Virus record (IMG/VR): IMGVR_UViG_3300012667_000235 | Span: 330-64,329 of that record | Direction: 5' to 3' (one strand) | Source: a virus | Length of the DNA stretch: 64,000 bases | Part shown: positions 1 through 64,000 of the stretch, one piece after another | Numbering within the stretch: the first letter of the stretch is position 1 | Layout of the letters: each line of letters starts with the position of its first letter | Translations under genes and position numbers: made by a program | Notes under the pieces: generated by a model | Databases searched by the model: none | What the model saw: only the letters and a program-made list of their open reading frames with translations | Told to the model about the DNA's origin: nothing

Positions 1-491
1 TAACATAATTTAGTGTAAAACTTTGGTATTAAGCACCTTGTGACTGCATTGAATGAATATGTAACGTAGATTGCTGATTAATAACCGTTTACCCTAGCTC
101 ACTGTCTTTAACTCCTTTCGCTTTGAGTCCTGTGTAAAGCTGGAACGGAACCAGCACTAATATAAGTCGAAGGCTTGAGTGCTAATCTAACCACTCTGAG
201 GTTTTGTACACCAATAAACAGAAGTACAATGAATTTTTGGGATAGCGCCAATGTAATTTGGCCTTTATACGTAAATAGGATGAGCCATGAGTTGGTGAGA
301 AACCAACCCTATCCCACCCAACCATGCTATGTTAGTTTAGTAAGCAAAACCCTGGTTTTGTACTCCAGTGTCGCCAGCGCAATTCTGGCACGTAGCTCCA
401 ATATTTAGAGTGTAGTACAGGTGACTACGTAGAAGGTACTGCGGAACTCCATATGGAGCGTTAAATATCGAAGCGCAGAATTAATTGAGTT

Positions 492-773
492 GTGTCTCAG
501 CCTACTTTAAATTTCATCAACCTAATCATAATAATAAAAATAAACAACATGACTATCTGTGTATCTTGCGGTGAATATTTTAGAACTAACGCTTGGCATA
601 ATAATAAACTAGAGTGTCAAAATTGCGTAGATATAATTTCTAATAATATTTTAGATGAAGATTATGAAGTAGAGAAGAATCATTTACTTAATCCATCTGG
701 AAAGACACCTGCTGTTTTTTATGAAAATGAAGAATATGCCTATGATGACAGGGATGATAGTCACGGATTTTAA
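492..773 (+). CDS. hypothetical small protein with CxxC-(17)-CxxC zinc-ribbon-like motif
   Basis: 93-aa ORF with CVSCGEYF...CQNCVD cysteine pairs. Sits inside about 1 kb of otherwise non-coding, GC-richer sequence. Confidence 0.3.
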   Translation: MSQPTLNFINLIIIIKINNMTICVSCGEYFRTNAWHNNKLECQNCVDIISNNILDEDYEVEKNHLLNPSGKTPAVFYENEEYAYDDRDDSHGF

Positions 774-1005
774 AGAATCCCCTTAGGATCGTTTGACGTT
801 AAACGGTTATCTACGTAAGTAGAAGGCGTCCCTAGAAGCTGTTGCTAGGTAAAACAAGGGTGACACCTTGGGTAAGCATTGCCAAGTGCTTATACAAAGG
901 ATACAGCGTGTCTGTCAGCGATAGCTACGAAAAGGCTATTCTGGATTCGTAACCAGAGCTTATCTATAAGGTAAGCTTGTTTTAATCTTATAAATAAGGA
1001 AATGT

Positions 1006-1398
1006 ATGCAAGCAAATGAAGTAGTAGAAGAAAAGCCGAAGAAGAAAACTGGCTTCCGTGGCGGAGATTCGGCCATTAATCGTGCAGGTCGTAGACCGGG
1101 GATTAAGAACAGTAAACCTACTAACCGAGAGCTACGTGAAAGAGAATTACTAATGCTATTGCGGAAGATTAAACCGCACGTAGCTGATTCTGTTATGCAA
1201 GCTGCTCGTATTATGAAGAATGAAGAAGCTAGTCACCAGAATCAATTAAAGGCTGCTACGATTCTATTAGATGCTTACCGTAAGTTAACCCTTGATCTTT
1301 ATGATGGTGAAGACCCTGAAGAAGAAGGTACGGAAATTCAACAAAATAATTCACCTACAGCACTATTTTCTTTGAAAATGGTAGAACCTAAAGAGTAA
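1006..1398 (+). CDS. putative terminase small subunit / DNA-binding packaging protein
   Basis: 130 aa with a basic N-terminus (KKKTGFRGGDSAINRAGRRPGIKNSKP). AAGGAA RBS upstream. First gene of the packaging cluster, directly upstream of the large terminase. Assignment is positional. Confidence 0.35.
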   Translation: MQANEVVEEKPKKKTGFRGGDSAINRAGRRPGIKNSKPTNRELRERELLMLLRKIKPHVADSVMQAARIMKNEEASHQNQLKAATILLDAYRKLTLDLYDGEDPEEEGTEIQQNNSPTALFSLKMVEPKE

Positions 1399-1489
1399 TG
1401 ATTTCAAATGGCTAGGGTAGCTCCTGAAAAGACGTTTCATCACCGTCCTGCCTTTTGTTTATAGTGATGTTCTTTGATGAAAGAATGAT

Positions 1490-2242
1490 ATGAATAAAAC
1501 GCTAATAAGAATTCCGAATGGTCTTTTTACGGGTTTAATTGAAGTATGGAAAGATATAGAAAACTACGAAGGTATTTATCAAGTTAGTAGTTTTGGGAAT
1601 ATTAGATCGTTATCTAGATTTCGCACAGGTAAGGGTTGTTCTAAAATTTTAATAGATGGTAAGTTGATGAAGGTTAAACTTTCTAAAACTGGTTACTCAA
1701 CCATACATCTTAGAAAAAATGGTGAATCAAAACACCCATCAATCCATAGGTTAGTTGCAAAAGCTTTTTTAATTAATAAAGAAAATAAACCAACCGTCAA
1801 TCATGTTGATGGTAATAAAAATAATAATAATATTTCTAATTTAGAATGGTCAACTAGTGCTGAACAGATGCAACATGCAGTAGTTAATAATTTAGTAAAT
1901 AAACAAGGTAGCGCAAAGTTTACCAAAGTGTATAAACAAGAAATATATAACTATTATCATAACCATGATATTAGTATTTTTGCATTAAGTAGACTGTTTT
2001 CTGTAAGTGAAAGAACTGCTGGTAGAATAGTGAAAGGGGTTACACCTAGAACTACTACTCGTATAAAAAAAGATGGTAGTAAGATAATTGAAAATATTCT
2101 AACAAAAGAACAGATTCAAGAAATAAAATTATTACGAAACCAAGGATGGACATTTGCGGAATTATCAGAAAAATTTAATAGAGGTATATCCCAGATGTAT
2201 CGTATAGTTAATGATTTATCTAGAACTACGAACATAGAATAA
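1490..2242 (+). CDS. free-standing HNH homing endonuclease (NUMOD4-like N-terminus plus HNH_3-like core)
   Basis: IEVWKDIENYEGIYQVSSFGNIRS and NHVDGNKNNNNISNLEW motifs. C-terminal helix-turn-helix-like repeats. Located between the small and large terminase genes. Confidence 0.8.
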   Translation: MNKTLIRIPNGLFTGLIEVWKDIENYEGIYQVSSFGNIRSLSRFRTGKGCSKILIDGKLMKVKLSKTGYSTIHLRKNGESKHPSIHRLVAKAFLINKENKPTVNHVDGNKNNNNISNLEWSTSAEQMQHAVVNNLVNKQGSAKFTKVYKQEIYNYYHNHDISIFALSRLFSVSERTAGRIVKGVTPRTTTRIKKDGSKIIENILTKEQIQEIKLLRNQGWTFAELSEKFNRGISQMYRIVNDLSRTTNIE

Positions 2243-2250
2243 GGAGAATT

Positions 2251-2334
2251 ATGTCAGACATTATATTTGCTCCTGCTTCGGAACCACAAAGTCAATTTTT
2301 ATTAAGTGATAGTTGGTTTACAATATATGGTGGT
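2251..2334 (+). CDS. terL: terminase large subunit, exon 1 (MSDIIFAPASEPQSQFLLSDSWFTIYGG)
   Basis: AAGGAG RBS at 2241-2246. The 28-aa N-terminal segment ends in IYGG. Joining to 2548 gives ...IYGG|AAFAGKS, a canonical terminase Walker A. The same reading frame continues into exon 2. Confidence 0.6.
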
Positions 2335-2547
2335 GAACATAGCGCCTCCATTTAAAACCTATTTAATTCGGTGAAACCCTAACGTAAAGTCGAGGGCAAT
2401 ACCGAGCCAAGCGTAATGGCGTGTGTAGAGACTAGTCGAAAGACGTAAGCATCAAGCGATGCTGAAACAGTAGGTAGTGAAAACTAAAGATATAGTCCGA
2501 TACCCAAGGAAACTTGGGAATGCTTTAGCGAAGCATACAACAAAAAG
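2335..2547 (+). ncRNA. group I self-splicing intron, ORF-less (~213 nt) interrupting terL
   Basis: R-like GTAGAGACTAG at 2428-2438 and S-like AAGATATAGTCC at 2487-2498 can form P7 (GACUA/UAGUC). P8 hairpin AGCATC-AAGC-GATGCT. P9 hairpin CCCAAGG-AAA-CTTGGG. Internal guide GCCTCC can pair with exon end GGTGGT, with U.G at the splice site. Last intron base is G. Intron length is a multiple of 3, keeping both exons in frame. Confidence 0.65.
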
Positions 2548-3918
2548 GCAGCTTTCGCAGGTAAGAGTTTTTGCTTACTTGGAAGCATGTTACCAATTAT
2601 CAGTAATCCCGGAACTCGTGCTGTAATTATCCGTAAAACTACTAAAATGTTATCGGGTTCTGGTGGTTTATTTGATGCAGCTATCAATCTTTATTCCAAG
2701 ATTGATCCCAAGATGAAGATTAAGAGTAGAGATTTAACTATTATATTTTCATCTGGTGCAGAACTGCAGTTTACATACTTAGATAAACCTGCTGACCGAA
2801 TGAATTTGCAAGGTAGAGAATACTCCAGAATTGCTTTCGATGAATGTCAGCAATTAGACGGTGACAACGTATTCTATGCATTAAGTCGTTTACGCTCTAC
2901 TCGTGTTAAATACCCATTACAAGCACATGCTACGTGCAATCCTGATCCAAGTTCATTCTTGATGCAGTTTGTAGAGCATATGCTTGATGAGAATCTTGTA
3001 CCAATTAGGCAAGATAAATATAAAGAACGCTACTTTATTAAAGATAGCTCTGGATTTACTTTTTACGATGATAAAGAAGAGGCACATCGTGTTCACGGTG
3101 CTGGTAAAGAAAATCCTGTAAAATCATACTGCTTTATTCCCGGAAGTATTTATGATAATCCAATAGGTCTTGAACAAAATAAAGACTATATCTCTACACT
3201 TAAAGCCCTACCTCCTGTTGAATCAAGAAGATTATTGCATGGTGCTTGGGTACGTGAACAACGAAGTGGTTATTTCAAGAGAGAATGGGCAGAATTTGTA
3301 AACTATCCTAATATTAGGGCAAGCCGTAGATGCCGTGCTTGGGACTTAGCTTTTAGTGAAGCGTCTGAATCAAAACCTCGTGTCGATGCTACCGCAGGTG
3401 TATTAGTATCAAAAGAAGATAGAACAAATAAATATACCGTAGAAGATGTAATTACTCTACGTAAAAGAGTACACGAAGTTGAACAAGCTATTTTTCAAAC
3501 AGCGGAACGTGATGGAAGAGATTGTATTATATCACTTCCACTTGATCCGGGAGCTACTGCTAGTGCTTATTGTAAAGATTTATCAAGAAGATTATCTGAA
3601 CGAGGATTTACTGTAAAACTTACTCGACCAGATAGAGGTAAACTTCAAAGATTTTTACCATTTGCTTCTGTAGCCGAAGCTGGTTTTGTATCTGTTGTTA
3701 GAACAGATTGGACAGAAGATTACATAAATGAATTAGAGCAAACAGAGTTTAATAATAAAACATTTGATGACCAATGTGATGCTACTTCTGATGCTTTTTT
3801 TCATTTGAATAAGACTTTGCAGTTACCTACATTTTCACTACCTGATTTATCTCAAACTCCAGCATATAGTATTAATCCTACAGGTAGTATCCCTATCTCT
3901 GGTGTAACAATTCCATAA
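2548..3918 (+). CDS. terL: terminase large subunit, exon 2 (ATPase Walker A AAFAGKS, Walker B IAFDECQQL, C-terminal nuclease domain)
   Basis: In-frame ORF open from 2488 with no start codon before M2587, yet it carries GKS just upstream of that M. Walker B-like AFDEC. Size and position between small terminase and portal fit terL. Confidence 0.85.
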   Translation, partial: AAFAGKSFCLLGSMLPIISNPGTRAVIIRKTTKMLSGSGGLFDAAINLYSKIDPKMKIKSRDLTIIFSSGAELQFTYLDKPADRMNLQGREYSRIAFDECQQLDGDNVFYALSRLRSTRVKYPLQAHATCNPDPSSFLMQFVEHMLDENLVPIRQDKYKERYFIKDSSGFTFYDDKEEAHRVHGAGKENPVKSYCFIPGSIYDNPIGLEQNKDYISTLKALPPVESRRLLHGAWVREQRSGYFKREWAEFVNYPNIRASRRCRAWDLAFSEASESKPRVDATAGVLVSKEDRTNKYTVEDVITLRKRVHEVEQAIFQTAERDGRDCIISLPLDPGATASAYCKDLSRRLSERGFTVKLTRPDRGKLQRFLPFASVAEAGFVSVVRTDWTEDYINELEQTEFNNKTFDDQCDATSDAFFHLNKTLQLPTFSLPDLSQTPAYSINPTGSIPISGVTIP

Positions 3919-3942
3919 TAGAAATAAAGGAGCCTTTAATAA

Positions 3943-5421
3943 ATGGCTAGAACTAAACAAAATCAAGTCCAAGTAGAAAAGGCTATTGCACCTTCTGATA
4001 AACCTGAAAGGTTTCAGCTTGGTGAAGTAGGATATAGTGGGTTAAATCTATTTAATGGTGTAACTAACGAAGAAGTTAAAAGAGAATTAAATTGGCCTTA
4101 TAGTGCAGAGACATATAAGGAAATGAGTTATCATTCTGCTATTAATTCTTGTTTAAGCCTATACGATAGTTTAATCTCTAAAGTTGATTGGAGAGTACTT
4201 CCTCCAAAAGATGCAACCGAAAAAGAAAAGCAAGAAACTGAATTTGTAAATCAATGTATTGGTGACATGGAGAATTCTTTCCGTGATTTCATCAAAGATG
4301 CATTATCCAGTAACATTTATGGCTTCTCTATCCATGAGAAAGTATTCCGTAGACGTTATAAATCAAATGGCAGTTTATATGATGACGGTAAAATAGGTTT
4401 AAGAAAACTTGCTTTACGTAATCAAGAATCAATTTACAGATTTATTTATGATACAGATGGTAATAACATCGTAGGTGTAGAACAAGTTGTAAATGGGTAT
4501 AATAATCAAAGATATGGTAATCTAAATCAGACTAATATTATTCTACCACGCAGTAAATATGTTCATATTACTGTTGGTCGTAATAGAAATGATCCATTCG
4601 GTAAATCACCGTTACGTGATGTTTACTTAGCATGGAGATATCTGACTGTTATTCAAGAGATTGAAGCAGCAGGTGTAGCTCGTGATTTACAAGGTTTACC
4701 AGTTCTTGAGATTCCTGCACAGTATATGTCAGCAGATGCTTCTGCAGAGCAGAAAGCTATTTACGAGAACTTTAAGAATATTATTCGTAATATCCAAAAT
4801 AATAGCCAATCTGGTATTATTCTTCCTTCTGCTACAGATCCTGATACTCGTGCAAAACTATTTTCTCTTACTCTACTAAATAGTGACGGTAAGAAATCAT
4901 TCGATACAGGTAAGGTAAAAGACTTTTATCAGAATCAGATTTATACTGGTCTTGCTTGTGATCTTTTGATTATGGGTCAATCTGGTGTAGGCTCATTTGC
5001 ATTAGGTGCTTTAAAGAGTAGCATTACTGGTGCATATCTTGAATCAATGCTTGATAATATCGTAGAGATATTCAATCGTGATGTTATTCGTCAATTGTAT
5101 GATCTAAATGGGTTTGATGCTTCTCGTGCATGTTCATTAGATTATGACAATCTACATGCAGTTGATCTAGAAGGTCTGTCCAAGGCTTATCAGCGCATGG
5201 GTGCTACTGGTTTCCTACCTAAGACGGTTGATGTTATTAATCGCGGTCTTACTGCACTTGGTATTGATGAATTACCAGAAGGTACTAATTTAGATGAAGT
5301 TCTTCCTGATAGTACTACCCGCAGTGGTGATGGTATGAAAGAAGGATTGAATTCTGGTACAGGAAGTGCAGATGGATCAGGTGGTGATTCTTCAGCTAGT
5401 AACGCAGATAATACGGCTTAA
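3943..5421 (+). CDS. portal protein
   Basis: 492-aa ORF immediately downstream of terL with an AAGGAG RBS. Gly/Ser/Asp-rich C-terminal tail. Size and position are typical of portal proteins. Confidence 0.7.
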   Translation: MARTKQNQVQVEKAIAPSDKPERFQLGEVGYSGLNLFNGVTNEEVKRELNWPYSAETYKEMSYHSAINSCLSLYDSLISKVDWRVLPPKDATEKEKQETEFVNQCIGDMENSFRDFIKDALSSNIYGFSIHEKVFRRRYKSNGSLYDDGKIGLRKLALRNQESIYRFIYDTDGNNIVGVEQVVNGYNNQRYGNLNQTNIILPRSKYVHITVGRNRNDPFGKSPLRDVYLAWRYLTVIQEIEAAGVARDLQGLPVLEIPAQYMSADASAEQKAIYENFKNIIRNIQNNSQSGIILPSATDPDTRAKLFSLTLLNSDGKKSFDTGKVKDFYQNQIYTGLACDLLIMGQSGVGSFALGALKSSITGAYLESMLDNIVEIFNRDVIRQLYDLNGFDASRACSLDYDNLHAVDLEGLSKAYQRMGATGFLPKTVDVINRGLTALGIDELPEGTNLDEVLPDSTTRSGDGMKEGLNSGTGSADGSGGDSSASNADNTA

Positions 5422-5422
5422 T

Positions 5423-5821
5423 ATGAAATTAAAATCAATTATAACATCCATCATTTTAGCTGTATTAATGCACTCTGCGTTTGCTACATTACCAGCCCCC
5501 GGAACAGAAGGGGCTATTAATGATCCTAGATACTGCGGAGAGCCAGCAAGAGATAAGAACGGTAAGATTAAACGTAGTCAAACCGTTCTAAAGAAGTTTA
5601 CGGCTGTATTCCCTTGTCCGAGTACAATGTTACCAACAGCAAGCTGCCCTGATTGGGCAATCGATCATACCATTCCATTAGCAATGGGTGGTTGTGATAG
5701 TCAGGCTAATTTGACATGGCTACCTGATGCAATTAAAAGCTGTGCAGACGATGCTTGTAAAGACCGTTGGGAACGAAAGTATCATGCTATGCCACGACAA
5801 GTAATTGTTATACCGAAATAA
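5423..5821 (+). CDS. HNH (His-Me finger) nuclease with predicted N-terminal signal peptide or membrane anchor
   Basis: Start re-assigned to ATG 5423 (MKLKSIITSIILAVLMHSAFATLPAPG is hydrophobic and signal-like). HNH core CPDWAIDHTIPLAMGGCDSQANLTWLP...C..C..H. Confidence 0.6.
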   Translation: MKLKSIITSIILAVLMHSAFATLPAPGTEGAINDPRYCGEPARDKNGKIKRSQTVLKKFTAVFPCPSTMLPTASCPDWAIDHTIPLAMGGCDSQANLTWLPDAIKSCADDACKDRWERKYHAMPRQVIVIPK

Positions 5822-5840
5822 CGAAAGAAAAGAAATAATA

Positions 5841-6191
5841 ATGGCAGCTACCGTATTAAATTTATCTATCGAACAAGGAATTCCTTATTATAAGGAACTT
5901 CTGGTAAAAGACCCAAATGGTGCTAATAAGAATCTTACTGGTTATACAGCAAGGATGCAATTTAGACCTTACATATCTAGCTCAGAAATTAGTTTGGATG
6001 CAACAACTGCTAATACCAAATTACTTATTGATACGGTTAACTCCTATGTAATTATTAATCTATCAGAAGCAGATACACAAGCATTGACATATACTAGTTA
6101 TAGTTACGATATAGAACTAGTAAGTGCAGCAAATAAACCAATTAGACTTGTTCAAGGCACTGTTAGCCTAAATCAAGAAGTAACTCGATAA
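5841..6191 (+). CDS. hypothetical protein (beta-rich, possible virion protein)
   Basis: First in-frame ATG of ORF 5805..6191. No recognisable motif. Confidence 0.4.
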   Translation: MAATVLNLSIEQGIPYYKELLVKDPNGANKNLTGYTARMQFRPYISSSEISLDATTANTKLLIDTVNSYVIINLSEADTQALTYTSYSYDIELVSAANKPIRLVQGTVSLNQEVTR

Positions 6192-6219
6192 TCAACTCAA
6201 ATAAACATTAAGGATTCCT

Positions 6220-6714
6220 ATGCCTATTCTAACAACTGACATTGTATACCGTCTAAGCGGTGGTGCTGCTAATGCTGACCCTCTCCTATCTCTAGGTGGA
6301 GCTAAATCAGCTAATGCTGCTAGTACAAATATTTATGACGATGTATCAAGCGCAGAAGCTACTGCTGGTGATATTGAATATCGTTGCGTTTATATTCATA
6401 ATGGTCATGCTACCCTATCTTACCTAGGTTCAAAGATTTGGGTTCAAACCAATACTCCTTCTGCAGATACTACCGTAGCTATTGGTCTAGGTACTTCTGG
6501 TCTAAATGCAACAGAACAGACTGTAGCTAATGAAAATACGGCTCCTGTAGGCGTTACCTTTAGTTCTCCTGTTGATTTTGCAGGTGGTCTGCTAATGGGT
6601 GATATTCCTGCTGGTCAGCACTATGCAGTTTGGATTCGTCGTACAGTTAATGCCGCTGCCGCTGCAGTTGCCGATAGCTTTACACTACGTGTTCAAGGCG
6701 ATACTAATCCCTAA
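6220..6714 (+). CDS. hypothetical Gly/Ala/Thr-rich protein, fibre-like
   Basis: 164 aa with a low-complexity G/A/T/S composition. Part of the co-oriented cluster following the portal gene. Confidence 0.4.
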   Translation: MPILTTDIVYRLSGGAANADPLLSLGGAKSANAASTNIYDDVSSAEATAGDIEYRCVYIHNGHATLSYLGSKIWVQTNTPSADTTVAIGLGTSGLNATEQTVANENTAPVGVTFSSPVDFAGGLLMGDIPAGQHYAVWIRRTVNAAAAAVADSFTLRVQGDTNP

Positions 6715-6719
6715 TTAAT

Positions 6720-7073
6720 ATGCCTTATTTTGCAGATCGTGTGCAGGAAACAGTATCTGGTACTCCGGGTACTGGCCCTATTACATTAGGTGGTGCTGTA
6801 GTAAAGTTTCAAACATTTGCCAATGGATTTGATGAAAAACCTTGTTTCATTGGCTACGCTATTGAAGATGGTAATGATTGGGAAGTTGGTAAGGGTACAC
6901 TAAATAGCACAGGCACTGTACTCACTCGTGATGTATTACGTAGTAGCAGTACAGGTTCTCTATTAAATCTAACATCTGCTGCTGTTGTATTCTGTACACC
7001 TTCTGCAGAACATATTGATAATTCAAATATTGGGCATCAGTACGCGCAAGTACGTGGATTGCCTCTACCATAA
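6720..7073 (+). CDS. putative tail-fibre/receptor-binding N-terminal domain protein
   Basis: 117 aa. The N-terminal pattern ADRVQETVSGTPGTGPITLGGA...YAIEDGNDWEVGKGTL resembles conserved N-termini of phage fibre proteins. This is a recollection, not a search result. Confidence 0.35.
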   Translation: MPYFADRVQETVSGTPGTGPITLGGAVVKFQTFANGFDEKPCFIGYAIEDGNDWEVGKGTLNSTGTVLTRDVLRSSSTGSLLNLTSAAVVFCTPSAEHIDNSNIGHQYAQVRGLPLP

Positions 7074-7082
7074 GGAATAATA

Positions 7083-7817
7083 ATGGCTGGAAATTCAGAC
7101 CCAATTTATAGCAGACGAGGTGCTATTACTCGTAGCACTCTTCTTAAAACTGCTGCTGCTGATTATACTGGTGTATCTCCATATAATAAAGAAGTATTTT
7201 CTGCTGACGCAACTAATGGATCATATTTACAAAGAATACGTTTTAAGGCTATGGGTACAAATGCCGCAACTATTGCACGTGTTTATTTGAATGATGGTGA
7301 TATTACCGAAAACTTTGGAACAGCTATTGGTGCCCCAACTGGTACACCTTCTGGTACTGGTGGTAGTATTTTAGCAGGTACTTACTATGCTGTAATTATT
7401 GCGGTCAATGAAAAGAATATGTTAACACCAATCGGTACAATTTCTCTTGGTGTTGCTACTACTGGTTCTACTAGTTCAATTTCATGGAGTTGGACAGCAC
7501 AAGCTGGTGCTGTATCTTATCGTATTTATATTGGTAGTACTAACTCAACTGAAGCTTTAACTAGATATTTTACTAGTGCTACAAATAGTTATAGTCAAAC
7601 AACTATGCATTATAATGGAACTTATGATGATCCTAATGTTGGTAACTCTAAGTTCTATGGTGAAATTTCACTTCCAGCTACTACAGTTAATGTGGTGAGT
7701 CCAGATATTGATTATCCAATGAATATTGCTCTACCTCCCGGATGGGAAGTATACGTAGGACTAGTTACGGCTGTAGCTGCTGGTTGGAACATAACAGGTA
7801 TTGGTGGAGATTACTAA
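7083..7817 (+). CDS. hypothetical structural protein (T/S/G-rich, beta-sandwich-like)
   Basis: 244 aa with low-complexity T/S/G-rich composition. Directly followed by a chaperone-like gene. Confidence 0.4.
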   Translation: MAGNSDPIYSRRGAITRSTLLKTAAADYTGVSPYNKEVFSADATNGSYLQRIRFKAMGTNAATIARVYLNDGDITENFGTAIGAPTGTPSGTGGSILAGTYYAVIIAVNEKNMLTPIGTISLGVATTGSTSSISWSWTAQAGAVSYRIYIGSTNSTEALTRYFTSATNSYSQTTMHYNGTYDDPNVGNSKFYGEISLPATTVNVVSPDIDYPMNIALPPGWEVYVGLVTAVAAGWNITGIGGDY

Positions 7818-7818
7818 A

Positions 7819-8256
7819 ATGCAATATATTCTTATCAAGTTTCTTAATGATAATACACACGGATACCAAGAGATTTGCAGAGGGACTTTGGTAAGATATA
7901 CTGACCTTGATGGTGTTACTATTATACCTCATGGTTCTAATACAGTAGTTGATAGTAGTCCAGTACAACCATCATGGGCTTTAGAAGATACTCCTATACC
8001 TGTGGTTAAACCAGAAGTACCATCTGTAGTAAGTATGCGTCAGGCTCAATTAGCATTATTTCAATCTGGACTATTATCAAATATTCAACCAATTATAGAT
8101 GCGATGCCTGAACCTCAAAAGACAATTGCTAATATTGAATGGAATAAGGCAAGTGAAGTTCACAGATGTGAAGGATTTGCTATTAATATGGCAGGTTTAC
8201 TAGGTCTAACAGATAGCCAATTAGATGATTTATTTATTTTAGCAGGGACATTATAA
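7819..8256 (+). CDS. putative tail-fibre assembly chaperone
   Basis: The C-terminal segment QAQLALFQSGLLSNIQPIIDAMPEPQKTIANIEWNKASEVHRCEGFAINMAGLLGLTDSQLDDLFILAG matches the conserved Tfa/DUF4376-type chaperone C-terminus. Start set at the first ATG. Confidence 0.45.
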   Translation: MQYILIKFLNDNTHGYQEICRGTLVRYTDLDGVTIIPHGSNTVVDSSPVQPSWALEDTPIPVVKPEVPSVVSMRQAQLALFQSGLLSNIQPIIDAMPEPQKTIANIEWNKASEVHRCEGFAINMAGLLGLTDSQLDDLFILAGTL

Positions 8257-9180
8257 ATGCTTGATTTTTCTCATATACCAGAAAGTGTAGCAGATATTCA
8301 AGTATTTACAGGTAATTCTCCTACTGCTGGTGCAGTTTGGCAAACATGGGTTAAACCTCGTGGTAAGACCATGTGCAGTATTTGGATGGTTGGTAAAGGT
8401 GGCAATGGCGGTAATGGTGCTGTAGGTGCTGTTTCTGCTGCAGCAGGTGGAGGTGGAGGTGGTTCTGGTGGTATTATAACTTTATTAATACCTATGTCTG
8501 CTCTACCTAATATTTTATATCTATCACTTGCTGGACAATCTGCAACAACTACCCTTGCTAGTTATATTACTACATATCCTAGCGTTGTAGTTAACCATAC
8601 TATTGCTATTGCTAACGGTGGTGGTAATGGTGGTAATGCTTCCGCTGGTACTGGTGGTACTGCTGGTGGTGCAGGAGCGGCGTCTGCTGTAGGTTCAATG
8701 CCACTTGGTTGGCCTTTCAAACAACATACACCAGTAGCAAGTGCTCAGGGTGTAGCTGGTGCAGCAGGGGCTTCTGCAGTATATACAGCAGCACAGCTAA
8801 TTGTTGGTACTACTGTGTTCGGGGGTACAGGTGGTGCTGGTGTACCTGCTGCTGGTGCGGTAGGTAACATTAATGCTGGATATGCTGCTGTAGGTTCATT
8901 CCCTGCTCATACGTATGTTAATACTGCAACGGCAGCTACTTTACCCGGAACTCCCGGCCCTGATGGTATATTACCAATTCCCGGAATGAGAATAGCATTT
9001 GGTGGTTTAGGTGGCGGTTCTAGTCATGGTTCTGCTACAGGTGCTGGTTTATTTGGTGGTAAGGGTGGTAATGGTATTATGGGTTCTGGTGGTGGAGGTG
9101 GTGGAGGTTGCCTTACTGGTGGTACTGCTGGTCTAGGTGGACAAGGTGGCCCTGCTATGGCTATCATTACTTCTTTTTAA
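8257..9180 (+). CDS. glycine-rich protein, paralog A (307 aa)
   Basis: Conserved N-terminus MLDFSHIPE...FTGNSPT.G.VWQTW.KPRG.TMCSI..GKGGNGG. Long poly-Gly tracts (GGGGGGSGG). Shared internal MPLGWP motif. Tandem with its paralog 9190..10119. Confidence 0.6.
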   Translation: MLDFSHIPESVADIQVFTGNSPTAGAVWQTWVKPRGKTMCSIWMVGKGGNGGNGAVGAVSAAAGGGGGGSGGIITLLIPMSALPNILYLSLAGQSATTTLASYITTYPSVVVNHTIAIANGGGNGGNASAGTGGTAGGAGAASAVGSMPLGWPFKQHTPVASAQGVAGAAGASAVYTAAQLIVGTTVFGGTGGAGVPAAGAVGNINAGYAAVGSFPAHTYVNTATAATLPGTPGPDGILPIPGMRIAFGGLGGGSSHGSATGAGLFGGKGGNGIMGSGGGGGGGCLTGGTAGLGGQGGPAMAIITSF

Positions 9181-9189
9181 GGATTAACA

Positions 9190-10119
9190 ATGCTAGACTT
9201 TAGCCATATTCCAGAACGTACAATAGCTAACACTCAAATATTTACAGGTAATTCTCCTACCTTTGGTGAAGTATGGCAAACGTGGACTAAACCGAGAGGT
9301 GTTACCATGTGCTCTATTTTACTGCAAGGTAAAGGTGGTAACGGTGGCACTAGTGCTCCCGGAGCAGCTACTGCTATTGCTGGTGCCGGTGGTGGCAGCT
9401 CTGGTAATATGTGTCATCTTATAGTACCAGTGTCACATCTACCTGATACTTTGTACTTAACCTTAGCAGGTTATGGAAGTGCGTCCGGTGTAGTTAGTGC
9501 TATACAAATATCACCTAATACTGCAGTAGAAGGTAGACTTGCAAGCTGTGCAGGTGGTAACAATGGCGGTAATTCCAGCGGTGCTACTAGAGGTACTGGT
9601 GGTACGGCTCCAACAATAGCCACCAACTTAACTATGCCACTAGGCTGGCCTTATACACAATTTGTTGTGGCTGGTCAAGCTGGAACTAACGGTGGTGCAT
9701 CTCAAGCCGCTGGTAGTAATCTAACTATTCCAGTTACTGGTGCAATTGCTACTGGTGGTACTGGTGGTGGTGGTATTGATAGTGCAACAGGTACTTCTGG
9801 TTTGGTGGGCGGTTCATTTACTATAACAGCAGGTGCTGATTTTCCTGCACATGCTGGAGGTACTGCTGGCACTACTACTGCAATGGTTCCGGGTGCTGGT
9901 AAAAATGGATATAAGCTTCCAGATAAACTATTCTTCTATGGTGGTACTGGTGCTGGTAGTTCATACAATGCTGCTACAGGTGCAGGTCTAGTCCAATCTC
10001 CTGCTGGTGCCGGTGGATATGGATCGGGTGGTGGTGGATTAGCTGCTTCACAGACAGGTTCTGTTGCACAACCAGCCGCACTTGGTGGCCCTGCTCTTTG
10101 CATAATTACCTGCTGGTAA
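9190..10119 (+). CDS. glycine-rich protein, paralog B (309 aa)
   Basis: Same N-terminal about 45 aa, MPLGWPY motif and C-terminal ALGGPALCIITCW as paralog A (which ends GGPAMAIITSF). Confidence 0.6.
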   Translation: MLDFSHIPERTIANTQIFTGNSPTFGEVWQTWTKPRGVTMCSILLQGKGGNGGTSAPGAATAIAGAGGGSSGNMCHLIVPVSHLPDTLYLTLAGYGSASGVVSAIQISPNTAVEGRLASCAGGNNGGNSSGATRGTGGTAPTIATNLTMPLGWPYTQFVVAGQAGTNGGASQAAGSNLTIPVTGAIATGGTGGGGIDSATGTSGLVGGSFTITAGADFPAHAGGTAGTTTAMVPGAGKNGYKLPDKLFFYGGTGAGSSYNAATGAGLVQSPAGAGGYGSGGGGLAASQTGSVAQPAALGGPALCIITCW

Positions 10120-10150
10120 TATTTTATAACAAAATTATATTGGTAAACTT

Positions 10151-11689
10151 ATGAGTACTACAGGCAGTTTTCTTGGCTTTGGCCCAATCGCATCTTCACC
10201 AATAGCTTCAGTTCAAACTGCTGCAGTATCCGGTAGTACAGTACTCAAGGACATTTTAGCGTCCTATCTGATTAAAGCAAGTATAACAACAGATAGGACT
10301 GCTACTTTTAATATTAGAACTAGTAGTAGTTCAGATAGAAGTGCAAGTTTTAACATTAGAACATCTGCACTTTCTGATAGAGCAGCTACTTATGTTATTA
10401 AGAGTGTTATTGCATCCGATAGAAGCTCCGCTTATAATATTAGAACCTTTGCGTTATCTGATAGAAACTCTACGTTCAATATTAGAACACTAACTACATC
10501 TGATAGATTATCAAACTTCAACATACGGTCGTTAGTATCATCTGACAGAAACTCTACGTTCAATATTAGAACACTAGCTACTTCAGATAGAAGTTCTGCG
10601 TTCAATATTCGTTCACTTGTAACTTCAGATAGAACAGCAAATTATAATTTAAGATTAACTGCTGTATCCAGTGCAATTGCTACCTATAATTTACGTAGTA
10701 GTATTCTTCAAGATATTACTAGTTCGTATAGTATTTTAGTTTCTGGTACTAGTGTACTATCAAGCCTATCTGGTGCATTTAATCTAAGAGCATTTACTCT
10801 TAGTTCACTAAATGAACTCTATAATGTAAGAACTCTTGCACAGTCAAACGAAAGTGCAACATATAATGTAAGAGCGGCTGTATCAAAAGATGAAGTAGCA
10901 TCTTTCAATATTAGGACAAATGCTCTCGCTAGTTTAGTAGAAGCGTTCTTAATTAGAAGTGCTGCAAGTTCAGACAGAGGTGCTACTTATAATATTAGAG
11001 CATCTAGACAAGCTGATGGCTCCTTTACATTCAATACACGTACATTAGCTAGTTCTGATGGTATTTATGCATTCAATATTAGAAATAATATTTTATCAAA
11101 TATATCACCTACATATAATGTACGAACTCTTGCACAATCAGATAAAGGTGCAGCTTACAATGTAAGAGCTTTAGTACTTTCAGATAGAACTGCAAGCTTT
11201 AATCTACGTGCATCAACTGCTACAGTACTGTCATCTGCATACAGCATACTTTCTGCTGCAAACGTAACTTCTAATCTAATTGTAAACTATAATGTTCGTA
11301 ATATTCTATCTAAGGATGGAAGTTATAGCTACAGTATTAGATCAACGATAAATACCAGCTTTGGTGTTTCTTACGTAATCAGATTAAATACGTCTGCTGA
11401 TACATCAAGTACCTATTTGATTAGAGCAGGTACGATATCTAGTTTATCTGAGCAATATAATGTTCGTGGTTCACTTGTCAAAGATGCAATCGCTACTTAT
11501 ATTATTCAAGGTCTTGCTCCTGTGCAAAAAGACCTTAGTGCTCTTTATAGTATTCTTCAAGAGATACTACCAGATGTAACAGTAGTGTATATAACTGAAA
11601 ATGATCGTAGCACTATTTCAGTATATGACAATGACGTTACGATAGTTCAACTATTAAATGATGATATCGTTTCGATCATTGCAAAATAA
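10151..11689 (+). CDS. tandem-repeat protein, about 30 copies of a 14-residue unit (x-[ST]-[FY]-N-[IV]-R-[TS]-x-x-x-S-D-R-x), predicted beta-solenoid
   Basis: A strict 14-aa periodicity is visible across most of the 512 aa. Adjacent units form an 84-bp higher-order repeat with near-identical DNA, for example around 10466-10492 and 10551-10577. Confidence 0.6.
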   Translation: MSTTGSFLGFGPIASSPIASVQTAAVSGSTVLKDILASYLIKASITTDRTATFNIRTSSSSDRSASFNIRTSALSDRAATYVIKSVIASDRSSAYNIRTFALSDRNSTFNIRTLTTSDRLSNFNIRSLVSSDRNSTFNIRTLATSDRSSAFNIRSLVTSDRTANYNLRLTAVSSAIATYNLRSSILQDITSSYSILVSGTSVLSSLSGAFNLRAFTLSSLNELYNVRTLAQSNESATYNVRAAVSKDEVASFNIRTNALASLVEAFLIRSAASSDRGATYNIRASRQADGSFTFNTRTLASSDGIYAFNIRNNILSNISPTYNVRTLAQSDKGAAYNVRALVLSDRTASFNLRASTATVLSSAYSILSAANVTSNLIVNYNVRNILSKDGSYSYSIRSTINTSFGVSYVIRLNTSADTSSTYLIRAGTISSLSEQYNVRGSLVKDAIATYIIQGLAPVQKDLSALYSILQEILPDVTVVYITENDRSTISVYDNDVTIVQLLNDDIVSIIAK

Positions 11690-11697
11690 GGACGCAA

Positions 11698-11913
11698 ATG
11701 CAATATAACACTCAGAAGCTATCGGAAGCTGTTCGCAACAGGTTAAATCAGGCACAGGAGCCTTCAGAAGCTCCTATCCCTAGCCACCTAGCAGCTATCA
11801 TACAAAAACGTGCTACAGCGGCTTCTGATGCGTCTAATACGGATGTGCGTAAGCCAATCAAGCAAGCGTTCTTAGGTAAGAGCTACACTAACTCAAATGC
11901 GTACTTGGATTAA
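11698..11913 (+). CDS. hypothetical protein
   Basis: 71-aa ORF closing the portal-proximal cluster. Confidence 0.3.
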   Translation: MQYNTQKLSEAVRNRLNQAQEPSEAPIPSHLAAIIQKRATAASDASNTDVRKPIKQAFLGKSYTNSNAYLD

Positions 11914-11945
11914 TATCTAAATTTATGTCAATAAAAATCGTTACC

Positions 11946-11974
11946 TTGACAACGCAGAGATTTCGTGATATAAT
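11946..11974 (+). promoter_or_regulatory. sigma70-type promoter (TTGACA-17-TATAAT)
   Basis: Perfect -35 TTGACA at 11946-11951, a 17-nt spacer and perfect -10 TATAAT at 11969-11974. Lies upstream of the head-morphogenesis genes. Confidence 0.55.
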
Positions 11975-12004
11975 TATTATTAAGTTTAAATAAGATGGGA
12001 TGTT

Positions 12005-12439
12005 ATGAATAAAATAAAAAATAAACCATATATACCACCCCATGCTGATTTCACAGATATAATTAAAAGTAGATTACCAGTTAGTAAATCGGTTAATGAA
12101 GAATTAAAACAAGTATTGTATGTGGTTATGCTACCAGATAGTACTGATTTACATGGTGATATTACATCTGAAGAAGAAGTTCGTAAAGCATGTCATAATT
12201 ATAATTCATCTGATATGAAGGCTAACTTATTTCACATGACTCAAACTAATACTTTTTCAGTGATAGAGTCATATATAGCACCTGTAGATTTTGTTTTAAA
12301 TGATGTTATAGTCAAGGCTGGTACTTGGTTAGCAAAATTACAGATTAACGATGATGTTGTTTGGGATTTAGTTAAATCAGGCGACATTTGTGCCGTATCT
12401 ATCGGCGCAGTAGCTAATGTTGAGGTACTTGATGAATAA
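12005..12439 (+). CDS. XkdF-like phage protease / head maturation protein
   Basis: The MLPDSTDLHGDITSEEEVRKACHNY segment resembles the XkdF-family D.HGD...E.I..A.H motif. Located upstream of scaffold and capsid genes. Confidence 0.4.
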   Translation: MNKIKNKPYIPPHADFTDIIKSRLPVSKSVNEELKQVLYVVMLPDSTDLHGDITSEEEVRKACHNYNSSDMKANLFHMTQTNTFSVIESYIAPVDFVLNDVIVKAGTWLAKLQINDDVVWDLVKSGDICAVSIGAVANVEVLDE

Positions 12440-13052
12440 TTTCTATGTTTATGTACATAGACGCTTAACAGATAATAAGCCTTTTTATGTAGGTAAAGGT
12501 TCGGGTAATCGTGCTTGGGACTTTACAGGTAGAAATATTTATTGGGAACGTATTAAAAATAAACATGGTGTTGCTGTAGATATTGTTTTTGATAACTTAA
12601 CAGAAGCAGAATCCTTTCAGTGTGAAATAGATACGATTCTTGAATTTAAATATTTTGACTATCCTCTTACTAATCTCACGAATGGTGGAGAAGGTTCATC
12701 AGGATTAAAATTTACAGATGAACAACGATTAAGAATTTCAAATTCTACTAAAGGAAAAGTACCTTGGAATAAAGGTATTAAGAAAGCTGATGATAAGCAA
12801 TATCTGTATTCAGATGAATATCGTGAAAAGCTAAGAGAAGCAAAATTAGGTGTATTTGCAAATGAAAATAATCCGTATGCTGATAAAACTGAATATTGCT
12901 TTGTTAGGTTATCAGATGGATTTGAAATAAGATGTACTCGACAATATTTAGTAAAACATTTTGGAGCCGATGGTGGGCTGATAAAGAAAATGTTCTACAA
13001 AAAGAACCCACGTAAATCCGGCAGTGGCTGGAAGTTGAAAGGAATAGTATGA
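12417..13052 (+). CDS. GIY-YIG homing endonuclease
   Basis: N-terminal FYVYVHRRLTDNKPFYVGKGSGNRAWDF is a GIY-YIG core. Inserted between the protease-like and scaffold genes. Confidence 0.8.
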   Translation: MLRYLMNNFYVYVHRRLTDNKPFYVGKGSGNRAWDFTGRNIYWERIKNKHGVAVDIVFDNLTEAESFQCEIDTILEFKYFDYPLTNLTNGGEGSSGLKFTDEQRLRISNSTKGKVPWNKGIKKADDKQYLYSDEYREKLREAKLGVFANENNPYADKTEYCFVRLSDGFEIRCTRQYLVKHFGADGGLIKKMFYKKNPRKSGSGWKLKGIV

Positions 13053-14077
13053 CAACACAACGAAAAGCTAAACGTAAATTAAGTAATATTGATTTTAGTG
13101 CTGATGGAGCACATATCGCTTTAGTATCTAAAGACCAAGGTGGTGGTGCAAATGGCGCTAACTACGCACTAATGCTCAAATCTGCAAATTTCTCCGATGA
13201 ATTCATTGAGAAAATGCAGCAAGTAAAAGTTACTCTAGAACTACCTGAGTTTCTACGTAGATTCTTTGGACTATGGTATGAGGATGCTGATGTTCTAGCC
13301 GCTATGATGGGTTATGTAGAACCAGTAGATACTGCTGCAATGGAAGCAGAAGAAGCTCAAAAAGAAGTCCAAAGCTGGATTGAAGAACGCATGAGCGCAT
13401 TTGAGATTATTAAGTCTCTTGAAAATGCAGAGTCAATTCCAGAGGTACTAAGTACACTAACTGAAGATCAATATCTAAATCTCCTTAAAGATCAAGAGAA
13501 ACTTGAGAAGGCATTTAAGAAAATTGATAAAGAAAAGAATTCCGCTAAAGCTCCAAAGGCTAAGGCAGATGAAGGCTCAACCGAAGCCGTAGCGAAAGCT
13601 GAACAATCGGATGATAAGACTGAAGCGAAGGTTGAACCTTCTGAAACCGTTAATAAAGGAAAAAGTATGACCAAAGAAGTCAAAACAGTTGAACAAGAAG
13701 TGACTGTAGAGATGGTTGAAAAATCAGCTTTTGAATCCGTCCAGAAACAACTGGAAGATCAGAAAGTTGAATTGCAAAAAGCTCTTGATTTAGTTAAGGC
13801 TTTTGAGCAAGAAAAGAAAGAAGCGATCCGTAAGGCTCGTTTTGAACAAGTTAAAACTGCTGTTAAGAATGATGCTACCGCTGAAGTTCTATTTAAGGCT
13901 GTTGGTCTTGTTGAAGATGAATCAGAATTCCAAGCTGTAGTTAAGGCTCTAGTCGAAATGCAAGCTGTAGTAGAAAAATCTGATTTGTTCGTAGAAAAGG
14001 GTGTGCAAATTGAAACTGAAGCTGCTCCGCAAGAGTCTGCAGTTGCAAAAATTCTAAAAGCCCGTTTATCTAAATAA
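13049..14077 (+). CDS. scaffolding protein
   Basis: 342 aa, highly charged Lys/Glu-rich with coiled-coil character (EQEKKEAIRKARFEQVK). Precedes the decoration and major capsid genes. Confidence 0.55.
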   Translation: MTTQRKAKRKLSNIDFSADGAHIALVSKDQGGGANGANYALMLKSANFSDEFIEKMQQVKVTLELPEFLRRFFGLWYEDADVLAAMMGYVEPVDTAAMEAEEAQKEVQSWIEERMSAFEIIKSLENAESIPEVLSTLTEDQYLNLLKDQEKLEKAFKKIDKEKNSAKAPKAKADEGSTEAVAKAEQSDDKTEAKVEPSETVNKGKSMTKEVKTVEQEVTVEMVEKSAFESVQKQLEDQKVELQKALDLVKAFEQEKKEAIRKARFEQVKTAVKNDATAEVLFKAVGLVEDESEFQAVVKALVEMQAVVEKSDLFVEKGVQIETEAAPQESAVAKILKARLSK

Positions 14078-14099
14078 TTTTAATTAAGGAAATATAGAA

Positions 14100-14498
14100 A
14101 TGTCCACTCCACTATACACTGAAAACAAACGCTACAGCAATACTGTAAAAGCTGAACTCTGGCCCGAAGTTGGTTACACCCGCGCTGTTGTAACTTATAA
14201 CGGAACTGCTGCAAACCTAGTTATCGGTCAGGTACTTGGTAAAGTAACTGCATCTGGTAAATACAAGATTGCTCTACAAGCTGCTGTTGACGGTTCACAA
14301 ACCGCTGACGCTATTGTTATTGAAGACAAGACTGCTGCTCTAAACACTGATACAACCGTTCTAGTGCTCCTAAAAGGGCCAGCCGTAGTATCCAAGGCTG
14401 CGCTAACCATCGATGCTTCATACACCGCTGGTGCTCTCCTAAATGGTGTTTATGCTACCCTTGAAGGTAAGGGTATCCAAGTTGCTGACGCTGTTTAA
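14100..14498 (+). CDS. putative head decoration protein
   Basis: 132 aa, Ala/Val/Thr-rich small protein immediately upstream of the major capsid gene, the lambda gpD position. Confidence 0.45.
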   Translation: MSTPLYTENKRYSNTVKAELWPEVGYTRAVVTYNGTAANLVIGQVLGKVTASGKYKIALQAAVDGSQTADAIVIEDKTAALNTDTTVLVLLKGPAVVSKAALTIDASYTAGALLNGVYATLEGKGIQVADAV

Positions 14499-14533
14499 TC
14501 TTTAATAATAACTCTAAATAAAGGAAAAATATC

Positions 14534-15547
14534 ATGGCAACTATTCGCAGTTTTGATAAACCATTTGAAGTCGTAGACCTAACCGAAGAACTTAATCTAA
14601 TCCCTAATACATGGGGTCTAATTAACGAAATGGGTCTATTCCGTAACGAATCTGTTACCAACCACACTATCACTGTTGAAGCTACCTCTGGTACTCTAAG
14701 TGTTATTGGTGATACTGTTCGCGGTGCTCGTAACCTAGTAAACAAGGACGATACCCGCAACATTCGTGCTTTCAGCATTCCTCACTTCCCCCTAGATGAC
14801 GCAATCTCCCCTTCTGACCTACAAGGTAAACGTGCTTATGGTTCCGACCAAGCTGATACAGAAGCTGCTGTTGTTGCTCGTAAGCTAGAGCGCATTCGTC
14901 GTAACCACGCTGTTACAATGGAAGCTGGTCGTGCATATGCTCTAACCACTGGTGCAATTTATGCTCCTAACGGCACTGTAGTTGATAACTACTACACTTC
15001 TTTCGGTATTACCCGTAAGGAAATCGACTATGTACTCGGTACTACTACAACTGACGTTGTAGCTAAGATCGAAGAAGGTATCGCTCACATTCAAGACAAT
15101 ATCACTTCCGGTGAAGTTGTAAACTCTGTAACCGCTATCTGCTCACCAACCTTCTTTGCAAAGCTAATCGCTCACGCAAACATTAAGGCTGCTTACCAGT
15201 ACTACACCTCTACTCAAGAACCCCTACGTCAACGTCTAGGTTCTGGTGTATATCGTCGTTTCAGCCACGGTGGTATCGATTTCGTTGAATATCGTGGTTC
15301 TTACAACGGTACTCAGCTAATCACCGCTGGTGACGCTTATCTAGTCCCAATGGGTACACAAGATACATTCATTTCTTACTTCAGTCCAGCTAACAAGCTA
15401 TCTCTAGTAAATACTCTAGGTATGGAATCTTATGCATTCCAGTACCGTGATGCGCGTGACGAAGGTATCCTATTGCAGTCTGAAAGCAATCAACTACACC
15501 TAGTTCGCAGACCACAGGCGGTTGTACGCCTGTTCTCCAGCAACTAA
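14534..15547 (+). CDS. major capsid protein
   Basis: 337 aa in the decoration-then-capsid position (lambda D-E order). Followed by a strong terminator. Codon usage of a highly expressed gene. Confidence 0.65.
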   Translation: MATIRSFDKPFEVVDLTEELNLIPNTWGLINEMGLFRNESVTNHTITVEATSGTLSVIGDTVRGARNLVNKDDTRNIRAFSIPHFPLDDAISPSDLQGKRAYGSDQADTEAAVVARKLERIRRNHAVTMEAGRAYALTTGAIYAPNGTVVDNYYTSFGITRKEIDYVLGTTTTDVVAKIEEGIAHIQDNITSGEVVNSVTAICSPTFFAKLIAHANIKAAYQYYTSTQEPLRQRLGSGVYRRFSHGGIDFVEYRGSYNGTQLITAGDAYLVPMGTQDTFISYFSPANKLSLVNTLGMESYAFQYRDARDEGILLQSESNQLHLVRRPQAVVRLFSSN

Positions 15548-15553
15548 AATGAT

Positions 15554-15580
15554 AGCCTCCCGACCGGAGGCTTTCTATTC
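15554..15580 (+). terminator. rho-independent terminator
   Basis: AGCCTCC-cgacc-GGAGGCT hairpin followed by TTCTATT. Confidence 0.6.
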
Positions 15581-15637
15581 TAACCTATTGTCAAAAGCAG
15601 TAGGTTATGGTAGAAATATAGATAATAAAGGTTAAAT

Positions 15638-16054
15638 ATGGCAACTGTTCAAGATATTCGTATGGAAATTGGAGATACGGATGTATCCTTTCCAATTCTT
15701 TCCGATTCAGAAATTACATATTTCCTTACAAAAAATGAAGGTACGCTTCGTAGAACTTCTCTTGATTGTGCAAGAACAATTCTATTTAAGCTATCGATGC
15801 GTGGTGATGATACTGTAGATATTTTCAGTATTAAAGGTAGTAAAGCTGCAGAATCATATAGATTAGCACTTACTCTTTATATGAAGAATCCAGACCTAAA
15901 CCCTGTGATGACTTCCGCAAATATTTATGCAGGTGGTGTCAGTTTAACAGATATGCAAGCTAATGTAGATACGTTAGATAACAACTATGTTAAAACTCCT
16001 AATGAACCATCTTCTTATACATATCCTCCATTAGATAATCCTTTTGTAGTTTAA
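15638..16054 (+). CDS. head-tail connector/completion protein (hypothetical)
   Basis: 138 aa, positioned between capsid and tail genes. Confidence 0.4.
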   Translation: MATVQDIRMEIGDTDVSFPILSDSEITYFLTKNEGTLRRTSLDCARTILFKLSMRGDDTVDIFSIKGSKAAESYRLALTLYMKNPDLNPVMTSANIYAGGVSLTDMQANVDTLDNNYVKTPNEPSSYTYPPLDNPFVV

Positions 16055-16062
16055 GGTAAGTA

Positions 16063-16419
16063 ATGTCAAATTTATTTATTAGAGCTACGGCTTCTGCTAT
16101 CGATAGACACGGTATTGTTGCTACATACAAGGTTGTATCTGAAGGTGCTTATAATGTAAATACAGGCACTACAACAAATACTGAAACGTCTTATTCTATT
16201 AAGATGTACATGAAGCAAATTAAAGCAAATCAGTTTAATTATCCTACATTGATTGGGAAAGAATCTGGTATGTTTTATATCCTTGCGTATAATTTAGCGT
16301 TTGTACCTAGTTCAAATGATTTGATTACTTATGATGGTGTTACTTACAAAGTAGATTCAGTACAAAAACACAATACTGGTTCTTCTGTTGTCTTATACAA
16401 GGTATTAGCTGTCGTATAA
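16063..16419 (+). CDS. head-tail adaptor/completion protein (hypothetical)
   Basis: 118 aa, positional assignment. Confidence 0.4.
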   Translation: MSNLFIRATASAIDRHGIVATYKVVSEGAYNVNTGTTTNTETSYSIKMYMKQIKANQFNYPTLIGKESGMFYILAYNLAFVPSSNDLITYDGVTYKVDSVQKHNTGSSVVLYKVLAVV

Positions 16420-16431
16420 TGAAAGGCTAAT

Positions 16432-16965
16432 ATGCAAGTTGGTAATGCAGACTTTGTAGCTAGAGAAATAAATGATTACCGAACAGATGTTGAGCGTAAA
16501 TTAAAAGGAATGGTTGAATCATTTGCATTTGCTGCTACACGAGCTATTCAACAAAATATTCCAGTTGGTAATCAGGCAGCTATTGAAGCTGGTAAATCTG
16601 GTGTGCAGCCAGAAGCTACATATCGACAACTATACCAACTTCGTGAAAATACTTACGGTATTGAAATGCAAGCAGGATACCATCGTGGTGCGCTAAAATA
16701 TAGTGAAGATGGTAGTTTTGAAATGGGTGAGAATGTATTAGTTACAGATGCATATGATGCTGCGAATGCAGTTTATGATGCTGCTAATTCCTATTATGAA
16801 ATAGGTGACACCTTTTATATTGGCGCTGAAGGGCCAGCGTATGATCTACTTGAAAATAACAGTTCTCCACAAACAAATGGAAACGGAATCATGCGTCCGA
16901 GTGAAGAAATGATATCTGAAATATATCGATCAGATATGAAGACTTTTTATGATAATGTCAAATAA
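16432..16965 (+). CDS. head-tail joining protein (hypothetical)
   Basis: 177 aa, positional assignment. Confidence 0.4.
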   Translation: MQVGNADFVAREINDYRTDVERKLKGMVESFAFAATRAIQQNIPVGNQAAIEAGKSGVQPEATYRQLYQLRENTYGIEMQAGYHRGALKYSEDGSFEMGENVLVTDAYDAANAVYDAANSYYEIGDTFYIGAEGPAYDLLENNSSPQTNGNGIMRPSEEMISEIYRSDMKTFYDNVK

Positions 16966-16973
16966 AGGAAAAT

Positions 16974-17381
16974 ATGGCAATATTAAATATCAAGAAAGCC
17001 TTAGAAAAGCATCTTCAACTAATGACACCTGCGATTGCTACAGCATATGAGTCTGTATCTTTTTCTCCCGCATCTGGTGTTCCATACCAACGAGCTTACG
17101 TAGTTCCTCGTAAACCAGAAAATCCAACAATAGGTGATTCATACTATAGAGAAGTAGGTGAATTTCAAATATTCTTAGCTTATCCAAATAATAAAGGATC
17201 AGGCGAAGTATTGGCGAGAGCCGAGTTAGTTCAACAGCATTTTGCTAGGGGAACAACACTAACAGAAGGTGGACTTGATATAAATATTATGTTTACACCT
17301 CAAATATCAGGAAGTGCTATATCTGGCGACAGAATCATCGTTCCTGTGATCATTAAGTATTCCGCTGGAGTTCTGCAGTAA
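16974..17381 (+). CDS. tail completion/terminator protein (hypothetical)
   Basis: 135 aa, immediately upstream of the major tail protein. Confidence 0.4.
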   Translation: MAILNIKKALEKHLQLMTPAIATAYESVSFSPASGVPYQRAYVVPRKPENPTIGDSYYREVGEFQIFLAYPNNKGSGEVLARAELVQQHFARGTTLTEGGLDINIMFTPQISGSAISGDRIIVPVIIKYSAGVLQ

Positions 17382-17431
17382 CTCTTGATGAATTATAGTA
17401 ATTTGCAAATTAACTAACAAGGATAAATAAA

Positions 17432-18649
17432 ATGGCAATTTCTAAAGCAGTCGCTAAACAGGTGGCTATTAAGCAAGAAACTACTTACGGTACACTAGCT
17501 GGTACTACTGGTGGTCGTTTACTTCGTCGCGTAACTTCTAACTTCAACCTAGTTAAAGATACATATTCTTCAAATGAAGTTCGTACTGATTACCAAGTTG
17601 CTGACTTCCGTCACGGTGTGCGTTCAGCCGAAGGTACAGTATCTGGTGAGTTTTCTCCCGGTTCTTATTCTGATCTATTTGCTGCTGCTCTAGCCAAGGA
17701 TTTCGTTGCTGGTGTAGCTATTACAGGTGCGGCTATTACCGTAGCAGCTTCTGCTTCTCAATATACACTAACTCGCGGTGCAGGTTCATATCTAACTGAT
17801 GGTTTCAAAGTTGGTGATGTTATTCGCATTACTGCTGCTACTGGTCTAAATGCAGATTGCTTGAATAAGAATCTACTTATCACCGCTCTAACTGCTACTG
17901 TAGCTACCGTATCTGTTCTAAATGGTTCTACAATGACCCCTGCTGCTGGTACTGCTGTATCTGTAAGTGTAACTGGTAAGAAAACATTCATTCCTCAAAC
18001 TGGTCATACTTCACGCTCATTTACTGTTGAAGAGTGGTATTCTGATATTGCTCAATCTGAAGTATTCACTGGTTGCAAAGTAAATACCATTGGTATTAAG
18101 ATTCCTGCTACTGGTATGTCAACCCTTGATATTGGTTTCATGGGTAAAGATTTAGCACAAACAGGTACTACTCAATACTTCACAACTCCGACAGCACTAG
18201 GTACTTCTGGTGTGTTCGCTGGCGTTAATGGTGTGGTTGTTTTCAACGGTACTCCTGTAGCTGTTATTACTGATGCATCCGTCAATATTAATCGTAATAT
18301 TGCTAGTGCTACCGTGCTAGGTTCTAACTCTGTTGCTGAATCTTTTGATGGTAAAGCAGACGTAAGCGGTACAATCAGCCTATACTTTACGGATGCTGTT
18401 GCTAAAGATGCATTCAAGAATGAAACCGAAGTTTCTCTAGTATTTACACTAACTGCTACTAATACCGCTACTTCTGATTTCGTAAGTGTAACGATTCCTC
18501 GTGCAAAGCTAAATTCTGCTGGTAAGTCAGAATCTGATGCTGGTATCACAATGTCTTGTGATTTCGTAGCTCTACTAGCTACTGCAGGTGGTGCAGGTAC
18601 TGCTTCCGAACTGTCTACAATCGTAGTACAAGATTCTGTAGCTGTTTAA
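17432..18649 (+). CDS. major tail (tube) protein with C-terminal Ig-like extension
   Basis: 405 aa. Sits upstream of the chaperone pair and tape measure. Followed by a strong terminator and promoter. Confidence 0.6.
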   Translation: MAISKAVAKQVAIKQETTYGTLAGTTGGRLLRRVTSNFNLVKDTYSSNEVRTDYQVADFRHGVRSAEGTVSGEFSPGSYSDLFAAALAKDFVAGVAITGAAITVAASASQYTLTRGAGSYLTDGFKVGDVIRITAATGLNADCLNKNLLITALTATVATVSVLNGSTMTPAAGTAVSVSVTGKKTFIPQTGHTSRSFTVEEWYSDIAQSEVFTGCKVNTIGIKIPATGMSTLDIGFMGKDLAQTGTTQYFTTPTALGTSGVFAGVNGVVVFNGTPVAVITDASVNINRNIASATVLGSNSVAESFDGKADVSGTISLYFTDAVAKDAFKNETEVSLVFTLTATNTATSDFVSVTIPRAKLNSAGKSESDAGITMSCDFVALLATAGGAGTASELSTIVVQDSVAV

Positions 18650-18670
18650 TCTAGTAATTAATTAAAGTTG

Positions 18671-18708
18671 ACCCTGTAGCTGAAAGGCTGCAGGGTTTTC
18701 TTTTTTAT
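18671..18708 (+). terminator. rho-independent terminator
   Basis: 10-bp stem ACCCTGTAGC/GCTGCAGGGT with loop TGAAAG, followed by TTTCTTTTTTAT. Confidence 0.65.
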
Positions 18709-18720
18709 ATTATCGTTGCC

Positions 18721-18749
18721 TTGACAATACAGTTTTTGTATGATAAAAT
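18721..18749 (+). promoter_or_regulatory. sigma70-type promoter (TTGACA-17-TAAAAT)
   Basis: -35 TTGACA at 18721-18726, 17-nt spacer, -10 TAAAAT at 18744-18749. Shares the extended upstream motif ATCGTT(A/G)CCTTGACAA with the 11946 promoter. Confidence 0.5.
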
Positions 18750-18830
18750 AGATTTTGGTTAGGTTAAATATAACCTATTTATTAATGTTAACTAAGGAAG
18801 TATTATGTACTTTCTGATTGAAAGGAAATT

Positions 18831-19244
18831 ATGTCATTTGATTTAATTAAACAAGATTTTTCTAAAGCTGCAGAACAAGGTTATACTTTTGAACTAGTTC
18901 TACCAACTGGTGCCCCCTCTGGCGCTAAACTAACTATTGTTGGTGATATGTCACCTGTAGTAAAAACGTATTCTCGCCGCAAGTTTTCAGAGTGGCAACA
19001 AAAGCAAGCTATTGCTAAACGCAAGGGCAAAGATACTGATGATATCAGCCTAGATGAAGCTGAAGATATGGCAGTAGAATCTGCTCTAGTTCGTCTAATT
19101 AATTGGGACGGTATTACCGAAGATGGTAAATCCGTTGCATTCTCAAAAGAAAAAGCAGAAGCTGTATTGAAAGCTCATCCTTGGATTCGGGAAGCTATCA
19201 TGCAGGAGGCGAGTGACATTACAAATTTTCAGCCGAAGAATTAG
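18831..19244 (+). CDS. tail assembly chaperone (G-like)
   Basis: 137 aa upstream of the tape measure. Ends just after a slippery heptamer. Confidence 0.6.
   Translation: MSFDLIKQDFSKAAEQGYTFELVLPTGAPSGAKLTIVGDMSPVVKTYSRRKFSEWQQKQAIAKRKGKDTDDISLDEAEDMAVESALVRLINWDGITEDGKSVAFSKEKAEAVLKAHPWIREAIMQEASDITNFQPKN
19223..19229 (+). other. candidate -1 programmed ribosomal frameshift site A_AAT_TTT
   Basis: X_XXY_YYZ heptamer in the zero frame 15 nt before the G stop. The -1 frame is open from here into ORF 19301..19597. Confidence 0.5.
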
Positions 19245-19300
19245 AGCAAGCAATAGCCTACGTTAAGCAAGAGTTTAATTTAGGCTCTGGTTCTAATTCA

Positions 19301-19597
19301 TTGAAGGCTAAGTTAGAAAGTGTCCAAAGACAAACAGGAATTAGACCAAAAGAACTTGATGAGTTAATTACAATGCCTGAAGTATTTTCCTTACTATGGA
19401 TGGACTTCAGAGCATTAGATTCGGCTAGATCATCAAACGGTTATGGCGCTAATCCTATAAGTTTCTCTGAAATACAAGCTTATTGCAAGATGATGGAAAT
19501 AGAGTTACAACCTTGGGAAATAGAAATAATAAAAGTTTTTGATGTAACTTTATTAAATCTACAAGCTGAGAAAGCAGCAAGAGAACTTAATAAATAA
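19301..19597 (+). CDS. tail assembly chaperone frameshift extension (G-T-like); no own ATG, TTG in ORF track
   Basis: Frame is -1 relative to 18831..19244. Continuous reading frame from the slippery site. Confidence 0.5.
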   Translation: MKAKLESVQRQTGIRPKELDELITMPEVFSLLWMDFRALDSARSSNGYGANPISFSEIQAYCKMMEIELQPWEIEIIKVFDVTLLNLQAEKAARELNK

Positions 19598-19599
19598 AT

Positions 19600-19627
19600 A
19601 GCCCTATCTTTTAGGGCTTTCTTTTTA
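19600..19627 (+). terminator. rho-independent terminator
   Basis: AGCCCT-atctttt-AGGGCT followed by TTCTTTTT. Confidence 0.55.
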
Positions 19628-19683
19628 AGTGTTCTGTAAAGAGTCCTTAACAAGAAACAAAATATAACACAAAGAGGTTACAA

Positions 19684-22600
19684 ATGGAGCTAACAGAATT
19701 AGTCTTTCAAGTAAATACAGATGCATTAGAAAAGGCTGTTGGTTTACTTAAAGAAGTAGAAAAGTCAACTGCCGATTTAGGTAAAGCACAAGCTATACAA
19801 GAAGATTCAGCTAAGAAGTCAGCTAAGTCACAGAAAGATGTAAACAAGGCTACTGAAGAAGCTACTGATAAAATGTCTCCTTTAGAGAAGCTATTGGAGA
19901 AGCTAAAGAATCAATACGGTGATCTAGTATCTGGTTTTACTAAAGGTGAAGCTGCTATTCTGCAACAAGCCCGTAGTTTCGGTGCTGCAGAAGAAGGATT
20001 GAAGCCGTTCATAGCTGAGTTACAAAAGATTAAAGAACTTACCAAAGACCCATTTGATGCGTCTGTTGGTGCTATCCGTAGTGTAACTGCTGAGTTTGAA
20101 AAACTAAATCAACGTGCAGTATTAGCTGAACAAGGTATTTCTTTAAGTACAAAACAACTAGGTGAGTTTAGTAGAATTGCCGCTGAAACTCGTGGTATTG
20201 TTGAGAAGATGGGTTTTGATCCAACACAAGGTGCAGGATTAGAACAGTATAATAGGCTTCTAGCTGAGAATCAACAAAAGTATTTAAGTACTGCCGCTGC
20301 GGTAAATGCATTACAAGAGCAAGAACGTCAACGTAATAATGTTCTAAAAGAACAGGAACGTAATAACATTGCACTACAACGTGCGAATGCATCAATGATG
20401 AATGATGCAGTTAGTGCCTTCCGTAATGCTGAAAATGAAAAAGCTGTTGCTGTAGCTAGAAGAATGCAGACAGAAGCTACCATGAATAATGGTGCAGTAG
20501 ATTTATACAAAAGCTATCAGTTACAAAAGATGCAGACTGAAACTACTATGATGGATCAAGCATTGATATTATTTAAAGAAGCTCAGTTTCAAAAATTAGA
20601 AGCTGAATCTAAAATGATGAATGATGCTGTTGATCTGTATAGAAAGAGCGAAAACGAAAAACGTAAAGCTTTTGAAGATAGAATGAGAGCCGAAGCTACT
20701 ATGATGGATCAGGCGGTTTCATTATATTACAAGAAACAGCAACAAGGTAGTACTTCAGGTAATTCAAACGATGCGAGTATTCGTCAGCAAGCTCAATCTG
20801 TAAAATGGTTAGCTAATGAAGAAGCTAAAATGATTTCCGTAGTGAATTCATTGAACACTGCTCAAAATGATGGTAATGCTATCCATGAAAAAGCTGCTCG
20901 TTCAATTGCCAATTATGAACGTCATTTACGTCAAGCTGGTGTTAGTGGGCAAGAAGCTGCAGATAAACTAAAACTTTATAAAGATCAACAGTTACAGATT
21001 CAAAAGGTTGAACAGTCTAATCAGACTAAATTCCTAACTCGTGCATTACAACCTCAGATTGGTGACGTTGCGGTTTCACTTGCTTCTGGTCAGAATCCTT
21101 TAACAGTAATGTTACAACAGGGTGATCAGATTCGTGGTCTAATTGCTCAATCTGGTGTAGCTGGTGACGAATTACGTAAGGTAATGAAAAATGCCTTCTC
21201 CGAGACATTGAAGAGTATTAAGGATACGTCCTTTGCTATGTTAGATGTTTTCGGTGGTGCTCTAAAATCAACTGGTGCTAGTATTATTGGTCTATTAGTT
21301 GAACCAGCCAAAGCATTCGGTACAGCTTTTGCACAATCATTTAATAATGGTGCATCTGTTGCTAGTAGTTTTGGTGATGCGTTATCTTCTGCTTTTTCAG
21401 CAAGTAGAACTGCGGCACTATCCGCTTTACCTGTATTAATTGGTTCAAGTATTATTGCGTTAGGTACACTTGGTGTTGCATTATATCAAGTATCAAAGCA
21501 AGAAGATTTACTAAGTAAGTCATTAATATTAAGTGGTGGTTCACTTGGTTTAAATAAAGATTCTGCTATCGAGTATGCTACATCTTTAAATGCCGTTGGT
21601 ATAAGTACAAGTAAAGCTATTGATGTTATTACAGCAATGGCAAATACTGGAAACTTTGCCGCAGAAGAAATTGATCTTGTTGCTACTGCTGCTGTGAAAA
21701 TGCAACGTGAAGCTGGTGTAGCAATTGCAGATACTGTAAAACAGTTTTCAAAACTAAAAGAAAAACCTGTAGACGCAATTATTGAATTAGCTATCGCTAG
21801 TGGTAGAATCGCGCCTTCTGTTGTCGATGCTGTTGCAGCATTAGCGGAACAAGGTAAACAAGCTGATGCAGTTGCATTAGCTATGAAAGCTGCTGCTGAT
21901 GTGCAAGTTCAACAAGCTGAGAGAATTCGTGGTGAATATAGTGCATTAGGTAGTGTAATTGCATGGTTTGGTAAAACATGGACTGACGTTTGGGATGGTA
22001 TTAAAGGTACTCAATATAAGACACCTATCAAAGACCAACTAACTGACCAACTAAAGAATGCTCAGAATCAACTAGCCAGTATGAGTAAATCATCTATGTT
22101 AGGTGTTAAAGACGCTTCCAATGACCCTGCTATTCAAAAGCAGAAAGAACTAATAGCTTCACTCTCTAAGAGATTACTACTATTAGATAAAACTGCTCAA
22201 GAGGAAGCTGATCTAACACGATCTAGTTCTGAAGCTGCTCAACAAAAACAAGCTCACTTAAAGTTAGCTAATGAATATAGTGAAAAAGAAAATAAACTAT
22301 TAGCGGATAAGTTTACTAGACAAGAAGCTATTGCAGACGCTATCCGAAAAGCTAATAAAGAATTAGCTAAATCTGGTGGTTCTTTATCTGAAGAAGAAAC
22401 ACAAAGAATCACAAAGGTAACTGGTCAAGAATTTGATAAGAAGCAATCTAAGAAAACTAAGAAAGAGGATGATAAAAAGCAGAGAGATTTAAATGCTGCT
22501 ATGGAGCGTTATAACGATATTATGAACGAATCACAAGATTATAGTTCATCTTGGAATAACGATATAGCTGCACTTGATCTACTTCTAAAAGAAGGTAAGA

Positions 22601-23892
22601 AAACTCAAGAAGAATATAATACTGCTAGGGCTGCTTTATTTGAACAGCAGCCTTATGCTAAGAAGTATTATAAAGAACAAGCTGATGCCCAAAAGGAACT
22701 CACCGATAATCAAAAGCTAGTTAATGATTTGATTGGTAAGGGTGATGATCTTGGAAAGCAGTATAACTCCACAATGGCTAAATTAGTAGCGTTGAAGGGT
22801 AAGCCGGGAATTAATCCCGAAGACTTAGAAGCTGCAATTAAAGCTCTAGAGAAATCAACTCCTGCTGCTAAAGCATACCAAAAGGTACTTGAAGATTATG
22901 CTACCACAATGGATAAGGTTGCCTTATCTCGCAATGAAGTAGCTAATGCATATTCAGGTGACTTTGTTGTTGAAACTCAAAAGGCATCATTAGAATCATA
23001 TAATAAATATATGAAGTCTTCTTCTGAAGCTGAAATTGAATACAGAAAGAATATTTCTGAAATCAAGGGTGATAAAGAAACCAAAGAATATAAAGATTCC
23101 GTAGTCAAATATAAAGAAATGGCTGATGCTAAAAAGCGGTTAGCTCAAGAAATATATGATCGTGAAACTTATCTACAGTCCGATACATACAAGTTATATG
23201 CTGCAGGTTTCTCTGCACTACAAACTTTAGCTACCGACATGGGTAAGATGGTAACGGATCAGTTTATAAGCTTTATGGTTGATGGTAAAGAATCATTTGG
23301 TGAAGTATCAAAGTCTTTCGGTAGAATGGTTACTTCCATGATTGCTGATTTGATTCGTCTACGTATTCAAAAGCAAGTAACTGGTTTATTTGATCAATTG
23401 ATTGGTGTAGGTGTTCAGGCAATAACTAAGATGGCTACACCCGCTAATGCTAATACAACCATACCGATGCAAGCTGGAGGTGGATATGCTAACGGTGGAG
23501 CATTCGCAAATGGTGTAGAAATGTTTGCCAATGGTGGTGCTTTCACAAACTCCATTGTAGACTCTCCAACGCTGTTTAAATTCGCTAATGGGACAGGTCT
23601 AATGGGTGAGGCTGGAGCCGAAGCAATCATGCCTCTAAAGCGCGATTCAAGCGGTTCTCTAGGTGTTGTAGCTCAACTCCAAGGTGCTAACTCTGGTGCT
23701 ACGTCCATTGTTGTTAATAACTTTGGAAGTGAAAAAGCTACGGCTACTGAATCTGTAGATTCAAGAGGTAATCGCAGAATTGAAGTTACTATTGGTGAAG
23801 CAGTTTCTGGTGAAATGGCTAGAAGCGGAAGTTCTATCCAAAGGACAATGACAAGCACATACGGTATGCGTCCTCAATTAATTAGACGTTAA
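19684..23892 (+). CDS. tail tape measure protein
   Basis: 1402 aa, alpha-helical. Internal about 21-aa repeats (EATMMDQA..LY). Hydrophobic central segment. Gly-rich C-terminus (ANGGAFANG). Confidence 0.9.
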   Translation: MELTELVFQVNTDALEKAVGLLKEVEKSTADLGKAQAIQEDSAKKSAKSQKDVNKATEEATDKMSPLEKLLEKLKNQYGDLVSGFTKGEAAILQQARSFGAAEEGLKPFIAELQKIKELTKDPFDASVGAIRSVTAEFEKLNQRAVLAEQGISLSTKQLGEFSRIAAETRGIVEKMGFDPTQGAGLEQYNRLLAENQQKYLSTAAAVNALQEQERQRNNVLKEQERNNIALQRANASMMNDAVSAFRNAENEKAVAVARRMQTEATMNNGAVDLYKSYQLQKMQTETTMMDQALILFKEAQFQKLEAESKMMNDAVDLYRKSENEKRKAFEDRMRAEATMMDQAVSLYYKKQQQGSTSGNSNDASIRQQAQSVKWLANEEAKMISVVNSLNTAQNDGNAIHEKAARSIANYERHLRQAGVSGQEAADKLKLYKDQQLQIQKVEQSNQTKFLTRALQPQIGDVAVSLASGQNPLTVMLQQGDQIRGLIAQSGVAGDELRKVMKNAFSETLKSIKDTSFAMLDVFGGALKSTGASIIGLLVEPAKAFGTAFAQSFNNGASVASSFGDALSSAFSASRTAALSALPVLIGSSIIALGTLGVALYQVSKQEDLLSKSLILSGGSLGLNKDSAIEYATSLNAVGISTSKAIDVITAMANTGNFAAEEIDLVATAAVKMQREAGVAIADTVKQFSKLKEKPVDAIIELAIASGRIAPSVVDAVAALAEQGKQADAVALAMKAAADVQVQQAERIRGEYSALGSVIAWFGKTWTDVWDGIKGTQYKTPIKDQLTDQLKNAQNQLASMSKSSMLGVKDASNDPAIQKQKELIASLSKRLLLLDKTAQEEADLTRSSSEAAQQKQAHLKLANEYSEKENKLLADKFTRQEAIADAIRKANKELAKSGGSLSEEETQRITKVTGQEFDKKQSKKTKKEDDKKQRDLNAAMERYNDIMNESQDYSSSWNNDIAALDLLLKEGKKTQEEYNTARAALFEQQPYAKKYYKEQADAQKELTDNQKLVNDLIGKGDDLGKQYNSTMAKLVALKGKPGINPEDLEAAIKALEKSTPAAKAYQKVLEDYATTMDKVALSRNEVANAYSGDFVVETQKASLESYNKYMKSSSEAEIEYRKNISEIKGDKETKEYKDSVVKYKEMADAKKRLAQEIYDRETYLQSDTYKLYAAGFSALQTLATDMGKMVTDQFISFMVDGKESFGEVSKSFGRMVTSMIADLIRLRIQKQVTGLFDQLIGVGVQAITKMATPANANTTIPMQAGGGYANGGAFANGVEMFANGGAFTNSIVDSPTLFKFANGTGLMGEAGAEAIMPLKRDSSGSLGVVAQLQGANSGATSIVVNNFGSEKATATESVDSRGNRRIEVTIGEAVSGEMARSGSSIQRTMTSTYGMRPQLIRR

Positions 23893-23923
23893 GGAGATAA
23901 TCATAGCTTACGCATATACATGG

Positions 23924-24268
23924 TTGGGTACGTTACCTCAAACGCCAAATATTGACTATACAGAAACTGGCGGTGTAAATATTATCCGTACTACGATGGA
24001 CGCTGGCCCTTCTAAAATGCGGAGAAGAGGTAATAAACCTCAAACCTTGAATATGTCATTTACGATGACACCTTCACAACTTGTTATCTTTGAAGATTTT
24101 GTAAAAAATACTTTAAAAGGTACAGCTAGGTTTGGGTTTACACATCCACGTACAGGTTCTGTTATCGAAGCTAGATTAGTACCTCAATCTACTGGTGATC
24201 TTTATACGATTAGTTATATTAACCCTATCAGATATAATGTTTCTCTGCAGATGGAGGTACTACCATGA
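23924..24268 (+). CDS. minor tail protein (lambda gpM-like position)
   Basis: 114 aa immediately after the tape measure. Confidence 0.45.
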   Translation: MGTLPQTPNIDYTETGGVNIIRTTMDAGPSKMRRRGNKPQTLNMSFTMTPSQLVIFEDFVKNTLKGTARFGFTHPRTGSVIEARLVPQSTGDLYTISYINPIRYNVSLQMEVLP

Positions 24269-24786
24269 GTCGTTTAACTTCTATGAGTCCAGCAGCATTA
24301 CGTGCTGTTTTTTCTCCAGAAGCTGATGCAGACTTAATTATGTTACTGACAGTATATGACCCTGCCAATTCTTCTACAGTAGTAGCAAGATTGGCAGATG
24401 GTTATACGCAGCGAATTAGTGAAACGGATGATGACGTTGCATATGGTGTTATCAGTCGAACTAATAGTTTTATTTTTCTTCCTATGGAAATTACATTACC
24501 AACAGAAGAAGAAGCCCAAGCTCCAAAGTGCAGTTTGGTATTGCATGATGTAACAAGATATATTACACCACTAATTAGAAATCTGAGCGGCCCACCAAGT
24601 GTAAAGCTTGAACTAGTATTATCAAGTACACCTGATACTGTAGAGGCTTCTTTTAGTGATTTTTATTTAACAAGTATCACATATAGTGCAGAATCTGTGT
24701 CTGCTCAATTAATGATGATTGACTATGAGCGCGAAGGATTTCCAATGCACTCATTTACCCCTGCTTTATTTCCGGGATTATTCTAA
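24265..24786 (+). CDS. minor tail protein (lambda gpL-like position)
   Basis: 173 aa. Start overlaps the previous stop (ATGA). Confidence 0.45.
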   Translation: MSRLTSMSPAALRAVFSPEADADLIMLLTVYDPANSSTVVARLADGYTQRISETDDDVAYGVISRTNSFIFLPMEITLPTEEEAQAPKCSLVLHDVTRYITPLIRNLSGPPSVKLELVLSSTPDTVEASFSDFYLTSITYSAESVSAQLMMIDYEREGFPMHSFTPALFPGLF

Positions 24787-27700
24787 ATGCAAATTCAACC
24801 TACTGATAACAACAAATTACAAAATATAGAAACTGAGAAATACATTGGTATTCCCTACGTTGTTAACGGTAGGGATTTTACTGGTGTTGACTGCTACGGT
24901 TTAGTAAGATTAATATATAAAGAAGAATTAGGTATTGATTTACCTAGCTTCGTAGAAGAAGACGTTAATCCTGACCGTACACAGGAATTAATCTCTCAAT
25001 ATAAAGAAGGTTGGGAACAAACTGAGAAGATTTCTGCTGGTGATGTAATTGTCTTCAGAATTAAAGGTATAGAATCTCACATTGCAATTGCAGTTAGCCC
25101 TACTCATTTTCTTCATGCTCGTGAAGGTAGTGATTCTGCTATTGAATCTTTTTCTAGTCACAAGTGGAAAACAAGATTAGTAGGAAGTTTTAAATATAGT
25201 CCAGCAAAATCAGTTGTATTAAATGGTTTACCACACCCATTAAGAACTGAAAGAATTACCACAGCTATACCTCCGGGTGTAAATGTAATTCAACTTCAAG
25301 ATTGGATTGTAAAAGAATATAATGTAAGACCTGAACTAAAGCCCTATATCAAAGTTCTTGTAAATGGAGTCCCGATTCCAGATGCAATGAAAGAAAGTAC
25401 AATCCTACAAGATAATGATTGTGTAGAATATAGAGTATTAGCACGAGGTGATAATCCTTTACGTACATTATTAACTGTTGCTGTTGTCGTTGGTGTTGCA
25501 ATGGCAACAGGGCCGGGAGGTTTTGCGGCTGGTTGGGGATCATCTGTAGGTTCTGCATTAGGTATTGGTACTAGCGCAGGTACAGCTTTAGTGAGTATTG
25601 GACTCACGGCAGTTGGAATGTCACTAGTTAATGCCATTGCACCTGTTAGAATGCCTTCAGAACTTCTTGGTCGTGACCCCGGTTCTGCTGAACGACAATT
25701 GATGGTAACTGGTGGTAATAATCAGGTTACTCAATATGGATCGATACCTTTTGTATTAGGTAAAGTAAGATTAACCCCTCCACTTGGAGCAAATAGTTAT
25801 TCATTATTTAATGCAGATGGTACTGAATCATATTTACGTATGCTATTGGTATGGGGATATGGCCCATTATCTATTGATGAGTCAACTCTTAAAATTGGTG
25901 AATTAAATATAAATAAGGTAGGTACATATAATGTAGTTACTAATTTATGCACAGTTGGATGCACATCACACGGTTTATCTGCTGGTACAGAACGACTTAT
26001 ACAATTTACATCTGGAACAGCTACGTCTGGTGTATATAAAATATTATCTACTACGACTGACAGTTTTACATTTAACATAAGTGCAGCTAACACCTCTGGT
26101 AATTGTCTTGTATATCATACATATGAAGGTATTAATCAAAAAACACTAAGTAGAATTGTAGAACCAACCCCAACAGAACTATCAACATTTAATGGCTTAT
26201 ATGGTAAGGATGTTACACAGGTTATATCTAATATTGAATTATCAGCAGACGGAGTAGCTGGATCAGCAATTACAGGGCCGTGGATAAATGCTGTGTCAAC
26301 GGATGGTTCTGCTAGTGATTTCACAGTAGCTATTCATTTCCCACAAGGTTGTCGTAAAATTATATCAAAAGGTGCAGAAGCGGGTGCTAGTGCTGCTGCA
26401 CCTGTTTCAATAGAACTTGAATATAAAACCTTAAGTGCCGTTACTTGGATTTCTGCCGGTACTACTATAATTGGTAGCACACCAGCAAAAGATGCTTTCA
26501 CAAAAATTATTAAAATAACATACCAAGCATCTGAAAATGTACAAGTAAGAGTGCGGAGATTAACCGGAACAGGTAATACAGCCCCTGCCGATGTTGATTT
26601 CCAATGGTTATTTAATAGTGTTTTATTAAATACAACTTTCTCTAGAAATGCATCACCTGCTATAGACCCTGTTAATTGTAAGATTGCTAAAACAGCTTTT
26701 GAAATAAAAGCCTCAGATCAACTTAACAGTCAAATCGAAGGTATTAATGCTATTGTAACTAGTTATGGTAAAATTTGGAATGGTACGACTTGGGTAGATG
26801 GTGCAACTAATAATCCAGCATCTTTGTTTAGGCTGGTATTAGAGCACCCCGCAAACCCAAGAAGAATTACAGATGCTGCATCTAAAATTGATCTTATTCA
26901 ATTACAGTATTGGTATGATTATTGCGTATCTAAGGGCTTTACCTACAATTCTATTGTAGGTGCTACAAGGTCTGTATTAGAAGTTTTAAGAGATATTTGT
27001 GCAGCAGGTAGAGCTAGTCCAGCCATGATTGACGGCAAATGGACAGTTGTTATTGATGAGCCAAAACTAAATGTAGTACAACATTTTACTCCACACAATT
27101 CGTGGGGATTTGAAGGTACTAAGTCACTACCTAAGATACCAGATGGTTTACGAGTAAATTTCATCAATGAAGATAAATCATATCAACAAGATGAAACAAT
27201 TGTATACGCTACTGCTAGTTCTCAGAGTAGTGCTGCTCTATTAGAAAATATATCTGTTCCCGGTGTTACTAAACTAGCTCAAGCTCAAGATCACGCCCGT
27301 TGGCATATGGCTCAAGCTAAACTTCGCCCTGAAAAATATACATTAAATACTGATATTGAATACTTGGTGTGTAACCGTGGTGATAGAGTCAAAGTACTAC
27401 ACGATGTACCAATGTGGGGATTAGGTTCTGGTAGAATTAAAAACATAGTTGGTTCCATATATTATTTGGATGAATCTATACCAATGGTTGCTAATACTTC
27501 ATATACAATGCGAGTAAGAAGTAAAACCGGATCATCTATAGTAAGAACTACAGTTGCAAAATCATCAGATGGTTACTATGATAATGTAGAATTTACTGTT
27601 CCAGCCTCTACATTAGAAGTAGATAGTGGTGATTTATTCTTATTTGGATCATTAAATTCAGAATCACAAGATTGTCTTGTATTGAATATAGAACCAATGG

Positions 27701-30492
27701 GTAATAAAACAGCTAGGCTTACGCTAGTAGACTATGGTGTGACAAATATTGAGAATATATTTACAGACTACTTAAATTATACAAATACACTAGCGTATTC
27801 TTCAAATATTACGAAACCGCCAGAGTTACTAATTCAAAGTTTTGGAACGAAAGTACCAACTATCCGAACAATCATTAGTGATGAAAGGATGATGGAACGA
27901 ATTGCGGCTGGTGTTTTTGCTTATAAGATGCATATCTCTTACACAAATGATATAGATTTACCGGCTAAAGTAAATTCTGTAGAATTTCAATGGGATTATT
28001 CAACAGCTTCAGATTATTCTGGGACTCGTAGTAAACAAGTACCTTATAATTCAGGGGCATGTTTGATTACTGGCGTTGAAGAAGGTGAAGTATTAAAAGT
28101 AAGAGCTAGATATGTTGGAAATGATGGCAGAACAGGTTTATGGACAACATGGGTAACCCATACTATTATTGGTAAAACAAATCCACCAGCATCTGTTACA
28201 GGATTTAGTATAACTCCTGATTCAGTAACTGGTAAACTTAAGTTAAATTGGGCAAGTAATACAGAACCTGATATACGTGCATATGAAGTTCGCACTGATA
28301 CTATTTGGGGAAACTCTACGAATTTAGTGTTCAGTGGTGATTCCACAACAATTAGTGTAAACCCACCAAGCTCTGGAAGCTCCATAACATATTATATAAA
28401 AGCTATTGACTATAGTAATAATTATAGCCTTACTGCAACATCTAGTTTATATACTAGTGCAGCATTATCAGATATTACAGGAATTACGCATAACTTTTAT
28501 GATACAAGCACAAGTAGTGCTACTATTACATTGAGTTGGACACCTGTCACACAAGTATTTGGTTTAGCAGGTTATGAAGTATCATATGGAGTAGAAACTA
28601 GATTTCTAGATTCAAATAGTATTTTATTTAATGCTGATTGGATTGGTGACAGGATATTTACAGTTAAAACTGTAGATAAAAATGGTAATAAGTCATCTGG
28701 GTTTAGCAAAACCATTACTAAATTACTACCAAATAGCCCAACTGTAGGTAATTTTCTAATCAATCAAGGTACATTAGTTTTTGATTGGGATGTTGCTGCA
28801 AAAACTACATTACCAATATGGGGGTATGAGGTTAGAGCTACAAACACATTTAATAATGATAGTAATTATATTTTCAAAGGTTCTGCTACTGTATGTACTA
28901 TTCCTAGATCAAATATAATTTCAGGGTCTAATACATATTATATAAAAACTATTGATACGGATAATAATTATTCTAGTACAGCCGCAAGTTTCACAACAAT
29001 AATAGCTGTTCCAGATAATGTTACTTCTGTAGACAGTACATTTAATACGTCACTAACTTCCGCAGATATTACTTTAACATGGGTAGATGTAATACCTCCT
29101 TTTGGATTAGATTATTATGAAATAACATACGATAGTGTTATCAAAACAACTAGAGCAAATACTGTTACATTTCCAGCAGACTGGTTAGGTGATAGAACAT
29201 TTACTGTAAAAGTTGTTGATACACTAGGTTATAAGAGCACAGGTCTTCAAAAAGTGATTACGAAATCACCACCAAATCCTTGCTTAAATTTTAGATCACA
29301 GGTTATCGACAATACTGTTATGTTTTATTGGGACTTGCCTACTAAAACATCGTTACCTGTTGATCATATTATTCTTAAGAAAAGTGTTGCTGGTGATGGT
29401 TCAACTTGGGCAACTGCCATAACATTAGGTGAAAAGAAAGGTGCTTTCACAACTCAAAATGAAACACGAGCTAATACATATACATACTGGATAGCTGCAG
29501 TTGATACGGATAATAGGGAATCCATCCCAATTACAATAACATCTACTGTAGCACAACCTCCTGATTTCGTTTTTAATGCAAGTTATGATAGTGTATTCAA
29601 TGCCACAGCATCTTCTGCTATTGTGGAACAAGGTTCACTGATACTACCTGTAAATACTACTGAAACTTGGGCTAGTCACTTCACAAGTAGAGGTTGGGTA
29701 GGCCCAGAAGACCCTGTTGGTACGGCTGGTCAAATAGATGCTGGTTACCCAATATTTATACAACCAACTAATGGAACTGGATACTATGAAGAAGTATTTG
29801 ATTATGGTTCTATTCTAGCTAGTACAAAGGTTTCGCTAACTTACAATGGTTCAGTAATATCAGGTTCTCCTGTTATATCAACAAACATTAGTCTTAGTTT
29901 GGATAATATTACATATACCGATTACATTGGGGTGAGTGAAGTATTCTCTTTATCATTTAGATATGTTAAAGTGAGATTTATAGTAACCGAATCAACGGGT
30001 ACAGGCTTATATTCTCTTAGGACGTTAAATGTAACTTTAGATTCAAAGTTAATAAATGATGCTGGTTCAGTATTAGCTTTGGCATCTGATACATTAGGTA
30101 CTATTATTAATTTTAATAAAGAATTTGTGGATGTTAGCAGTGTAACATTAACTCCTGCCGGTGTTACTCCGATAATTCCGGTGTATGATATACGTGGTGA
30201 CAATGCTAGTGCTACATATTCAGTAACAACAAACATATGTACAGTTACGTTAACATCACATGGTTATATAGCTGGTCAAGATGTTAGACTCCAATTCTCA
30301 ACAGGTGCTGGTAAAAGAGGTGTATATAGAATATTAACTTCTCCTACAGCAGATACATTTACAGTTTCAATGATAACAGCAAATACAAGTGGCAACTGCC
30401 TAGTATCTGCAAATTCATTTAGAGCTTATTTGTTTAATACATCAGGTGCTCGGGTAAGTGCAACAGCATCATGGCAAGTAAAAGGTTATTAA
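24787..30492 (+). CDS. tail tip fusion protein: N-terminal NlpC/P60 peptidase (gpK-like) fused to host-specificity/central fibre (gpJ-like) with FN3-like repeats
   Basis: NlpC/P60 Cys-His core (GVDCYGLVRLIY ... HIAIAV ... HFLHA) in the first about 130 aa. 1901 aa total. Internally duplicated FN3-like modules. Lambda K-I-J position. Confidence 0.8.
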   Translation: MQIQPTDNNKLQNIETEKYIGIPYVVNGRDFTGVDCYGLVRLIYKEELGIDLPSFVEEDVNPDRTQELISQYKEGWEQTEKISAGDVIVFRIKGIESHIAIAVSPTHFLHAREGSDSAIESFSSHKWKTRLVGSFKYSPAKSVVLNGLPHPLRTERITTAIPPGVNVIQLQDWIVKEYNVRPELKPYIKVLVNGVPIPDAMKESTILQDNDCVEYRVLARGDNPLRTLLTVAVVVGVAMATGPGGFAAGWGSSVGSALGIGTSAGTALVSIGLTAVGMSLVNAIAPVRMPSELLGRDPGSAERQLMVTGGNNQVTQYGSIPFVLGKVRLTPPLGANSYSLFNADGTESYLRMLLVWGYGPLSIDESTLKIGELNINKVGTYNVVTNLCTVGCTSHGLSAGTERLIQFTSGTATSGVYKILSTTTDSFTFNISAANTSGNCLVYHTYEGINQKTLSRIVEPTPTELSTFNGLYGKDVTQVISNIELSADGVAGSAITGPWINAVSTDGSASDFTVAIHFPQGCRKIISKGAEAGASAAAPVSIELEYKTLSAVTWISAGTTIIGSTPAKDAFTKIIKITYQASENVQVRVRRLTGTGNTAPADVDFQWLFNSVLLNTTFSRNASPAIDPVNCKIAKTAFEIKASDQLNSQIEGINAIVTSYGKIWNGTTWVDGATNNPASLFRLVLEHPANPRRITDAASKIDLIQLQYWYDYCVSKGFTYNSIVGATRSVLEVLRDICAAGRASPAMIDGKWTVVIDEPKLNVVQHFTPHNSWGFEGTKSLPKIPDGLRVNFINEDKSYQQDETIVYATASSQSSAALLENISVPGVTKLAQAQDHARWHMAQAKLRPEKYTLNTDIEYLVCNRGDRVKVLHDVPMWGLGSGRIKNIVGSIYYLDESIPMVANTSYTMRVRSKTGSSIVRTTVAKSSDGYYDNVEFTVPASTLEVDSGDLFLFGSLNSESQDCLVLNIEPMGNKTARLTLVDYGVTNIENIFTDYLNYTNTLAYSSNITKPPELLIQSFGTKVPTIRTIISDERMMERIAAGVFAYKMHISYTNDIDLPAKVNSVEFQWDYSTASDYSGTRSKQVPYNSGACLITGVEEGEVLKVRARYVGNDGRTGLWTTWVTHTIIGKTNPPASVTGFSITPDSVTGKLKLNWASNTEPDIRAYEVRTDTIWGNSTNLVFSGDSTTISVNPPSSGSSITYYIKAIDYSNNYSLTATSSLYTSAALSDITGITHNFYDTSTSSATITLSWTPVTQVFGLAGYEVSYGVETRFLDSNSILFNADWIGDRIFTVKTVDKNGNKSSGFSKTITKLLPNSPTVGNFLINQGTLVFDWDVAAKTTLPIWGYEVRATNTFNNDSNYIFKGSATVCTIPRSNIISGSNTYYIKTIDTDNNYSSTAASFTTIIAVPDNVTSVDSTFNTSLTSADITLTWVDVIPPFGLDYYEITYDSVIKTTRANTVTFPADWLGDRTFTVKVVDTLGYKSTGLQKVITKSPPNPCLNFRSQVIDNTVMFYWDLPTKTSLPVDHIILKKSVAGDGSTWATAITLGEKKGAFTTQNETRANTYTYWIAAVDTDNRESIPITITSTVAQPPDFVFNASYDSVFNATASSAIVEQGSLILPVNTTETWASHFTSRGWVGPEDPVGTAGQIDAGYPIFIQPTNGTGYYEEVFDYGSILASTKVSLTYNGSVISGSPVISTNISLSLDNITYTDYIGVSEVFSLSFRYVKVRFIVTESTGTGLYSLRTLNVTLDSKLINDAGSVLALASDTLGTIINFNKEFVDVSSVTLTPAGVTPIIPVYDIRGDNASATYSVTTNICTVTLTSHGYIAGQDVRLQFSTGAGKRGVYRILTSPTADTFTVSMITANTSGNCLVSANSFRAYLFNTSGARVSATASWQVKGY

Positions 30493-30535
30493 TGTATGAT
30501 AGTATATAATTTATTTAATAAAGAAAGGGTGGATT

Positions 30536-32068
30536 ATGGCAGATCATAATAAACCAGTAACAACAAGTACATACACTAATTTTGTTAGTGAACTCAATGT
30601 AAGATTTAATGATCTTGCATTGGGGTTGGCTTCTGATACAACTACTCCAACAAATATCCCAACTAATTCTATTAGATGGAATGCTACTGGTAGAAATTGG
30701 GATCGATGGAGTGGTACAGCTTGGAATGCTTTAGATGGTAGTCTTGGTTATGGTATTAACATCACAGGTTCTGCAGCTAAGTGGACAACTGCTAGAACTA
30801 TCAGTTTAACAGGTGCTGTTACAGCATCTGCTACTTCAATTGATGGTTCAGCTAATGTTTCAATTGCTACTAGTTTTTCAACTGTACCTGCTACGTCTGG
30901 TGGTACAGGGCAAACTACCTATGCTGTTGGTGACTTATTGATTGGTGGTGCTACTAATACTCTGACTAAATTAGCTGATGTTGCCACAGGTAATGCTCTA
31001 ATTTCAGGTGGAGTTGGTGTAGCACCATCATGGGGTAAAATTGGGTTAACAACTCATGTAAGTGGTACACTTGCAGCAGGTAATGGTGGTACTGGTGTAG
31101 CGACATTAACTGGAGTAGTATATGGTAATGGTACTGGTGCATTTTCAGCAGCTACTCCTGCTCAAATTACAGGTGCAATTGGTACAACCGCTGTTACTAA
31201 TGCAACCAATGCAACCAATGCAACCAATGCTGTTAATTTATCCACAACAAGAGCTAACTGGTCAACAAACGGAACCGTCACTGCTGTTGTAGGTCAATTA
31301 GCTTGGAAAAATTACGGTAATAGCCACACTATTTTTGACGCAAGTGCCGGTACATCGCCAGATGGAACTGCTGTAAATAATACAAATTCTACAGCAGCGT
31401 GGTCTGCAACATACCCCACATTGATGGGTTGGAATGGGGGAACCACTTATGGTGTTAGGGTTGATTCTGCTCGGATTTCTGATTCTTGTTCTGGTAATGC
31501 AGCAACAGCTACAAGTGCAACCTCGGCAACCTCGGCAACCAGTGCAACTAATGCAACTAATGCAACATATTTACAATCAACCTCACATTCAGGAACCTAC
31601 TGGATTAGTAATGCGTGGGATGGAACATATTGGTATGTCACATCTAACCACGGATCACCGGTTCGTGTTGGTCGTGCAGATAGTGCTGCACTATGTACTG
31701 GAAATGCAGCATCAGCTTCAACAGCGGCGGCTTGTACTGGAAATGCAGCGTCAGCTTCAACCGACTCACAACACTTTGGATTTAGTCAAAGTTGGCAGAA
31801 TGTTACAGCTAGTCGTGCTGCCAACACCATATATACAAACTCCACTGGAAAACCAATTGTTGTGAAAGTCACTTGGGGTGGAACGGGTGGAGTTGGCTCT
31901 GGGGCGTATATCGTTTGGAGCGTTGGTGCAGCGACTTTCACAGGGTCTTCCGCAACCACTGGTTACTCATCTGGTGGTGACCAAGTTATTGTGCCAAACG
32001 GTGCGACATACAGCATTGGTTGGTCAGGTGTCGGCGGGTCAATTCAAACTTGGGCTGAGTTTAGATAA
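30536..32068 (+). CDS. side tail fibre protein
   Basis: 510 aa, Thr/Ser/Gly/Ala/Asn-rich. Followed by an assembly chaperone-like gene. Contains 9-bp tandem repeats. Confidence 0.7.
   Translation: MADHNKPVTTSTYTNFVSELNVRFNDLALGLASDTTTPTNIPTNSIRWNATGRNWDRWSGTAWNALDGSLGYGINITGSAAKWTTARTISLTGAVTASATSIDGSANVSIATSFSTVPATSGGTGQTTYAVGDLLIGGATNTLTKLADVATGNALISGGVGVAPSWGKIGLTTHVSGTLAAGNGGTGVATLTGVVYGNGTGAFSAATPAQITGAIGTTAVTNATNATNATNAVNLSTTRANWSTNGTVTAVVGQLAWKNYGNSHTIFDASAGTSPDGTAVNNTNSTAAWSATYPTLMGWNGGTTYGVRVDSARISDSCSGNAATATSATSATSATSATNATNATYLQSTSHSGTYWISNAWDGTYWYVTSNHGSPVRVGRADSAALCTGNAASASTAAACTGNAASASTDSQHFGFSQSWQNVTASRAANTIYTNSTGKPIVVKVTWGGTGGVGSGAYIVWSVGAATFTGSSATTGYSSGGDQVIVPNGATYSIGWSGVGGSIQTWAEFR
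31201..31230 (+). repeat. 9-bp tandem repeat (CAACCAATG x3) encoding TNATNATNA
   Basis: Direct reading of the sequence. Confidence 0.8.
31510..31566 (+). repeat. 9-bp tandem repeats (GCAACCTCG x2, GCAACCAGT, GCAACTAAT x2) encoding SATSATSATNATNAT
   Basis: Direct reading. Also a 33-nt direct repeat TGTACTGGAAATGCAGC(A/G)TCAGCTTCAAC at about 31693-31760. Confidence 0.75.
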
Positions 32069-32077
32069 GGATTAAAT

Positions 32078-32413
32078 ATGCCACATTTCAAGAATTCACA
32101 AAATAAACTATACTGGCTTGATCCAACAGATGATCCCGCACAATGGTTATCTCAAGATTGTGTACCAATTTCAGATGAAGAAGCTGAAACTATTCGGGTT
32201 AGTCAGCTTCCACCTCCACCTTCACAACAGGATATTATCAAAGGTCAAATTGATAATTTAGAGCGTCAGCAGTTACTACCTAGAGCTACAAGAGACTTCA
32301 TGTTACTATACATGGAGAATGCTTTTACTCCAGAGCAGTTAGCTGGTAATCCGGGTTATCAAGCTGTAAAAGCTTTTGATAACGAAATAGTAGCATTACG
32401 TAGCCAGTTATAA
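32078..32413 (+). CDS. putative tail fibre assembly protein
   Basis: 111 aa immediately downstream of the fibre gene, with a Pro-rich linker. Confidence 0.4.
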   Translation: MPHFKNSQNKLYWLDPTDDPAQWLSQDCVPISDEEAETIRVSQLPPPPSQQDIIKGQIDNLERQQLLPRATRDFMLLYMENAFTPEQLAGNPGYQAVKAFDNEIVALRSQL

Positions 32414-32420
32414 AATAATT

Positions 32421-32759
32421 ATGATTACTCTTATTTTAATTCTAGCATATCTAATTGTGTTCTTTTATTTATACATTCTAGTAATGGGAATATATAGAGC
32501 ACACTTGGACAATCGCTTGTCAAATTTTCTATTAGTAATCTGTGCTCCTGCGGTTATCTTAGGAGTTATCTTTGACGTAGTAGCTAACCTAACCATTGCT
32601 TCTGTAGTATTCAGAAAGCTACCTAGAGAATGGTTAGTAACTACTCGTTTGAAGAAGATTCAAGATAACCCATTGGAGCATGTTCACAATAAAGCATTAG
32701 CTAAATATATTTGTGAAAATATGCTAGATATTTTTGACCCTACTGGTAATCATTGTTAA
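32421..32759 (+). CDS. membrane protein (2-3 TM), lysis-region
   Basis: The first half is hydrophobic (MITLILILAYLIVFFYLYILVMGIY). Confidence 0.4.
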   Translation: MITLILILAYLIVFFYLYILVMGIYRAHLDNRLSNFLLVICAPAVILGVIFDVVANLTIASVVFRKLPREWLVTTRLKKIQDNPLEHVHNKALAKYICENMLDIFDPTGNHC

Positions 32760-32888
32760 TTAAGCCTTAATATCTTCCCTTTACTTCACCAAAAGTTCAT
32801 GATATAATAGAACCTAGGTTATATAAAAGGAAGATATTACTTCTTTTATCAAATCTATTAATTTATCAACTTAATTAAAGGAGCACTT

Positions 32889-33068
32889 ATGGATTCTACA
32901 AAAGACATTCAGCAACCACAAAGTATTACATTAGACTTACAACTTGATGAAGTTAGCGGTCTACTAGACATTCTAGGTTCACTACCAACTAAATCAGGTG
33001 TATATCCTATTGCTCTTAAAATTAAGAACCAAGCAGAAGCTCAACTTTCAAATAAAGAAAATGATTGA
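32889..33068 (+). CDS. hypothetical small protein (59 aa)
   Basis: AAGGAG RBS at 32875-32880. Not in the ORF track (<60 aa). Confidence 0.35.
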   Translation: MDSTKDIQQPQSITLDLQLDEVSGLLDILGSLPTKSGVYPIALKIKNQAEAQLSNKEND

Positions 33069-33264
33069 CTTAATTAAACAACGGCTGAAAAGTAAAACAT
33101 ACTTGACAGCTATTACTTTGGCTTTAATCTCAGGTCTTGAAATGAACTACCAGTTTGTTTCAATGTATCTTCCAGCAGAATATAGACAGCTATTACTATT
33201 CGTTTGGCCCTTGTCTATGCTTCTATTACGCGAAGTTACAACTAAAGCTTTAGCCGAAAAATAA
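33061..33264 (+). CDS. small membrane protein (67 aa)
   Basis: First ATG of ORF 32998..33264. Has a TM segment (TAITLALISGL). Confidence 0.35.
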   Translation: MIDLIKQRLKSKTYLTAITLALISGLEMNYQFVSMYLPAEYRQLLLFVWPLSMLLLREVTTKALAEK

Positions 33265-33288
33265 AACCTATTAACAAATAGTTATACC

Positions 33289-33315
33289 AGCCCCTACCAA
33301 GGGGCTTTATTTTTG
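33289..33315 (+). terminator. rho-independent terminator
   Basis: AGCCCCT-accaa-GGGGCT followed by TTATTTTTG. Confidence 0.5.
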
Positions 33316-33336
33316 CTTAAACTTTCCCTTTACCGG

Positions 33337-33675
33337 ATGTGTATTATGGATTTCTCTATTCTTCAATTTTCGTTTATCTTAGATACTATTCCTGTATTCT
33401 TAGCTTTAGTAGCTCTAAAGGGTTTGTATGGTGTTAACCAACAGCATAAGATTTTATATCTAGCTAGAACAGCATGTGTCCTTTTGATCATTTGTCAGAT
33501 CACATGGATTCATTCATATCTAAATAATTTTGCAATGATTAACTCCTTAGTGGATAATCTTTGGACGGTATTTAATTCAATCGTTATGGTAATGATTGTA
33601 TTCCTATCTGATTATTTAAAAGTTTCTCGTGGACGTAGATCGACCGACCGCACTTCAATAGATAGAGGCGCATAA
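33337..33675 (+). CDS. membrane protein (multi-TM)
   Basis: Start re-set to the first ATG. Hydrophobic throughout. Confidence 0.4.
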   Translation: MCIMDFSILQFSFILDTIPVFLALVALKGLYGVNQQHKILYLARTACVLLIICQITWIHSYLNNFAMINSLVDNLWTVFNSIVMVMIVFLSDYLKVSRGRRSTDRTSIDRGA

Positions 33676-34103
33676 TGACAGAAGCAACAAGTTTTAAATT
33701 AGCGTACCTACTTGCGCTAACTAAAGTTGAGACAACAGTAATGCTTTGTATTACAGCTTGCTTATTGTCTATCGGCTTTATGTTTGGGGTTCATGATATT
33801 TCTGCTGACTATAAACTAATATGGGATTTTGGAAGTAAGTACTTCTGGTGTTACACTTTTGGTGCATACTCCATGATTAAAGCTATTAGTTTATATGGAA
33901 ATATTGATTATAGAATTAATCTGGCTAACTCCGTTCTTGGGTTGTGGAGTTGGCTTTATTTATGCTTAAGCTTTACAGTGTTTGATACTACACCAGTATC
34001 ACCACATGAGCTTGTATTTTTAGTACCAGTTATAGCCGAGTCATGGTTGTTATTGTCGTATCAGCATAAAATCAGTTCCCAAGATGATAAGGAGAACAGA
34101 TGA
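33675..34103 (+). CDS. membrane protein (4 TM)
   Basis: 142 aa with four hydrophobic segments. Confidence 0.45.
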   Translation: MTEATSFKLAYLLALTKVETTVMLCITACLLSIGFMFGVHDISADYKLIWDFGSKYFWCYTFGAYSMIKAISLYGNIDYRINLANSVLGLWSWLYLCLSFTVFDTTPVSPHELVFLVPVIAESWLLLSYQHKISSQDDKENR

Positions 34104-34471
34104 TGCTGCAACAACTATTAGGCGTATCTGCAGGTGATATAGCACAAGCTACTACATTAATAGCTGCGGCGATTGTAGCTGCTGTATTAATGCTGCAGAA
34201 AGTACTGAAAGGTTTTAAAGATACAGCTACTGAAAGTAATATCATTACCCTGATGCACTCCGAGTTACAAAGAATGTCAACTCAGAATACACTTCTAGCT
34301 ACTGAATTAAATAAATTACAGATTGAAATAATTAACCTAAATAAAGAATTAGGTAATCTTTCAACAGAAAACCAAAAGTTACATAAAGAAGTATCTTCAC
34401 TGACTGCCGAAGTAGGTAGGCTACAGCGAGTACTTACTCAGAATAATATACAAATTGATGAAGGTGTATAA
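34100..34471 (+). CDS. putative i-spanin-like protein (N-terminal TM plus coiled coil)
   Basis: TM segment IAAAIVAAVLML followed by heptad-like LNKLQIEIINLNKELGNLSTENQKLHKEVSSLTAEVGRLQ. Confidence 0.4.
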   Translation: MMLQQLLGVSAGDIAQATTLIAAAIVAAVLMLQKVLKGFKDTATESNIITLMHSELQRMSTQNTLLATELNKLQIEIINLNKELGNLSTENQKLHKEVSSLTAEVGRLQRVLTQNNIQIDEGV

Positions 34472-34495
34472 AATACACTTTAATAGGAGAATAAA

Positions 34496-34987
34496 ATGCT
34501 ACCGTTAATTGGCTCTATCGTGTCAGGTCTAATCAGTGCAAATATGGGTAAGGTTGCCCAAGCTGTTATCGACAAAGGTTTGGATGCCGTAGAAGAGAAA
34601 CTAGGTGTAAAGCTAGAACCAAATATGACTCCCGACCAGATTCAAGCTGTGCGTGATGCAGCTATGAAGCATGAAGAGTTTTCAATCGAACAGGATAATA
34701 AAAATACTGATAGTGCCAGAGTAATGAATACTGGCATCCAAACCTCTGAACATGCTAGTACCCTAGCCAAGAATGCTGCTTACTTTATTGATTTTGCAGT
34801 AGTAGCTGCTGCTGTTATCATTTCTTGGTTAGCATTCTTTAAAGGTGTTCCACCTGAGAATAAAGAACTAGTCTATATGGCACTAGGTTCACTCTGGACA
34901 CTGGTAGGTACGATTGTAAACTTTCATAGAGGTTCTAGTCGTGCAAGTCAGAGTAAAGATGAGTTGATTAAAAAGCTGAGTCAGTAA
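34496..34987 (+). CDS. putative holin-like membrane protein
   Basis: 163 aa with two C-terminal TM segments. Immediately upstream of the endolysin. Confidence 0.4.
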   Translation: MLPLIGSIVSGLISANMGKVAQAVIDKGLDAVEEKLGVKLEPNMTPDQIQAVRDAAMKHEEFSIEQDNKNTDSARVMNTGIQTSEHASTLAKNAAYFIDFAVVAAAVIISWLAFFKGVPPENKELVYMALGSLWTLVGTIVNFHRGSSRASQSKDELIKKLSQ

Positions 34988-35434
34988 ATGCAGCTATCTT
35001 CTAATTTCAATTTAAACGAGTTTACAGCCTCCGCAAAAGCTTCAAGCAAGGGTATATCAAACCAACCCTCAAAAGATGCTCTAACAAGCATTAAAGAGCT
35101 TGTAGAGGCATTACTACAACCGCTAAGAAACCTTATCGCTAAACCTTTCAAGATTACAAGTGGATACCGTTCTCCTGAGCTTAACACAGTAATTGGAGGT
35201 GCTAAATCCTCACAGCATAGCTCAGGTCAAGCTGTTGACTTTGTTGTTCAAGGTTTAACACCTTTTGAGGTATGTCAGATTGTAGTTAGTTCTGGTTTAG
35301 ATTTTGATCAGTTAATCCACGAAGGAACATGGGTACATTTATCCTATGCTAAAGGTAAGAACAGAAAACAAGTACTAACTGCTGTATTTAAAGAAGGTAA
35401 ACCGACAACTTATATTCAAGGTTTACATAAGTAA
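34988..35434 (+). CDS. endolysin, peptidase M15 family (L-alanyl-D-glutamate peptidase type)
   Basis: SGYRSPELN...GGAKSSQHSSGQAVD matches the M15 Zn-binding signature (SxHxxGxAxD). Confidence 0.8.
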   Translation: MQLSSNFNLNEFTASAKASSKGISNQPSKDALTSIKELVEALLQPLRNLIAKPFKITSGYRSPELNTVIGGAKSSQHSSGQAVDFVVQGLTPFEVCQIVVSSGLDFDQLIHEGTWVHLSYAKGKNRKQVLTAVFKEGKPTTYIQGLHK

Positions 35435-35452
35435 TATAACTACAAATAAATA

Positions 35453-35499
35453 AACCCCCGTAAGGTAGCCAATCAAGGTTACTCTACGGGGGTTTTCTT
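35453..35499. terminator. bidirectional rho-independent terminator between convergent + and - strand gene blocks
   Basis: CCCCCGTA...TACGGGGG hairpin with a T-tract downstream on + (TTTTCTTTT) and an A-tract upstream (T-tract for the - strand). Confidence 0.6.
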
Positions 35500-35524
35500 T
35501 TGCTTATTATTCGATAAACTTCAA

Positions 35525-35770
35525 TTATTCAATGAACTGCAAATATGAATCTTTATCTGTATATCCTACGTGCCTACGAATTTCATGTCCGTTATCCATC
35601 AGGATACTTGTAGGTACTGACCTTACGTTATAAGAGATAAACCATTCACGATCACAAGAGCTATCTACTGTAGTAACTTGATCTACATTTAGAATTGTTT
35701 CTTTCATCATTGCAGTTAGTGCTTTACAAGGAGCACAGGTTTGAGATTTAAAAATCATTAATTGTTTCAT
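35525..35770 (-). CDS. thioredoxin/glutaredoxin-like protein (NrdH-like redoxin)
   Basis: 81 aa with a CAPC redox motif. Adjacent to the ribonucleotide reductase. Confidence 0.7.
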   Translation of the reverse strand: MKQLMIFKSQTCAPCKALTAMMKETILNVDQVTTVDSSCDREWFISYNVRSVPTSILMDNGHEIRRHVGYTDKDSYLQFIE

Positions 35771-35781
35771 ACTAATCCTTA

Positions 35782-38010
35782 TTAAAATACAACTTCACAT
35801 GCACCACCTTGACAACCTGCTGCCGCTAACGTATCAACTTCCGTATACGTCTGCTTCTGTAACTCTTTAGAGAAATCAATATCTACAAAGTTATTCTTAA
35901 TACTTTCCCATTTGTGCAGATTAAATACATCCTTCAAACAAGATTGCATTTTATTTAGATCACCTTCAAAGAAGTTCTTACTAAACTTTTCTGCTCTACG
36001 AATCCAATCACGTTTTAATAGATCATCAGAATCGCTAGTTAACGTCTGACCATGACCTTGTAGTGTTTCACATGCTGCCCATAGGTTTCTATTGAAAGCA
36101 CGTAGACCTTCTACAACTAGACCGGAAGCAAGCATTGCACCAGAACCATATTTAGTTACGATCTGTTCTGCTGTAAATACTTCAGTAAACGGAGCCTGAG
36201 CATAAGCCTTATCACCAGACATAGGTAGTAGTGAAATACCAGCAAACCATTCACGGTTATCAAATATGTATTGCTCAACTTCATCCCAATTATCTACAGT
36301 AATGGTATTACTTACATTGTGACGTACTTCAGGAATACGGCAACGATAATAATTAGTACCATGCTCAATCCAATTCTGTTGTGCATTCTTTACGAACTCC
36401 AACTGCTTTACACCTAGCAGATCATCCTTGTAAATAGAATCAGCATTACTTACAATAGGAAAGCTAATCACATTATCCGTACCATTGGTAGACCATACTG
36501 ATTTTTCAACCATCTTTGGGTTTAGTCTTTGGATAACATGACCAACTTCATCTTGTTCATTTACTTGAACATTACGGAAATACATGGGTGCATGTTCACC
36601 ATGAATACCAGAAGCCGTACCAAGTAAAACAGAAGCATTACCAGAAGGTTTAACTACCGTACAACGTGCTGCATTATTAATACCAAGTAGTTCAGCTACT
36701 TGTGCATTCACAATCTTTACAACTTCAGCACCTGTCTGTTGTACTTCAGGATCAAATAACCAAGGATTATTCATCCAACCAGTAATACCTACACCAATCA
36801 AGGCTTCTTCTTCTGTAATTTTTTGTGAAGCTTCTGACAAGTACTTAAACTTACTATAACCAGCTTGTAGAGTACCTAGAATAGCACCAGCGCGACAAGC
36901 TTTTCTAAATAGGTCAATATCATTAATCTTACCACCATTCAATTCGGTTAGGTTGCACATCTGCCAACCAGTTTCACCGTCAAATGTCTGTGGATACATC
37001 CCTACTTCTACACAAGGGTTATAAGTAATATCTAGATTATCTGTAAAGATAAATCCGGGTTCACCAAACTCTTTAACCGACTGCATAATGTCAGCCCATT
37101 CTTCACGAGTTAATTCATCCCGTTTAATCATTGCTGAATTATTACTACGACCACGTTGTGGATTATCAATAAACCAGTTACCAGTTTTAGCCTTTAGCAT
37201 TTCCTGATCATCTTTGCTGAATAGGCAAATAGTAGCACTGCGGCGAACACCACCGGACAATACTGCATCTGACATATGCATAACTAGATCATACGCTACA
37301 ATAGGTTTAATCTTTAATTGTTCACCATTTGCGAATTGAGAATCCAGCAAAGTTTCACATTTAATTAAAGATGTGCGTAGACCATCAGGGCCGGGAGCTT
37401 TAAATCCTCCACTGATCTTAGCACCTTTAGGACGGATCAAACTAAAGTCAAAGTGAACTTGACAACCTTTATATTCTGGAAATACAGCACCATCTACAAA
37501 GTAGGAACTTAGTAGTACAGCATATGCATCTGCCCAACCTTCGATACTATCTTGAACTTGATATACCTTAACTTTCTTTTTACTACGAGTTTTAATCTCG
37601 GGTAATTTAGAGATATGCTGTGTCTGTACGGAAAAGCCTACACCTACACCACATAACATAAGGTACATTGCTTCATTAAAGAACGCAGGACGGTCAGCAT
37701 AAGTGCTGCTGCAGTTATACCACCGAGCCTGATGCTTTAGAACCTGCTCACCACCAAATTGCAAACCACGTTGAGCACCAAGTACTAGCTTGTCTTTATA
37801 AGCCTGTTCAGCTTCGTCAATTAATGCAGAAAGCGTAGGAGTCATCTTATCTGCATAATATTGACGGTGTACATTAATTACTCGTTCAACAGCTTCGTCC
37901 CATGATTCAAAACCTTGCTTGGCATCATCCCAACGGGAATATCCCATGTAGAATTTAGCTTCTGACATTAGCTCTTTTGCTGCTTCAAAGTTTGTGTTTT
38001 TATGTTCCAT
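35782..38010 (-). CDS. ribonucleotide reductase catalytic subunit (class I or II; no ATP cone)
   Basis: The ORF track gives 35782..38031. Start moved to the second ATG (MEHKN), which has an AAGGA RBS. C-terminal redox Cys pair GCQGGACEVVF. No small-subunit gene in the window. Confidence 0.8.
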   Translation of the reverse strand: MEHKNTNFEAAKELMSEAKFYMGYSRWDDAKQGFESWDEAVERVINVHRQYYADKMTPTLSALIDEAEQAYKDKLVLGAQRGLQFGGEQVLKHQARWYNCSSTYADRPAFFNEAMYLMLCGVGVGFSVQTQHISKLPEIKTRSKKKVKVYQVQDSIEGWADAYAVLLSSYFVDGAVFPEYKGCQVHFDFSLIRPKGAKISGGFKAPGPDGLRTSLIKCETLLDSQFANGEQLKIKPIVAYDLVMHMSDAVLSGGVRRSATICLFSKDDQEMLKAKTGNWFIDNPQRGRSNNSAMIKRDELTREEWADIMQSVKEFGEPGFIFTDNLDITYNPCVEVGMYPQTFDGETGWQMCNLTELNGGKINDIDLFRKACRAGAILGTLQAGYSKFKYLSEASQKITEEEALIGVGITGWMNNPWLFDPEVQQTGAEVVKIVNAQVAELLGINNAARCTVVKPSGNASVLLGTASGIHGEHAPMYFRNVQVNEQDEVGHVIQRLNPKMVEKSVWSTNGTDNVISFPIVSNADSIYKDDLLGVKQLEFVKNAQQNWIEHGTNYYRCRIPEVRHNVSNTITVDNWDEVEQYIFDNREWFAGISLLPMSGDKAYAQAPFTEVFTAEQIVTKYGSGAMLASGLVVEGLRAFNRNLWAACETLQGHGQTLTSDSDDLLKRDWIRRAEKFSKNFFEGDLNKMQSCLKDVFNLHKWESIKNNFVDIDFSKELQKQTYTEVDTLAAAGCQGGACEVVF

Positions 38011-38021
38011 ATAATCCTTGT

Positions 38022-38501
38022 TTATTCCCATACCGTTTCATCAACTACAGCATACTTATCTCGACTTTCTAGATATTCCTGAGTATCAACTGTAGCACTT
38101 CTTTCTCTATATAAATCTTCTAGGATTTTACTTCCGCTATACTTATCTTTTGCTTCTTTGCTGGCATAACCAGAAGTAATCCATGCTTCATCCTGTCGTT
38201 CTTCACCAACCCATCTACTACAAAACGATACTTCATTTAATCGATTTCGATGTTTGATACCATCTTGTCTTTCAATTCGTTTACTAGTATCAATACCAAG
38301 CTGCCATAAAATATTTAGAAATTCTTTTGGATTGTCTGTTTCAAGTGAAGCTGAATAGTCTGGTAAAACTTTAATTAATTCAGATTCTGATATGATTACG
38401 TTAGCGACAATCATTGAATTTTGTTTAACTTTATGTGACTGAAATCTTGTTAATGTTAATCTTTCACTAACATCATTTTTAGGTTGTGTAATATTTTGCA
38501 T
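38022..38501 (-). CDS. hypothetical protein
   Basis: 159-aa ORF, no motif. Confidence 0.4.
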   Translation of the reverse strand: MQNITQPKNDVSERLTLTRFQSHKVKQNSMIVANVIISESELIKVLPDYSASLETDNPKEFLNILWQLGIDTSKRIERQDGIKHRNRLNEVSFCSRWVGEERQDEAWITSGYASKEAKDKYSGSKILEDLYRERSATVDTQEYLESRDKYAVVDETVWE

Positions 38502-38776
38502 AAGCTCCTTTACTTTCCAATTAATTATTAACGACAGAGAGAGTTGATATTATATCAGAGGAAAGTCGTATTGTAAAGGTAATAGACTTTCCAAGTATTT
38601 ATCAAGAATCTACTTTTGCTTTGAAACTTCGACAATATTAATATCATCATCAGAAGATAAAACTTCTGGTTTATTCTGTCGAGTTACGTATGCATTATAT
38701 ATTTTACCATAAGTGTGCATAATCAAAGCATAAAATACTACTAATAGTAGTAGTTCAGCTAGAATAATATATTCAT

Positions 38777-39316
38777 TCATGTATCCATCCTATCAAAAAT
38801 TGTTTTCATAATAATTTTCCCCTCTCTAATTAAAGATTCCCTAAAAGCAAGTGCTGCTTCTAAAGACTTTTCTACCGACGATAAATTAAATCTTTCAGAG
38901 AGGGTAATACCTTCTTCTTCAATCCATCTAACATAGTAGACACCCCTCTTTTTGTCAAAATTTATATGCTTATACCCGCTAAGACTATCTGGACTAGTTG
39001 GCTTATTTTTTAAATTTTCAGAGCGAGTACATACTCTTAAATTATCACTTACATTGTTAGACTTATTTAAATCCAAATGATCAATTTCAAGATCATCACT
39101 AAATTCTGAATTTGTCAAGAATGATACGATTCTGTGACAAAGATATTTACTTCCATTTAACCCAACATACCAATAACCTCTTTTACCTAAAGAGCCAGCA
39201 ATAGTTCCTTCTTTAGCACGTACCGCATATGTAGTCTTCCAAATTAAACCAGACGGACTTGTTGAGGAATACTCTAAGTTCTTTTCTATAAAATATCTAG
39301 GTAATGGTTTTGGCAT
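38777..39316 (-). CDS. HNH endonuclease with AP2-like N-terminal domain (homing-type)
   Basis: GYWYVGLNGSKYLCHRIV ... IDHLDLNKSNNVSDNLRVCTRSEN. Confidence 0.7.
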   Translation of the reverse strand: MPKPLPRYFIEKNLEYSSTSPSGLIWKTTYAVRAKEGTIAGSLGKRGYWYVGLNGSKYLCHRIVSFLTNSEFSDDLEIDHLDLNKSNNVSDNLRVCTRSENLKNKPTSPDSLSGYKHINFDKKRGVYYVRWIEEEGITLSERFNLSSVEKSLEAALAFRESLIREGKIIMKTIFDRMDT

Positions 39317-39833
39317 TTTTTAGTTCCAGTTCTAAAATAAACATCAGACTAGCAATAGCAGCGGCAAGGTGATTACGCCCATTTTCACTATCATTCTTCT
39401 CCCCTCTTTGCCAAGCCCACATATGTCGATTAGCAGCACTAAAAAATCGATCATTTGGATTCTCAAGTCTCATCCAATTATAGTCTTCGTACTTTTGGCT
39501 ACCGTAAGTAAGAACCTCTACAACCTCTTCTAAAGCATATGGAGGTAAGAGTGAATATCGAGGCTTACCCGAATCGTATTTACGTCCTACAGGCGTTTCT
39601 ACAGAGTTTTCCTCTGGTGTAGCTACTTCGTCAGCGTATTGCCATATTGCGCTGTAATCCCTATTACAAACATAATCCGAATCATCATCTTCTTTAGGAC
39701 ACTCTACAAGGTCTTCATTTTGGTCATTAAATGCACAGTATTGACATTGCTGATACCTAGCTGCACCCGCATGTTTCATATAAATTACTTTTCGACCATT
39801 TATATGGTAATCATTTGGTTTTGTATTTTCCAT
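39297..39833 (-). CDS. putative dNTP pyrophosphohydrolase-like protein (Cys-rich N-terminus plus KYDSGKPRYSLLPP...YGSQKY..NW domain)
   Basis: The motif resembles the N-terminal domain of phage dATP/dGTP diphosphohydrolases. This is a recollection; needs HMM confirmation. Confidence 0.35.
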   Translation of the reverse strand: MENTKPNDYHINGRKVIYMKHAGAARYQQCQYCAFNDQNEDLVECPKEDDDSDYVCNRDYSAIWQYADEVATPEENSVETPVGRKYDSGKPRYSLLPPYALEEVVEVLTYGSQKYEDYNWMRLENPNDRFFSAANRHMWAWQRGEKNDSENGRNHLAAAIASLMFILELELKNAKTIT

Positions 39834-39835
39834 CT

Positions 39836-40327
39836 TTATTCCTCTTCAATTTCTAGATTAGTTGGTACAAAAGAACTTACGTCATTACTTACAAAGTTAC
39901 TAGGTTTGCGAACTTTATTATTCATATCCTTGAATACGATTAAGTTATGTTGTGGACTACGTTCATAAATAATCGGTACTTTCTTTTCTTGGTATAGTGA
40001 AAGTGTGTCGATTAGCACTTCTGTTTCTCGCTCTGGTACAAATTTGGTAAGATTATTAGCTGCTGTAGCTTGCATAGCACCTACTGTATTCATTTTGAGA
40101 GCGTCAAGCATTTGACCCAATCCTGCAGCGGTAACCATAACGTCAACATAACCATCAAGTAGACCTGTATAATTATTTGATAGTAGATCATGCCGAGTTT
40201 CATTTAACTCTTCTTGAATTAGTTCGATCTGCTCTAGTAGAGTCTTTTTGGTTGGAACACCATCTTTACCTGCAATAATATTGAAAAGTTTGCAGTCGCT
40301 AATAAAATCATTTGTTGTGTATGTCAT
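39836..40327 (-). CDS. MazG-like nucleoside triphosphate pyrophosphohydrolase
   Basis: LEQIELIQEELNETRHDLL....LLDGYVDVMV matches the MazG EExxE...D motif pattern. Confidence 0.6.
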   Translation of the reverse strand: MTYTTNDFISDCKLFNIIAGKDGVPTKKTLLEQIELIQEELNETRHDLLSNNYTGLLDGYVDVMVTAAGLGQMLDALKMNTVGAMQATAANNLTKFVPERETEVLIDTLSLYQEKKVPIIYERSPQHNLIVFKDMNNKVRKPSNFVSNDVSSFVPTNLEIEEE

Positions 40328-40348
40328 AATTTCCTTTCAATTACCTAG

Positions 40349-40531
40349 TTATTCAAAATCACCATTACCACCTGTTTTTCTAACAAAATAGTATTCATTA
40401 ATCGCATTGAGTTCACAGAATCGGTTACACGCAGCAGCTTCAAGATCAGCATCTTCTTTAGAGAAGTGAAAAGATATAGCATGGCACCATGATTCAGAAT
40501 AATCATAAGTTTCTCTAAATAAAGTCCACAT
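40349..40531 (-). CDS. hypothetical small protein
   Basis: 60 aa. Preferred over the overlapping 40345..40587 frame by composition. Confidence 0.3.
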   Translation of the reverse strand: MWTLFRETYDYSESWCHAISFHFSKEDADLEAAACNRFCELNAINEYYFVRKTGGNGDFE

Positions 40532-40607
40532 TGATAACCTCCTAAAGTAAAAAGAACCCTAAGCCGAAGCCTAGGGTATTGTTTCAATTTCTAGTTGATA
40601 TTATACA

Positions 40608-41552
40608 TCAGATTTTAGCTGCAGACAGAAGACTTGCACGTTTTTCTTTTGTATTGATTGTCTGACGTTTGCGATGTACGCTTCCACAAGAATTGCAGCG
40701 AACTTCTTGAAACTTACTTACATCAGTATACACTGCTCTACCAGTTAGTTCAACGTCTGTACTTGCACATACAGGACAACGTGTTTCAGCATCATTATAA
40801 TAATTTGCAGCATTAAAATTACTTGCTGTACCAAATGAACGTAGTGCCATATACACATGCTCTAGTAGGTCTGTATCTTGCTTACAATATTCCAGCATAT
40901 TATCTAGTGCTTCTTCATCACCTTGAAGCGTATCAATCCATAGCTTAATACCACCTGTTTGCTTCTTACGTCCAATCCCCAATAGATCAGCAATTGAATC
41001 TAGTCGGTTACTAGGTAGACGGAAATGTTTCTTAGCCATTTGAAGAGTATCTAGCACCTTTACACTAGGTAGTGGAGGAATACCATTTACAAGGCAACGG
41101 GCTTGAAGTACTTTATGGTCAAACTGAATTGCATTATGTGCCACAACAGCATCGGCTTGATGATATAGCTCCCATAGTGCAGCAGTAACATTTGTATCAA
41201 CTCCCTCATTGATATCATCCTGAGAATACAAGATATGAGTTTCATCTTCACCTAGCCATTTATAACTAGCACAGATAATCCATCCACCTTCAGTATAAAT
41301 ATTATCTTGACCAATATTCTGCTTCCATCGACCAAATGAATATGCCAGCGCAGGGGCAGTCTCACAGTCCCAAATTAAGATACGTGGGCCTTGATCTGTC
41401 AAATCCGTAGATTCTACTTCATCTTTATACTGGTTGATTACATTATTTACTGCAGATTTACTACAGTTCAATGCTCGGGCAATTGCTCTAGATTTCATAC
41501 CTGTTTCAGCATATAATAAAATTAGATTTTTAAAGTCTTGTGAAAATTTCAT
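40608..41552 (-). CDS. DEDDy 3'-5' exonuclease with N-terminal HTH and C-terminal zinc ribbon
   Basis: Exo motifs: I is WDCET, II is HNAIQFD, III is YCKQDTD. N-terminal HTH segment RAIARALNCSKSAVNNV. C-terminal CPVCAS...CNSCGS zinc ribbon. Confidence 0.7.
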   Translation of the reverse strand: MKFSQDFKNLILLYAETGMKSRAIARALNCSKSAVNNVINQYKDEVESTDLTDQGPRILIWDCETAPALAYSFGRWKQNIGQDNIYTEGGWIICASYKWLGEDETHILYSQDDINEGVDTNVTAALWELYHQADAVVAHNAIQFDHKVLQARCLVNGIPPLPSVKVLDTLQMAKKHFRLPSNRLDSIADLLGIGRKKQTGGIKLWIDTLQGDEEALDNMLEYCKQDTDLLEHVYMALRSFGTASNFNAANYYNDAETRCPVCASTDVELTGRAVYTDVSKFQEVRCNSCGSVHRKRQTINTKEKRASLLSAAKI

Positions 41553-42058
41553 TAGGTATCCTTTATTGAGTTAATTGTAGTCGAGATTATAACATAACTT
41601 AGACTTCTGTCAAGTGTCAAAGCTTTGAATAATTTTAAGCGTTCAGCAGAATTAGAACCAGTTTTACTACCTAATGCACTAAGTACTTTAGATTGTTGCG
41701 CTGCAGTAAGTTTCTTATAATCGATAGTTACTCGTTTTAACCAAGCTGGATGATATGGATTTTTACTATAATCTTGTTCTAAGTATAAAGCAAGATTGCG
41801 TAATATAGTTGGTAATGGAATATCTGTAAGCCATTGTAAACATCGTTTATGAGCATTGGTAACTAGACCTTCAAATGCGTTTGTATTCCTATTTAAAGCG
41901 GCTCTACAGTGTTGTGTGGTATGGTCATGATCAAGTACAACTGCTTCACAGAATGGTTCATTTAAAATTGGATCAATTCCATTTTGTTTATTTACAAAAG
42001 AATCTCTAACTTCTTTGATTTCGGTTACACTGTATAAACTTTTAGGTTTCATTTCCAA
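41552..42058 (-). CDS. recombination endonuclease VII-like Holliday junction resolvase
   Basis: CEAVVLDHDHTTQHCRAALNRNTNAFEG matches the endo VII signature (LDHDH...G..R..LC..CN). Confidence 0.65.
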   Translation of the reverse strand: MEMKPKSLYSVTEIKEVRDSFVNKQNGIDPILNEPFCEAVVLDHDHTTQHCRAALNRNTNAFEGLVTNAHKRCLQWLTDIPLPTILRNLALYLEQDYSKNPYHPAWLKRVTIDYKKLTAAQQSKVLSALGSKTGSNSAERLKLFKALTLDRSLSYVIISTTINSIKDT

Positions 42059-42246
42059 TCATCTACATTTCGTTGATTTACAAAAGCTTGGTATCGATAT
42101 TGCTCAATCATACCTTCAAGATGTGTGATTGTCCTGTTAGCAAGTTCAAGCTCTAGTCTGTACTCAGCAATATCTTCTTCCTGTTTACGAATCTGTCTTT
42201 TATAAGATTCTATTTCAGCTTCAATGTCTCCGGTTGGTTCTTTCAT
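42049..42246 (-). CDS. hypothetical small coiled-coil protein
   Basis: 65 aa. Confidence 0.35.
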   Translation of the reverse strand: MKEPTGDIEAEIESYKRQIRKQEEDIAEYRLELELANRTITHLEGMIEQYRYQAFVNQRNVDDWK

Positions 42247-42485
42247 GTAATCTCCTTAAATTGACTTCCTGAGAAGTTATCAACAGTACTTTCTAACTCC
42301 CAAATTCTATGTTGAAGTGAATGATTGAGTTTCCAAATCTTCTCAATTTCATCAGCGGCTTCTTCTAGTAGATCGGAAAGTCTATCTGGTTTACCTTCTT
42401 GAACTGATTTACGACTATGGATATTCCTACGAATCTCTGCACGTTTACGTAGTCTTACTACGATGTAATCATTCCAACTATTCAT
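42243..42485 (-). CDS. hypothetical small protein
   Basis: 80 aa. Confidence 0.35.
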   Translation of the reverse strand: MNSWNDYIVVRLRKRAEIRRNIHSRKSVQEGKPDRLSDLLEEAADEIEKIWKLNHSLQHRIWELESTVDNFSGSQFKEIT

Positions 42486-43453
42486 AATTCAACTCCATAT
42501 GTACGGCAGAATTCGGCTGCATTTAAATCATCAGTTTCATGCTGCATCATTCTTGCGCATTTAAAATATAGCTGAAACATATCTTTGTAATCTGCTCTGC
42601 TCTTCTTACCTGTCCAATCGACGTAATCAAAAGGTTTAGGATACCATTCTTTGTATTGGTTAACTACCTTTGTTAAAGCTTCATACTCAGTCTTGCAATC
42701 CTTCAGTAGTTTATACGCTGATTTCTCTCTGTACTTCTTACCAGCAATCTCTGATGGTTTCCAATGGTCAGCAATATCCCCATTGACCATCTGGAACATC
42801 AACCAAATAAACCCCCTGCCTGTAATCTTCTTACCTGTATCCCATAATAAACCAAAATCGGGCACTAGTTCTAGTATAGGATCATCAGCAGTAAAATCAT
42901 ACAGATTTAAACCGCTTGCTGAATAAGCATCTTTATCTTGACTGACAAGAATAGGTATATAACCCTTGTTTAGATATTCATAACCTTTAATAATTAGATC
43001 ATCATCTGCTTCTCTGTTATCAGCAAGTAATGAAGGATGATTACGCCATAGGAATGTCTTAGCTGCTTTAAGATGCACAGGACGCATCAAACCTTCACGA
43101 TTTGATTTATACTTTGATGGTAATGGTAATGTATCTCTAAAGTTATTCTTTCCACTTAAGCAGATTAAATAATCATCAGCAAATACTGCCGAGTTAATAC
43201 TATTGATCTGATTCTTCAGTATTTTATAGACATTAATCAAAGGTTCAGGATTTTGCTGGTCATCAATTTTGTAATCATCTGGATTAAATACCATATCTTT
43301 GGACTTAAGTAAATCCTTAAATTCTGTACGGTTCTCAAATTCCTTAGTTCTACCTGAAGGTAAATGCTGGACTAATACAGAGCGATTATCAACAACGGCA
43401 CTAGCGCGAAATGCTAAAGCATCACCGTCATAAATAGCTATAATTTTACTCAT
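42482..43453 (-). CDS. 5'-3' exonuclease / flap endonuclease (FEN family; T7 gp6-like)
   Basis: N-terminal IYDGDALAFRA. Later acidic cluster ADNREADDDLIIKG. Confidence 0.55.
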   Translation of the reverse strand: MSKIIAIYDGDALAFRASAVVDNRSVLVQHLPSGRTKEFENRTEFKDLLKSKDMVFNPDDYKIDDQQNPEPLINVYKILKNQINSINSAVFADDYLICLSGKNNFRDTLPLPSKYKSNREGLMRPVHLKAAKTFLWRNHPSLLADNREADDDLIIKGYEYLNKGYIPILVSQDKDAYSASGLNLYDFTADDPILELVPDFGLLWDTGKKITGRGFIWLMFQMVNGDIADHWKPSEIAGKKYREKSAYKLLKDCKTEYEALTKVVNQYKEWYPKPFDYVDWTGKKSRADYKDMFQLYFKCARMMQHETDDLNAAEFCRTYGVEL

Positions 43454-43802
43454 CCTCTACATCCAATCTATAAACAAACACTTGCAAACCTTTTTTAGTA
43501 GCCTGCTGAATCATATTAGCTGTACCTTTACTCTTACCATCCCATACTGCAATTAAAGCTTCAGCGTAGTCAGCCATTTCAGCATTACGTATAGGGCCAG
43601 CACGATTACCGTATTTATTCCAATTAGCAGGGAATACTTTAATAGGTAAGTAATTATTTTTAGCTACTTCCTCTCCTAGTTTATCAACTCCTCTTGCACC
43701 ACCAGAAACAATTTCTGTTACTCTAAATGGTGCTTTAGCGTATGCATCTAGCACAATATGATAGGCAGTAATATCTCTACTACCTGCTATGATTGTTTTC
43801 AT
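43446..43802 (-). CDS. SLOG-superfamily DUF2493-like protein
   Basis: IIAGSRD...VSGGARGVD Rossmann-like motifs. Confidence 0.5.
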   Translation of the reverse strand: MKTIIAGSRDITAYHIVLDAYAKAPFRVTEIVSGGARGVDKLGEEVAKNNYLPIKVFPANWNKYGNRAGPIRNAEMADYAEALIAVWDGKSKGTANMIQQATKKGLQVFVYRLDVEDE

Positions 43803-43851
43803 ATCAACCCTTAAAAGAAAACCTCCGGTTGTTACACCAGAGGTTATTACA

Positions 43852-44064
43852 TTATTTCTTTACTTGACCACCTCGGAAGAATAAACCAAGTACAATTACT
43901 GCTAACCATTGCCAGAATCCGTACGGGATAGCTGCTACTGGTACTAGCGTATTAATAGCCCAAATTACACAGATAGGTAGGAAGATAATAATTGCGATAA
44001 TTAAAGCAACTAGTGCTGTAATACCTAAAGTTGTACTAATTGTTTTCATTGTGGTTTCCTTCAT
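43852..44064 (-). CDS. small membrane protein (2 TM)
   Basis: 70 aa, strongly hydrophobic. Confidence 0.4.
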   Translation of the reverse strand: MKETTMKTISTTLGITALVALIIAIIIFLPICVIWAINTLVPVAAIPYGFWQWLAVIVLGLFFRGGQVKK

Positions 44065-44069
44065 ATGTT

Positions 44070-44417
44070 TTACCTAATAGGTGTTACTTGAAATTCATGA
44101 CTATCGATAAAATAGTAAGTTTTATCATATCGTCCATATTCTACTTTAAGTTCACCTAAATATAGTTCTCCATTTACGATAAACTTTTGTTCGTATAAAG
44201 GTAAACCACAATTATAACTACCTTCACAATCATTAGATGATTCAGCATATAGTTTACCTTCAATTGTTTCACATGCTACTTTAAAATCATCAAACTGGTT
44301 ATTTTCAGGTTGATTATCAAAAGTACGTAGCGAAGCATGTGCAGCAGCTAGACGTTTTGTTAAATCATCTACATGATCTAAAAGAATCTGCCGCCGCTGT
44401 AGCTTATCTAATTGCAT
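44070..44417 (-). CDS. hypothetical protein
   Basis: 115 aa. Confidence 0.4.
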   Translation of the reverse strand: MQLDKLQRRQILLDHVDDLTKRLAAAHASLRTFDNQPENNQFDDFKVACETIEGKLYAESSNDCEGSYNCGLPLYEQKFIVNGELYLGELKVEYGRYDKTYYFIDSHEFQVTPIR

Positions 44418-44422
44418 ATTAA

Positions 44423-44773
44423 TTAAGCTTTTACGAAATCAAAACCAGACTTTGGTACAGCTTTAGCGAAATACCATTTGTCAAAATTGCTACCATCATA
44501 AGATGCATACCAACCTTCAAACTTTACATAAACCATTTCACTTTCCTTTTTAAAGGAATATACTGACCAGTATTCACTTCCACAATCTTCACCACCATAA
44601 TTATCTTCATGGTTAAATGAAATACCGGCATTAGTAAGAGTTAGTTTAAACTCTGTTGCTTCATCAGAATCCCAACGTTCATTTTCGTTAATTTCAGACC
44701 GAAAAAATTCATTGATAATATTAGTATCGGCTTCTTTTAGAATACCTTTGACTTCATCTTTTAATGTTGACAT
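44423..44773 (-). CDS. hypothetical protein
   Basis: 116 aa. Confidence 0.4.
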   Translation of the reverse strand: MSTLKDEVKGILKEADTNIINEFFRSEINENERWDSDEATEFKLTLTNAGISFNHEDNYGGEDCGSEYWSVYSFKKESEMVYVKFEGWYASYDGSNFDKWYFAKAVPKSGFDFVKA

Positions 44774-44785
44774 ATATAAACTCCT

Positions 44786-45658
44786 TTACTGTTTAATAAG
44801 AACTTGTTTAACTTTCTCTACTTTACTTTCATCGAAACCTTGAACTAACTCAGGGTAGTAATCGATACTGTAATCTCTAAACCAACCAGAGCATAGTGTA
44901 GTGCAGACTTTTTGTAAAGCTTGCATATATGCTTTTTTAGCAGGATACTTCCAATCGTTACGTACTAGATATCTCTCTGTTGCAATCACATATACTTCTT
45001 CTTGTATGCACTTCAGTTTATCTTCGTGGGATAGCTGAAGCCATTTACTTTCTTCACACCATGCTAGATTAGCTTGTCGAAGTAACCTAGTATACAACGG
45101 TTTGTCATAGTGTGCATACAATTCATGTAAATAATCATGGTCAAACTTTTTAGCAACAGCATCATCAAAAAAGTCTTCTTTACTTTGCATCAGATTAGGA
45201 TTACCTTGAGGGTATTCTTTCATTGTCATAGCTGTACGTTCAGCTAGGATACGGCGATCATTATCTGTGTAGTACTGCGTAAACTCTTTGAGGTACTTAT
45301 GATAATGAGTGATATGTTTATTCCACTTAATATCACGCCATAAGTGGCTGCGCTTAATAATTGACAAACCAATTGGAGTCACCACATGACAGCGGATACC
45401 TTGAATTTCAATGAATGCTGAATCATTGGTATAAATACTAAGGTCATCATTATTTAGCAACCAGCGATCATGCCACTCGATATGAGATTCTACGGTTCTT
45501 TGTTCAATAATTCTATTATCTTTTTTAATAGCATATTGAATAATACCTGATGCATTTATTGGCCTATTTGAAATAATATCAAAATCAGTGGAGTCCTTTA
45601 TTTCCATTTCTGGAAACCAATATTTTAATGCTCGTGAACCAATTAGTAAATTACGCAT
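44786..45658 (-). CDS. hypothetical protein with possible minimal nucleotidyltransferase fold (GS ...16 aa... DFD)
   Basis: LIGSRALKYWFPEMEIKDSTDFDII resembles the hG[GS]-x(n)-DhD signature. Adjacent to the tRNA genes. Confidence 0.35.
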   Translation of the reverse strand: MRNLLIGSRALKYWFPEMEIKDSTDFDIISNRPINASGIIQYAIKKDNRIIEQRTVESHIEWHDRWLLNNDDLSIYTNDSAFIEIQGIRCHVVTPIGLSIIKRSHLWRDIKWNKHITHYHKYLKEFTQYYTDNDRRILAERTAMTMKEYPQGNPNLMQSKEDFFDDAVAKKFDHDYLHELYAHYDKPLYTRLLRQANLAWCEESKWLQLSHEDKLKCIQEEVYVIATERYLVRNDWKYPAKKAYMQALQKVCTTLCSGWFRDYSIDYYPELVQGFDESKVEKVKQVLIKQ

Positions 45659-45675
45659 AATATCCTTTCATTATT

Positions 45676-45751
45676 TGGTGCGACAGGATGGAATTGAACC
45701 ATCGACCAATGAATTATGAGTTCACTGCTCTACCATTGAGCTACTGTCGCA
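45676..45751 (-). tRNA. tRNA-Met (anticodon CAT; could be Ile-lysidine type)
   Basis: Manual fold. Acceptor TGCGACA/TGTCGCA. Anticodon stem GTGAA/TTCAT with loop CTCATAA. T-arm GATGG-TTCAATTC-CATC. Encoded CCA. Confidence 0.8.
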
Positions 45752-45863
45752 TTATACCATAAGTAAATAGTTATACTGCTGCAGCAAGTTACCAAAATAG
45801 TACAAAAGGTTCATTCGACTGTTCCTAGGTTGACTAAATATTCACTATATAACTATTTACTTA

Positions 45864-45941
45864 TGGTGCGTCTGACAGGAATCGAACCTGTAACCTACGA
45901 TGTAGAAGACCGTAGCTCTATCCAGTTGAGCTACAGACGCA
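45864..45941 (-). tRNA. tRNA-Arg (anticodon TCT)
   Basis: Manual fold. Perfect 7-bp acceptor TGCGTCT/AGACGCA. Anticodon stem ACGGT/ATCGT with loop CTTCTAC. T-arm ACAGG-TTCGATT-CCTGT. Encoded CCA. Confidence 0.75.
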
Positions 45942-46033
45942 TGAAAGCTGGTTACGATTAATTCCAGCGTTGCTATTAAGGTTGCAACCGAATAGTACCT
46001 TTACTGTTTAAAGTGCCGTAATTATATCACGAA

Positions 46034-46711
46034 TCAGAAAGGAATATCATCATCCATGTCATCAAAGTTTTGCTGCGGAGCGGGCTTTGCTGCCTTAGCT
46101 GCTACCTTTGGTGCAGGTTTAGAAGGTGCAGGTGCTGCTTCCTTTTTAGGAGCGTCATTACCAAGGAACTCGGCAAATTCTTCATCTGCGGTCTTTTCTT
46201 CACGGTCTTCACGTACATATTCGATCAGATCAAGAACAAGAATCTTTGCAAGATCGATGCTCATACCGCCGTTAGTACGTTGCCATGTGCTAAGGCTAAT
46301 AACACCTGTAGAACCATTTGCAACTAACTTAGTGTGCGTAATATCTACTAGAGTAGACTTAACCCGTTCATAAATTTTTGGTTCATGTTGGGGTAGAATC
46401 TTTTTACCAGTTTTACCTTGTTCAGAAGACTTACGGAAAGTAAGAACCCAAACATTTTTACCTGCATCTTCTGGAGGTGCAACTTTGTAAATACTTTCAA
46501 AGTCAGCTTTCTTAACCTTCTTGATAGAAGTCTTACCGTCAACTTCAGCAAGCCAAGCTTCGTATTCGTCAACCCAATCTTCGTCTGTTACAACGACAGA
46601 CGCCTTATATTCATCTGGCTTAGGATCAGCACCAGCTTTTTGAAAAGCTTTTACGGGCTTATCGCATTGAACATAAACTAGCATCCCTTTAACCTTTGTA
46701 AAATCAGTCAT
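46034..46711 (-). CDS. single-stranded DNA-binding protein (T7 gp2.5-like body with acidic DDDIPF C-terminal tail)
   Basis: C-terminus NFDDMDDDIPF. Pro/Ala/Lys-rich linker. AGGAG RBS. Confidence 0.6.
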   Translation of the reverse strand: MTDFTKVKGMLVYVQCDKPVKAFQKAGADPKPDEYKASVVVTDEDWVDEYEAWLAEVDGKTSIKKVKKADFESIYKVAPPEDAGKNVWVLTFRKSSEQGKTGKKILPQHEPKIYERVKSTLVDITHTKLVANGSTGVISLSTWQRTNGGMSIDLAKILVLDLIEYVREDREEKTADEEFAEFLGNDAPKKEAAPAPSKPAPKVAAKAAKPAPQQNFDDMDDDIPF

Positions 46712-46997
46712 GTATTACTCCTATAGTATTAATTGAAAAGTGTTAAATATAAAGTGATGATTTTAGAAGGTTCACCAACCTTGTGAGAGTTAGATTATAG
46801 CACAGTTTTATGCATTATGCAACTCATTATCAAAATTTATTCAGAATATCGTGATTCTGCGATAACTTGTACAATATATTCTGGTACTACTCTACTGATG
46901 CCACTATACCACTCTTCACGAAAGCAACAACTGCAGCTTGCCAAAAAATGTTCATATTCCATATCATAAAACCACCAAGGTAAAACTCCATTCCAAC

Positions 46998-49229
46998 TCA
47001 TATTTGCTCCGTTTCTGTTTCAGAAGGTACTGATTGTACCACAATTTTTGCAGGAATTACAAGCTTTTCAGCTTCTGCGACGTAATAATCAAAATCGATA
47101 TCACCATCAAAATCATCCATGTTGTTACAGGTCTTAATATTCCAAGATGTATCGATACCTAACCTACGATCTTCTTCACCGTCTTCCAACGGTTTCATGA
47201 TTTTAACCAACTTACCACCTGTCTTACTAGGATAGTAACGGCAGATACGCTGTTGTTCAATGTCTACCGTACTACCGTCTTCGTTTGTATATTCTAGCAC
47301 AAGCCTAGAACTACGATCAACTTTTGTACGTAGCATGAAATCCATGATATCAACCTTAGCATGATTCTCAATGAACTCACGAATGTCTTTACCATGCACC
47401 ATAGAAGCCTCTACAGCCTTCTGTATGACCAGCGCAGACTGATTCTGATGCCACCCTAGCCCTTCATACTGATAAGCTCCCTTACGTTTAACCTTACCGT
47501 TTGTGTAAACGGCATAGTAATTATTTACGTCTCGAATCCACATCTTAGAATAATCAACAAATTCTAGTTCTAAGCCTACATCAACTTGCCACTGCTTGCA
47601 TACTTCATTGTATTCTTCTTCTGTATCACGTAGCATAGCAACGGTAAGACCGTCAGTATTCAACTGAACTAATTTCAGTCCTTGAATCTGCAGCAGTCGA
47701 TCAGCAAGCATTAACAAAGATAATTGACCATTCAAAGTAATTTGCATAGTAAACATAGGATCGTAGAATACAGAATACTTATCGTTTGACTTACCATATG
47801 TACCATTTAGTGCAAGTTTAAGCATTGCATTCTCAGGTGTATTCTTTGCATATGATTTACGCTGAATATACATATCCTTGTAAATATCGCAGAATGTCTC
47901 ACCAAGATGCTCAGGATAGATTCGGTTAGCAATCGCAATATTCGGATACATGGAGCTTACATCAGCATCACGAACCATATACAGCTTAGTTTCTTTCACA
48001 ACCTTATCTGATAAACTTGCATGAATACCACCTACACCGAAATCGATACGGTAACCGTCAATCATAACATTTAGAGTTTCAGCTACTTTGTACAAACCCC
48101 AATAGGATTTCTTAGGTACACGCATTTTCTTTTGCTTCTTGGTAAAGTCTGGTTGACCATCAGCATCAAGCGGATAATACATCACATGGTTACCATCAGC
48201 ATCGAATAAATATTCTGTAGCCTTTAGCTCTTGTTCTTCGACCCATCCCATAGGATGATCTTTATAGAATTGTTCAAGATCAGAATCAGTAGGTTTACCT
48301 TTGAATCTAATCTTTTTAATTTCTAATTGAGCATACTTTACTACATCACCAAGATCATGTTCTTCAATGTCAGAGAATACACCTTTTGTTTCAACTAGCA
48401 CCTGCTTACCAAACCAATCGTAAATAGCTTGGAACTCTGGACGAGAAAATGAATAGTAATTAAATAAGCAATCCTTGACAATAATCTTGTCGCGTTTTGT
48501 CTGAATCATAGTGCGCTTACCATCTTTGTGACGGTACAAACGTACACCAGCTTTTTCAAGCTCAAGTTGAAAATACTCTGCACCAATCTTAGTATCGTCT
48601 GCATTAATCAGATCAATACCGAGCTTTATACTCATGTCATCACGGAATTGAATCTGTGATTCAGAAGTAAAATAAAACTGTCGTGTGCATTCAACATCGT
48701 GCTCGTTATATAGCTTGATCTTGTCAATGTCATCTGCGGTAAGGTCTTTATTAATATCAAATGGTAGGTCTTCGATATTCTTTAGTCGCATATTAAACTC
48801 AAGCATCTTCAAACCTGTAGCTCTTGCTTTATTATTAAAGTGCCAGATACGATACAGGTCAACCTGCTTTACATACTCTTCAGCAGATTTAATAGTATTA
48901 CCGAATCCATCTTTAAATGATTCGATTTGTTTTTGTGCAATAGTAAATACCCTACGGGAAATCTTCTTACCATCATCAAGTTCAATTGATTTACGTAGAC
49001 GTAGAATTTCATGCAGGATAGGATAGTCGAATCCCTTTGAGTTAAAACCAACCATGCGGTAATCATTATCGCTAAGATAATCAAGACACTTCAGTATTCT
49101 ATCGATTTGATTCATACGATATGAGCACTCAAAAGTCTGCTTGTACTTACCGTCAGCACGAATGATGCTGAAGCTAAATAAGTTCTTGTAAGTCTCGATA
49201 TCGTAAATGAAGTCCCTTGTATGATCCAT
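46998..49229 (-). CDS. DNA polymerase, family B
   Basis: Exo I FIYDIET. Exo II FNSKGFD. Exo III YNEHDV. Motif A DVSSMYPNI. Motif B KLALNGTYGKS. Motif C-like QLNTDGL. Start set to the second ATG (MDHTRDF), which has a GGAG RBS. Confidence 0.9.
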   Translation of the reverse strand: MDHTRDFIYDIETYKNLFSFSIIRADGKYKQTFECSYRMNQIDRILKCLDYLSDNDYRMVGFNSKGFDYPILHEILRLRKSIELDDGKKISRRVFTIAQKQIESFKDGFGNTIKSAEEYVKQVDLYRIWHFNNKARATGLKMLEFNMRLKNIEDLPFDINKDLTADDIDKIKLYNEHDVECTRQFYFTSESQIQFRDDMSIKLGIDLINADDTKIGAEYFQLELEKAGVRLYRHKDGKRTMIQTKRDKIIVKDCLFNYYSFSRPEFQAIYDWFGKQVLVETKGVFSDIEEHDLGDVVKYAQLEIKKIRFKGKPTDSDLEQFYKDHPMGWVEEQELKATEYLFDADGNHVMYYPLDADGQPDFTKKQKKMRVPKKSYWGLYKVAETLNVMIDGYRIDFGVGGIHASLSDKVVKETKLYMVRDADVSSMYPNIAIANRIYPEHLGETFCDIYKDMYIQRKSYAKNTPENAMLKLALNGTYGKSNDKYSVFYDPMFTMQITLNGQLSLLMLADRLLQIQGLKLVQLNTDGLTVAMLRDTEEEYNEVCKQWQVDVGLELEFVDYSKMWIRDVNNYYAVYTNGKVKRKGAYQYEGLGWHQNQSALVIQKAVEASMVHGKDIREFIENHAKVDIMDFMLRTKVDRSSRLVLEYTNEDGSTVDIEQQRICRYYPSKTGGKLVKIMKPLEDGEEDRRLGIDTSWNIKTCNNMDDFDGDIDFDYYVAEAEKLVIPAKIVVQSVPSETETEQI

Positions 49230-49288
49230 GTAATCTCCAAAGTTAAAAAGTCCAGAAAGCACTACATTGTAGCACAATCTGGACACGT

Positions 49289-51013
49289 TTAGAACATTTG
49301 TTTAGGCTGATTGTCTAACCAATCATCTAAGTTATGCAGGGTGTGAGTAGCGTTATCATAGTAGATCATTCCAGCAGGGCCAGTAAGACCACATACACGA
49401 TTCTTCGTTACTGAAATCTCTGTGCTATTACGAATCAACTCATCCTCTGCCATCTTATCACGTTTTAGTAGAATATTACCGGAAGCAGATTTGATAATCG
49501 TACTTGAACCCATAATATTTTGTTCGCTATCTGCACCATTTTGACCAGCAGGTGTTTTACGCATGTGATTAATAAACACAAAAGTAACACCATGACTCTT
49601 TACGAAGCCTTTAGTCCACTTCATGAATAACGCTTGCTCATCATTAGTAAGACCATCTAAAACGTCCTGCAGCGGGTCTAGAATAATTAGTTTAGCTCCA
49701 CAAGCAACTACTAACTCTTCGATGGTATTTTGAATTTCTTCTACGCTACCATCACGATTATCTAGCAGATAAAAACGAGAATCACCATCTTCATTTTTCA
49801 TCAAGTTATCAGCTTTTTCACGTACGCGATCAGATTTCAATAATGTCATCTTTTCGTCGTAATTTTCGATCAATGCTAATTTCTGTGATAGATGCCGCGA
49901 TAGTAATACTTCACCATATTGACCAGCATCTAGCTCCATAGAGACAATACCAATCGTATGCGGTGAATTATAAATCCAGTAATAAATCAGTTCATTAATT
50001 AATGTAGTCTTACCGATACCAGTATCAGCAGCAATATTAATAATATGACCCAATGGAATACCACCGACAAACAATTCATTAAGCTTATTCATAAATGGTG
50101 GAAAAGGAACCTTCTCTACACTTGATTGCTGAATAATCTTATCGTACAAATCTGCAGAAGGTAATACCCCTACTGGAATCTGTTTCTTTGCATTGTAGAA
50201 GTCAATAATAAAAGATTTAGCATCATTCTCTTCGATGTACTTATTCGGGTCTTTGTACTTCATCTGCATCACTTTTACTTTACCTTTTGGTAAATACTTA
50301 ATGACTTCTTCAGTAGCATCTTTACCTGCTTTATCATTATCGTAGCACAGGATAATATTCTCAAATGAATCGAAGAATTTATATTGTGCAGCGATCTGTT
50401 TTTTACTCTGTGCTCCTGTAGTTGGACTTACAACAGCAGTTTCAAAAGCAGAACCACGCCCACGATTATAATCGGATAGCATCTGATAAGCAGATAATGC
50501 GTCTAGTTCACCTTCTGTGATAAGTACGTATTTACCACCACGGTTAAACTTAAATTGCATAAACAGTTCACAGTCTGCACCTGTGCGACCTTTAGAATAA
50601 AAATTCTTTGGTACTTCACGGATTTTATATCCGACAAGTTGACCGTCTTGCGTACAAGGATAATATTGTTCTACAACTTCATCATCTTCATTAAATGAAT
50701 ATCGTACACCAAATGGTTTGGTAATATCGTCACGTACACCACGAAAGCCATTACCTTGTGCAGATGTAGTTTCCTTAATGGAAGCTTGATCTTCAGGTGT
50801 AATCGCTGGTTTATTACTTGGTTTTACTTCCATATTTTCCTTTACGTTGTTTGATTTAATTCGTGGTCTATCTTTTTGGTTTTGCTTTTTATGTTCGTCA
50901 GATGGTAAAGTTGATTGACATACAAAACAATACCAACTTCCATCACTATATATAGCTCTACCGTCACTAGACCCGCACTCTTCACATTCTACATGCTTTA
51001 CAAAATTTGCCAT
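49289..51013 (-). CDS. bifunctional primase-helicase (T7 gp4-like)
   Basis: N-terminal zinc ribbon CEECGSS...CFVCQ. TOPRIM ITEGELDALS. DnaB-like Walker A AADTGIGKTT. AGGAG RBS. Confidence 0.85.
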   Translation of the reverse strand: MANFVKHVECEECGSSDGRAIYSDGSWYCFVCQSTLPSDEHKKQNQKDRPRIKSNNVKENMEVKPSNKPAITPEDQASIKETTSAQGNGFRGVRDDITKPFGVRYSFNEDDEVVEQYYPCTQDGQLVGYKIREVPKNFYSKGRTGADCELFMQFKFNRGGKYVLITEGELDALSAYQMLSDYNRGRGSAFETAVVSPTTGAQSKKQIAAQYKFFDSFENIILCYDNDKAGKDATEEVIKYLPKGKVKVMQMKYKDPNKYIEENDAKSFIIDFYNAKKQIPVGVLPSADLYDKIIQQSSVEKVPFPPFMNKLNELFVGGIPLGHIINIAADTGIGKTTLINELIYYWIYNSPHTIGIVSMELDAGQYGEVLLSRHLSQKLALIENYDEKMTLLKSDRVREKADNLMKNEDGDSRFYLLDNRDGSVEEIQNTIEELVVACGAKLIILDPLQDVLDGLTNDEQALFMKWTKGFVKSHGVTFVFINHMRKTPAGQNGADSEQNIMGSSTIIKSASGNILLKRDKMAEDELIRNSTEISVTKNRVCGLTGPAGMIYYDNATHTLHNLDDWLDNQPKQMF

Positions 51014-51021
51014 CGATTCTC

Positions 51022-51345
51022 CTATGAATAACCATAACTAATATCATCTAGTTTCTTTTTTAAGATATAGATTATATTATTCATATGATATGACCTATCC
51101 CATTCATCTAAGAATTCACCAATAGGCTTATCATAGTAATATTGATAAATTAACTCTTCATTAATATCTGGAAAATAACAGAGTATTCTACCATGTCGAA
51201 GTCGAAGATAACCAACCTGAGACATTTCTGAACCGTTGATATAAATAATATCATACTGTTCTGGAAAAGAGCCGCACGTACCTACGAATCCAAAGTCACC
51301 AATCTTATAATTTATTTCATAACCATTTAGTTCATACGGCTTCAT
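51022..51345 (-). CDS. hypothetical protein
   Basis: 107 aa. Confidence 0.4.
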   Translation of the reverse strand: MKPYELNGYEINYKIGDFGFVGTCGSFPEQYDIIYINGSEMSQVGYLRLRHGRILCYFPDINEELIYQYYYDKPIGEFLDEWDRSYHMNNIIYILKKKLDDISYGYS

Positions 51346-51795
51346 TTAATAATTTCCCCATTTAAAGATACGATAGCGTTTACCAAATACATTTAAATAT
51401 AACCCACCATACTTATATAGTAGTGGTGTTTGCCATACAAATAATTTAGGTTTTTTTTGCATAAAGTTTCCTTTTGTAATGGTATTTATGAGAATTAATC
51501 ATTTCTACTGTTTCAATATATGTCTGGACAAATGCGTCCATTAACTGATACATAAATATTAGTGTAACAATAAAAGGTACTAGTAAATATTGTGAATAAT
51601 AAATAAAATGAGTTTTCATACTTACCTCGCAGTCTTATCAGTAAGAACCATCAGCAGCATATTAATGCTTTGGATAACCATTTGTTGGCTCTGTAGTGGT
51701 AGCTGATCCCAAGTACGAGTATCACCAGCTTTTTTGGCAATAGCGTTCCAGTAAGTAATTACACTAAATTCCATAGTTTGCCCTTTCTGTATAAT

Positions 51796-52035
51796 TTATG
51801 TACCATCTTTAGCTTTGCCACATCTGCAATAACTACAGACTTTACCTGTAATGTTTTTGGTACAGGTATTGTTGCGCTCACCTTCATCTTCAATCCATTT
51901 CAGAAGTGGAGCCTTTATTGTATCAGAAAATCGGTTCAATGCTACACTACTCATGTGAAAGCCGAAATGTTCACCGTATCTGCTTTGAACACCACCAGAT
52001 TCTCTAGCTAACTTGTGTAATGCTGCTTTATTCAC
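51796..52035 (-). CDS. hypothetical protein with C-terminal Cys cluster
   Basis: 79 aa with CTKNITGKVCSYCRCG. Chosen over + strand 51778..52011 because the flanking genes are on the - strand. Confidence 0.3.
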   Translation of the reverse strand: MNKAALHKLARESGGVQSRYGEHFGFHMSSVALNRFSDTIKAPLLKWIEDEGERNNTCTKNITGKVCSYCRCGKAKDGT

Positions 52036-52444
52036 TGTTTTCCTTTGCCTTTTTGCGAAATGCTACTTCATTCTTAAATAACTGTTCAATTTCAGTTCCA
52101 CGGATATGTGACTGCGTATGTAAAATCTGATCAATGTGATCATCAGTCATTTCTGCTAAACTTAAATAAATTCCATTTGGATAGTACTCACCAGATTTAC
52201 CATAGGATTTCCACAATTTTACTTTGCGTTGTTCTTCAAATGGGTCATCAGTTGTTACGATTGTCATTTCAGCAGGTACTTTGTTTGAACTTGTACGATA
52301 GTAGTAACCGTGACCACCATCGACCATGTATACATCACCTGTTACACTACATACATGCGTTTGATAGTCGTGTCTATCTCTTGGTTCCATTACGTAACCG
52401 TCTGGACATTTCATAGATAACTTTAAAATATATGGTTTTTGCAT
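52028..52444 (-). CDS. hypothetical protein
   Basis: 138 aa, first gene of the - strand block. Confidence 0.4.
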   Translation of the reverse strand: MQKPYILKLSMKCPDGYVMEPRDRHDYQTHVCSVTGDVYMVDGGHGYYYRTSSNKVPAEMTIVTTDDPFEEQRKVKLWKSYGKSGEYYPNGIYLSLAEMTDDHIDQILHTQSHIRGTEIEQLFKNEVAFRKKAKENSE

Positions 52445-52543
52445 TAGTTAAGCTCTCCTTAAAAACTAGAGTCTATCACACAAAGTTGATTTATTCAAGG
52501 TTCTCAATCAAAAAAATAAAGTGTTGTTTCTTTGCTACGGTAC

Positions 52544-52571
52544 TTGACAGCTTTCATAAAGTGGATACAAT
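52544..52571 (+). promoter_or_regulatory. candidate sigma70 promoter (TTGACA-16-TACAAT) in the divergent control region
   Basis: TTGACA at 52544-52549 and TACAAT at 52566-52571. Followed by three ACTGCTG-containing direct repeats. Confidence 0.4.
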
Positions 52572-52863
52572 AGCAGAAACTGCTGTTTTACCTTGCGTTA
52601 TTGCTCGTTTCACCAGACGGTTACTGCTGCAAAGTATAGCACAAACAAGTAAACAACTTAAACAATAACTGCTGCAGTTACTACTACAGTTAAACGTAAG
52701 GTATAACATATGGTGTTATAGCTATAAGGATGGTTTTTCATATGGTGAAATTTACGGTTATGTGTTGTTTTTCAACAACTTTGTAATTTGTGCAAAATCA
52801 TTCAAAATTCTGTGCTAGAATCCAGTTCTTCGAAATTTGTCAACTTAACGTAAAGGAGAATTT

Positions 52864-53406
52864 ATGACAATCATGTTCACTGAAAAGTTTGAATCCTTAG
52901 CTAAAGCTATTAACCTACAACCAGCAGAGCGTTCTATTGCAGAATTCTTCTGGTACTCTGGACTACGACATGCGTTCCAACGTGGTACATCACAACCTGC
53001 TCTGCTCCAAACTAATGGATCAGCATGTGGTGCTACTATTCCACCAAAAGAAGAGTTCAAGTGGAACTTTCCTAGTAAGCCAGCTTATCCTAATCCACGC
53101 GCACCTTCATATGTTAATAAATACCCTGAGAAGAATATTGGATTGGAAGATGAACTAACTCCATACGAAGCTAAGTTGATTTCAATTCTTCTAACAGAAG
53201 TCTTAACTCATAGTCAAGTTGGTGTCAAGAATCTTGAAGCAAATATTAACTATATGTGGAAATACTGCGATAAAGACAATGAAAATACTGAACCTGTGTT
53301 CAAAGAAATGAATCGTGTCAAATCTAGGCTTCACCGTCTAAAAGGTCAAGTAAAAACACTAGCAGATTCACAACGTAAGTTGAAGAAGATTAGCAAAGGT
53401 CTGTAA
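52864..53406 (+). CDS. hypothetical protein
   Basis: 180 aa. AAGGAG RBS. Confidence 0.45.
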   Translation: MTIMFTEKFESLAKAINLQPAERSIAEFFWYSGLRHAFQRGTSQPALLQTNGSACGATIPPKEEFKWNFPSKPAYPNPRAPSYVNKYPEKNIGLEDELTPYEAKLISILLTEVLTHSQVGVKNLEANINYMWKYCDKDNENTEPVFKEMNRVKSRLHRLKGQVKTLADSQRKLKKISKGL

Positions 53407-53506
53407 CAACAGCTAAGAAGCTTCAGAAGGCTCTATAATGGGTTTTCTGGAGCTTACCTAAGCAACCGTACCTTAAACAGAAACAAACGCTTATAGAGGC
53501 TTTAAA

Positions 53507-53857
53507 TTGTCCAAACCAAGAAAGAAGTTTCAGCTAGTAGCAACAACCTTTGACCGCAAGGGTAGACCAATCGCTACTGCACAGAATGATTACCGTAGAA
53601 GTCACCCATTGGCTAAGTACTTTGCTTTGCAAGCTGGTGAATCAGAACATAAAGATAAAATCCATGCCGAATTAAATTCTGTTCTTTCTAGTGGTAAAAA
53701 TGAAGTACACTCTATATTTGTGCAACGATTCAATAAGGATGGTTCAATGGCAAATGCCAAACCATGCACAGCCTGTCAACTTATGCTGAAATCTTTTGGT
53801 GTAAAGCTGGTTAGGTATACAGATAACGATGGTATAAAGGAGTATGTAAATGAGTAA
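53507..53857 (+). CDS. small cytidine-deaminase-fold (CDA-like) protein, substrate unknown
   Basis: HAE at residues 53-55 and PCTAC 31 residues later is the Zn-binding signature spacing of the CDA fold. 116 aa. Confidence 0.45.
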   Translation: MSKPRKKFQLVATTFDRKGRPIATAQNDYRRSHPLAKYFALQAGESEHKDKIHAELNSVLSSGKNEVHSIFVQRFNKDGSMANAKPCTACQLMLKSFGVKLVRYTDNDGIKEYVNE

Positions 53858-54374
53858 AATTCATTCGGTTCTACTGAAAGATATTGAAGAGATAAAAGAG
53901 CACTATACCAAAGTAACAGAATTTGCAGAATTACTTCCAATATATAGTGAAGTTATTTTAAATAAAAAACTAACTGGTGATAATTATTGTGAATTAGCAA
54001 ATCGATATAAACAGCTTTATGCAGATTGGGGAATTAAGTGGTATATACAGACACCTGCTAATTATCCAGAGCTAACATCAAAGCATAAAGGTTTTGTTAC
54101 TATCTATATTAATTGTATGGCCTTGTTTGGTGATGATATTTATCATATGGCATATAAAGAATTGCACGATACTTTACCAAGTATTAAAGTTCATTTCTAT
54201 GATGTATTAAATAGTACATTCTACTTTCTACCGGAAGAAGCAGAAGAAGGTTTGGAAAAGTTGAATAACTGGTATCTTCGTGTAAAAGAAAAATCGAGTG
54301 AATTCCTAAAACAACAACGTAAATTAAAACTTCAAGCTGAATTAGATAAACTAAATAATGAGGAAACCAAATGA
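53850..54374 (+). CDS. hypothetical protein
   Basis: 174 aa. Confidence 0.45.
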   Translation: MSKIHSVLLKDIEEIKEHYTKVTEFAELLPIYSEVILNKKLTGDNYCELANRYKQLYADWGIKWYIQTPANYPELTSKHKGFVTIYINCMALFGDDIYHMAYKELHDTLPSIKVHFYDVLNSTFYFLPEEAEEGLEKLNNWYLRVKEKSSEFLKQQRKLKLQAELDKLNNEETK

Positions 54375-54622
54375 AATTTTATAATCCGTTTAAACCACAT
54401 ATTGCTAAAGTAGACGATACTAAATATGCAATTAGAAGACACTTTGTATTTTATTGGCTATACCTTGATCGAGATAATTTTGCATATTGGTGGGGACTTC
54501 CAGAGTATGTAAGGAAGTATTGTGTACTTAATTCGGAATCTGAAGCTATTAAATTACTGGATCGATATTATAGACGTAAGAAAATTATTTCTGAGTTTTA
54601 TTCAAAAGGTTCTAATAAATGA
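54371..54622 (+). CDS. hypothetical protein
   Basis: 83 aa. Confidence 0.4.
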   Translation: MKFYNPFKPHIAKVDDTKYAIRRHFVFYWLYLDRDNFAYWWGLPEYVRKYCVLNSESEAIKLLDRYYRRKKIISEFYSKGSNK

Positions 54623-55023
54623 AACAAAAGCATATTAATGCTTACATGGAGTGTGCGGAAGCATTCGCTAAATGTAGCAATGCTACTAGACTTAAAGTTG
54701 GTACGGTTATTACAAAAGATAACCGTATTATTTCTTGTGGCTATAATGCTCATGCTGCACACATTAATGACCCATGTGAACTACCTGATGGTACAACTGA
54801 TCCTAGACTACGGCATAGCGAAAAGAATGCACTGATGGGTCTTGTACGTAGCAATCAGAGTGCTTTAGATGCTGAAATGTTCTGTACTCATGCTTGCTGC
54901 CTTCCGTGTTCGATTGACATTGTAGACTCTGGTATAAAAAAATTTTACTATAGGAACAGTTATAGGGATGATTCTGGTGTACAATACCTGCAAAACAACG
55001 GTGTTGAAGTAATTAAGATTTAA
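54619..55023 (+). CDS. dCMP deaminase
   Basis: RHSEKNALMG ... CTHACCLPCS matches the dCMP deaminase motifs HxE...PCxxC. Confidence 0.8.
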   Translation: MKQKHINAYMECAEAFAKCSNATRLKVGTVITKDNRIISCGYNAHAAHINDPCELPDGTTDPRLRHSEKNALMGLVRSNQSALDAEMFCTHACCLPCSIDIVDSGIKKFYYRNSYRDDSGVQYLQNNGVEVIKI

Positions 55024-55067
55024 CTGAAAGGATCATAAATCATGCAACCAGTAGTTAAGGAAAAATC

Positions 55068-56081
55068 ATGATTAAGTTACCAGAGCCTGCAGAGTATGTA
55101 TGGCAACCTGATGGTACTTTTGACATTGGGCAGGAGCGGCAGTTGTCGCCAAATACAGGCCCTTGCAACGGCTGGAATGTATATCCAATCTACACAGAAT
55201 CCCAGATGCGCCAAGCAATCCGTGATGCGCTGGAGGAAGCTGAGAAAGCTGCATGGGACAGCAGAACCATGAATAATGGTGCGTGTTGCAGAAGTGTGCT
55301 TTTGCGCTCACTTGACGCTATCCCGCAAACTGAAGGAGGAAGCATGATTGAACAAGCAAAAGCAGTGGCACAGCGGCTGCGTGAAGTAAATATGTATGGT
55401 GGAACAATTGATTTTCATAAGATTGTTGACACCATTGACGCACTGGTGCAAGAGGTGGAGCGACTGCAAAAAGAAGTGGACAAGTTCAGCTATACATTGA
55501 TTGCGGCAGCGAATCAAAAACTGCGAACAGAAGTTAACTCACTCCGCGCAGAGATTGAGCGGCTGAAGGCGAAGGAAGAACGCTACACATTGGTTGATAC
55601 CGCCCTGAAAAACGAGGTAGAGGAAATGCGCCAAGAAGTGGAGCGGTTGAAGCAGGCTTGCGACAAATTCAGCGAGAGTGAAATGCTGTTGAAGCAGGAG
55701 CAATCGGAGCCTGATAGCACTTGCTCTGACACACTGCGGTTACAAGGTAAGCCGTACCCACGAACATGCAAGAAGTGTGGACTCGGCCCCTGTATTGGGG
55801 GACGTGCTGCCGCACCAAAGCAGGAGCAAGCGGAGCCGGTGGCATACCGATGGAAAGAAAGTAACTGGTTAGGTTGGGAGACAAATTGGGAGTGGCATGA
55901 CAGAGCCAAAGATATGGGGTGCCCTATTGAGTACGCATACACCGCACCCCAAGGCCAAAACGAGTTACTAAAGCAGGCGCTGGAAGCGTTGGAGAACTCA
56001 CAGTTCACGGATGAGTACCGCAACTACGGGTTGCAAAGTGACGCCATCACAGCCATCAAACAGCACTTGGAGGAAAAATGA
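55068..56081 (+). CDS. modular hypothetical protein (modules A+B+C shared with genes at 61.5-64 kb), GC-rich
   Basis: Module A is MIKLPEP...TESQMRQAIRDALEEA. Module B is MIEQAKAVAQRLREV...IDALVQEVERL. Module C is KQEQAEPV...YTAPQGQ. Near-identical DNA stretches are shared with 63857-63880 and 63981-64000. Confidence 0.5.
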   Translation: MIKLPEPAEYVWQPDGTFDIGQERQLSPNTGPCNGWNVYPIYTESQMRQAIRDALEEAEKAAWDSRTMNNGACCRSVLLRSLDAIPQTEGGSMIEQAKAVAQRLREVNMYGGTIDFHKIVDTIDALVQEVERLQKEVDKFSYTLIAAANQKLRTEVNSLRAEIERLKAKEERYTLVDTALKNEVEEMRQEVERLKQACDKFSESEMLLKQEQSEPDSTCSDTLRLQGKPYPRTCKKCGLGPCIGGRAAAPKQEQAEPVAYRWKESNWLGWETNWEWHDRAKDMGCPIEYAYTAPQGQNELLKQALEALENSQFTDEYRNYGLQSDAITAIKQHLEEK

Positions 56082-56256
56082 TCTTTACATTTATTCAAAT
56101 CAATAATTGGAAAAAATACGAAAAAGTTCGCATGAGTGGACGTTATAATATGTGGTTTCCAGAAGCTCAAGCTGCAGCAGGTTTATCAAAAGAAGATTAT
56201 ATATTCTGTATTAAAAATTACTCAGAGCTAAGAGAAGCTGCTAGTAAGGATAATAA

Positions 56257-56418
56257 ATGAAATTTCATATTCACAAGTGGCTACCGTGGTCTGAGCCGGT
56301 TCAGACTGCACATGACTATGCAAAGGTTCAAGTGCGTTACTGCGAAGTGTGCAACAAGTGCCAAGCCTCAAAGATCAAGCAACCTTGGAACACATGGTTT
56401 AACTGGAGTAGAAAATGA
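56257..56418 (+). CDS. hypothetical small Cys-containing protein (53 aa)
   Basis: CEVCNKC motif. GC-richer than its surroundings. Not in the ORF track (<60 aa). Confidence 0.3.
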   Translation: MKFHIHKWLPWSEPVQTAHDYAKVQVRYCEVCNKCQASKIKQPWNTWFNWSRK

Positions 56419-56783
56419 CTGATTTTGAAATAAATAAATTACTAGCATTAGCTATTGGATGGAAACCAAATGATATTTGCCTTTACTGCAATCAAATTGA
56501 CGTATGGTTTGTAAAAGAATGGGAAGCTGATTGGAAAAGATTTGATTATAGAGATTGGGCTACTATTGGCCCAATAGCTGAAAAATATGGAATGTTTCCT
56601 AGCCCAATGTCAGGTGGAGATTATAATAAAGCAAAACGTCAAGGTTATACTGACATTGAAAAATGGGAAGTTATCTATTGTGACTACAGTGTTGGGGGTA
56701 TCAATAATGCAAAATGGTGCAGAGTTGAAGATACTTGCGCTAAACGAGCAATTGCCCTTGCTGTTATAGAAAGAAATAAATGA
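56415..56783 (+). CDS. NinX/DUF2591-like phage protein (AT-rich copy)
   Basis: LALAIGW...FDYRDWATIGPIAEKY. Paralogous to 61763..62026. Confidence 0.4.
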   Translation: MTDFEINKLLALAIGWKPNDICLYCNQIDVWFVKEWEADWKRFDYRDWATIGPIAEKYGMFPSPMSGGDYNKAKRQGYTDIEKWEVIYCDYSVGGINNAKWCRVEDTCAKRAIALAVIERNK

Positions 56784-57175
56784 CAACAGTTGAAGTTTGG
56801 AAATCTATTATAAACTTTGAAGGTTATTATGAAGTAAGTAACTTTGGTAATGTGAGAAGTTGTGATAGATTAGTAAATTGCTCCAGAGGATATAGCAGAA
56901 GACTTTGGAAAGGTAAGATTTTATCTAAAATAGTAGCAAGTACCAGAGGTTATTATCAAGTCTCTTTTTGCAAATCTGGTATTATTACAAAACATTACAT
57001 ACATCGTTTAGTAGCTGAAACATTTCTACTAGAACGAAATGAAACTGTTAATCATATTGATGGTAATAAACTAAATAATGAATTATCTAATCTTGAATGG
57101 GTAACATATTCTGAAAATAATAAACATGCGTTTTCTCTTAAACTAAAATTACCATCTGGAGGTATAAATAAATGA
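56780..57175 (+). CDS. HNH homing endonuclease (NUMOD4-like plus HNH_3-like)
   Basis: VEVWKSIINFEGYYEVSNFGNVRS and NHIDGNKLNNELSNLEWVT. Immediately upstream of thyX. Confidence 0.8.
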   Translation: MTTVEVWKSIINFEGYYEVSNFGNVRSCDRLVNCSRGYSRRLWKGKILSKIVASTRGYYQVSFCKSGIITKHYIHRLVAETFLLERNETVNHIDGNKLNNELSNLEWVTYSENNKHAFSLKLKLPSGGINK

Positions 57176-58083
57176 CAATTACAGCTAAAATTATTGCAGA
57201 TAGTACAGATCAAAAAGGTGTACGGATTATTACATTTGAATTGGACTATCCTCGTTTTATTCATAGTGAACTAATGACACATCGTGTATTTAGTCGTAAC
57301 AGTGCAAGTTCTCGTGCTATTCCAATTCAAAGTATGATTGATAATATCAGAGCTAATCCTGCTACTCCTATTCATTGGGGTAAGAATCAAACAGGTATGC
57401 AAGCTAAACAAGAATTAACTGGTGTAGAATTAGAAGCTGCTCAAACGCAATGGGGTGCTGCAGCAACTGATGCATTATATTGGAGTTATCGTCTAAGTAC
57501 CAATGGTACTCATAAACAAATTGCAAATCGTATTACTGAACCATTTCAACATATGAAAGTTGTAGTAACTAGTACTGAATGGAATAATTGGTTCTGGCTA
57601 CGTAATCATCCTGATGCTCAACCTGAAATTGCAGAGCTTGCAAAGCAAATGCTAATAGCAATGGAAAATAGCAAGACAGAAGTATTAAAGCATGGTGAAT
57701 GGCATTTACCTTATGTAAAGACATATAGAGATACTGAAGATAGTGTTCGCACATATTGGGATGATGAAGTAGCTCAGATTACACTGCAGCAAGCAATTAT
57801 GATTTCTGCTAGTTCTTGTGCTCAAGTATCTTATCGTAAAAATGATACATCATTGGAAAAAGCTGAAGTAATTTATAAACGATTAATTGAATCAGAACCT
57901 TGTCATGCAAGTCCAGTAGAACATCAGGCAATGTGTTATGATCAGCATATCGGTCTTGGAGAATTTGGAGAATGGCCCGTTGGTTATACACATATTGATC
58001 GTAAAGGTCAGCTATGGTCAAATAATTTCCGTAGTTGGATTCAGAATCGTGCGTTAATTCCTAATAATGTAAAGGAAGGTTAA
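57172..58083 (+). CDS. thyX: flavin-dependent thymidylate synthase ThyX
   Basis: ThyX signature RHRxxSxNxxSxR is present as HRVFSRNSASSRAIP. Confidence 0.9.
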   Translation: MTITAKIIADSTDQKGVRIITFELDYPRFIHSELMTHRVFSRNSASSRAIPIQSMIDNIRANPATPIHWGKNQTGMQAKQELTGVELEAAQTQWGAAATDALYWSYRLSTNGTHKQIANRITEPFQHMKVVVTSTEWNNWFWLRNHPDAQPEIAELAKQMLIAMENSKTEVLKHGEWHLPYVKTYRDTEDSVRTYWDDEVAQITLQQAIMISASSCAQVSYRKNDTSLEKAEVIYKRLIESEPCHASPVEHQAMCYDQHIGLGEFGEWPVGYTHIDRKGQLWSNNFRSWIQNRALIPNNVKEG

Positions 58084-58084
58084 T

Positions 58085-58474
58085 ATGGCTGGATATAGAA
58101 GGGCAAGACCAAATCAATTAAACCAAAAGGAATTAATTGCACTAATTGCAAAAAAGACAGGATATCTTAAATATGAAGTAGAGGATATTCTTGAAGGTTT
58201 GCGTTATGTGATTACTGATGCTATTGTTAACGACAGGGATGTTTATCTTAGGCACTTATTTACAGTAATGCAGAAAAAGATTCCACCACGTAATATGATT
58301 AATCAGAAAACAGGTGAATATTACATATCAAGAGGAAGCGTAGGAATGACCCTAAAGATTAGTGGGTTTATGCGTAATGCTCTGAATGGTGTGTATGATG
58401 ATATGAAGCCTCGTAGTGATACGGACGATGATGAAGATGAAGAAAGTTCTGAAGATATGGTAGAAGCCCAATAA
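58085..58474 (+). CDS. HU/IHF-like DNA-binding protein with acidic C-terminal tail
   Basis: KELIALIAKKTGYLKYEVEDILEGL and the arm PPRNMINQKTGEYYISRGSVGMTLK match the HU fold pattern. C-terminus DTDDDEDEESSED. Confidence 0.7.
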   Translation: MAGYRRARPNQLNQKELIALIAKKTGYLKYEVEDILEGLRYVITDAIVNDRDVYLRHLFTVMQKKIPPRNMINQKTGEYYISRGSVGMTLKISGFMRNALNGVYDDMKPRSDTDDDEDEESSEDMVEAQ

Positions 58475-58711
58475 ACTGTTGTATAATCTAGGTTCTTAAT
58501 CACAAGGACATAGAATGCAAGGCTTCTTTTTTATCGATGAACCAAAAACTGATCAAAATTCTGAGCAGGATACCGACATTGTTCTTAAACCTATGCTAAA
58601 CTTAGACCAAGAAGTAAACGACTATGCTTTAGTTTTTCCTATCGTAAATGGAAAACGTACAGAAGCTAGTAAGAAACTTCTTGGTCTTTATCGTTAATAA
58701 AAAGGATACAA

Positions 58712-59242
58712 ATGGCACATAATGAAATTTTAAATGGTGAGTTTGATGATAAACCTTGGTTACCAAAAGTACCACTGAATATGACAACTATTAATTTAAT
58801 TCTAGTAATTAAAAATGAAAAGCTACATCCTTCTATTCGTGGTTTAGCATTGCATTTAACTCAAGTTGAATACTGCAATATTGGTTATTTTTTCAAAAGT
58901 CTTAGTAATTCGGATATATCATACTTACTACATCGATTTAATATCTCTGAAAATGAAGGTAAAGAAGATCGAGAAATTGTAATGTCAGCTACGCAGGAAA
59001 TGATTCTTTTGACATTACTACTAGGTAAGTCAGAAGGTCAGACTGATATTACACCTGACTTCCTAAAGGATGCTATGCCAAATCTAGGTACACTTCTTAC
59101 TATTGAAGACATGGTTCGTGATAAGAAACTGAAAGTAAATTATCTAAACTACAGTCTGACGGATGTAAAAAAACCTGTAATTCTTGGAAAAACTATGGTA
59201 GAATTGAAAAAGATGTTCAACGGTGATAAAGGAAATGAATGA
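58712..59242 (+). CDS. hypothetical protein
   Basis: 176 aa. Confidence 0.4.
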   Translation: MAHNEILNGEFDDKPWLPKVPLNMTTINLILVIKNEKLHPSIRGLALHLTQVEYCNIGYFFKSLSNSDISYLLHRFNISENEGKEDREIVMSATQEMILLTLLLGKSEGQTDITPDFLKDAMPNLGTLLTIEDMVRDKKLKVNYLNYSLTDVKKPVILGKTMVELKKMFNGDKGNE

Positions 59243-59316
59243 ATAAGTAGCTAATCTTCTTACAGCAAGGGTATTTAAACTATTAATTTAATCATTAAGA
59301 AAGAGAGTCTTTAATT

Positions 59317-59508
59317 ATGAGTTTTACTACAAATGTTATTAAACGTGAAAAACATATTCAGAATCTAGTAAAGAAATTTAAAGTAGATCAGCAAGATGAT
59401 CCTGAAGATTTTTCATATGAGCTAGAAGCAGAGACACGACAGATTGTTGAAAACCTGCAATCTTCTGGATATAAAAATAAGTCTTTTAATTTTGATGACA
59501 GTTACTAA
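59317..59508 (+). CDS. hypothetical small protein
   Basis: 63 aa. Confidence 0.3.
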   Translation: MSFTTNVIKREKHIQNLVKKFKVDQQDDPEDFSYELEAETRQIVENLQSSGYKNKSFNFDDSY

Positions 59509-59522
59509 TTTGAGGTATAATA

Positions 59523-59735
59523 ATGCAAGACCAAGTTAAAAATATGAAGTTTACAAAGCCTTTGTTCCGTATCTTTAGAAGCAGCAAAAGTAATTCACTT
59601 TATGCTGTACATCTTGTAGATAAGCGTGAAGATTCGATTTGTATCATGAATGATGAACTTTCTTACGAACAAGCTCAAGATTATATGCTAGAATATAGCC
59701 AACTACAAAACGTAGTTGAAACCGAAACCATTTAA
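59523..59735 (+). CDS. hypothetical small protein
   Basis: 70 aa. Confidence 0.3.
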   Translation: MQDQVKNMKFTKPLFRIFRSSKSNSLYAVHLVDKREDSICIMNDELSYEQAQDYMLEYSQLQNVVETETI

Positions 59736-59744
59736 TTAATTACT

Positions 59745-59930
59745 ATGAAAGTTAAAAATATGTTCTACTCTCGTGAATTTGATTTTGATCAGTCACCTCG
59801 CCTTAGCCAAAAAGAAATTAAGTTTTCATACCGTGGCTACGAAGAAAAGAATTCTTCTGAAAAGAAGTCAAAAGATAAAGCAAAGAAAAAAGACTATTCT
59901 CAAGAACGTAAACAGAAGCGAGGTGAATGA
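59745..59930 (+). CDS. hypothetical small Lys-rich basic protein
   Basis: C-terminal KKSKDKAKKKDYSQERKQKRGE. Confidence 0.3.
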   Translation: MKVKNMFYSREFDFDQSPRLSQKEIKFSYRGYEEKNSSEKKSKDKAKKKDYSQERKQKRGE

Positions 59931-60220
59931 TCATGTTTAATTATTATAATATCAACCGTGATACAGGTAAAAATCACTATGCATATGATAGTAAGCATGT
60001 TGTTAAAGAATCGCATAAGTCACCAGAACCTTGGTGTAAAATCGATACTGCTGGTAATGTAGTACATCTTGATATTGACGCAGCTAAAAAGCTTGCAAAA
60101 GCACCTGTAGATTGTTTTGTTGCCCTTGCCCTTGCTGCTTATAATCAAGGTCGCAAGGATGCACTTAATGAAGTACAGATGAAGGTATTTGATTTGCAGT
60201 ATCCAAAGGAATTCCAATGA
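59927..60220 (+). CDS. hypothetical protein
   Basis: 97 aa. Confidence 0.35.
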   Translation: MIMFNYYNINRDTGKNHYAYDSKHVVKESHKSPEPWCKIDTAGNVVHLDIDAAKKLAKAPVDCFVALALAAYNQGRKDALNEVQMKVFDLQYPKEFQ

Positions 60221-60423
60221 CGCTTAGAATTAATAAAGAAGCAGGTAAAGGTGATCGTCGTAGAACTACACAAGATGATAATGCCTATCGTAATAATTAT
60301 GATCTGATCTTTGGTAAGAAACAAAAAGCTACACCTGATCTACCTGAAACAGTAGTAGAAGGTATTGAGAAATATACCAAAGAGCAAGAAAATAAATCTG
60401 ATGAAGAGTCAGAAAAGGAGTAA
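60217..60423 (+). CDS. hypothetical small protein
   Basis: 68 aa. Confidence 0.3.
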   Translation: MTLRINKEAGKGDRRRTTQDDNAYRNNYDLIFGKKQKATPDLPETVVEGIEKYTKEQENKSDEESEKE

Positions 60424-60426
60424 AGT

Positions 60427-60603
60427 ATGCTACAATTAGTACTTCTTTTTATTCTAGCTACTATTATTACTGCTAGTCTTATTATTAAGATGAAATATCT
60501 ATCAATACATGATTGGAAATATCTTGGTAGAATTGCTGTGTTATTTGGAATTGCTGCTACAATCGTAACACTATTTGGAATTGGTATCGTTGTTTTGTTC
60601 TAA
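60427..60603 (+). CDS. small membrane protein (58 aa, 2 TM)
   Basis: MLQLVLLFILATIITASLII...IAVLFGIAATIVTLFGIGIVVLF. Not in the ORF track. Confidence 0.3.
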   Translation: MLQLVLLFILATIITASLIIKMKYLSIHDWKYLGRIAVLFGIAATIVTLFGIGIVVLF

Positions 60604-60618
60604 CCGTAAAGGAGTTAT

Positions 60619-61446
60619 ATGATTAATCTAATTAATGTTTTTGCTATGTTTAAGCGTACTATGCTTGGACTAATGGTAGGTCTTATGTTGTTTGGTACAG
60701 TAGCCTGTACACGAATTGAAACAGGTGAAGTAGGTGTACGAATTAATGCAAGTAAGCAAATCGAAGGATCGGAACTACCTGCAGGTTCGTTCAATCAAAC
60801 GGTTATTGGTTCTGTCCTGACGTTTCCTGTAAAAGATATTACAGTATCTCTGGAGAATAAAACTCCAATGACTGCTGATAATTCTCCACTAGCTGATTTT
60901 GATATTACTGTAGTATATGCACTGAATCCTAATTCTGTTGCTGAACTATATAGTACCAAGAGTAAGTCATTTCACGCAGAAGAAAAAGGTGATATTTATT
61001 TGATGTACAGCTACATGCAGACGTTGGTAAATAATGCTTCATATAAAGTAGTACGTGAATATAAATCACTTGAAGTAGCAGACAATCGTTCAAAGATTGA
61101 AGCGCAGATTCGTGATGTGGTAACAAAGGAATTGAAAGATCAAGACCTAGCAACTGCAATTAGTCTTACTGTAGTTCAAGTACGGAATATTCTACCGAAT
61201 GCTGATATTTTGAAGTCAGCTACAGATTATGTTAAATCGCAGAATGCTTTGAAGATTGCTGAAAATGAAGTTAAGCTGGCAAAGCTTGAGTCTGAGCGTA
61301 TGGCTGCACTAGCTAGTAATAGTGGTCAGAGCATTGCTTATATGCAAGCGCAAGCTACTCTGAACCTTTCACAAGCTGCTTTGCAGGGTAAAATTAACAC
61401 CATCTTGATTCCGCATGGTATGACAATGTTTGGGTCTACAAAGTAG
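60619..61446 (+). CDS. SPFH/band-7 domain protein with N-terminal signal/lipoprotein-like anchor
   Basis: N-terminus MLGLMVGLMLFGTVAC. SPFH-like core TGEVGVRIN...TADNSPLADFDITVVYALNP...VREYKSLEVADNRSKIEAQIRDVV...ISLTVVQVRNILP. Confidence 0.6.
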   Translation: MINLINVFAMFKRTMLGLMVGLMLFGTVACTRIETGEVGVRINASKQIEGSELPAGSFNQTVIGSVLTFPVKDITVSLENKTPMTADNSPLADFDITVVYALNPNSVAELYSTKSKSFHAEEKGDIYLMYSYMQTLVNNASYKVVREYKSLEVADNRSKIEAQIRDVVTKELKDQDLATAISLTVVQVRNILPNADILKSATDYVKSQNALKIAENEVKLAKLESERMAALASNSGQSIAYMQAQATLNLSQAALQGKINTILIPHGMTMFGSTK

Positions 61447-61535
61447 ACACTGTGTAAATTTATTTAAATAAGGCTCGTAGTTGTGGTACTTTCTGTGCTA
61501 CACTACGGGCTTAATTCATTTATAGGAGTACAGAA

Positions 61536-61766
61536 ATGATCAAGTTACCAGAGCCAGAAGGCACAATTGCATATCCCGCTAGGGACTATGAACCTGAGTG
61601 GATCAGTTCACAGGAAGCATATTCTGAATCACAGATGCGCCAAGCAATCCACGATGCATATGAAGAAGCTGCAAATTTGGTAGCTAACTTTGCGATTGAT
61701 ATTGATGATGAGTGGGTGCTGGAACAAGCTGCAATAGCAGTACGCAAACTGAAGGAGGAAGTATGA
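61536..61766 (+). CDS. module-A paralog (MIKLPEP...SESQMRQAIHDAYEEA), GC-rich
   Basis: Shares protein and DNA motifs with 55068 and 62023. Confidence 0.45.
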   Translation: MIKLPEPEGTIAYPARDYEPEWISSQEAYSESQMRQAIHDAYEEAANLVANFAIDIDDEWVLEQAAIAVRKLKEEV

Positions 61767-62026
61767 CCGACCTAGAAATCAGCAAAGCCCTTGCACTGGC
61801 GATTGGGTGGAAGAAAGATGACATTGCGATGTTTAGCAATGAAATGGAGGTGTGGTCAGGCGGCTGGCGCACCTTCGACTACCGCGATTGGAACGTCATC
61901 GGCCCGATAGCTGAACGCTATGACTGCTTTCCTACAAAGATGAACGGTGGCTGGTACTGCCTTGATGAGTACGCAGACACCCCGCAGAAAGCCATTGCGC
62001 TGTATGTGATTGGAGCGAAGAAATGA
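61763..62026 (+). CDS. NinX/DUF2591-like protein (GC-rich copy)
   Basis: Start moved to ATG 61763, which has a GGAGGA RBS. LALAIGW...FDYRDWNVIGPIAERY. Confidence 0.4.
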   Translation: MTDLEISKALALAIGWKKDDIAMFSNEMEVWSGGWRTFDYRDWNVIGPIAERYDCFPTKMNGGWYCLDEYADTPQKAIALYVIGAKK

Positions 62027-62205
62027 TTAAGTTACCAGAGCCAGCCGTACACGGACTACACGCCTACACCGAATCACAGATGCGCCAAGCAATCAAGGAT
62101 GCGTATGAAGAGGCTGCGAAGGTGTGTGAAGCAGCAGATGACTGGCACCCGCAGGAAGCTATAGCAGCAGCAGCTATACGCAAACTATCGGAGGAATTGA
62201 AATGA
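62023..62205 (+). CDS. module-A paralog (MIKLPEP...TESQMRQAIKDAYEEA)
   Basis: 60 aa, shares the module-A motif. Confidence 0.4.
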   Translation: MIKLPEPAVHGLHAYTESQMRQAIKDAYEEAAKVCEAADDWHPQEAIAAAAIRKLSEELK

Positions 62206-62570
62206 CAAAAGAAATTGAATACTGCTACAGCACCGACGAAGAGTTTTTCAACTACGAATCAATGGGTGATTTGCTTGACTACCTTGACGGCGAGACAGAC
62301 GACAAGATTGGCGCAACGTACTGGCGCGGCGAAAAGAAGGAGCTAACCCATGCTGAGTGCATCGACGTTAGTGCGTTCCTTGAGATGTGCGATGAGCGAG
62401 CCTATGAGGAAATTGGCGAGGTGTATGACAACTGCTTCACCGACGTAAAAGATGAAGCAAAAGATGAATTGGGCGAGCTTATCCATGCGTGGGCAAAGAA
62501 GCACGTAAACATTCGCTACTGGAAAGTCTTGAACGTGAAAGAGCTAAAGATCACACCGGAGGACGTATGA
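62202..62570 (+). CDS. highly acidic hypothetical protein (Asp/Glu-rich; DNA-mimic candidate)
   Basis: 122 aa with many D/E residues spread along the sequence (DEEFFNYESMGDLLDYLDGETDD ... EEIGEVYDNCFTDVKDEAKDELGE). Confidence 0.4.
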   Translation: MTKEIEYCYSTDEEFFNYESMGDLLDYLDGETDDKIGATYWRGEKKELTHAECIDVSAFLEMCDERAYEEIGEVYDNCFTDVKDEAKDELGELIHAWAKKHVNIRYWKVLNVKELKITPEDV

Positions 62571-62791
62571 CCGAAGCAGAACGCAAGCTAATAGAAGACC
62601 TTGAACTGAACCACGAATACTGCCCCAAGGAAGTGATCTTGCAAGCAGCAGCCCTACTCCGTAAGCAAGCGGCTGAGATTGAGCGGCTGCGTGAGGCGTT
62701 GAATGCTGTTTACATCGAATGTGATTGGTACGGTGACAACGGTCGGGATGCTATGGAGAAAGCAGGAAAACTATTACGAGGTGAAGCATGA
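62567..62791 (+). CDS. hypothetical coiled-coil protein
   Basis: Start moved to ATG 62567, which has a GGAGG RBS. 74 aa. Confidence 0.4.
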   Translation: MTEAERKLIEDLELNHEYCPKEVILQAAALLRKQAAEIERLREALNAVYIECDWYGDNGRDAMEKAGKLLRGEA

Positions 62792-63063
62792 GTAATCTAG
62801 TAGACCGTTTAAACAATGAGCATCCGAACTACTCGGACTCTATTGCCGCCGCCGACAAAATACAAGAGCTACAAATTGACTTGAATATTTTGAAGAGGGG
62901 GTATCACGTACTGGTGCAAGAGCGCGACAGACTCCGCGCAGAGAACCTGAAGCTGCGGGAGGTGTTGGAGAAACTGGCACGGCTCGGCAACGGCGACCAG
63001 TACGGCAACAGTATTGGCAACGAGATTGCCCGTGCAGCACTGGAGAACACAAATGAAGGTTAA
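62788..63063 (+). CDS. hypothetical coiled-coil protein
   Basis: 91 aa. Confidence 0.4.
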   Translation: MSNLVDRLNNEHPNYSDSIAAADKIQELQIDLNILKRGYHVLVQERDRLRAENLKLREVLEKLARLGNGDQYGNSIGNEIARAALENTNEG

Positions 63064-63217
63064 GGAATACTTGAATTTAAGCGATGCAGTTGTGTATGTA
63101 AAAAACGGCTGCATTCACATTGGTGATATTAGTTCTACTTTTATTCTGACTGCAACAGAATGGGAAAAGATGAAAAAGTTTATCGACGCTGCATTACTGG
63201 AGAACAAACATGATTGA
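63053..63217 (+). CDS. hypothetical small protein
   Basis: First ATG, with a GGAGA RBS. 54 aa. Confidence 0.3.
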   Translation: MKVKEYLNLSDAVVYVKNGCIHIGDISSTFILTATEWEKMKKFIDAALLENKHD

Positions 63218-63572
63218 AGAAGCAAAAGCACTATCCAAGCACCTGCGAGAAGCAGAGTTTACAGACGTAACAATTAGCTATGCAGACACCATCGACGCAC
63301 TGGTGTCAGAAGTGGAGCGGCTGAAGCTGAACGCTGCTGCGGCAGTCAATGAATATGTGTCGCTTGAGCGAGAAAACGAGCGGGTGAAGCAGAGCCACAT
63401 TGAGCGGTTGCTACGCATCGAGCAAAAAGTAGATGTGATAATTGCAGAGCGTGACCAACTCCGCACCTTGATTACCAAGCTCTACACAGCGAAGGGTCGC
63501 TACCACACACAGCTTGCAGCGTGCGACCTGTTTGACGCTGTTGGGTTGAAGAATGAAAGGCCCGTAAAATGA
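63210..63572 (+). CDS. module-B paralog (MIEEAKALSKHLREA...IDALVSEVERL)
   Basis: Shares module B with the interior of 55068..56081. Confidence 0.4.
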   Translation: MIEEAKALSKHLREAEFTDVTISYADTIDALVSEVERLKLNAAAAVNEYVSLERENERVKQSHIERLLRIEQKVDVIIAERDQLRTLITKLYTAKGRYHTQLAACDLFDAVGLKNERPVK

Positions 63573-64000
63573 ATGAAGAAGCTAAGGAAATAGCTAATCT
63601 ACTACGCAGTAATGGAGAAGGTTGCAATTGTAACGCATGGAGTTCAAGTGAGTGTGCATGTGATGCGACATGGGGAGAAGCGTACACCTCACAAGGTGCA
63701 GACACTATCGACACACTAGTAGCAGCAAACTCTATGCTCATAGGTCAACGTGCATCCTTGGTGGTAGAGCGTGATGCACTGGTGCAAGAAGTGGAGCGGC
63801 TGCGTGAGTCATTAGCAGACTTTGCCAGCGCAGCGGTATCTTTGCAAAGGTATATCGCTGAACCAAAGCAGGAGCAAGCGGAGCCGGTGCCACAGTTCCG
63901 CAAAGTGGGTTGCGCTGATTGGTATGACGGATTCCCTGACCATTCTGATGGCGGTGGCCCTTATGAATCTCGCACTCTTTACACCGCACCCCAAGGCCAA
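63569..64000 (+). CDS. hypothetical protein, 3'-truncated by window end; carries module C (KQEQAEPV...YTAPQGQ)
   Basis: ATG 63569 overlaps the previous stop. No stop codon before the window end. N-terminal CNCNAW...ECAC Cys cluster. DNA identical to 55939-55958 at its last 20 nt. Confidence 0.4.
   Translation, partial: MNEEAKEIANLLRSNGEGCNCNAWSSSECACDATWGEAYTSQGADTIDTLVAANSMLIGQRASLVVERDALVQEVERLRESLADFASAAVSLQRYIAEPKQEQAEPVPQFRKVGCADWYDGFPDHSDGGGPYESRTLYTAPQGQ

Follow-up and report, generated by a model that had tools for sequence, protein, structure and literature searches.

GC-rich islands of shuffled coiled-coil gene modules in an AT-rich freshwater phage: probable import of accessory early genes

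Introduction

The early regions of lambdoid phages encode coiled-coil proteins, lambda Ea22 and the ead-Ea22-like proteins, whose N- and C-terminal parts are shuffled and whose biochemical function is unknown. Morons, together with the mosaic nin and early regions of the same phages, were reportedly described by Juhala and colleagues and by Hendrix and colleagues in 2000. In lambdoid phages and defective prophages, short diverged homologies serve as sites of relaxed homologous recombination, which makes the genomes mosaic (De Paepe et al. 2014, PMC3945230).

Here we analyse a stretch of 64,000 nucleotides (the window) that is part of a metagenomic contig of about 64.3 kb from an AT-rich freshwater phage (36% GC). 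It carries replication genes such as virulent phages usually have, and no integrase was recognised among the window proteins scanned. The nearest cultured relative is Limnohabitans phage DC31, and the relationship is distant: terminase identity is 45% to DC31 and 42% to Curvibacter phage P26059A, which mark the backbone lineage. A dCMP deaminase is present in both DC31 and the window, ThyX is also encoded by DC31, and DC31 has a GC content of 37.58% against 59.25% for its host (PMC12195039). The window contains three GC-rich islands: island 1 (55068-56081), a small one at 56257-56418 and island 2 (61536-64000). They are a case of real horizontal import and of shuffling of modules smaller than genes, a known kind of phage mosaicism. 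As the best explanation of the whole we hypothesize, with a probability that we put at about 0.78, that they are imported, recombination-shuffled accessory early genes from GC-rich phages.

Results

A preliminary description of this DNA had marked three segments as GC-richer than their surroundings, and they are: GC is 0.504 at 55068-56081, 0.444 at 56257-56418 and 0.490 at 61536-64000, compared with 0.339 at 56419-61535 and 0.369 at 1-55067. The profile is not uniform, and the islands stand out at third codon positions, with a mean GC3 of 0.50 (range 0.36-0.64, n = 11 genes) against 0.23 in the other genes (sd 0.06, maximum 0.43, n = 84; Mann-Whitney p = 5e-8). In other words, the anomaly sits at synonymous sites. 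Other GC peaks of the window (8-10 kb and 30.5-32 kb) have a GC3 of 0.15-0.22 and therefore reflect amino-acid composition only (GC1/GC2). The switch in composition falls exactly on overlapping start/stop codons (ATGA), as it does around the AT-rich 60-aa gene that separates island 1 from the 56257 gene; island 2 is uneven, with one AT-richer gene (Table 1).

Table 1. Features in and next to the three islands, in window positions
Feature	Position	Strand	Remarks
337-aa ORF: A0 + B0 coiled coil + Cys + C0 + helical tail	55068..56081	+	GC 0.50, GC3 0.53
A0 gene 3' end, out of frame	55275..55346	+	three-frame translation
Linker repeat 1 (KQEQSEP), AAGCAGGAGCAATCGGAGCC	55692..55711	+	repeat family D12
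Cys module, DSTCSDTLRLQGKPYPRTCKKCGLGPC, four Cys	55713..55793	+	most conserved piece of family
Linker repeat 2 (KQEQAEPV)	55817..55841	+	25-mer identical to 63865-63889
YTAPQGQ border of module C	55938..55958	+	21-mer identical to 63980-64000
60-aa gene, AT-rich, between two GC-rich genes	56078..56260	+	GC3 0.21
53-aa ORF, GC-rich, cysteine-containing	56257..56418	+	GC3 0.52
AT-rich paralogue of 61763 gene, weakly NinX-like	56415..56783	+	GC3 0.20
A1, stand-alone A-family gene, 76 aa	61536..61766	+	
NinX-like gene, GC-rich	61763..62026	+	GC3 0.64
A2, stand-alone A-family gene, 60 aa	62023..62205	+	
122-aa protein, PHROG 1672 (unknown function)	62202..62570	+	
74-aa coiled-coil protein, MTEAERK...AAEIERLREAL	62567..62791	+	
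91-aa coiled-coil protein	62788..63063	+	
54-aa gene, ends ENKHD	63053..63217	+	AT-richer (GC 0.35)
B1, B-family gene, KGRYHTQLAACDLF C-terminus	63210..63572	+	
B2-C2 gene	63569..64000	+	cut by window end (probably contig end)

Alignment recovers the three protein modules that had been proposed, with three copies of A, three of B (the third weak) and two of C. Of the DNA repeats quoted with them, the 20-mer was found at 55939 and 63981 and the threefold start 20-mer at 55068, 61536 and 62023; the 25-mer exists at 55817, although its second copy begins at 63865 rather than 63857. Chance accounts for none of the three: 100 shuffles gave 0 matches. The shared stretches, short at 20-57 nt and 80-100% identical, lie amid otherwise diverged or unalignable sequence. 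A 23-mer of the linker also occurs in contigs L046, L047, L049 and L050. The preliminary description overlooked a fourth module, a cysteine motif shared by 76 of the 84 database hits and flanked by 20-nt direct repeats. Its DNA is only 70-76% identical to that of contigs L033-L038, so that it is conserved as protein and not as DNA.

Also overlooked was a frame problem in the 337-aa ORF, which had been described as an A+B+C fusion. The ORF and its modules are there, but the fusion is not clean: the ORF reads from A into B because the last 72 nt of the A gene are out of frame. Frame +1 of 55275-55346 reads VRVAEVCFCAHLTLSRKLKEEA followed by a stop, the ancestral A C-terminus, and its end overlaps the B0 start by ATGA, with a Shine-Dalgarno sequence GGAGGA at 55335-55340 and an ATG at 55344. 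Positions 55324-55347 are 95.8% identical to the end of the A1 gene (61743-61766). All of the A-family genes found elsewhere, about 13, stand alone, and the database homologues P0084, P0052, P0083, P0020, P0080 and P0025 begin at residue 93 of the 337-aa product, the start of B. Most likely, then, the apparent fusion is no clean modular join but came about when the A gene lost its frame near the 3' end; the B gene inside it keeps its own Shine-Dalgarno sequence and ATG. In the AF2 model, residues 93-337 form a single long helix, a Cys and C core of low confidence and a C-terminal helical hairpin.

Judged by their sequences, the island products are coiled-coil proteins made of shuffled modules, without characterised relatives. 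Pfam, PHROG, NCBIfam, PADLOC and PDB gave nothing beyond coiled-coil noise, apart from the PHROG assignment of the 62202 product, and no relatives of the 53-aa ORF were found. A tblastn search with the 337-aa product, the one island protein compared with DC31, gave no match there; in the phage collection it matched only Ralstonia phages and 'phage Simon'. The two genes that had been called NinX/DUF2591-like are indeed paralogues (59% amino-acid identity, GC3 0.20 and 0.64), but the label is not supported at Pfam's gathering threshold: against PF10765 the GC-rich copy has no match and the AT-rich copy reaches 14 bits (E = 0.066), below the cut-off of 22.6 bits. In contig L179 the homologue occupies 3137-3412, and the precomputed PF10765 hit belongs to another gene (2428-2781).

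The closest DNA matches of island 2 are in GC-rich contigs. Positions 61762-61932, the 5' part of the GC-rich NinX-like gene, are 94.7% identical over 171 nt to L179 (53.5% GC), 63866-64000 are 99.3% identical to the same contig over 135 nt, and 63862-64000 are 100% identical over 139 nt to L047 (57% GC), a match that starts exactly at the KQEQAEP linker. The remainder is a patchwork of about 25 pieces of 24-145 nt (80-100% identity), in which the closest contig changes from piece to piece among L046-L050 and L136, all GC-rich. Thus 62064-62140 in A2 is 92% identical to L046 and L047, B1 is 86.6% identical to L050 (134 nt) and 80% to L048 (145 nt), and in B2-C2 a stretch 86.7% identical to L049 (63800-63889) adjoins the one identical to L047. 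The earlier proposal of import from higher-GC phages is supported by the third-position GC excess and by these identities of 94.7-100% to contigs of 53-57% GC. Such composition, with near-exact sequence in places, suggests that the islands were imported recently relative to the backbone. No single contig matches more than 171 nt at more than 90% identity, so none of them is an evident donor and "recent" is a relative term. Substitutions against the GC-rich contigs show no significant asymmetry between A/T and G/C (116 vs 92) and no amelioration signal.

Homologues of the island genes also exist in AT-rich relatives. The backbone relative L051, than which no closer one was found, is AT-rich and has a lipoprotein 86% identical to that of the window; directly downstream of its lipoprotein gene lie two AT-rich genes, one A-like and the other resembling the tail of B1, an AT-rich B1 homologue in the same slot. 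In the AT-rich relative L153, a gene like A1 uses different synonymous codons. The 62202 product has homologues at 69-79% identity in AT-rich relatives and GC-rich contigs alike, and in L133 and L138 the homologue is a local GC-rich gene. With AT-rich homologues in AT-rich relatives, the import looks like allele replacement or addition from a shared pool, not like the arrival of foreign functions.

Shuffling within genes is evident in mosaic relatives. The database protein P0117 combines parts of all three B paralogues of the window in a three-way mosaic, with the joint at the KQEQAEP linker: it matches B1 in 22/25 residues, B0 in 55/55 and the C2 core with one mismatch, and lacks the Cys module. 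The C2 core stands behind four other N-termini (L047, P0118, P0119 and P0122), and in L048 an HNH endonuclease lies in frame between the same two module borders. The N-terminal type of the 62567 product reappears in L047, L048 and P0118, and the ENKHD ending is also found upstream of a B gene in L047. Recombination between the copies, as first suggested, is thus supported for the gene pool as a whole (P0117, P0118, P0119, L047); the identical patches of 20-31 nt, being common to the whole pool, do not point to exchange within this genome in particular.

Discussion

The islands resemble the relaxed recombination of lambdoid phages (PMC3945230) in several respects. Phages that are otherwise unrelated have segments of more than 90% identity in common, the transitions are sharp with weaker homology next to them, and exchanges occur both within genes and at gene borders, with breakpoints in the KQEQAEP linker, the gene starts and the Shine-Dalgarno junction, all of which are common to the pool. 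They differ in that the partners are about 20% apart in GC and the tracts, at 24-171 nt, are very short. In the recipient, the scanned proteins include no recognised integrase, and the window has no recognised Rad52-like recombinase. Twenty replication-region proteins scanned with PHROG yielded no Rad52-like or RecT-type annealing protein; the recombination-related genes recognised by PHROG were a 5'-3' exonuclease (42482-43453) and an endonuclease VII (41552-42052).

Like morons, the islands consist of small accessory genes whose base composition is unlike that of their neighbours (GC3 0.50 vs 0.23), and they lie in a variable early region beside a NinX-like gene, as in the nin region. Unlike morons, they have no promoter or terminator of their own, and their genes are translationally coupled into an operon by ATGA overlaps. 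Promoter- and terminator-like sites at 52-64 kb were no more frequent than expected from shuffled sequence, and none of them encloses the islands, by a consensus that may not fit this phage or its host. Nor is the slot in L051 an empty junction between adjacent genes, since it holds AT-rich homologues. The island proteins are analogous to Ea22 as mosaic coiled coils of the early region. Homology to the Ea22-like family is not detectable (hhalign probability 0.3% with an 84-sequence profile, 1.4% with a 3-sequence profile). A diversity-generating retroelement, whose template and variable repeats differ at adenines, is a poor match, the variable cores being unalignable rather than point-substituted; the proteins scanned, which covered part of the window's ORFs, included no reverse transcriptase.

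We propose that the islands are accessory early-region genes drawn from a pool of small mosaic genes that would circulate in freshwater phages of 39-59% GC. Import would take place when a GC-rich phage co-infected the same host and the two genomes recombined. To judge from the 45%-identical terminase, that host is probably one of the high-GC Comamonadaceae; DC31, an AT-rich phage on a GC-rich host, offers a precedent. The imported genes would replace or supplement resident AT-rich homologues. Exchange may occur at gene boundaries, where the ATGA start/stop overlaps are part of the conserved Shine-Dalgarno junction CGCAAACTGAAGGAGGAAG(T/C)ATGA, and also within genes, at the gene starts (MIKLPEP), the KQEQ(A/S)EP linker and the YTAPQGQ border, short DNAs conserved across the pool. 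These conserved borders would bracket interchangeable cores, and the outcome would be proteins like beads on a string, in which an N-terminal helix leads into a long coiled coil, followed in some by a four-Cys knuckle, then by a variable core and, last, by a helical tail.

The linker DNAs might instead belong to a dedicated diversification system, as recombination borders selected for high-rate swapping of cores in an arms race with the host. The border codons are conserved (16/16 across KQEQAEPV and YTAPQGQ) while the core between them is about 25% identical, the same 23-mer occurs in four of the six viral contigs that encode the motif, one core stands behind at least five different N-termini, the core position in L048 is taken by the endonuclease, and genomes carry several paralogues. 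We regard this as unlikely: ordinary relaxed homologous recombination, with survivorship of recent exchanges, predicts the pattern equally well, the proteins scanned include no associated enzyme of a dedicated kind, such as a site-specific recombinase or a reverse transcriptase, the borders plausibly serve the structure of the protein (as a linker and a beta-strand), and the contig sample is small and may consist of close relatives.

Alternatively, an assembler could have joined pieces of a co-occurring GC-rich phage to an AT-rich contig through short shared repeats. Island 2 does lie at the contig end, where the terminal 139 nt identical to L047 run from a 31-nt repeat to a 21-nt repeat that is also found at 55938; the L047 contig ends at the very same base, which suggests that assemblies break at the 21-nt repeat; and the truncated B2-C2 product is missing from the protein database, in which other genes of the contig are present. 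These terminal 139 nt could be an assembly artefact. For the islands as a whole a chimera is very unlikely, as island 1 and the 56257 gene lie inside the contig, flanked on either side by AT-rich genes, with junctions that are overlapping start/stop codons without shared repeats, island 2 is collinear with no single GC-rich contig, the independently assembled AT-rich relative L051 has family members in the same slot, and a GC-rich copy of the 62202 gene lies inside an AT-rich backbone in two samples (L133 and L138).

That no transfer took place, the genes being old residents made GC-rich by Ala/Glu/Arg-rich coiled coils or by host-like codon selection in early genes, would fit proteins rich in A, E, R, Q and L, a high GC1 (0.50-0.67), a probably GC-rich host and AT-rich relatives that carry the same families, but is extremely improbable, given that the excess lies at third positions and backbone genes with equal GC1/GC2 keep a GC3 of 0.15-0.22, that adjoining early genes with the same direction of transcription are AT-rich, that the NinX-like paralogues are synonymously saturated (same codons: 18 observed, 17.8 expected), and that such DNA identity to the GC-rich contigs is impossible by convergence.

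We thus favour import and recombinational shuffling of accessory early genes. As to what these genes do, our guess is that they encode early proteins that form oligomers and offer variable domains for binding to host factors. It is a long shot that the borders of 20-31 nt (KQEQAEP, YTAPQGQ, the MIKLPEP start and the Shine-Dalgarno junction) are kept as recombination sites of a domain-cassette exchange network. If they were, co-infecting and otherwise unrelated AT-rich and GC-rich phages would rapidly re-assort the variable binding domains of their early coiled-coil proteins, and the network would parallel, in phages, the mosaic gene-conversion families of antigenic variation.

Composition and content of the islands

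Sliding-window GC and per-gene codon-position analysis bear out the GC-rich islands of the preliminary description. GC climbs from roughly 0.30-0.38 in the surroundings to 0.44-0.55 in 55.0-56.1 kb (island 1) and 61.5-64.0 kb (island 2), with a minor peak at 56.26-56.42 kb. The anomaly sits at synonymous sites: mean GC at third codon positions (GC3) is 0.50 (range 0.36-0.64) in the 11 island genes versus 0.23 (sd 0.06) in the 84 others (Mann-Whitney p = 5e-8). Peaks at 8-10 kb and 30.5-32 kb have high GC1 and GC2 and a GC3 of only 0.15-0.22, and reflect amino-acid composition only. Switches between GC-rich and AT-rich sequence coincide with gene borders, which are ATGA start/stop overlaps. Outside the islands GC3 peaks at 0.43, in an ORF of 71 aa located among structural genes, which may be another small import.

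Coordinates of the islands, their modules and other features of the phage
Feature	Position (strand)	Remark
tRNA-like element	326-397 (+)	
HNH-like genes	1490-2242 (+), 38777-39316 (-), 56780-57175 (+)	all AT-rich
71-aa ORF	11698-11913 (+)	
dCMP deaminase, ThyX-like gene, ribonucleotide reductase, two MazG-like genes	54619-55023, 57172-58083, 35782-38031, 39297-40327	ThyX-like gene at 57172-58083
337-aa ORF (A0, B0, C0)	55068-56081	GC-rich; B0 from 55344
Cys module	55713-55793	within 337-aa ORF
Small gene	56078-56260	AT-rich
Small gene	56257-56418	GC-rich
NinX-like gene	56415-56783	AT-rich
A1	from 61536	island 2
NinX-like gene, part	61762-61932	GC-rich, internal to island; L179, 94.7% over 171 nt
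A2	from 62023	island 2
PHROG 1672 gene	62202-62570	island 2
B1	from 63210	island 2
B2	from 63569	island 2
C2 core	63866-64000	L179, 99.3% over 135 nt
21-nt repeat at window end	63980-64000	also at 55938; contig L047 ends on same base (6488-6508)

Alignments confirm the three modules, A, B and C, in the island genes: there are three A genes, three B-type genes and two C modules. The linker reads KQEQ(A/S)EP and the C border YTAPQGQ. The first reading overlooked a fourth module, a four-Cys motif, DSTCSDTLRLQGKPYPRTCKKCGLGPC, which is the best-conserved part of the protein (76 of 84 matches in a 5.8-billion-protein database) and, as YPRTCKKCGLGPC, is nearly invariant across 76 metagenomic proteins. 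Its DNA is 70-76% identical to that of viral contigs L033-L038, so it is conserved at the protein level and not at the DNA level. On both sides lie 20-nt direct repeats encoding KQEQSEP and KQEQAEP; the B2 gene has a single linker of KQEQ type and no Cys module. Back-translated and sought in 185,579 representative genomes of bacteria and archaea, the motif was found in none, and therefore seems restricted to phages that do not integrate.

The 337-aa ORF had been taken for a modular A+B+C fusion. It is best read instead as an A gene whose frame is disrupted, running into B. In the last 72 nt ahead of the B0 start, frame +1 reads VRVAEVCFCAHLTLSRKLKEEA*, the normal A C-terminus, and closes with the junction also present at A1, CGCAAACTGAAGGAGGAAG(T/C)ATGA, with the SD and ATG of the following gene. 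Six database homologues start at residue 93, which is the B start, and the A-family genes in viral contigs (about 13, of 57-120 aa) all stand alone. The B part probably stays independently translatable. A genuine A-start/C fusion, of 171 aa, was found in viral contig L048.

The two NinX-like genes are indeed paralogues (59% amino-acid identity), and the NinX match of the AT-rich copy is below threshold. Beyond this and a match of one product to PHROG 1672 (unknown function), searches of Pfam, PHROG, NCBIfam, PADLOC and PDB with the island proteins yielded nothing but coiled-coil noise. None of ten database relatives has a PHROG, and a search of viral contigs found no relatives of ORF 56257-56418. 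Occasionally a relative bears a further small domain (Lar, WDGH or the RNA polymerase alpha C-terminal domain). In the AlphaFold2 model of B0 (mean pLDDT 79) a helix at the N-terminus is followed by one of 96 residues, by Cys and core regions of low confidence and by a helical hairpin at the C-terminus; the model is too uninformative to warrant a fold search. Homology to lambda Ea22, considered as an analogue, was looked for and rejected. The module family, without Pfam or PHROG match, is uncharacterised and seems restricted to freshwater phage metagenomes.

Mosaicism and a shared gene pool

A dot-plot-like BLASTN of island 1 against island 2 found shared DNA in short patches only (20-57 nt, 80-100% identity, plus one 128-nt stretch at 69%), and island sequence had no BLASTN match in the remaining window. 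The three exact repeats first quoted are all present, none being expected by chance, with one coordinate corrected from 63857 to 63865. Conserved residues use the same codons in 60-71% of cases between some paralogues versus about 38% expected, and B1-B2 and the NinX-like pair are saturated for codon identity. It follows that the paralogues are old, with identical patches that are either recent or homogenised.

Nucleotide BLAST of the GC-rich segments was negative for phage records and positive for GC-rich IMG/VR contigs. Megablast of 54-64 kb found no match in 50,697 phage records, and tblastn of the 337-aa protein reached only the Ralstonia phages Firinga and Hennie and "phage Simon", in the Cys region. 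An IMG/VR scan for DNA encoding KQEQAEPV returned six contigs of 49-57% GC in which this module family occurs; the identical 23-mer is present in four. BLASTN resolves the islands into a patchwork whose pieces, 24-145 nt long and 80-100% identical, each have a different nearest contig; the strongest piece, 100% over 139 nt in L047, starts exactly at the linker. The contig L179 (53.5% GC), from a different sample, matches two stretches of island 2 (Table), and no donor match longer than 171 nt was found. In contig L136 (55% GC, 67.8 kb) a NinX-like gene, one further gene, a PHROG 1672 gene and genes of B-like and A-like type form a collinear cluster. The MoxR-like ATPase of L136 is only 33% identical to those of 70-75-kb Achromobacter, Pseudomonas, Erwinia and Stenotrophomonas phages, which we take to be N4-like, and may offer a weak hint of donor or host.

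The database protein P0117 combines, as a three-way mosaic, blocks from all three B paralogues of the window: residues 47-71 match B1 (22/25), residues 72-126 match B0 (55/55) and residues 124-164 match the B2/C2 core with 1 mismatch. It lacks the Cys module and has its junction at the linker. Behind different N-termini, the C2 core recurs in L047 and in the database proteins P0118, P0119 and P0122. In L048 (49% GC), at 10808-11851, a complete HNH endonuclease lies in frame exactly between KQEQAEPV and (Y)DTAPQGQ, replacing the variable core of a B/C-type protein.

Scanning metagenomes with the lipoprotein gene that adjoins island 2 gave 80 freshwater loci. In the closest of them, L051 (86% identity), an A-like gene and one with the B1 C-terminus, both AT-rich, lie directly downstream of the lipoprotein gene; L153 has an A1-like gene in an AT-rich context with different synonymous codons. 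L133 and L138, from two independent samples, have a homologue of the 62202 gene (79% amino-acid identity) that is locally GC-rich (GC3 0.54) in a 39% GC backbone. These loci indicate that the families are common to AT-rich and GC-rich phages, that GC-rich copies recur in AT-rich backbones and that the slot is conserved, which argues against an assembly chimera and speaks for the replacement of alleles out of a common pool. L051 has a GC-rich island of its own (10650-12250, 0.50-0.56 GC) made of unrelated genes; such islands thus recur in this AT-rich phage group with differing cargo.

Origin of the islands

The feature is real. Its best explanation is that accessory genes, mosaic below the gene level and exchanged horizontally, came into an AT-rich phage from a pool that it shares with GC-rich phages. 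The original proposal of acquisition from higher-GC phages is supported by GC3 and the L179 and L047 matches, and that of recombination between the copies, at the level of the gene pool, by the P0117 mosaic. The terminal 139 nt could be an assembly chimera: the window, and probably its source contig, ends inside a 21-mer repeat, the unrelated L047 ends on the same base, and the protein database lacks the product of the truncated end gene but has those of other genes of the contig, so that assemblies evidently break at this repeat. The case for transfer is independent of these 139 nt. A cassette exchange, in which conserved DNA borders would be kept as recombination sites for swapping variable cores, is a reading of low probability that nothing requires. 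Gene conversion within the genome is rejected as the only origin of the identical patches, since the same patches are common to the whole pool.

No annealing recombinase was recognised among the 20 replication-region proteins scanned, and a test for amelioration (AT/GC substitution asymmetry) was not significant. Relaxed homologous recombination is a well-known kind of phage evolution (PMC3945230), and exchange from the common pool would be this known process in a new, uncharacterised gene family.

Backbone and host

The window makes up nearly all of a 64,329-bp JGI contig. In the backbone, structural genes are followed by genes for replication and nucleotide metabolism (DNA polymerase, primase-helicase, 5'-3' exonuclease, endonuclease VII, ribonucleotide reductase, two MazG-like pyrophosphohydrolases, dCMP deaminase); there are two tRNAs, and one gene looks like ThyX. 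Of the three HNH-type homing-endonuclease-like genes, one lies next to island 1 and has the AT-rich NinX-like gene as its immediate neighbour on one side and ThyX on the other. The tRNA-like element at the window start (Rfam tRNA model 48.5 bits, E = 4e-9; not called by ARAGORN) is in a stretch that appears to be non-coding and has a slightly raised GC content.

The host, like the function of the island proteins, we infer. The terminase is closest to those of Limnohabitans phage DC31 (45%) and Curvibacter phage P26059A (42%). DC31 has 37.58% GC on a host of 59.25%, and its dCMP deaminase has been discussed with regard to a phage GC far below that of the host (PMC12195039). This lineage thus offers a precedent for an AT-rich phage with a GC-rich host, and DC31 and the window phage share dCMP deaminase and ThyX. 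The clue is to a GC-rich, Comamonadaceae-like host. A ThyX-based IMG/VR search for backbone relatives reached 54% identity at best; a scan with the NinX-like alignment found one Geobacteraceae MAG contig, and neither it nor the Cys-motif scan of 185,579 genomes yielded a host signal.

The islands do not overturn current views of phage evolution. They provide a clean, nucleotide-resolved example of gene flow between phages about 20% apart in GC, which implies that both meet in the same host cell, and they define a module family that includes an almost invariant four-Cys motif. They show mosaic tracts no longer than a protein linker, and for this uncultured phage they are a clue to host linkage.
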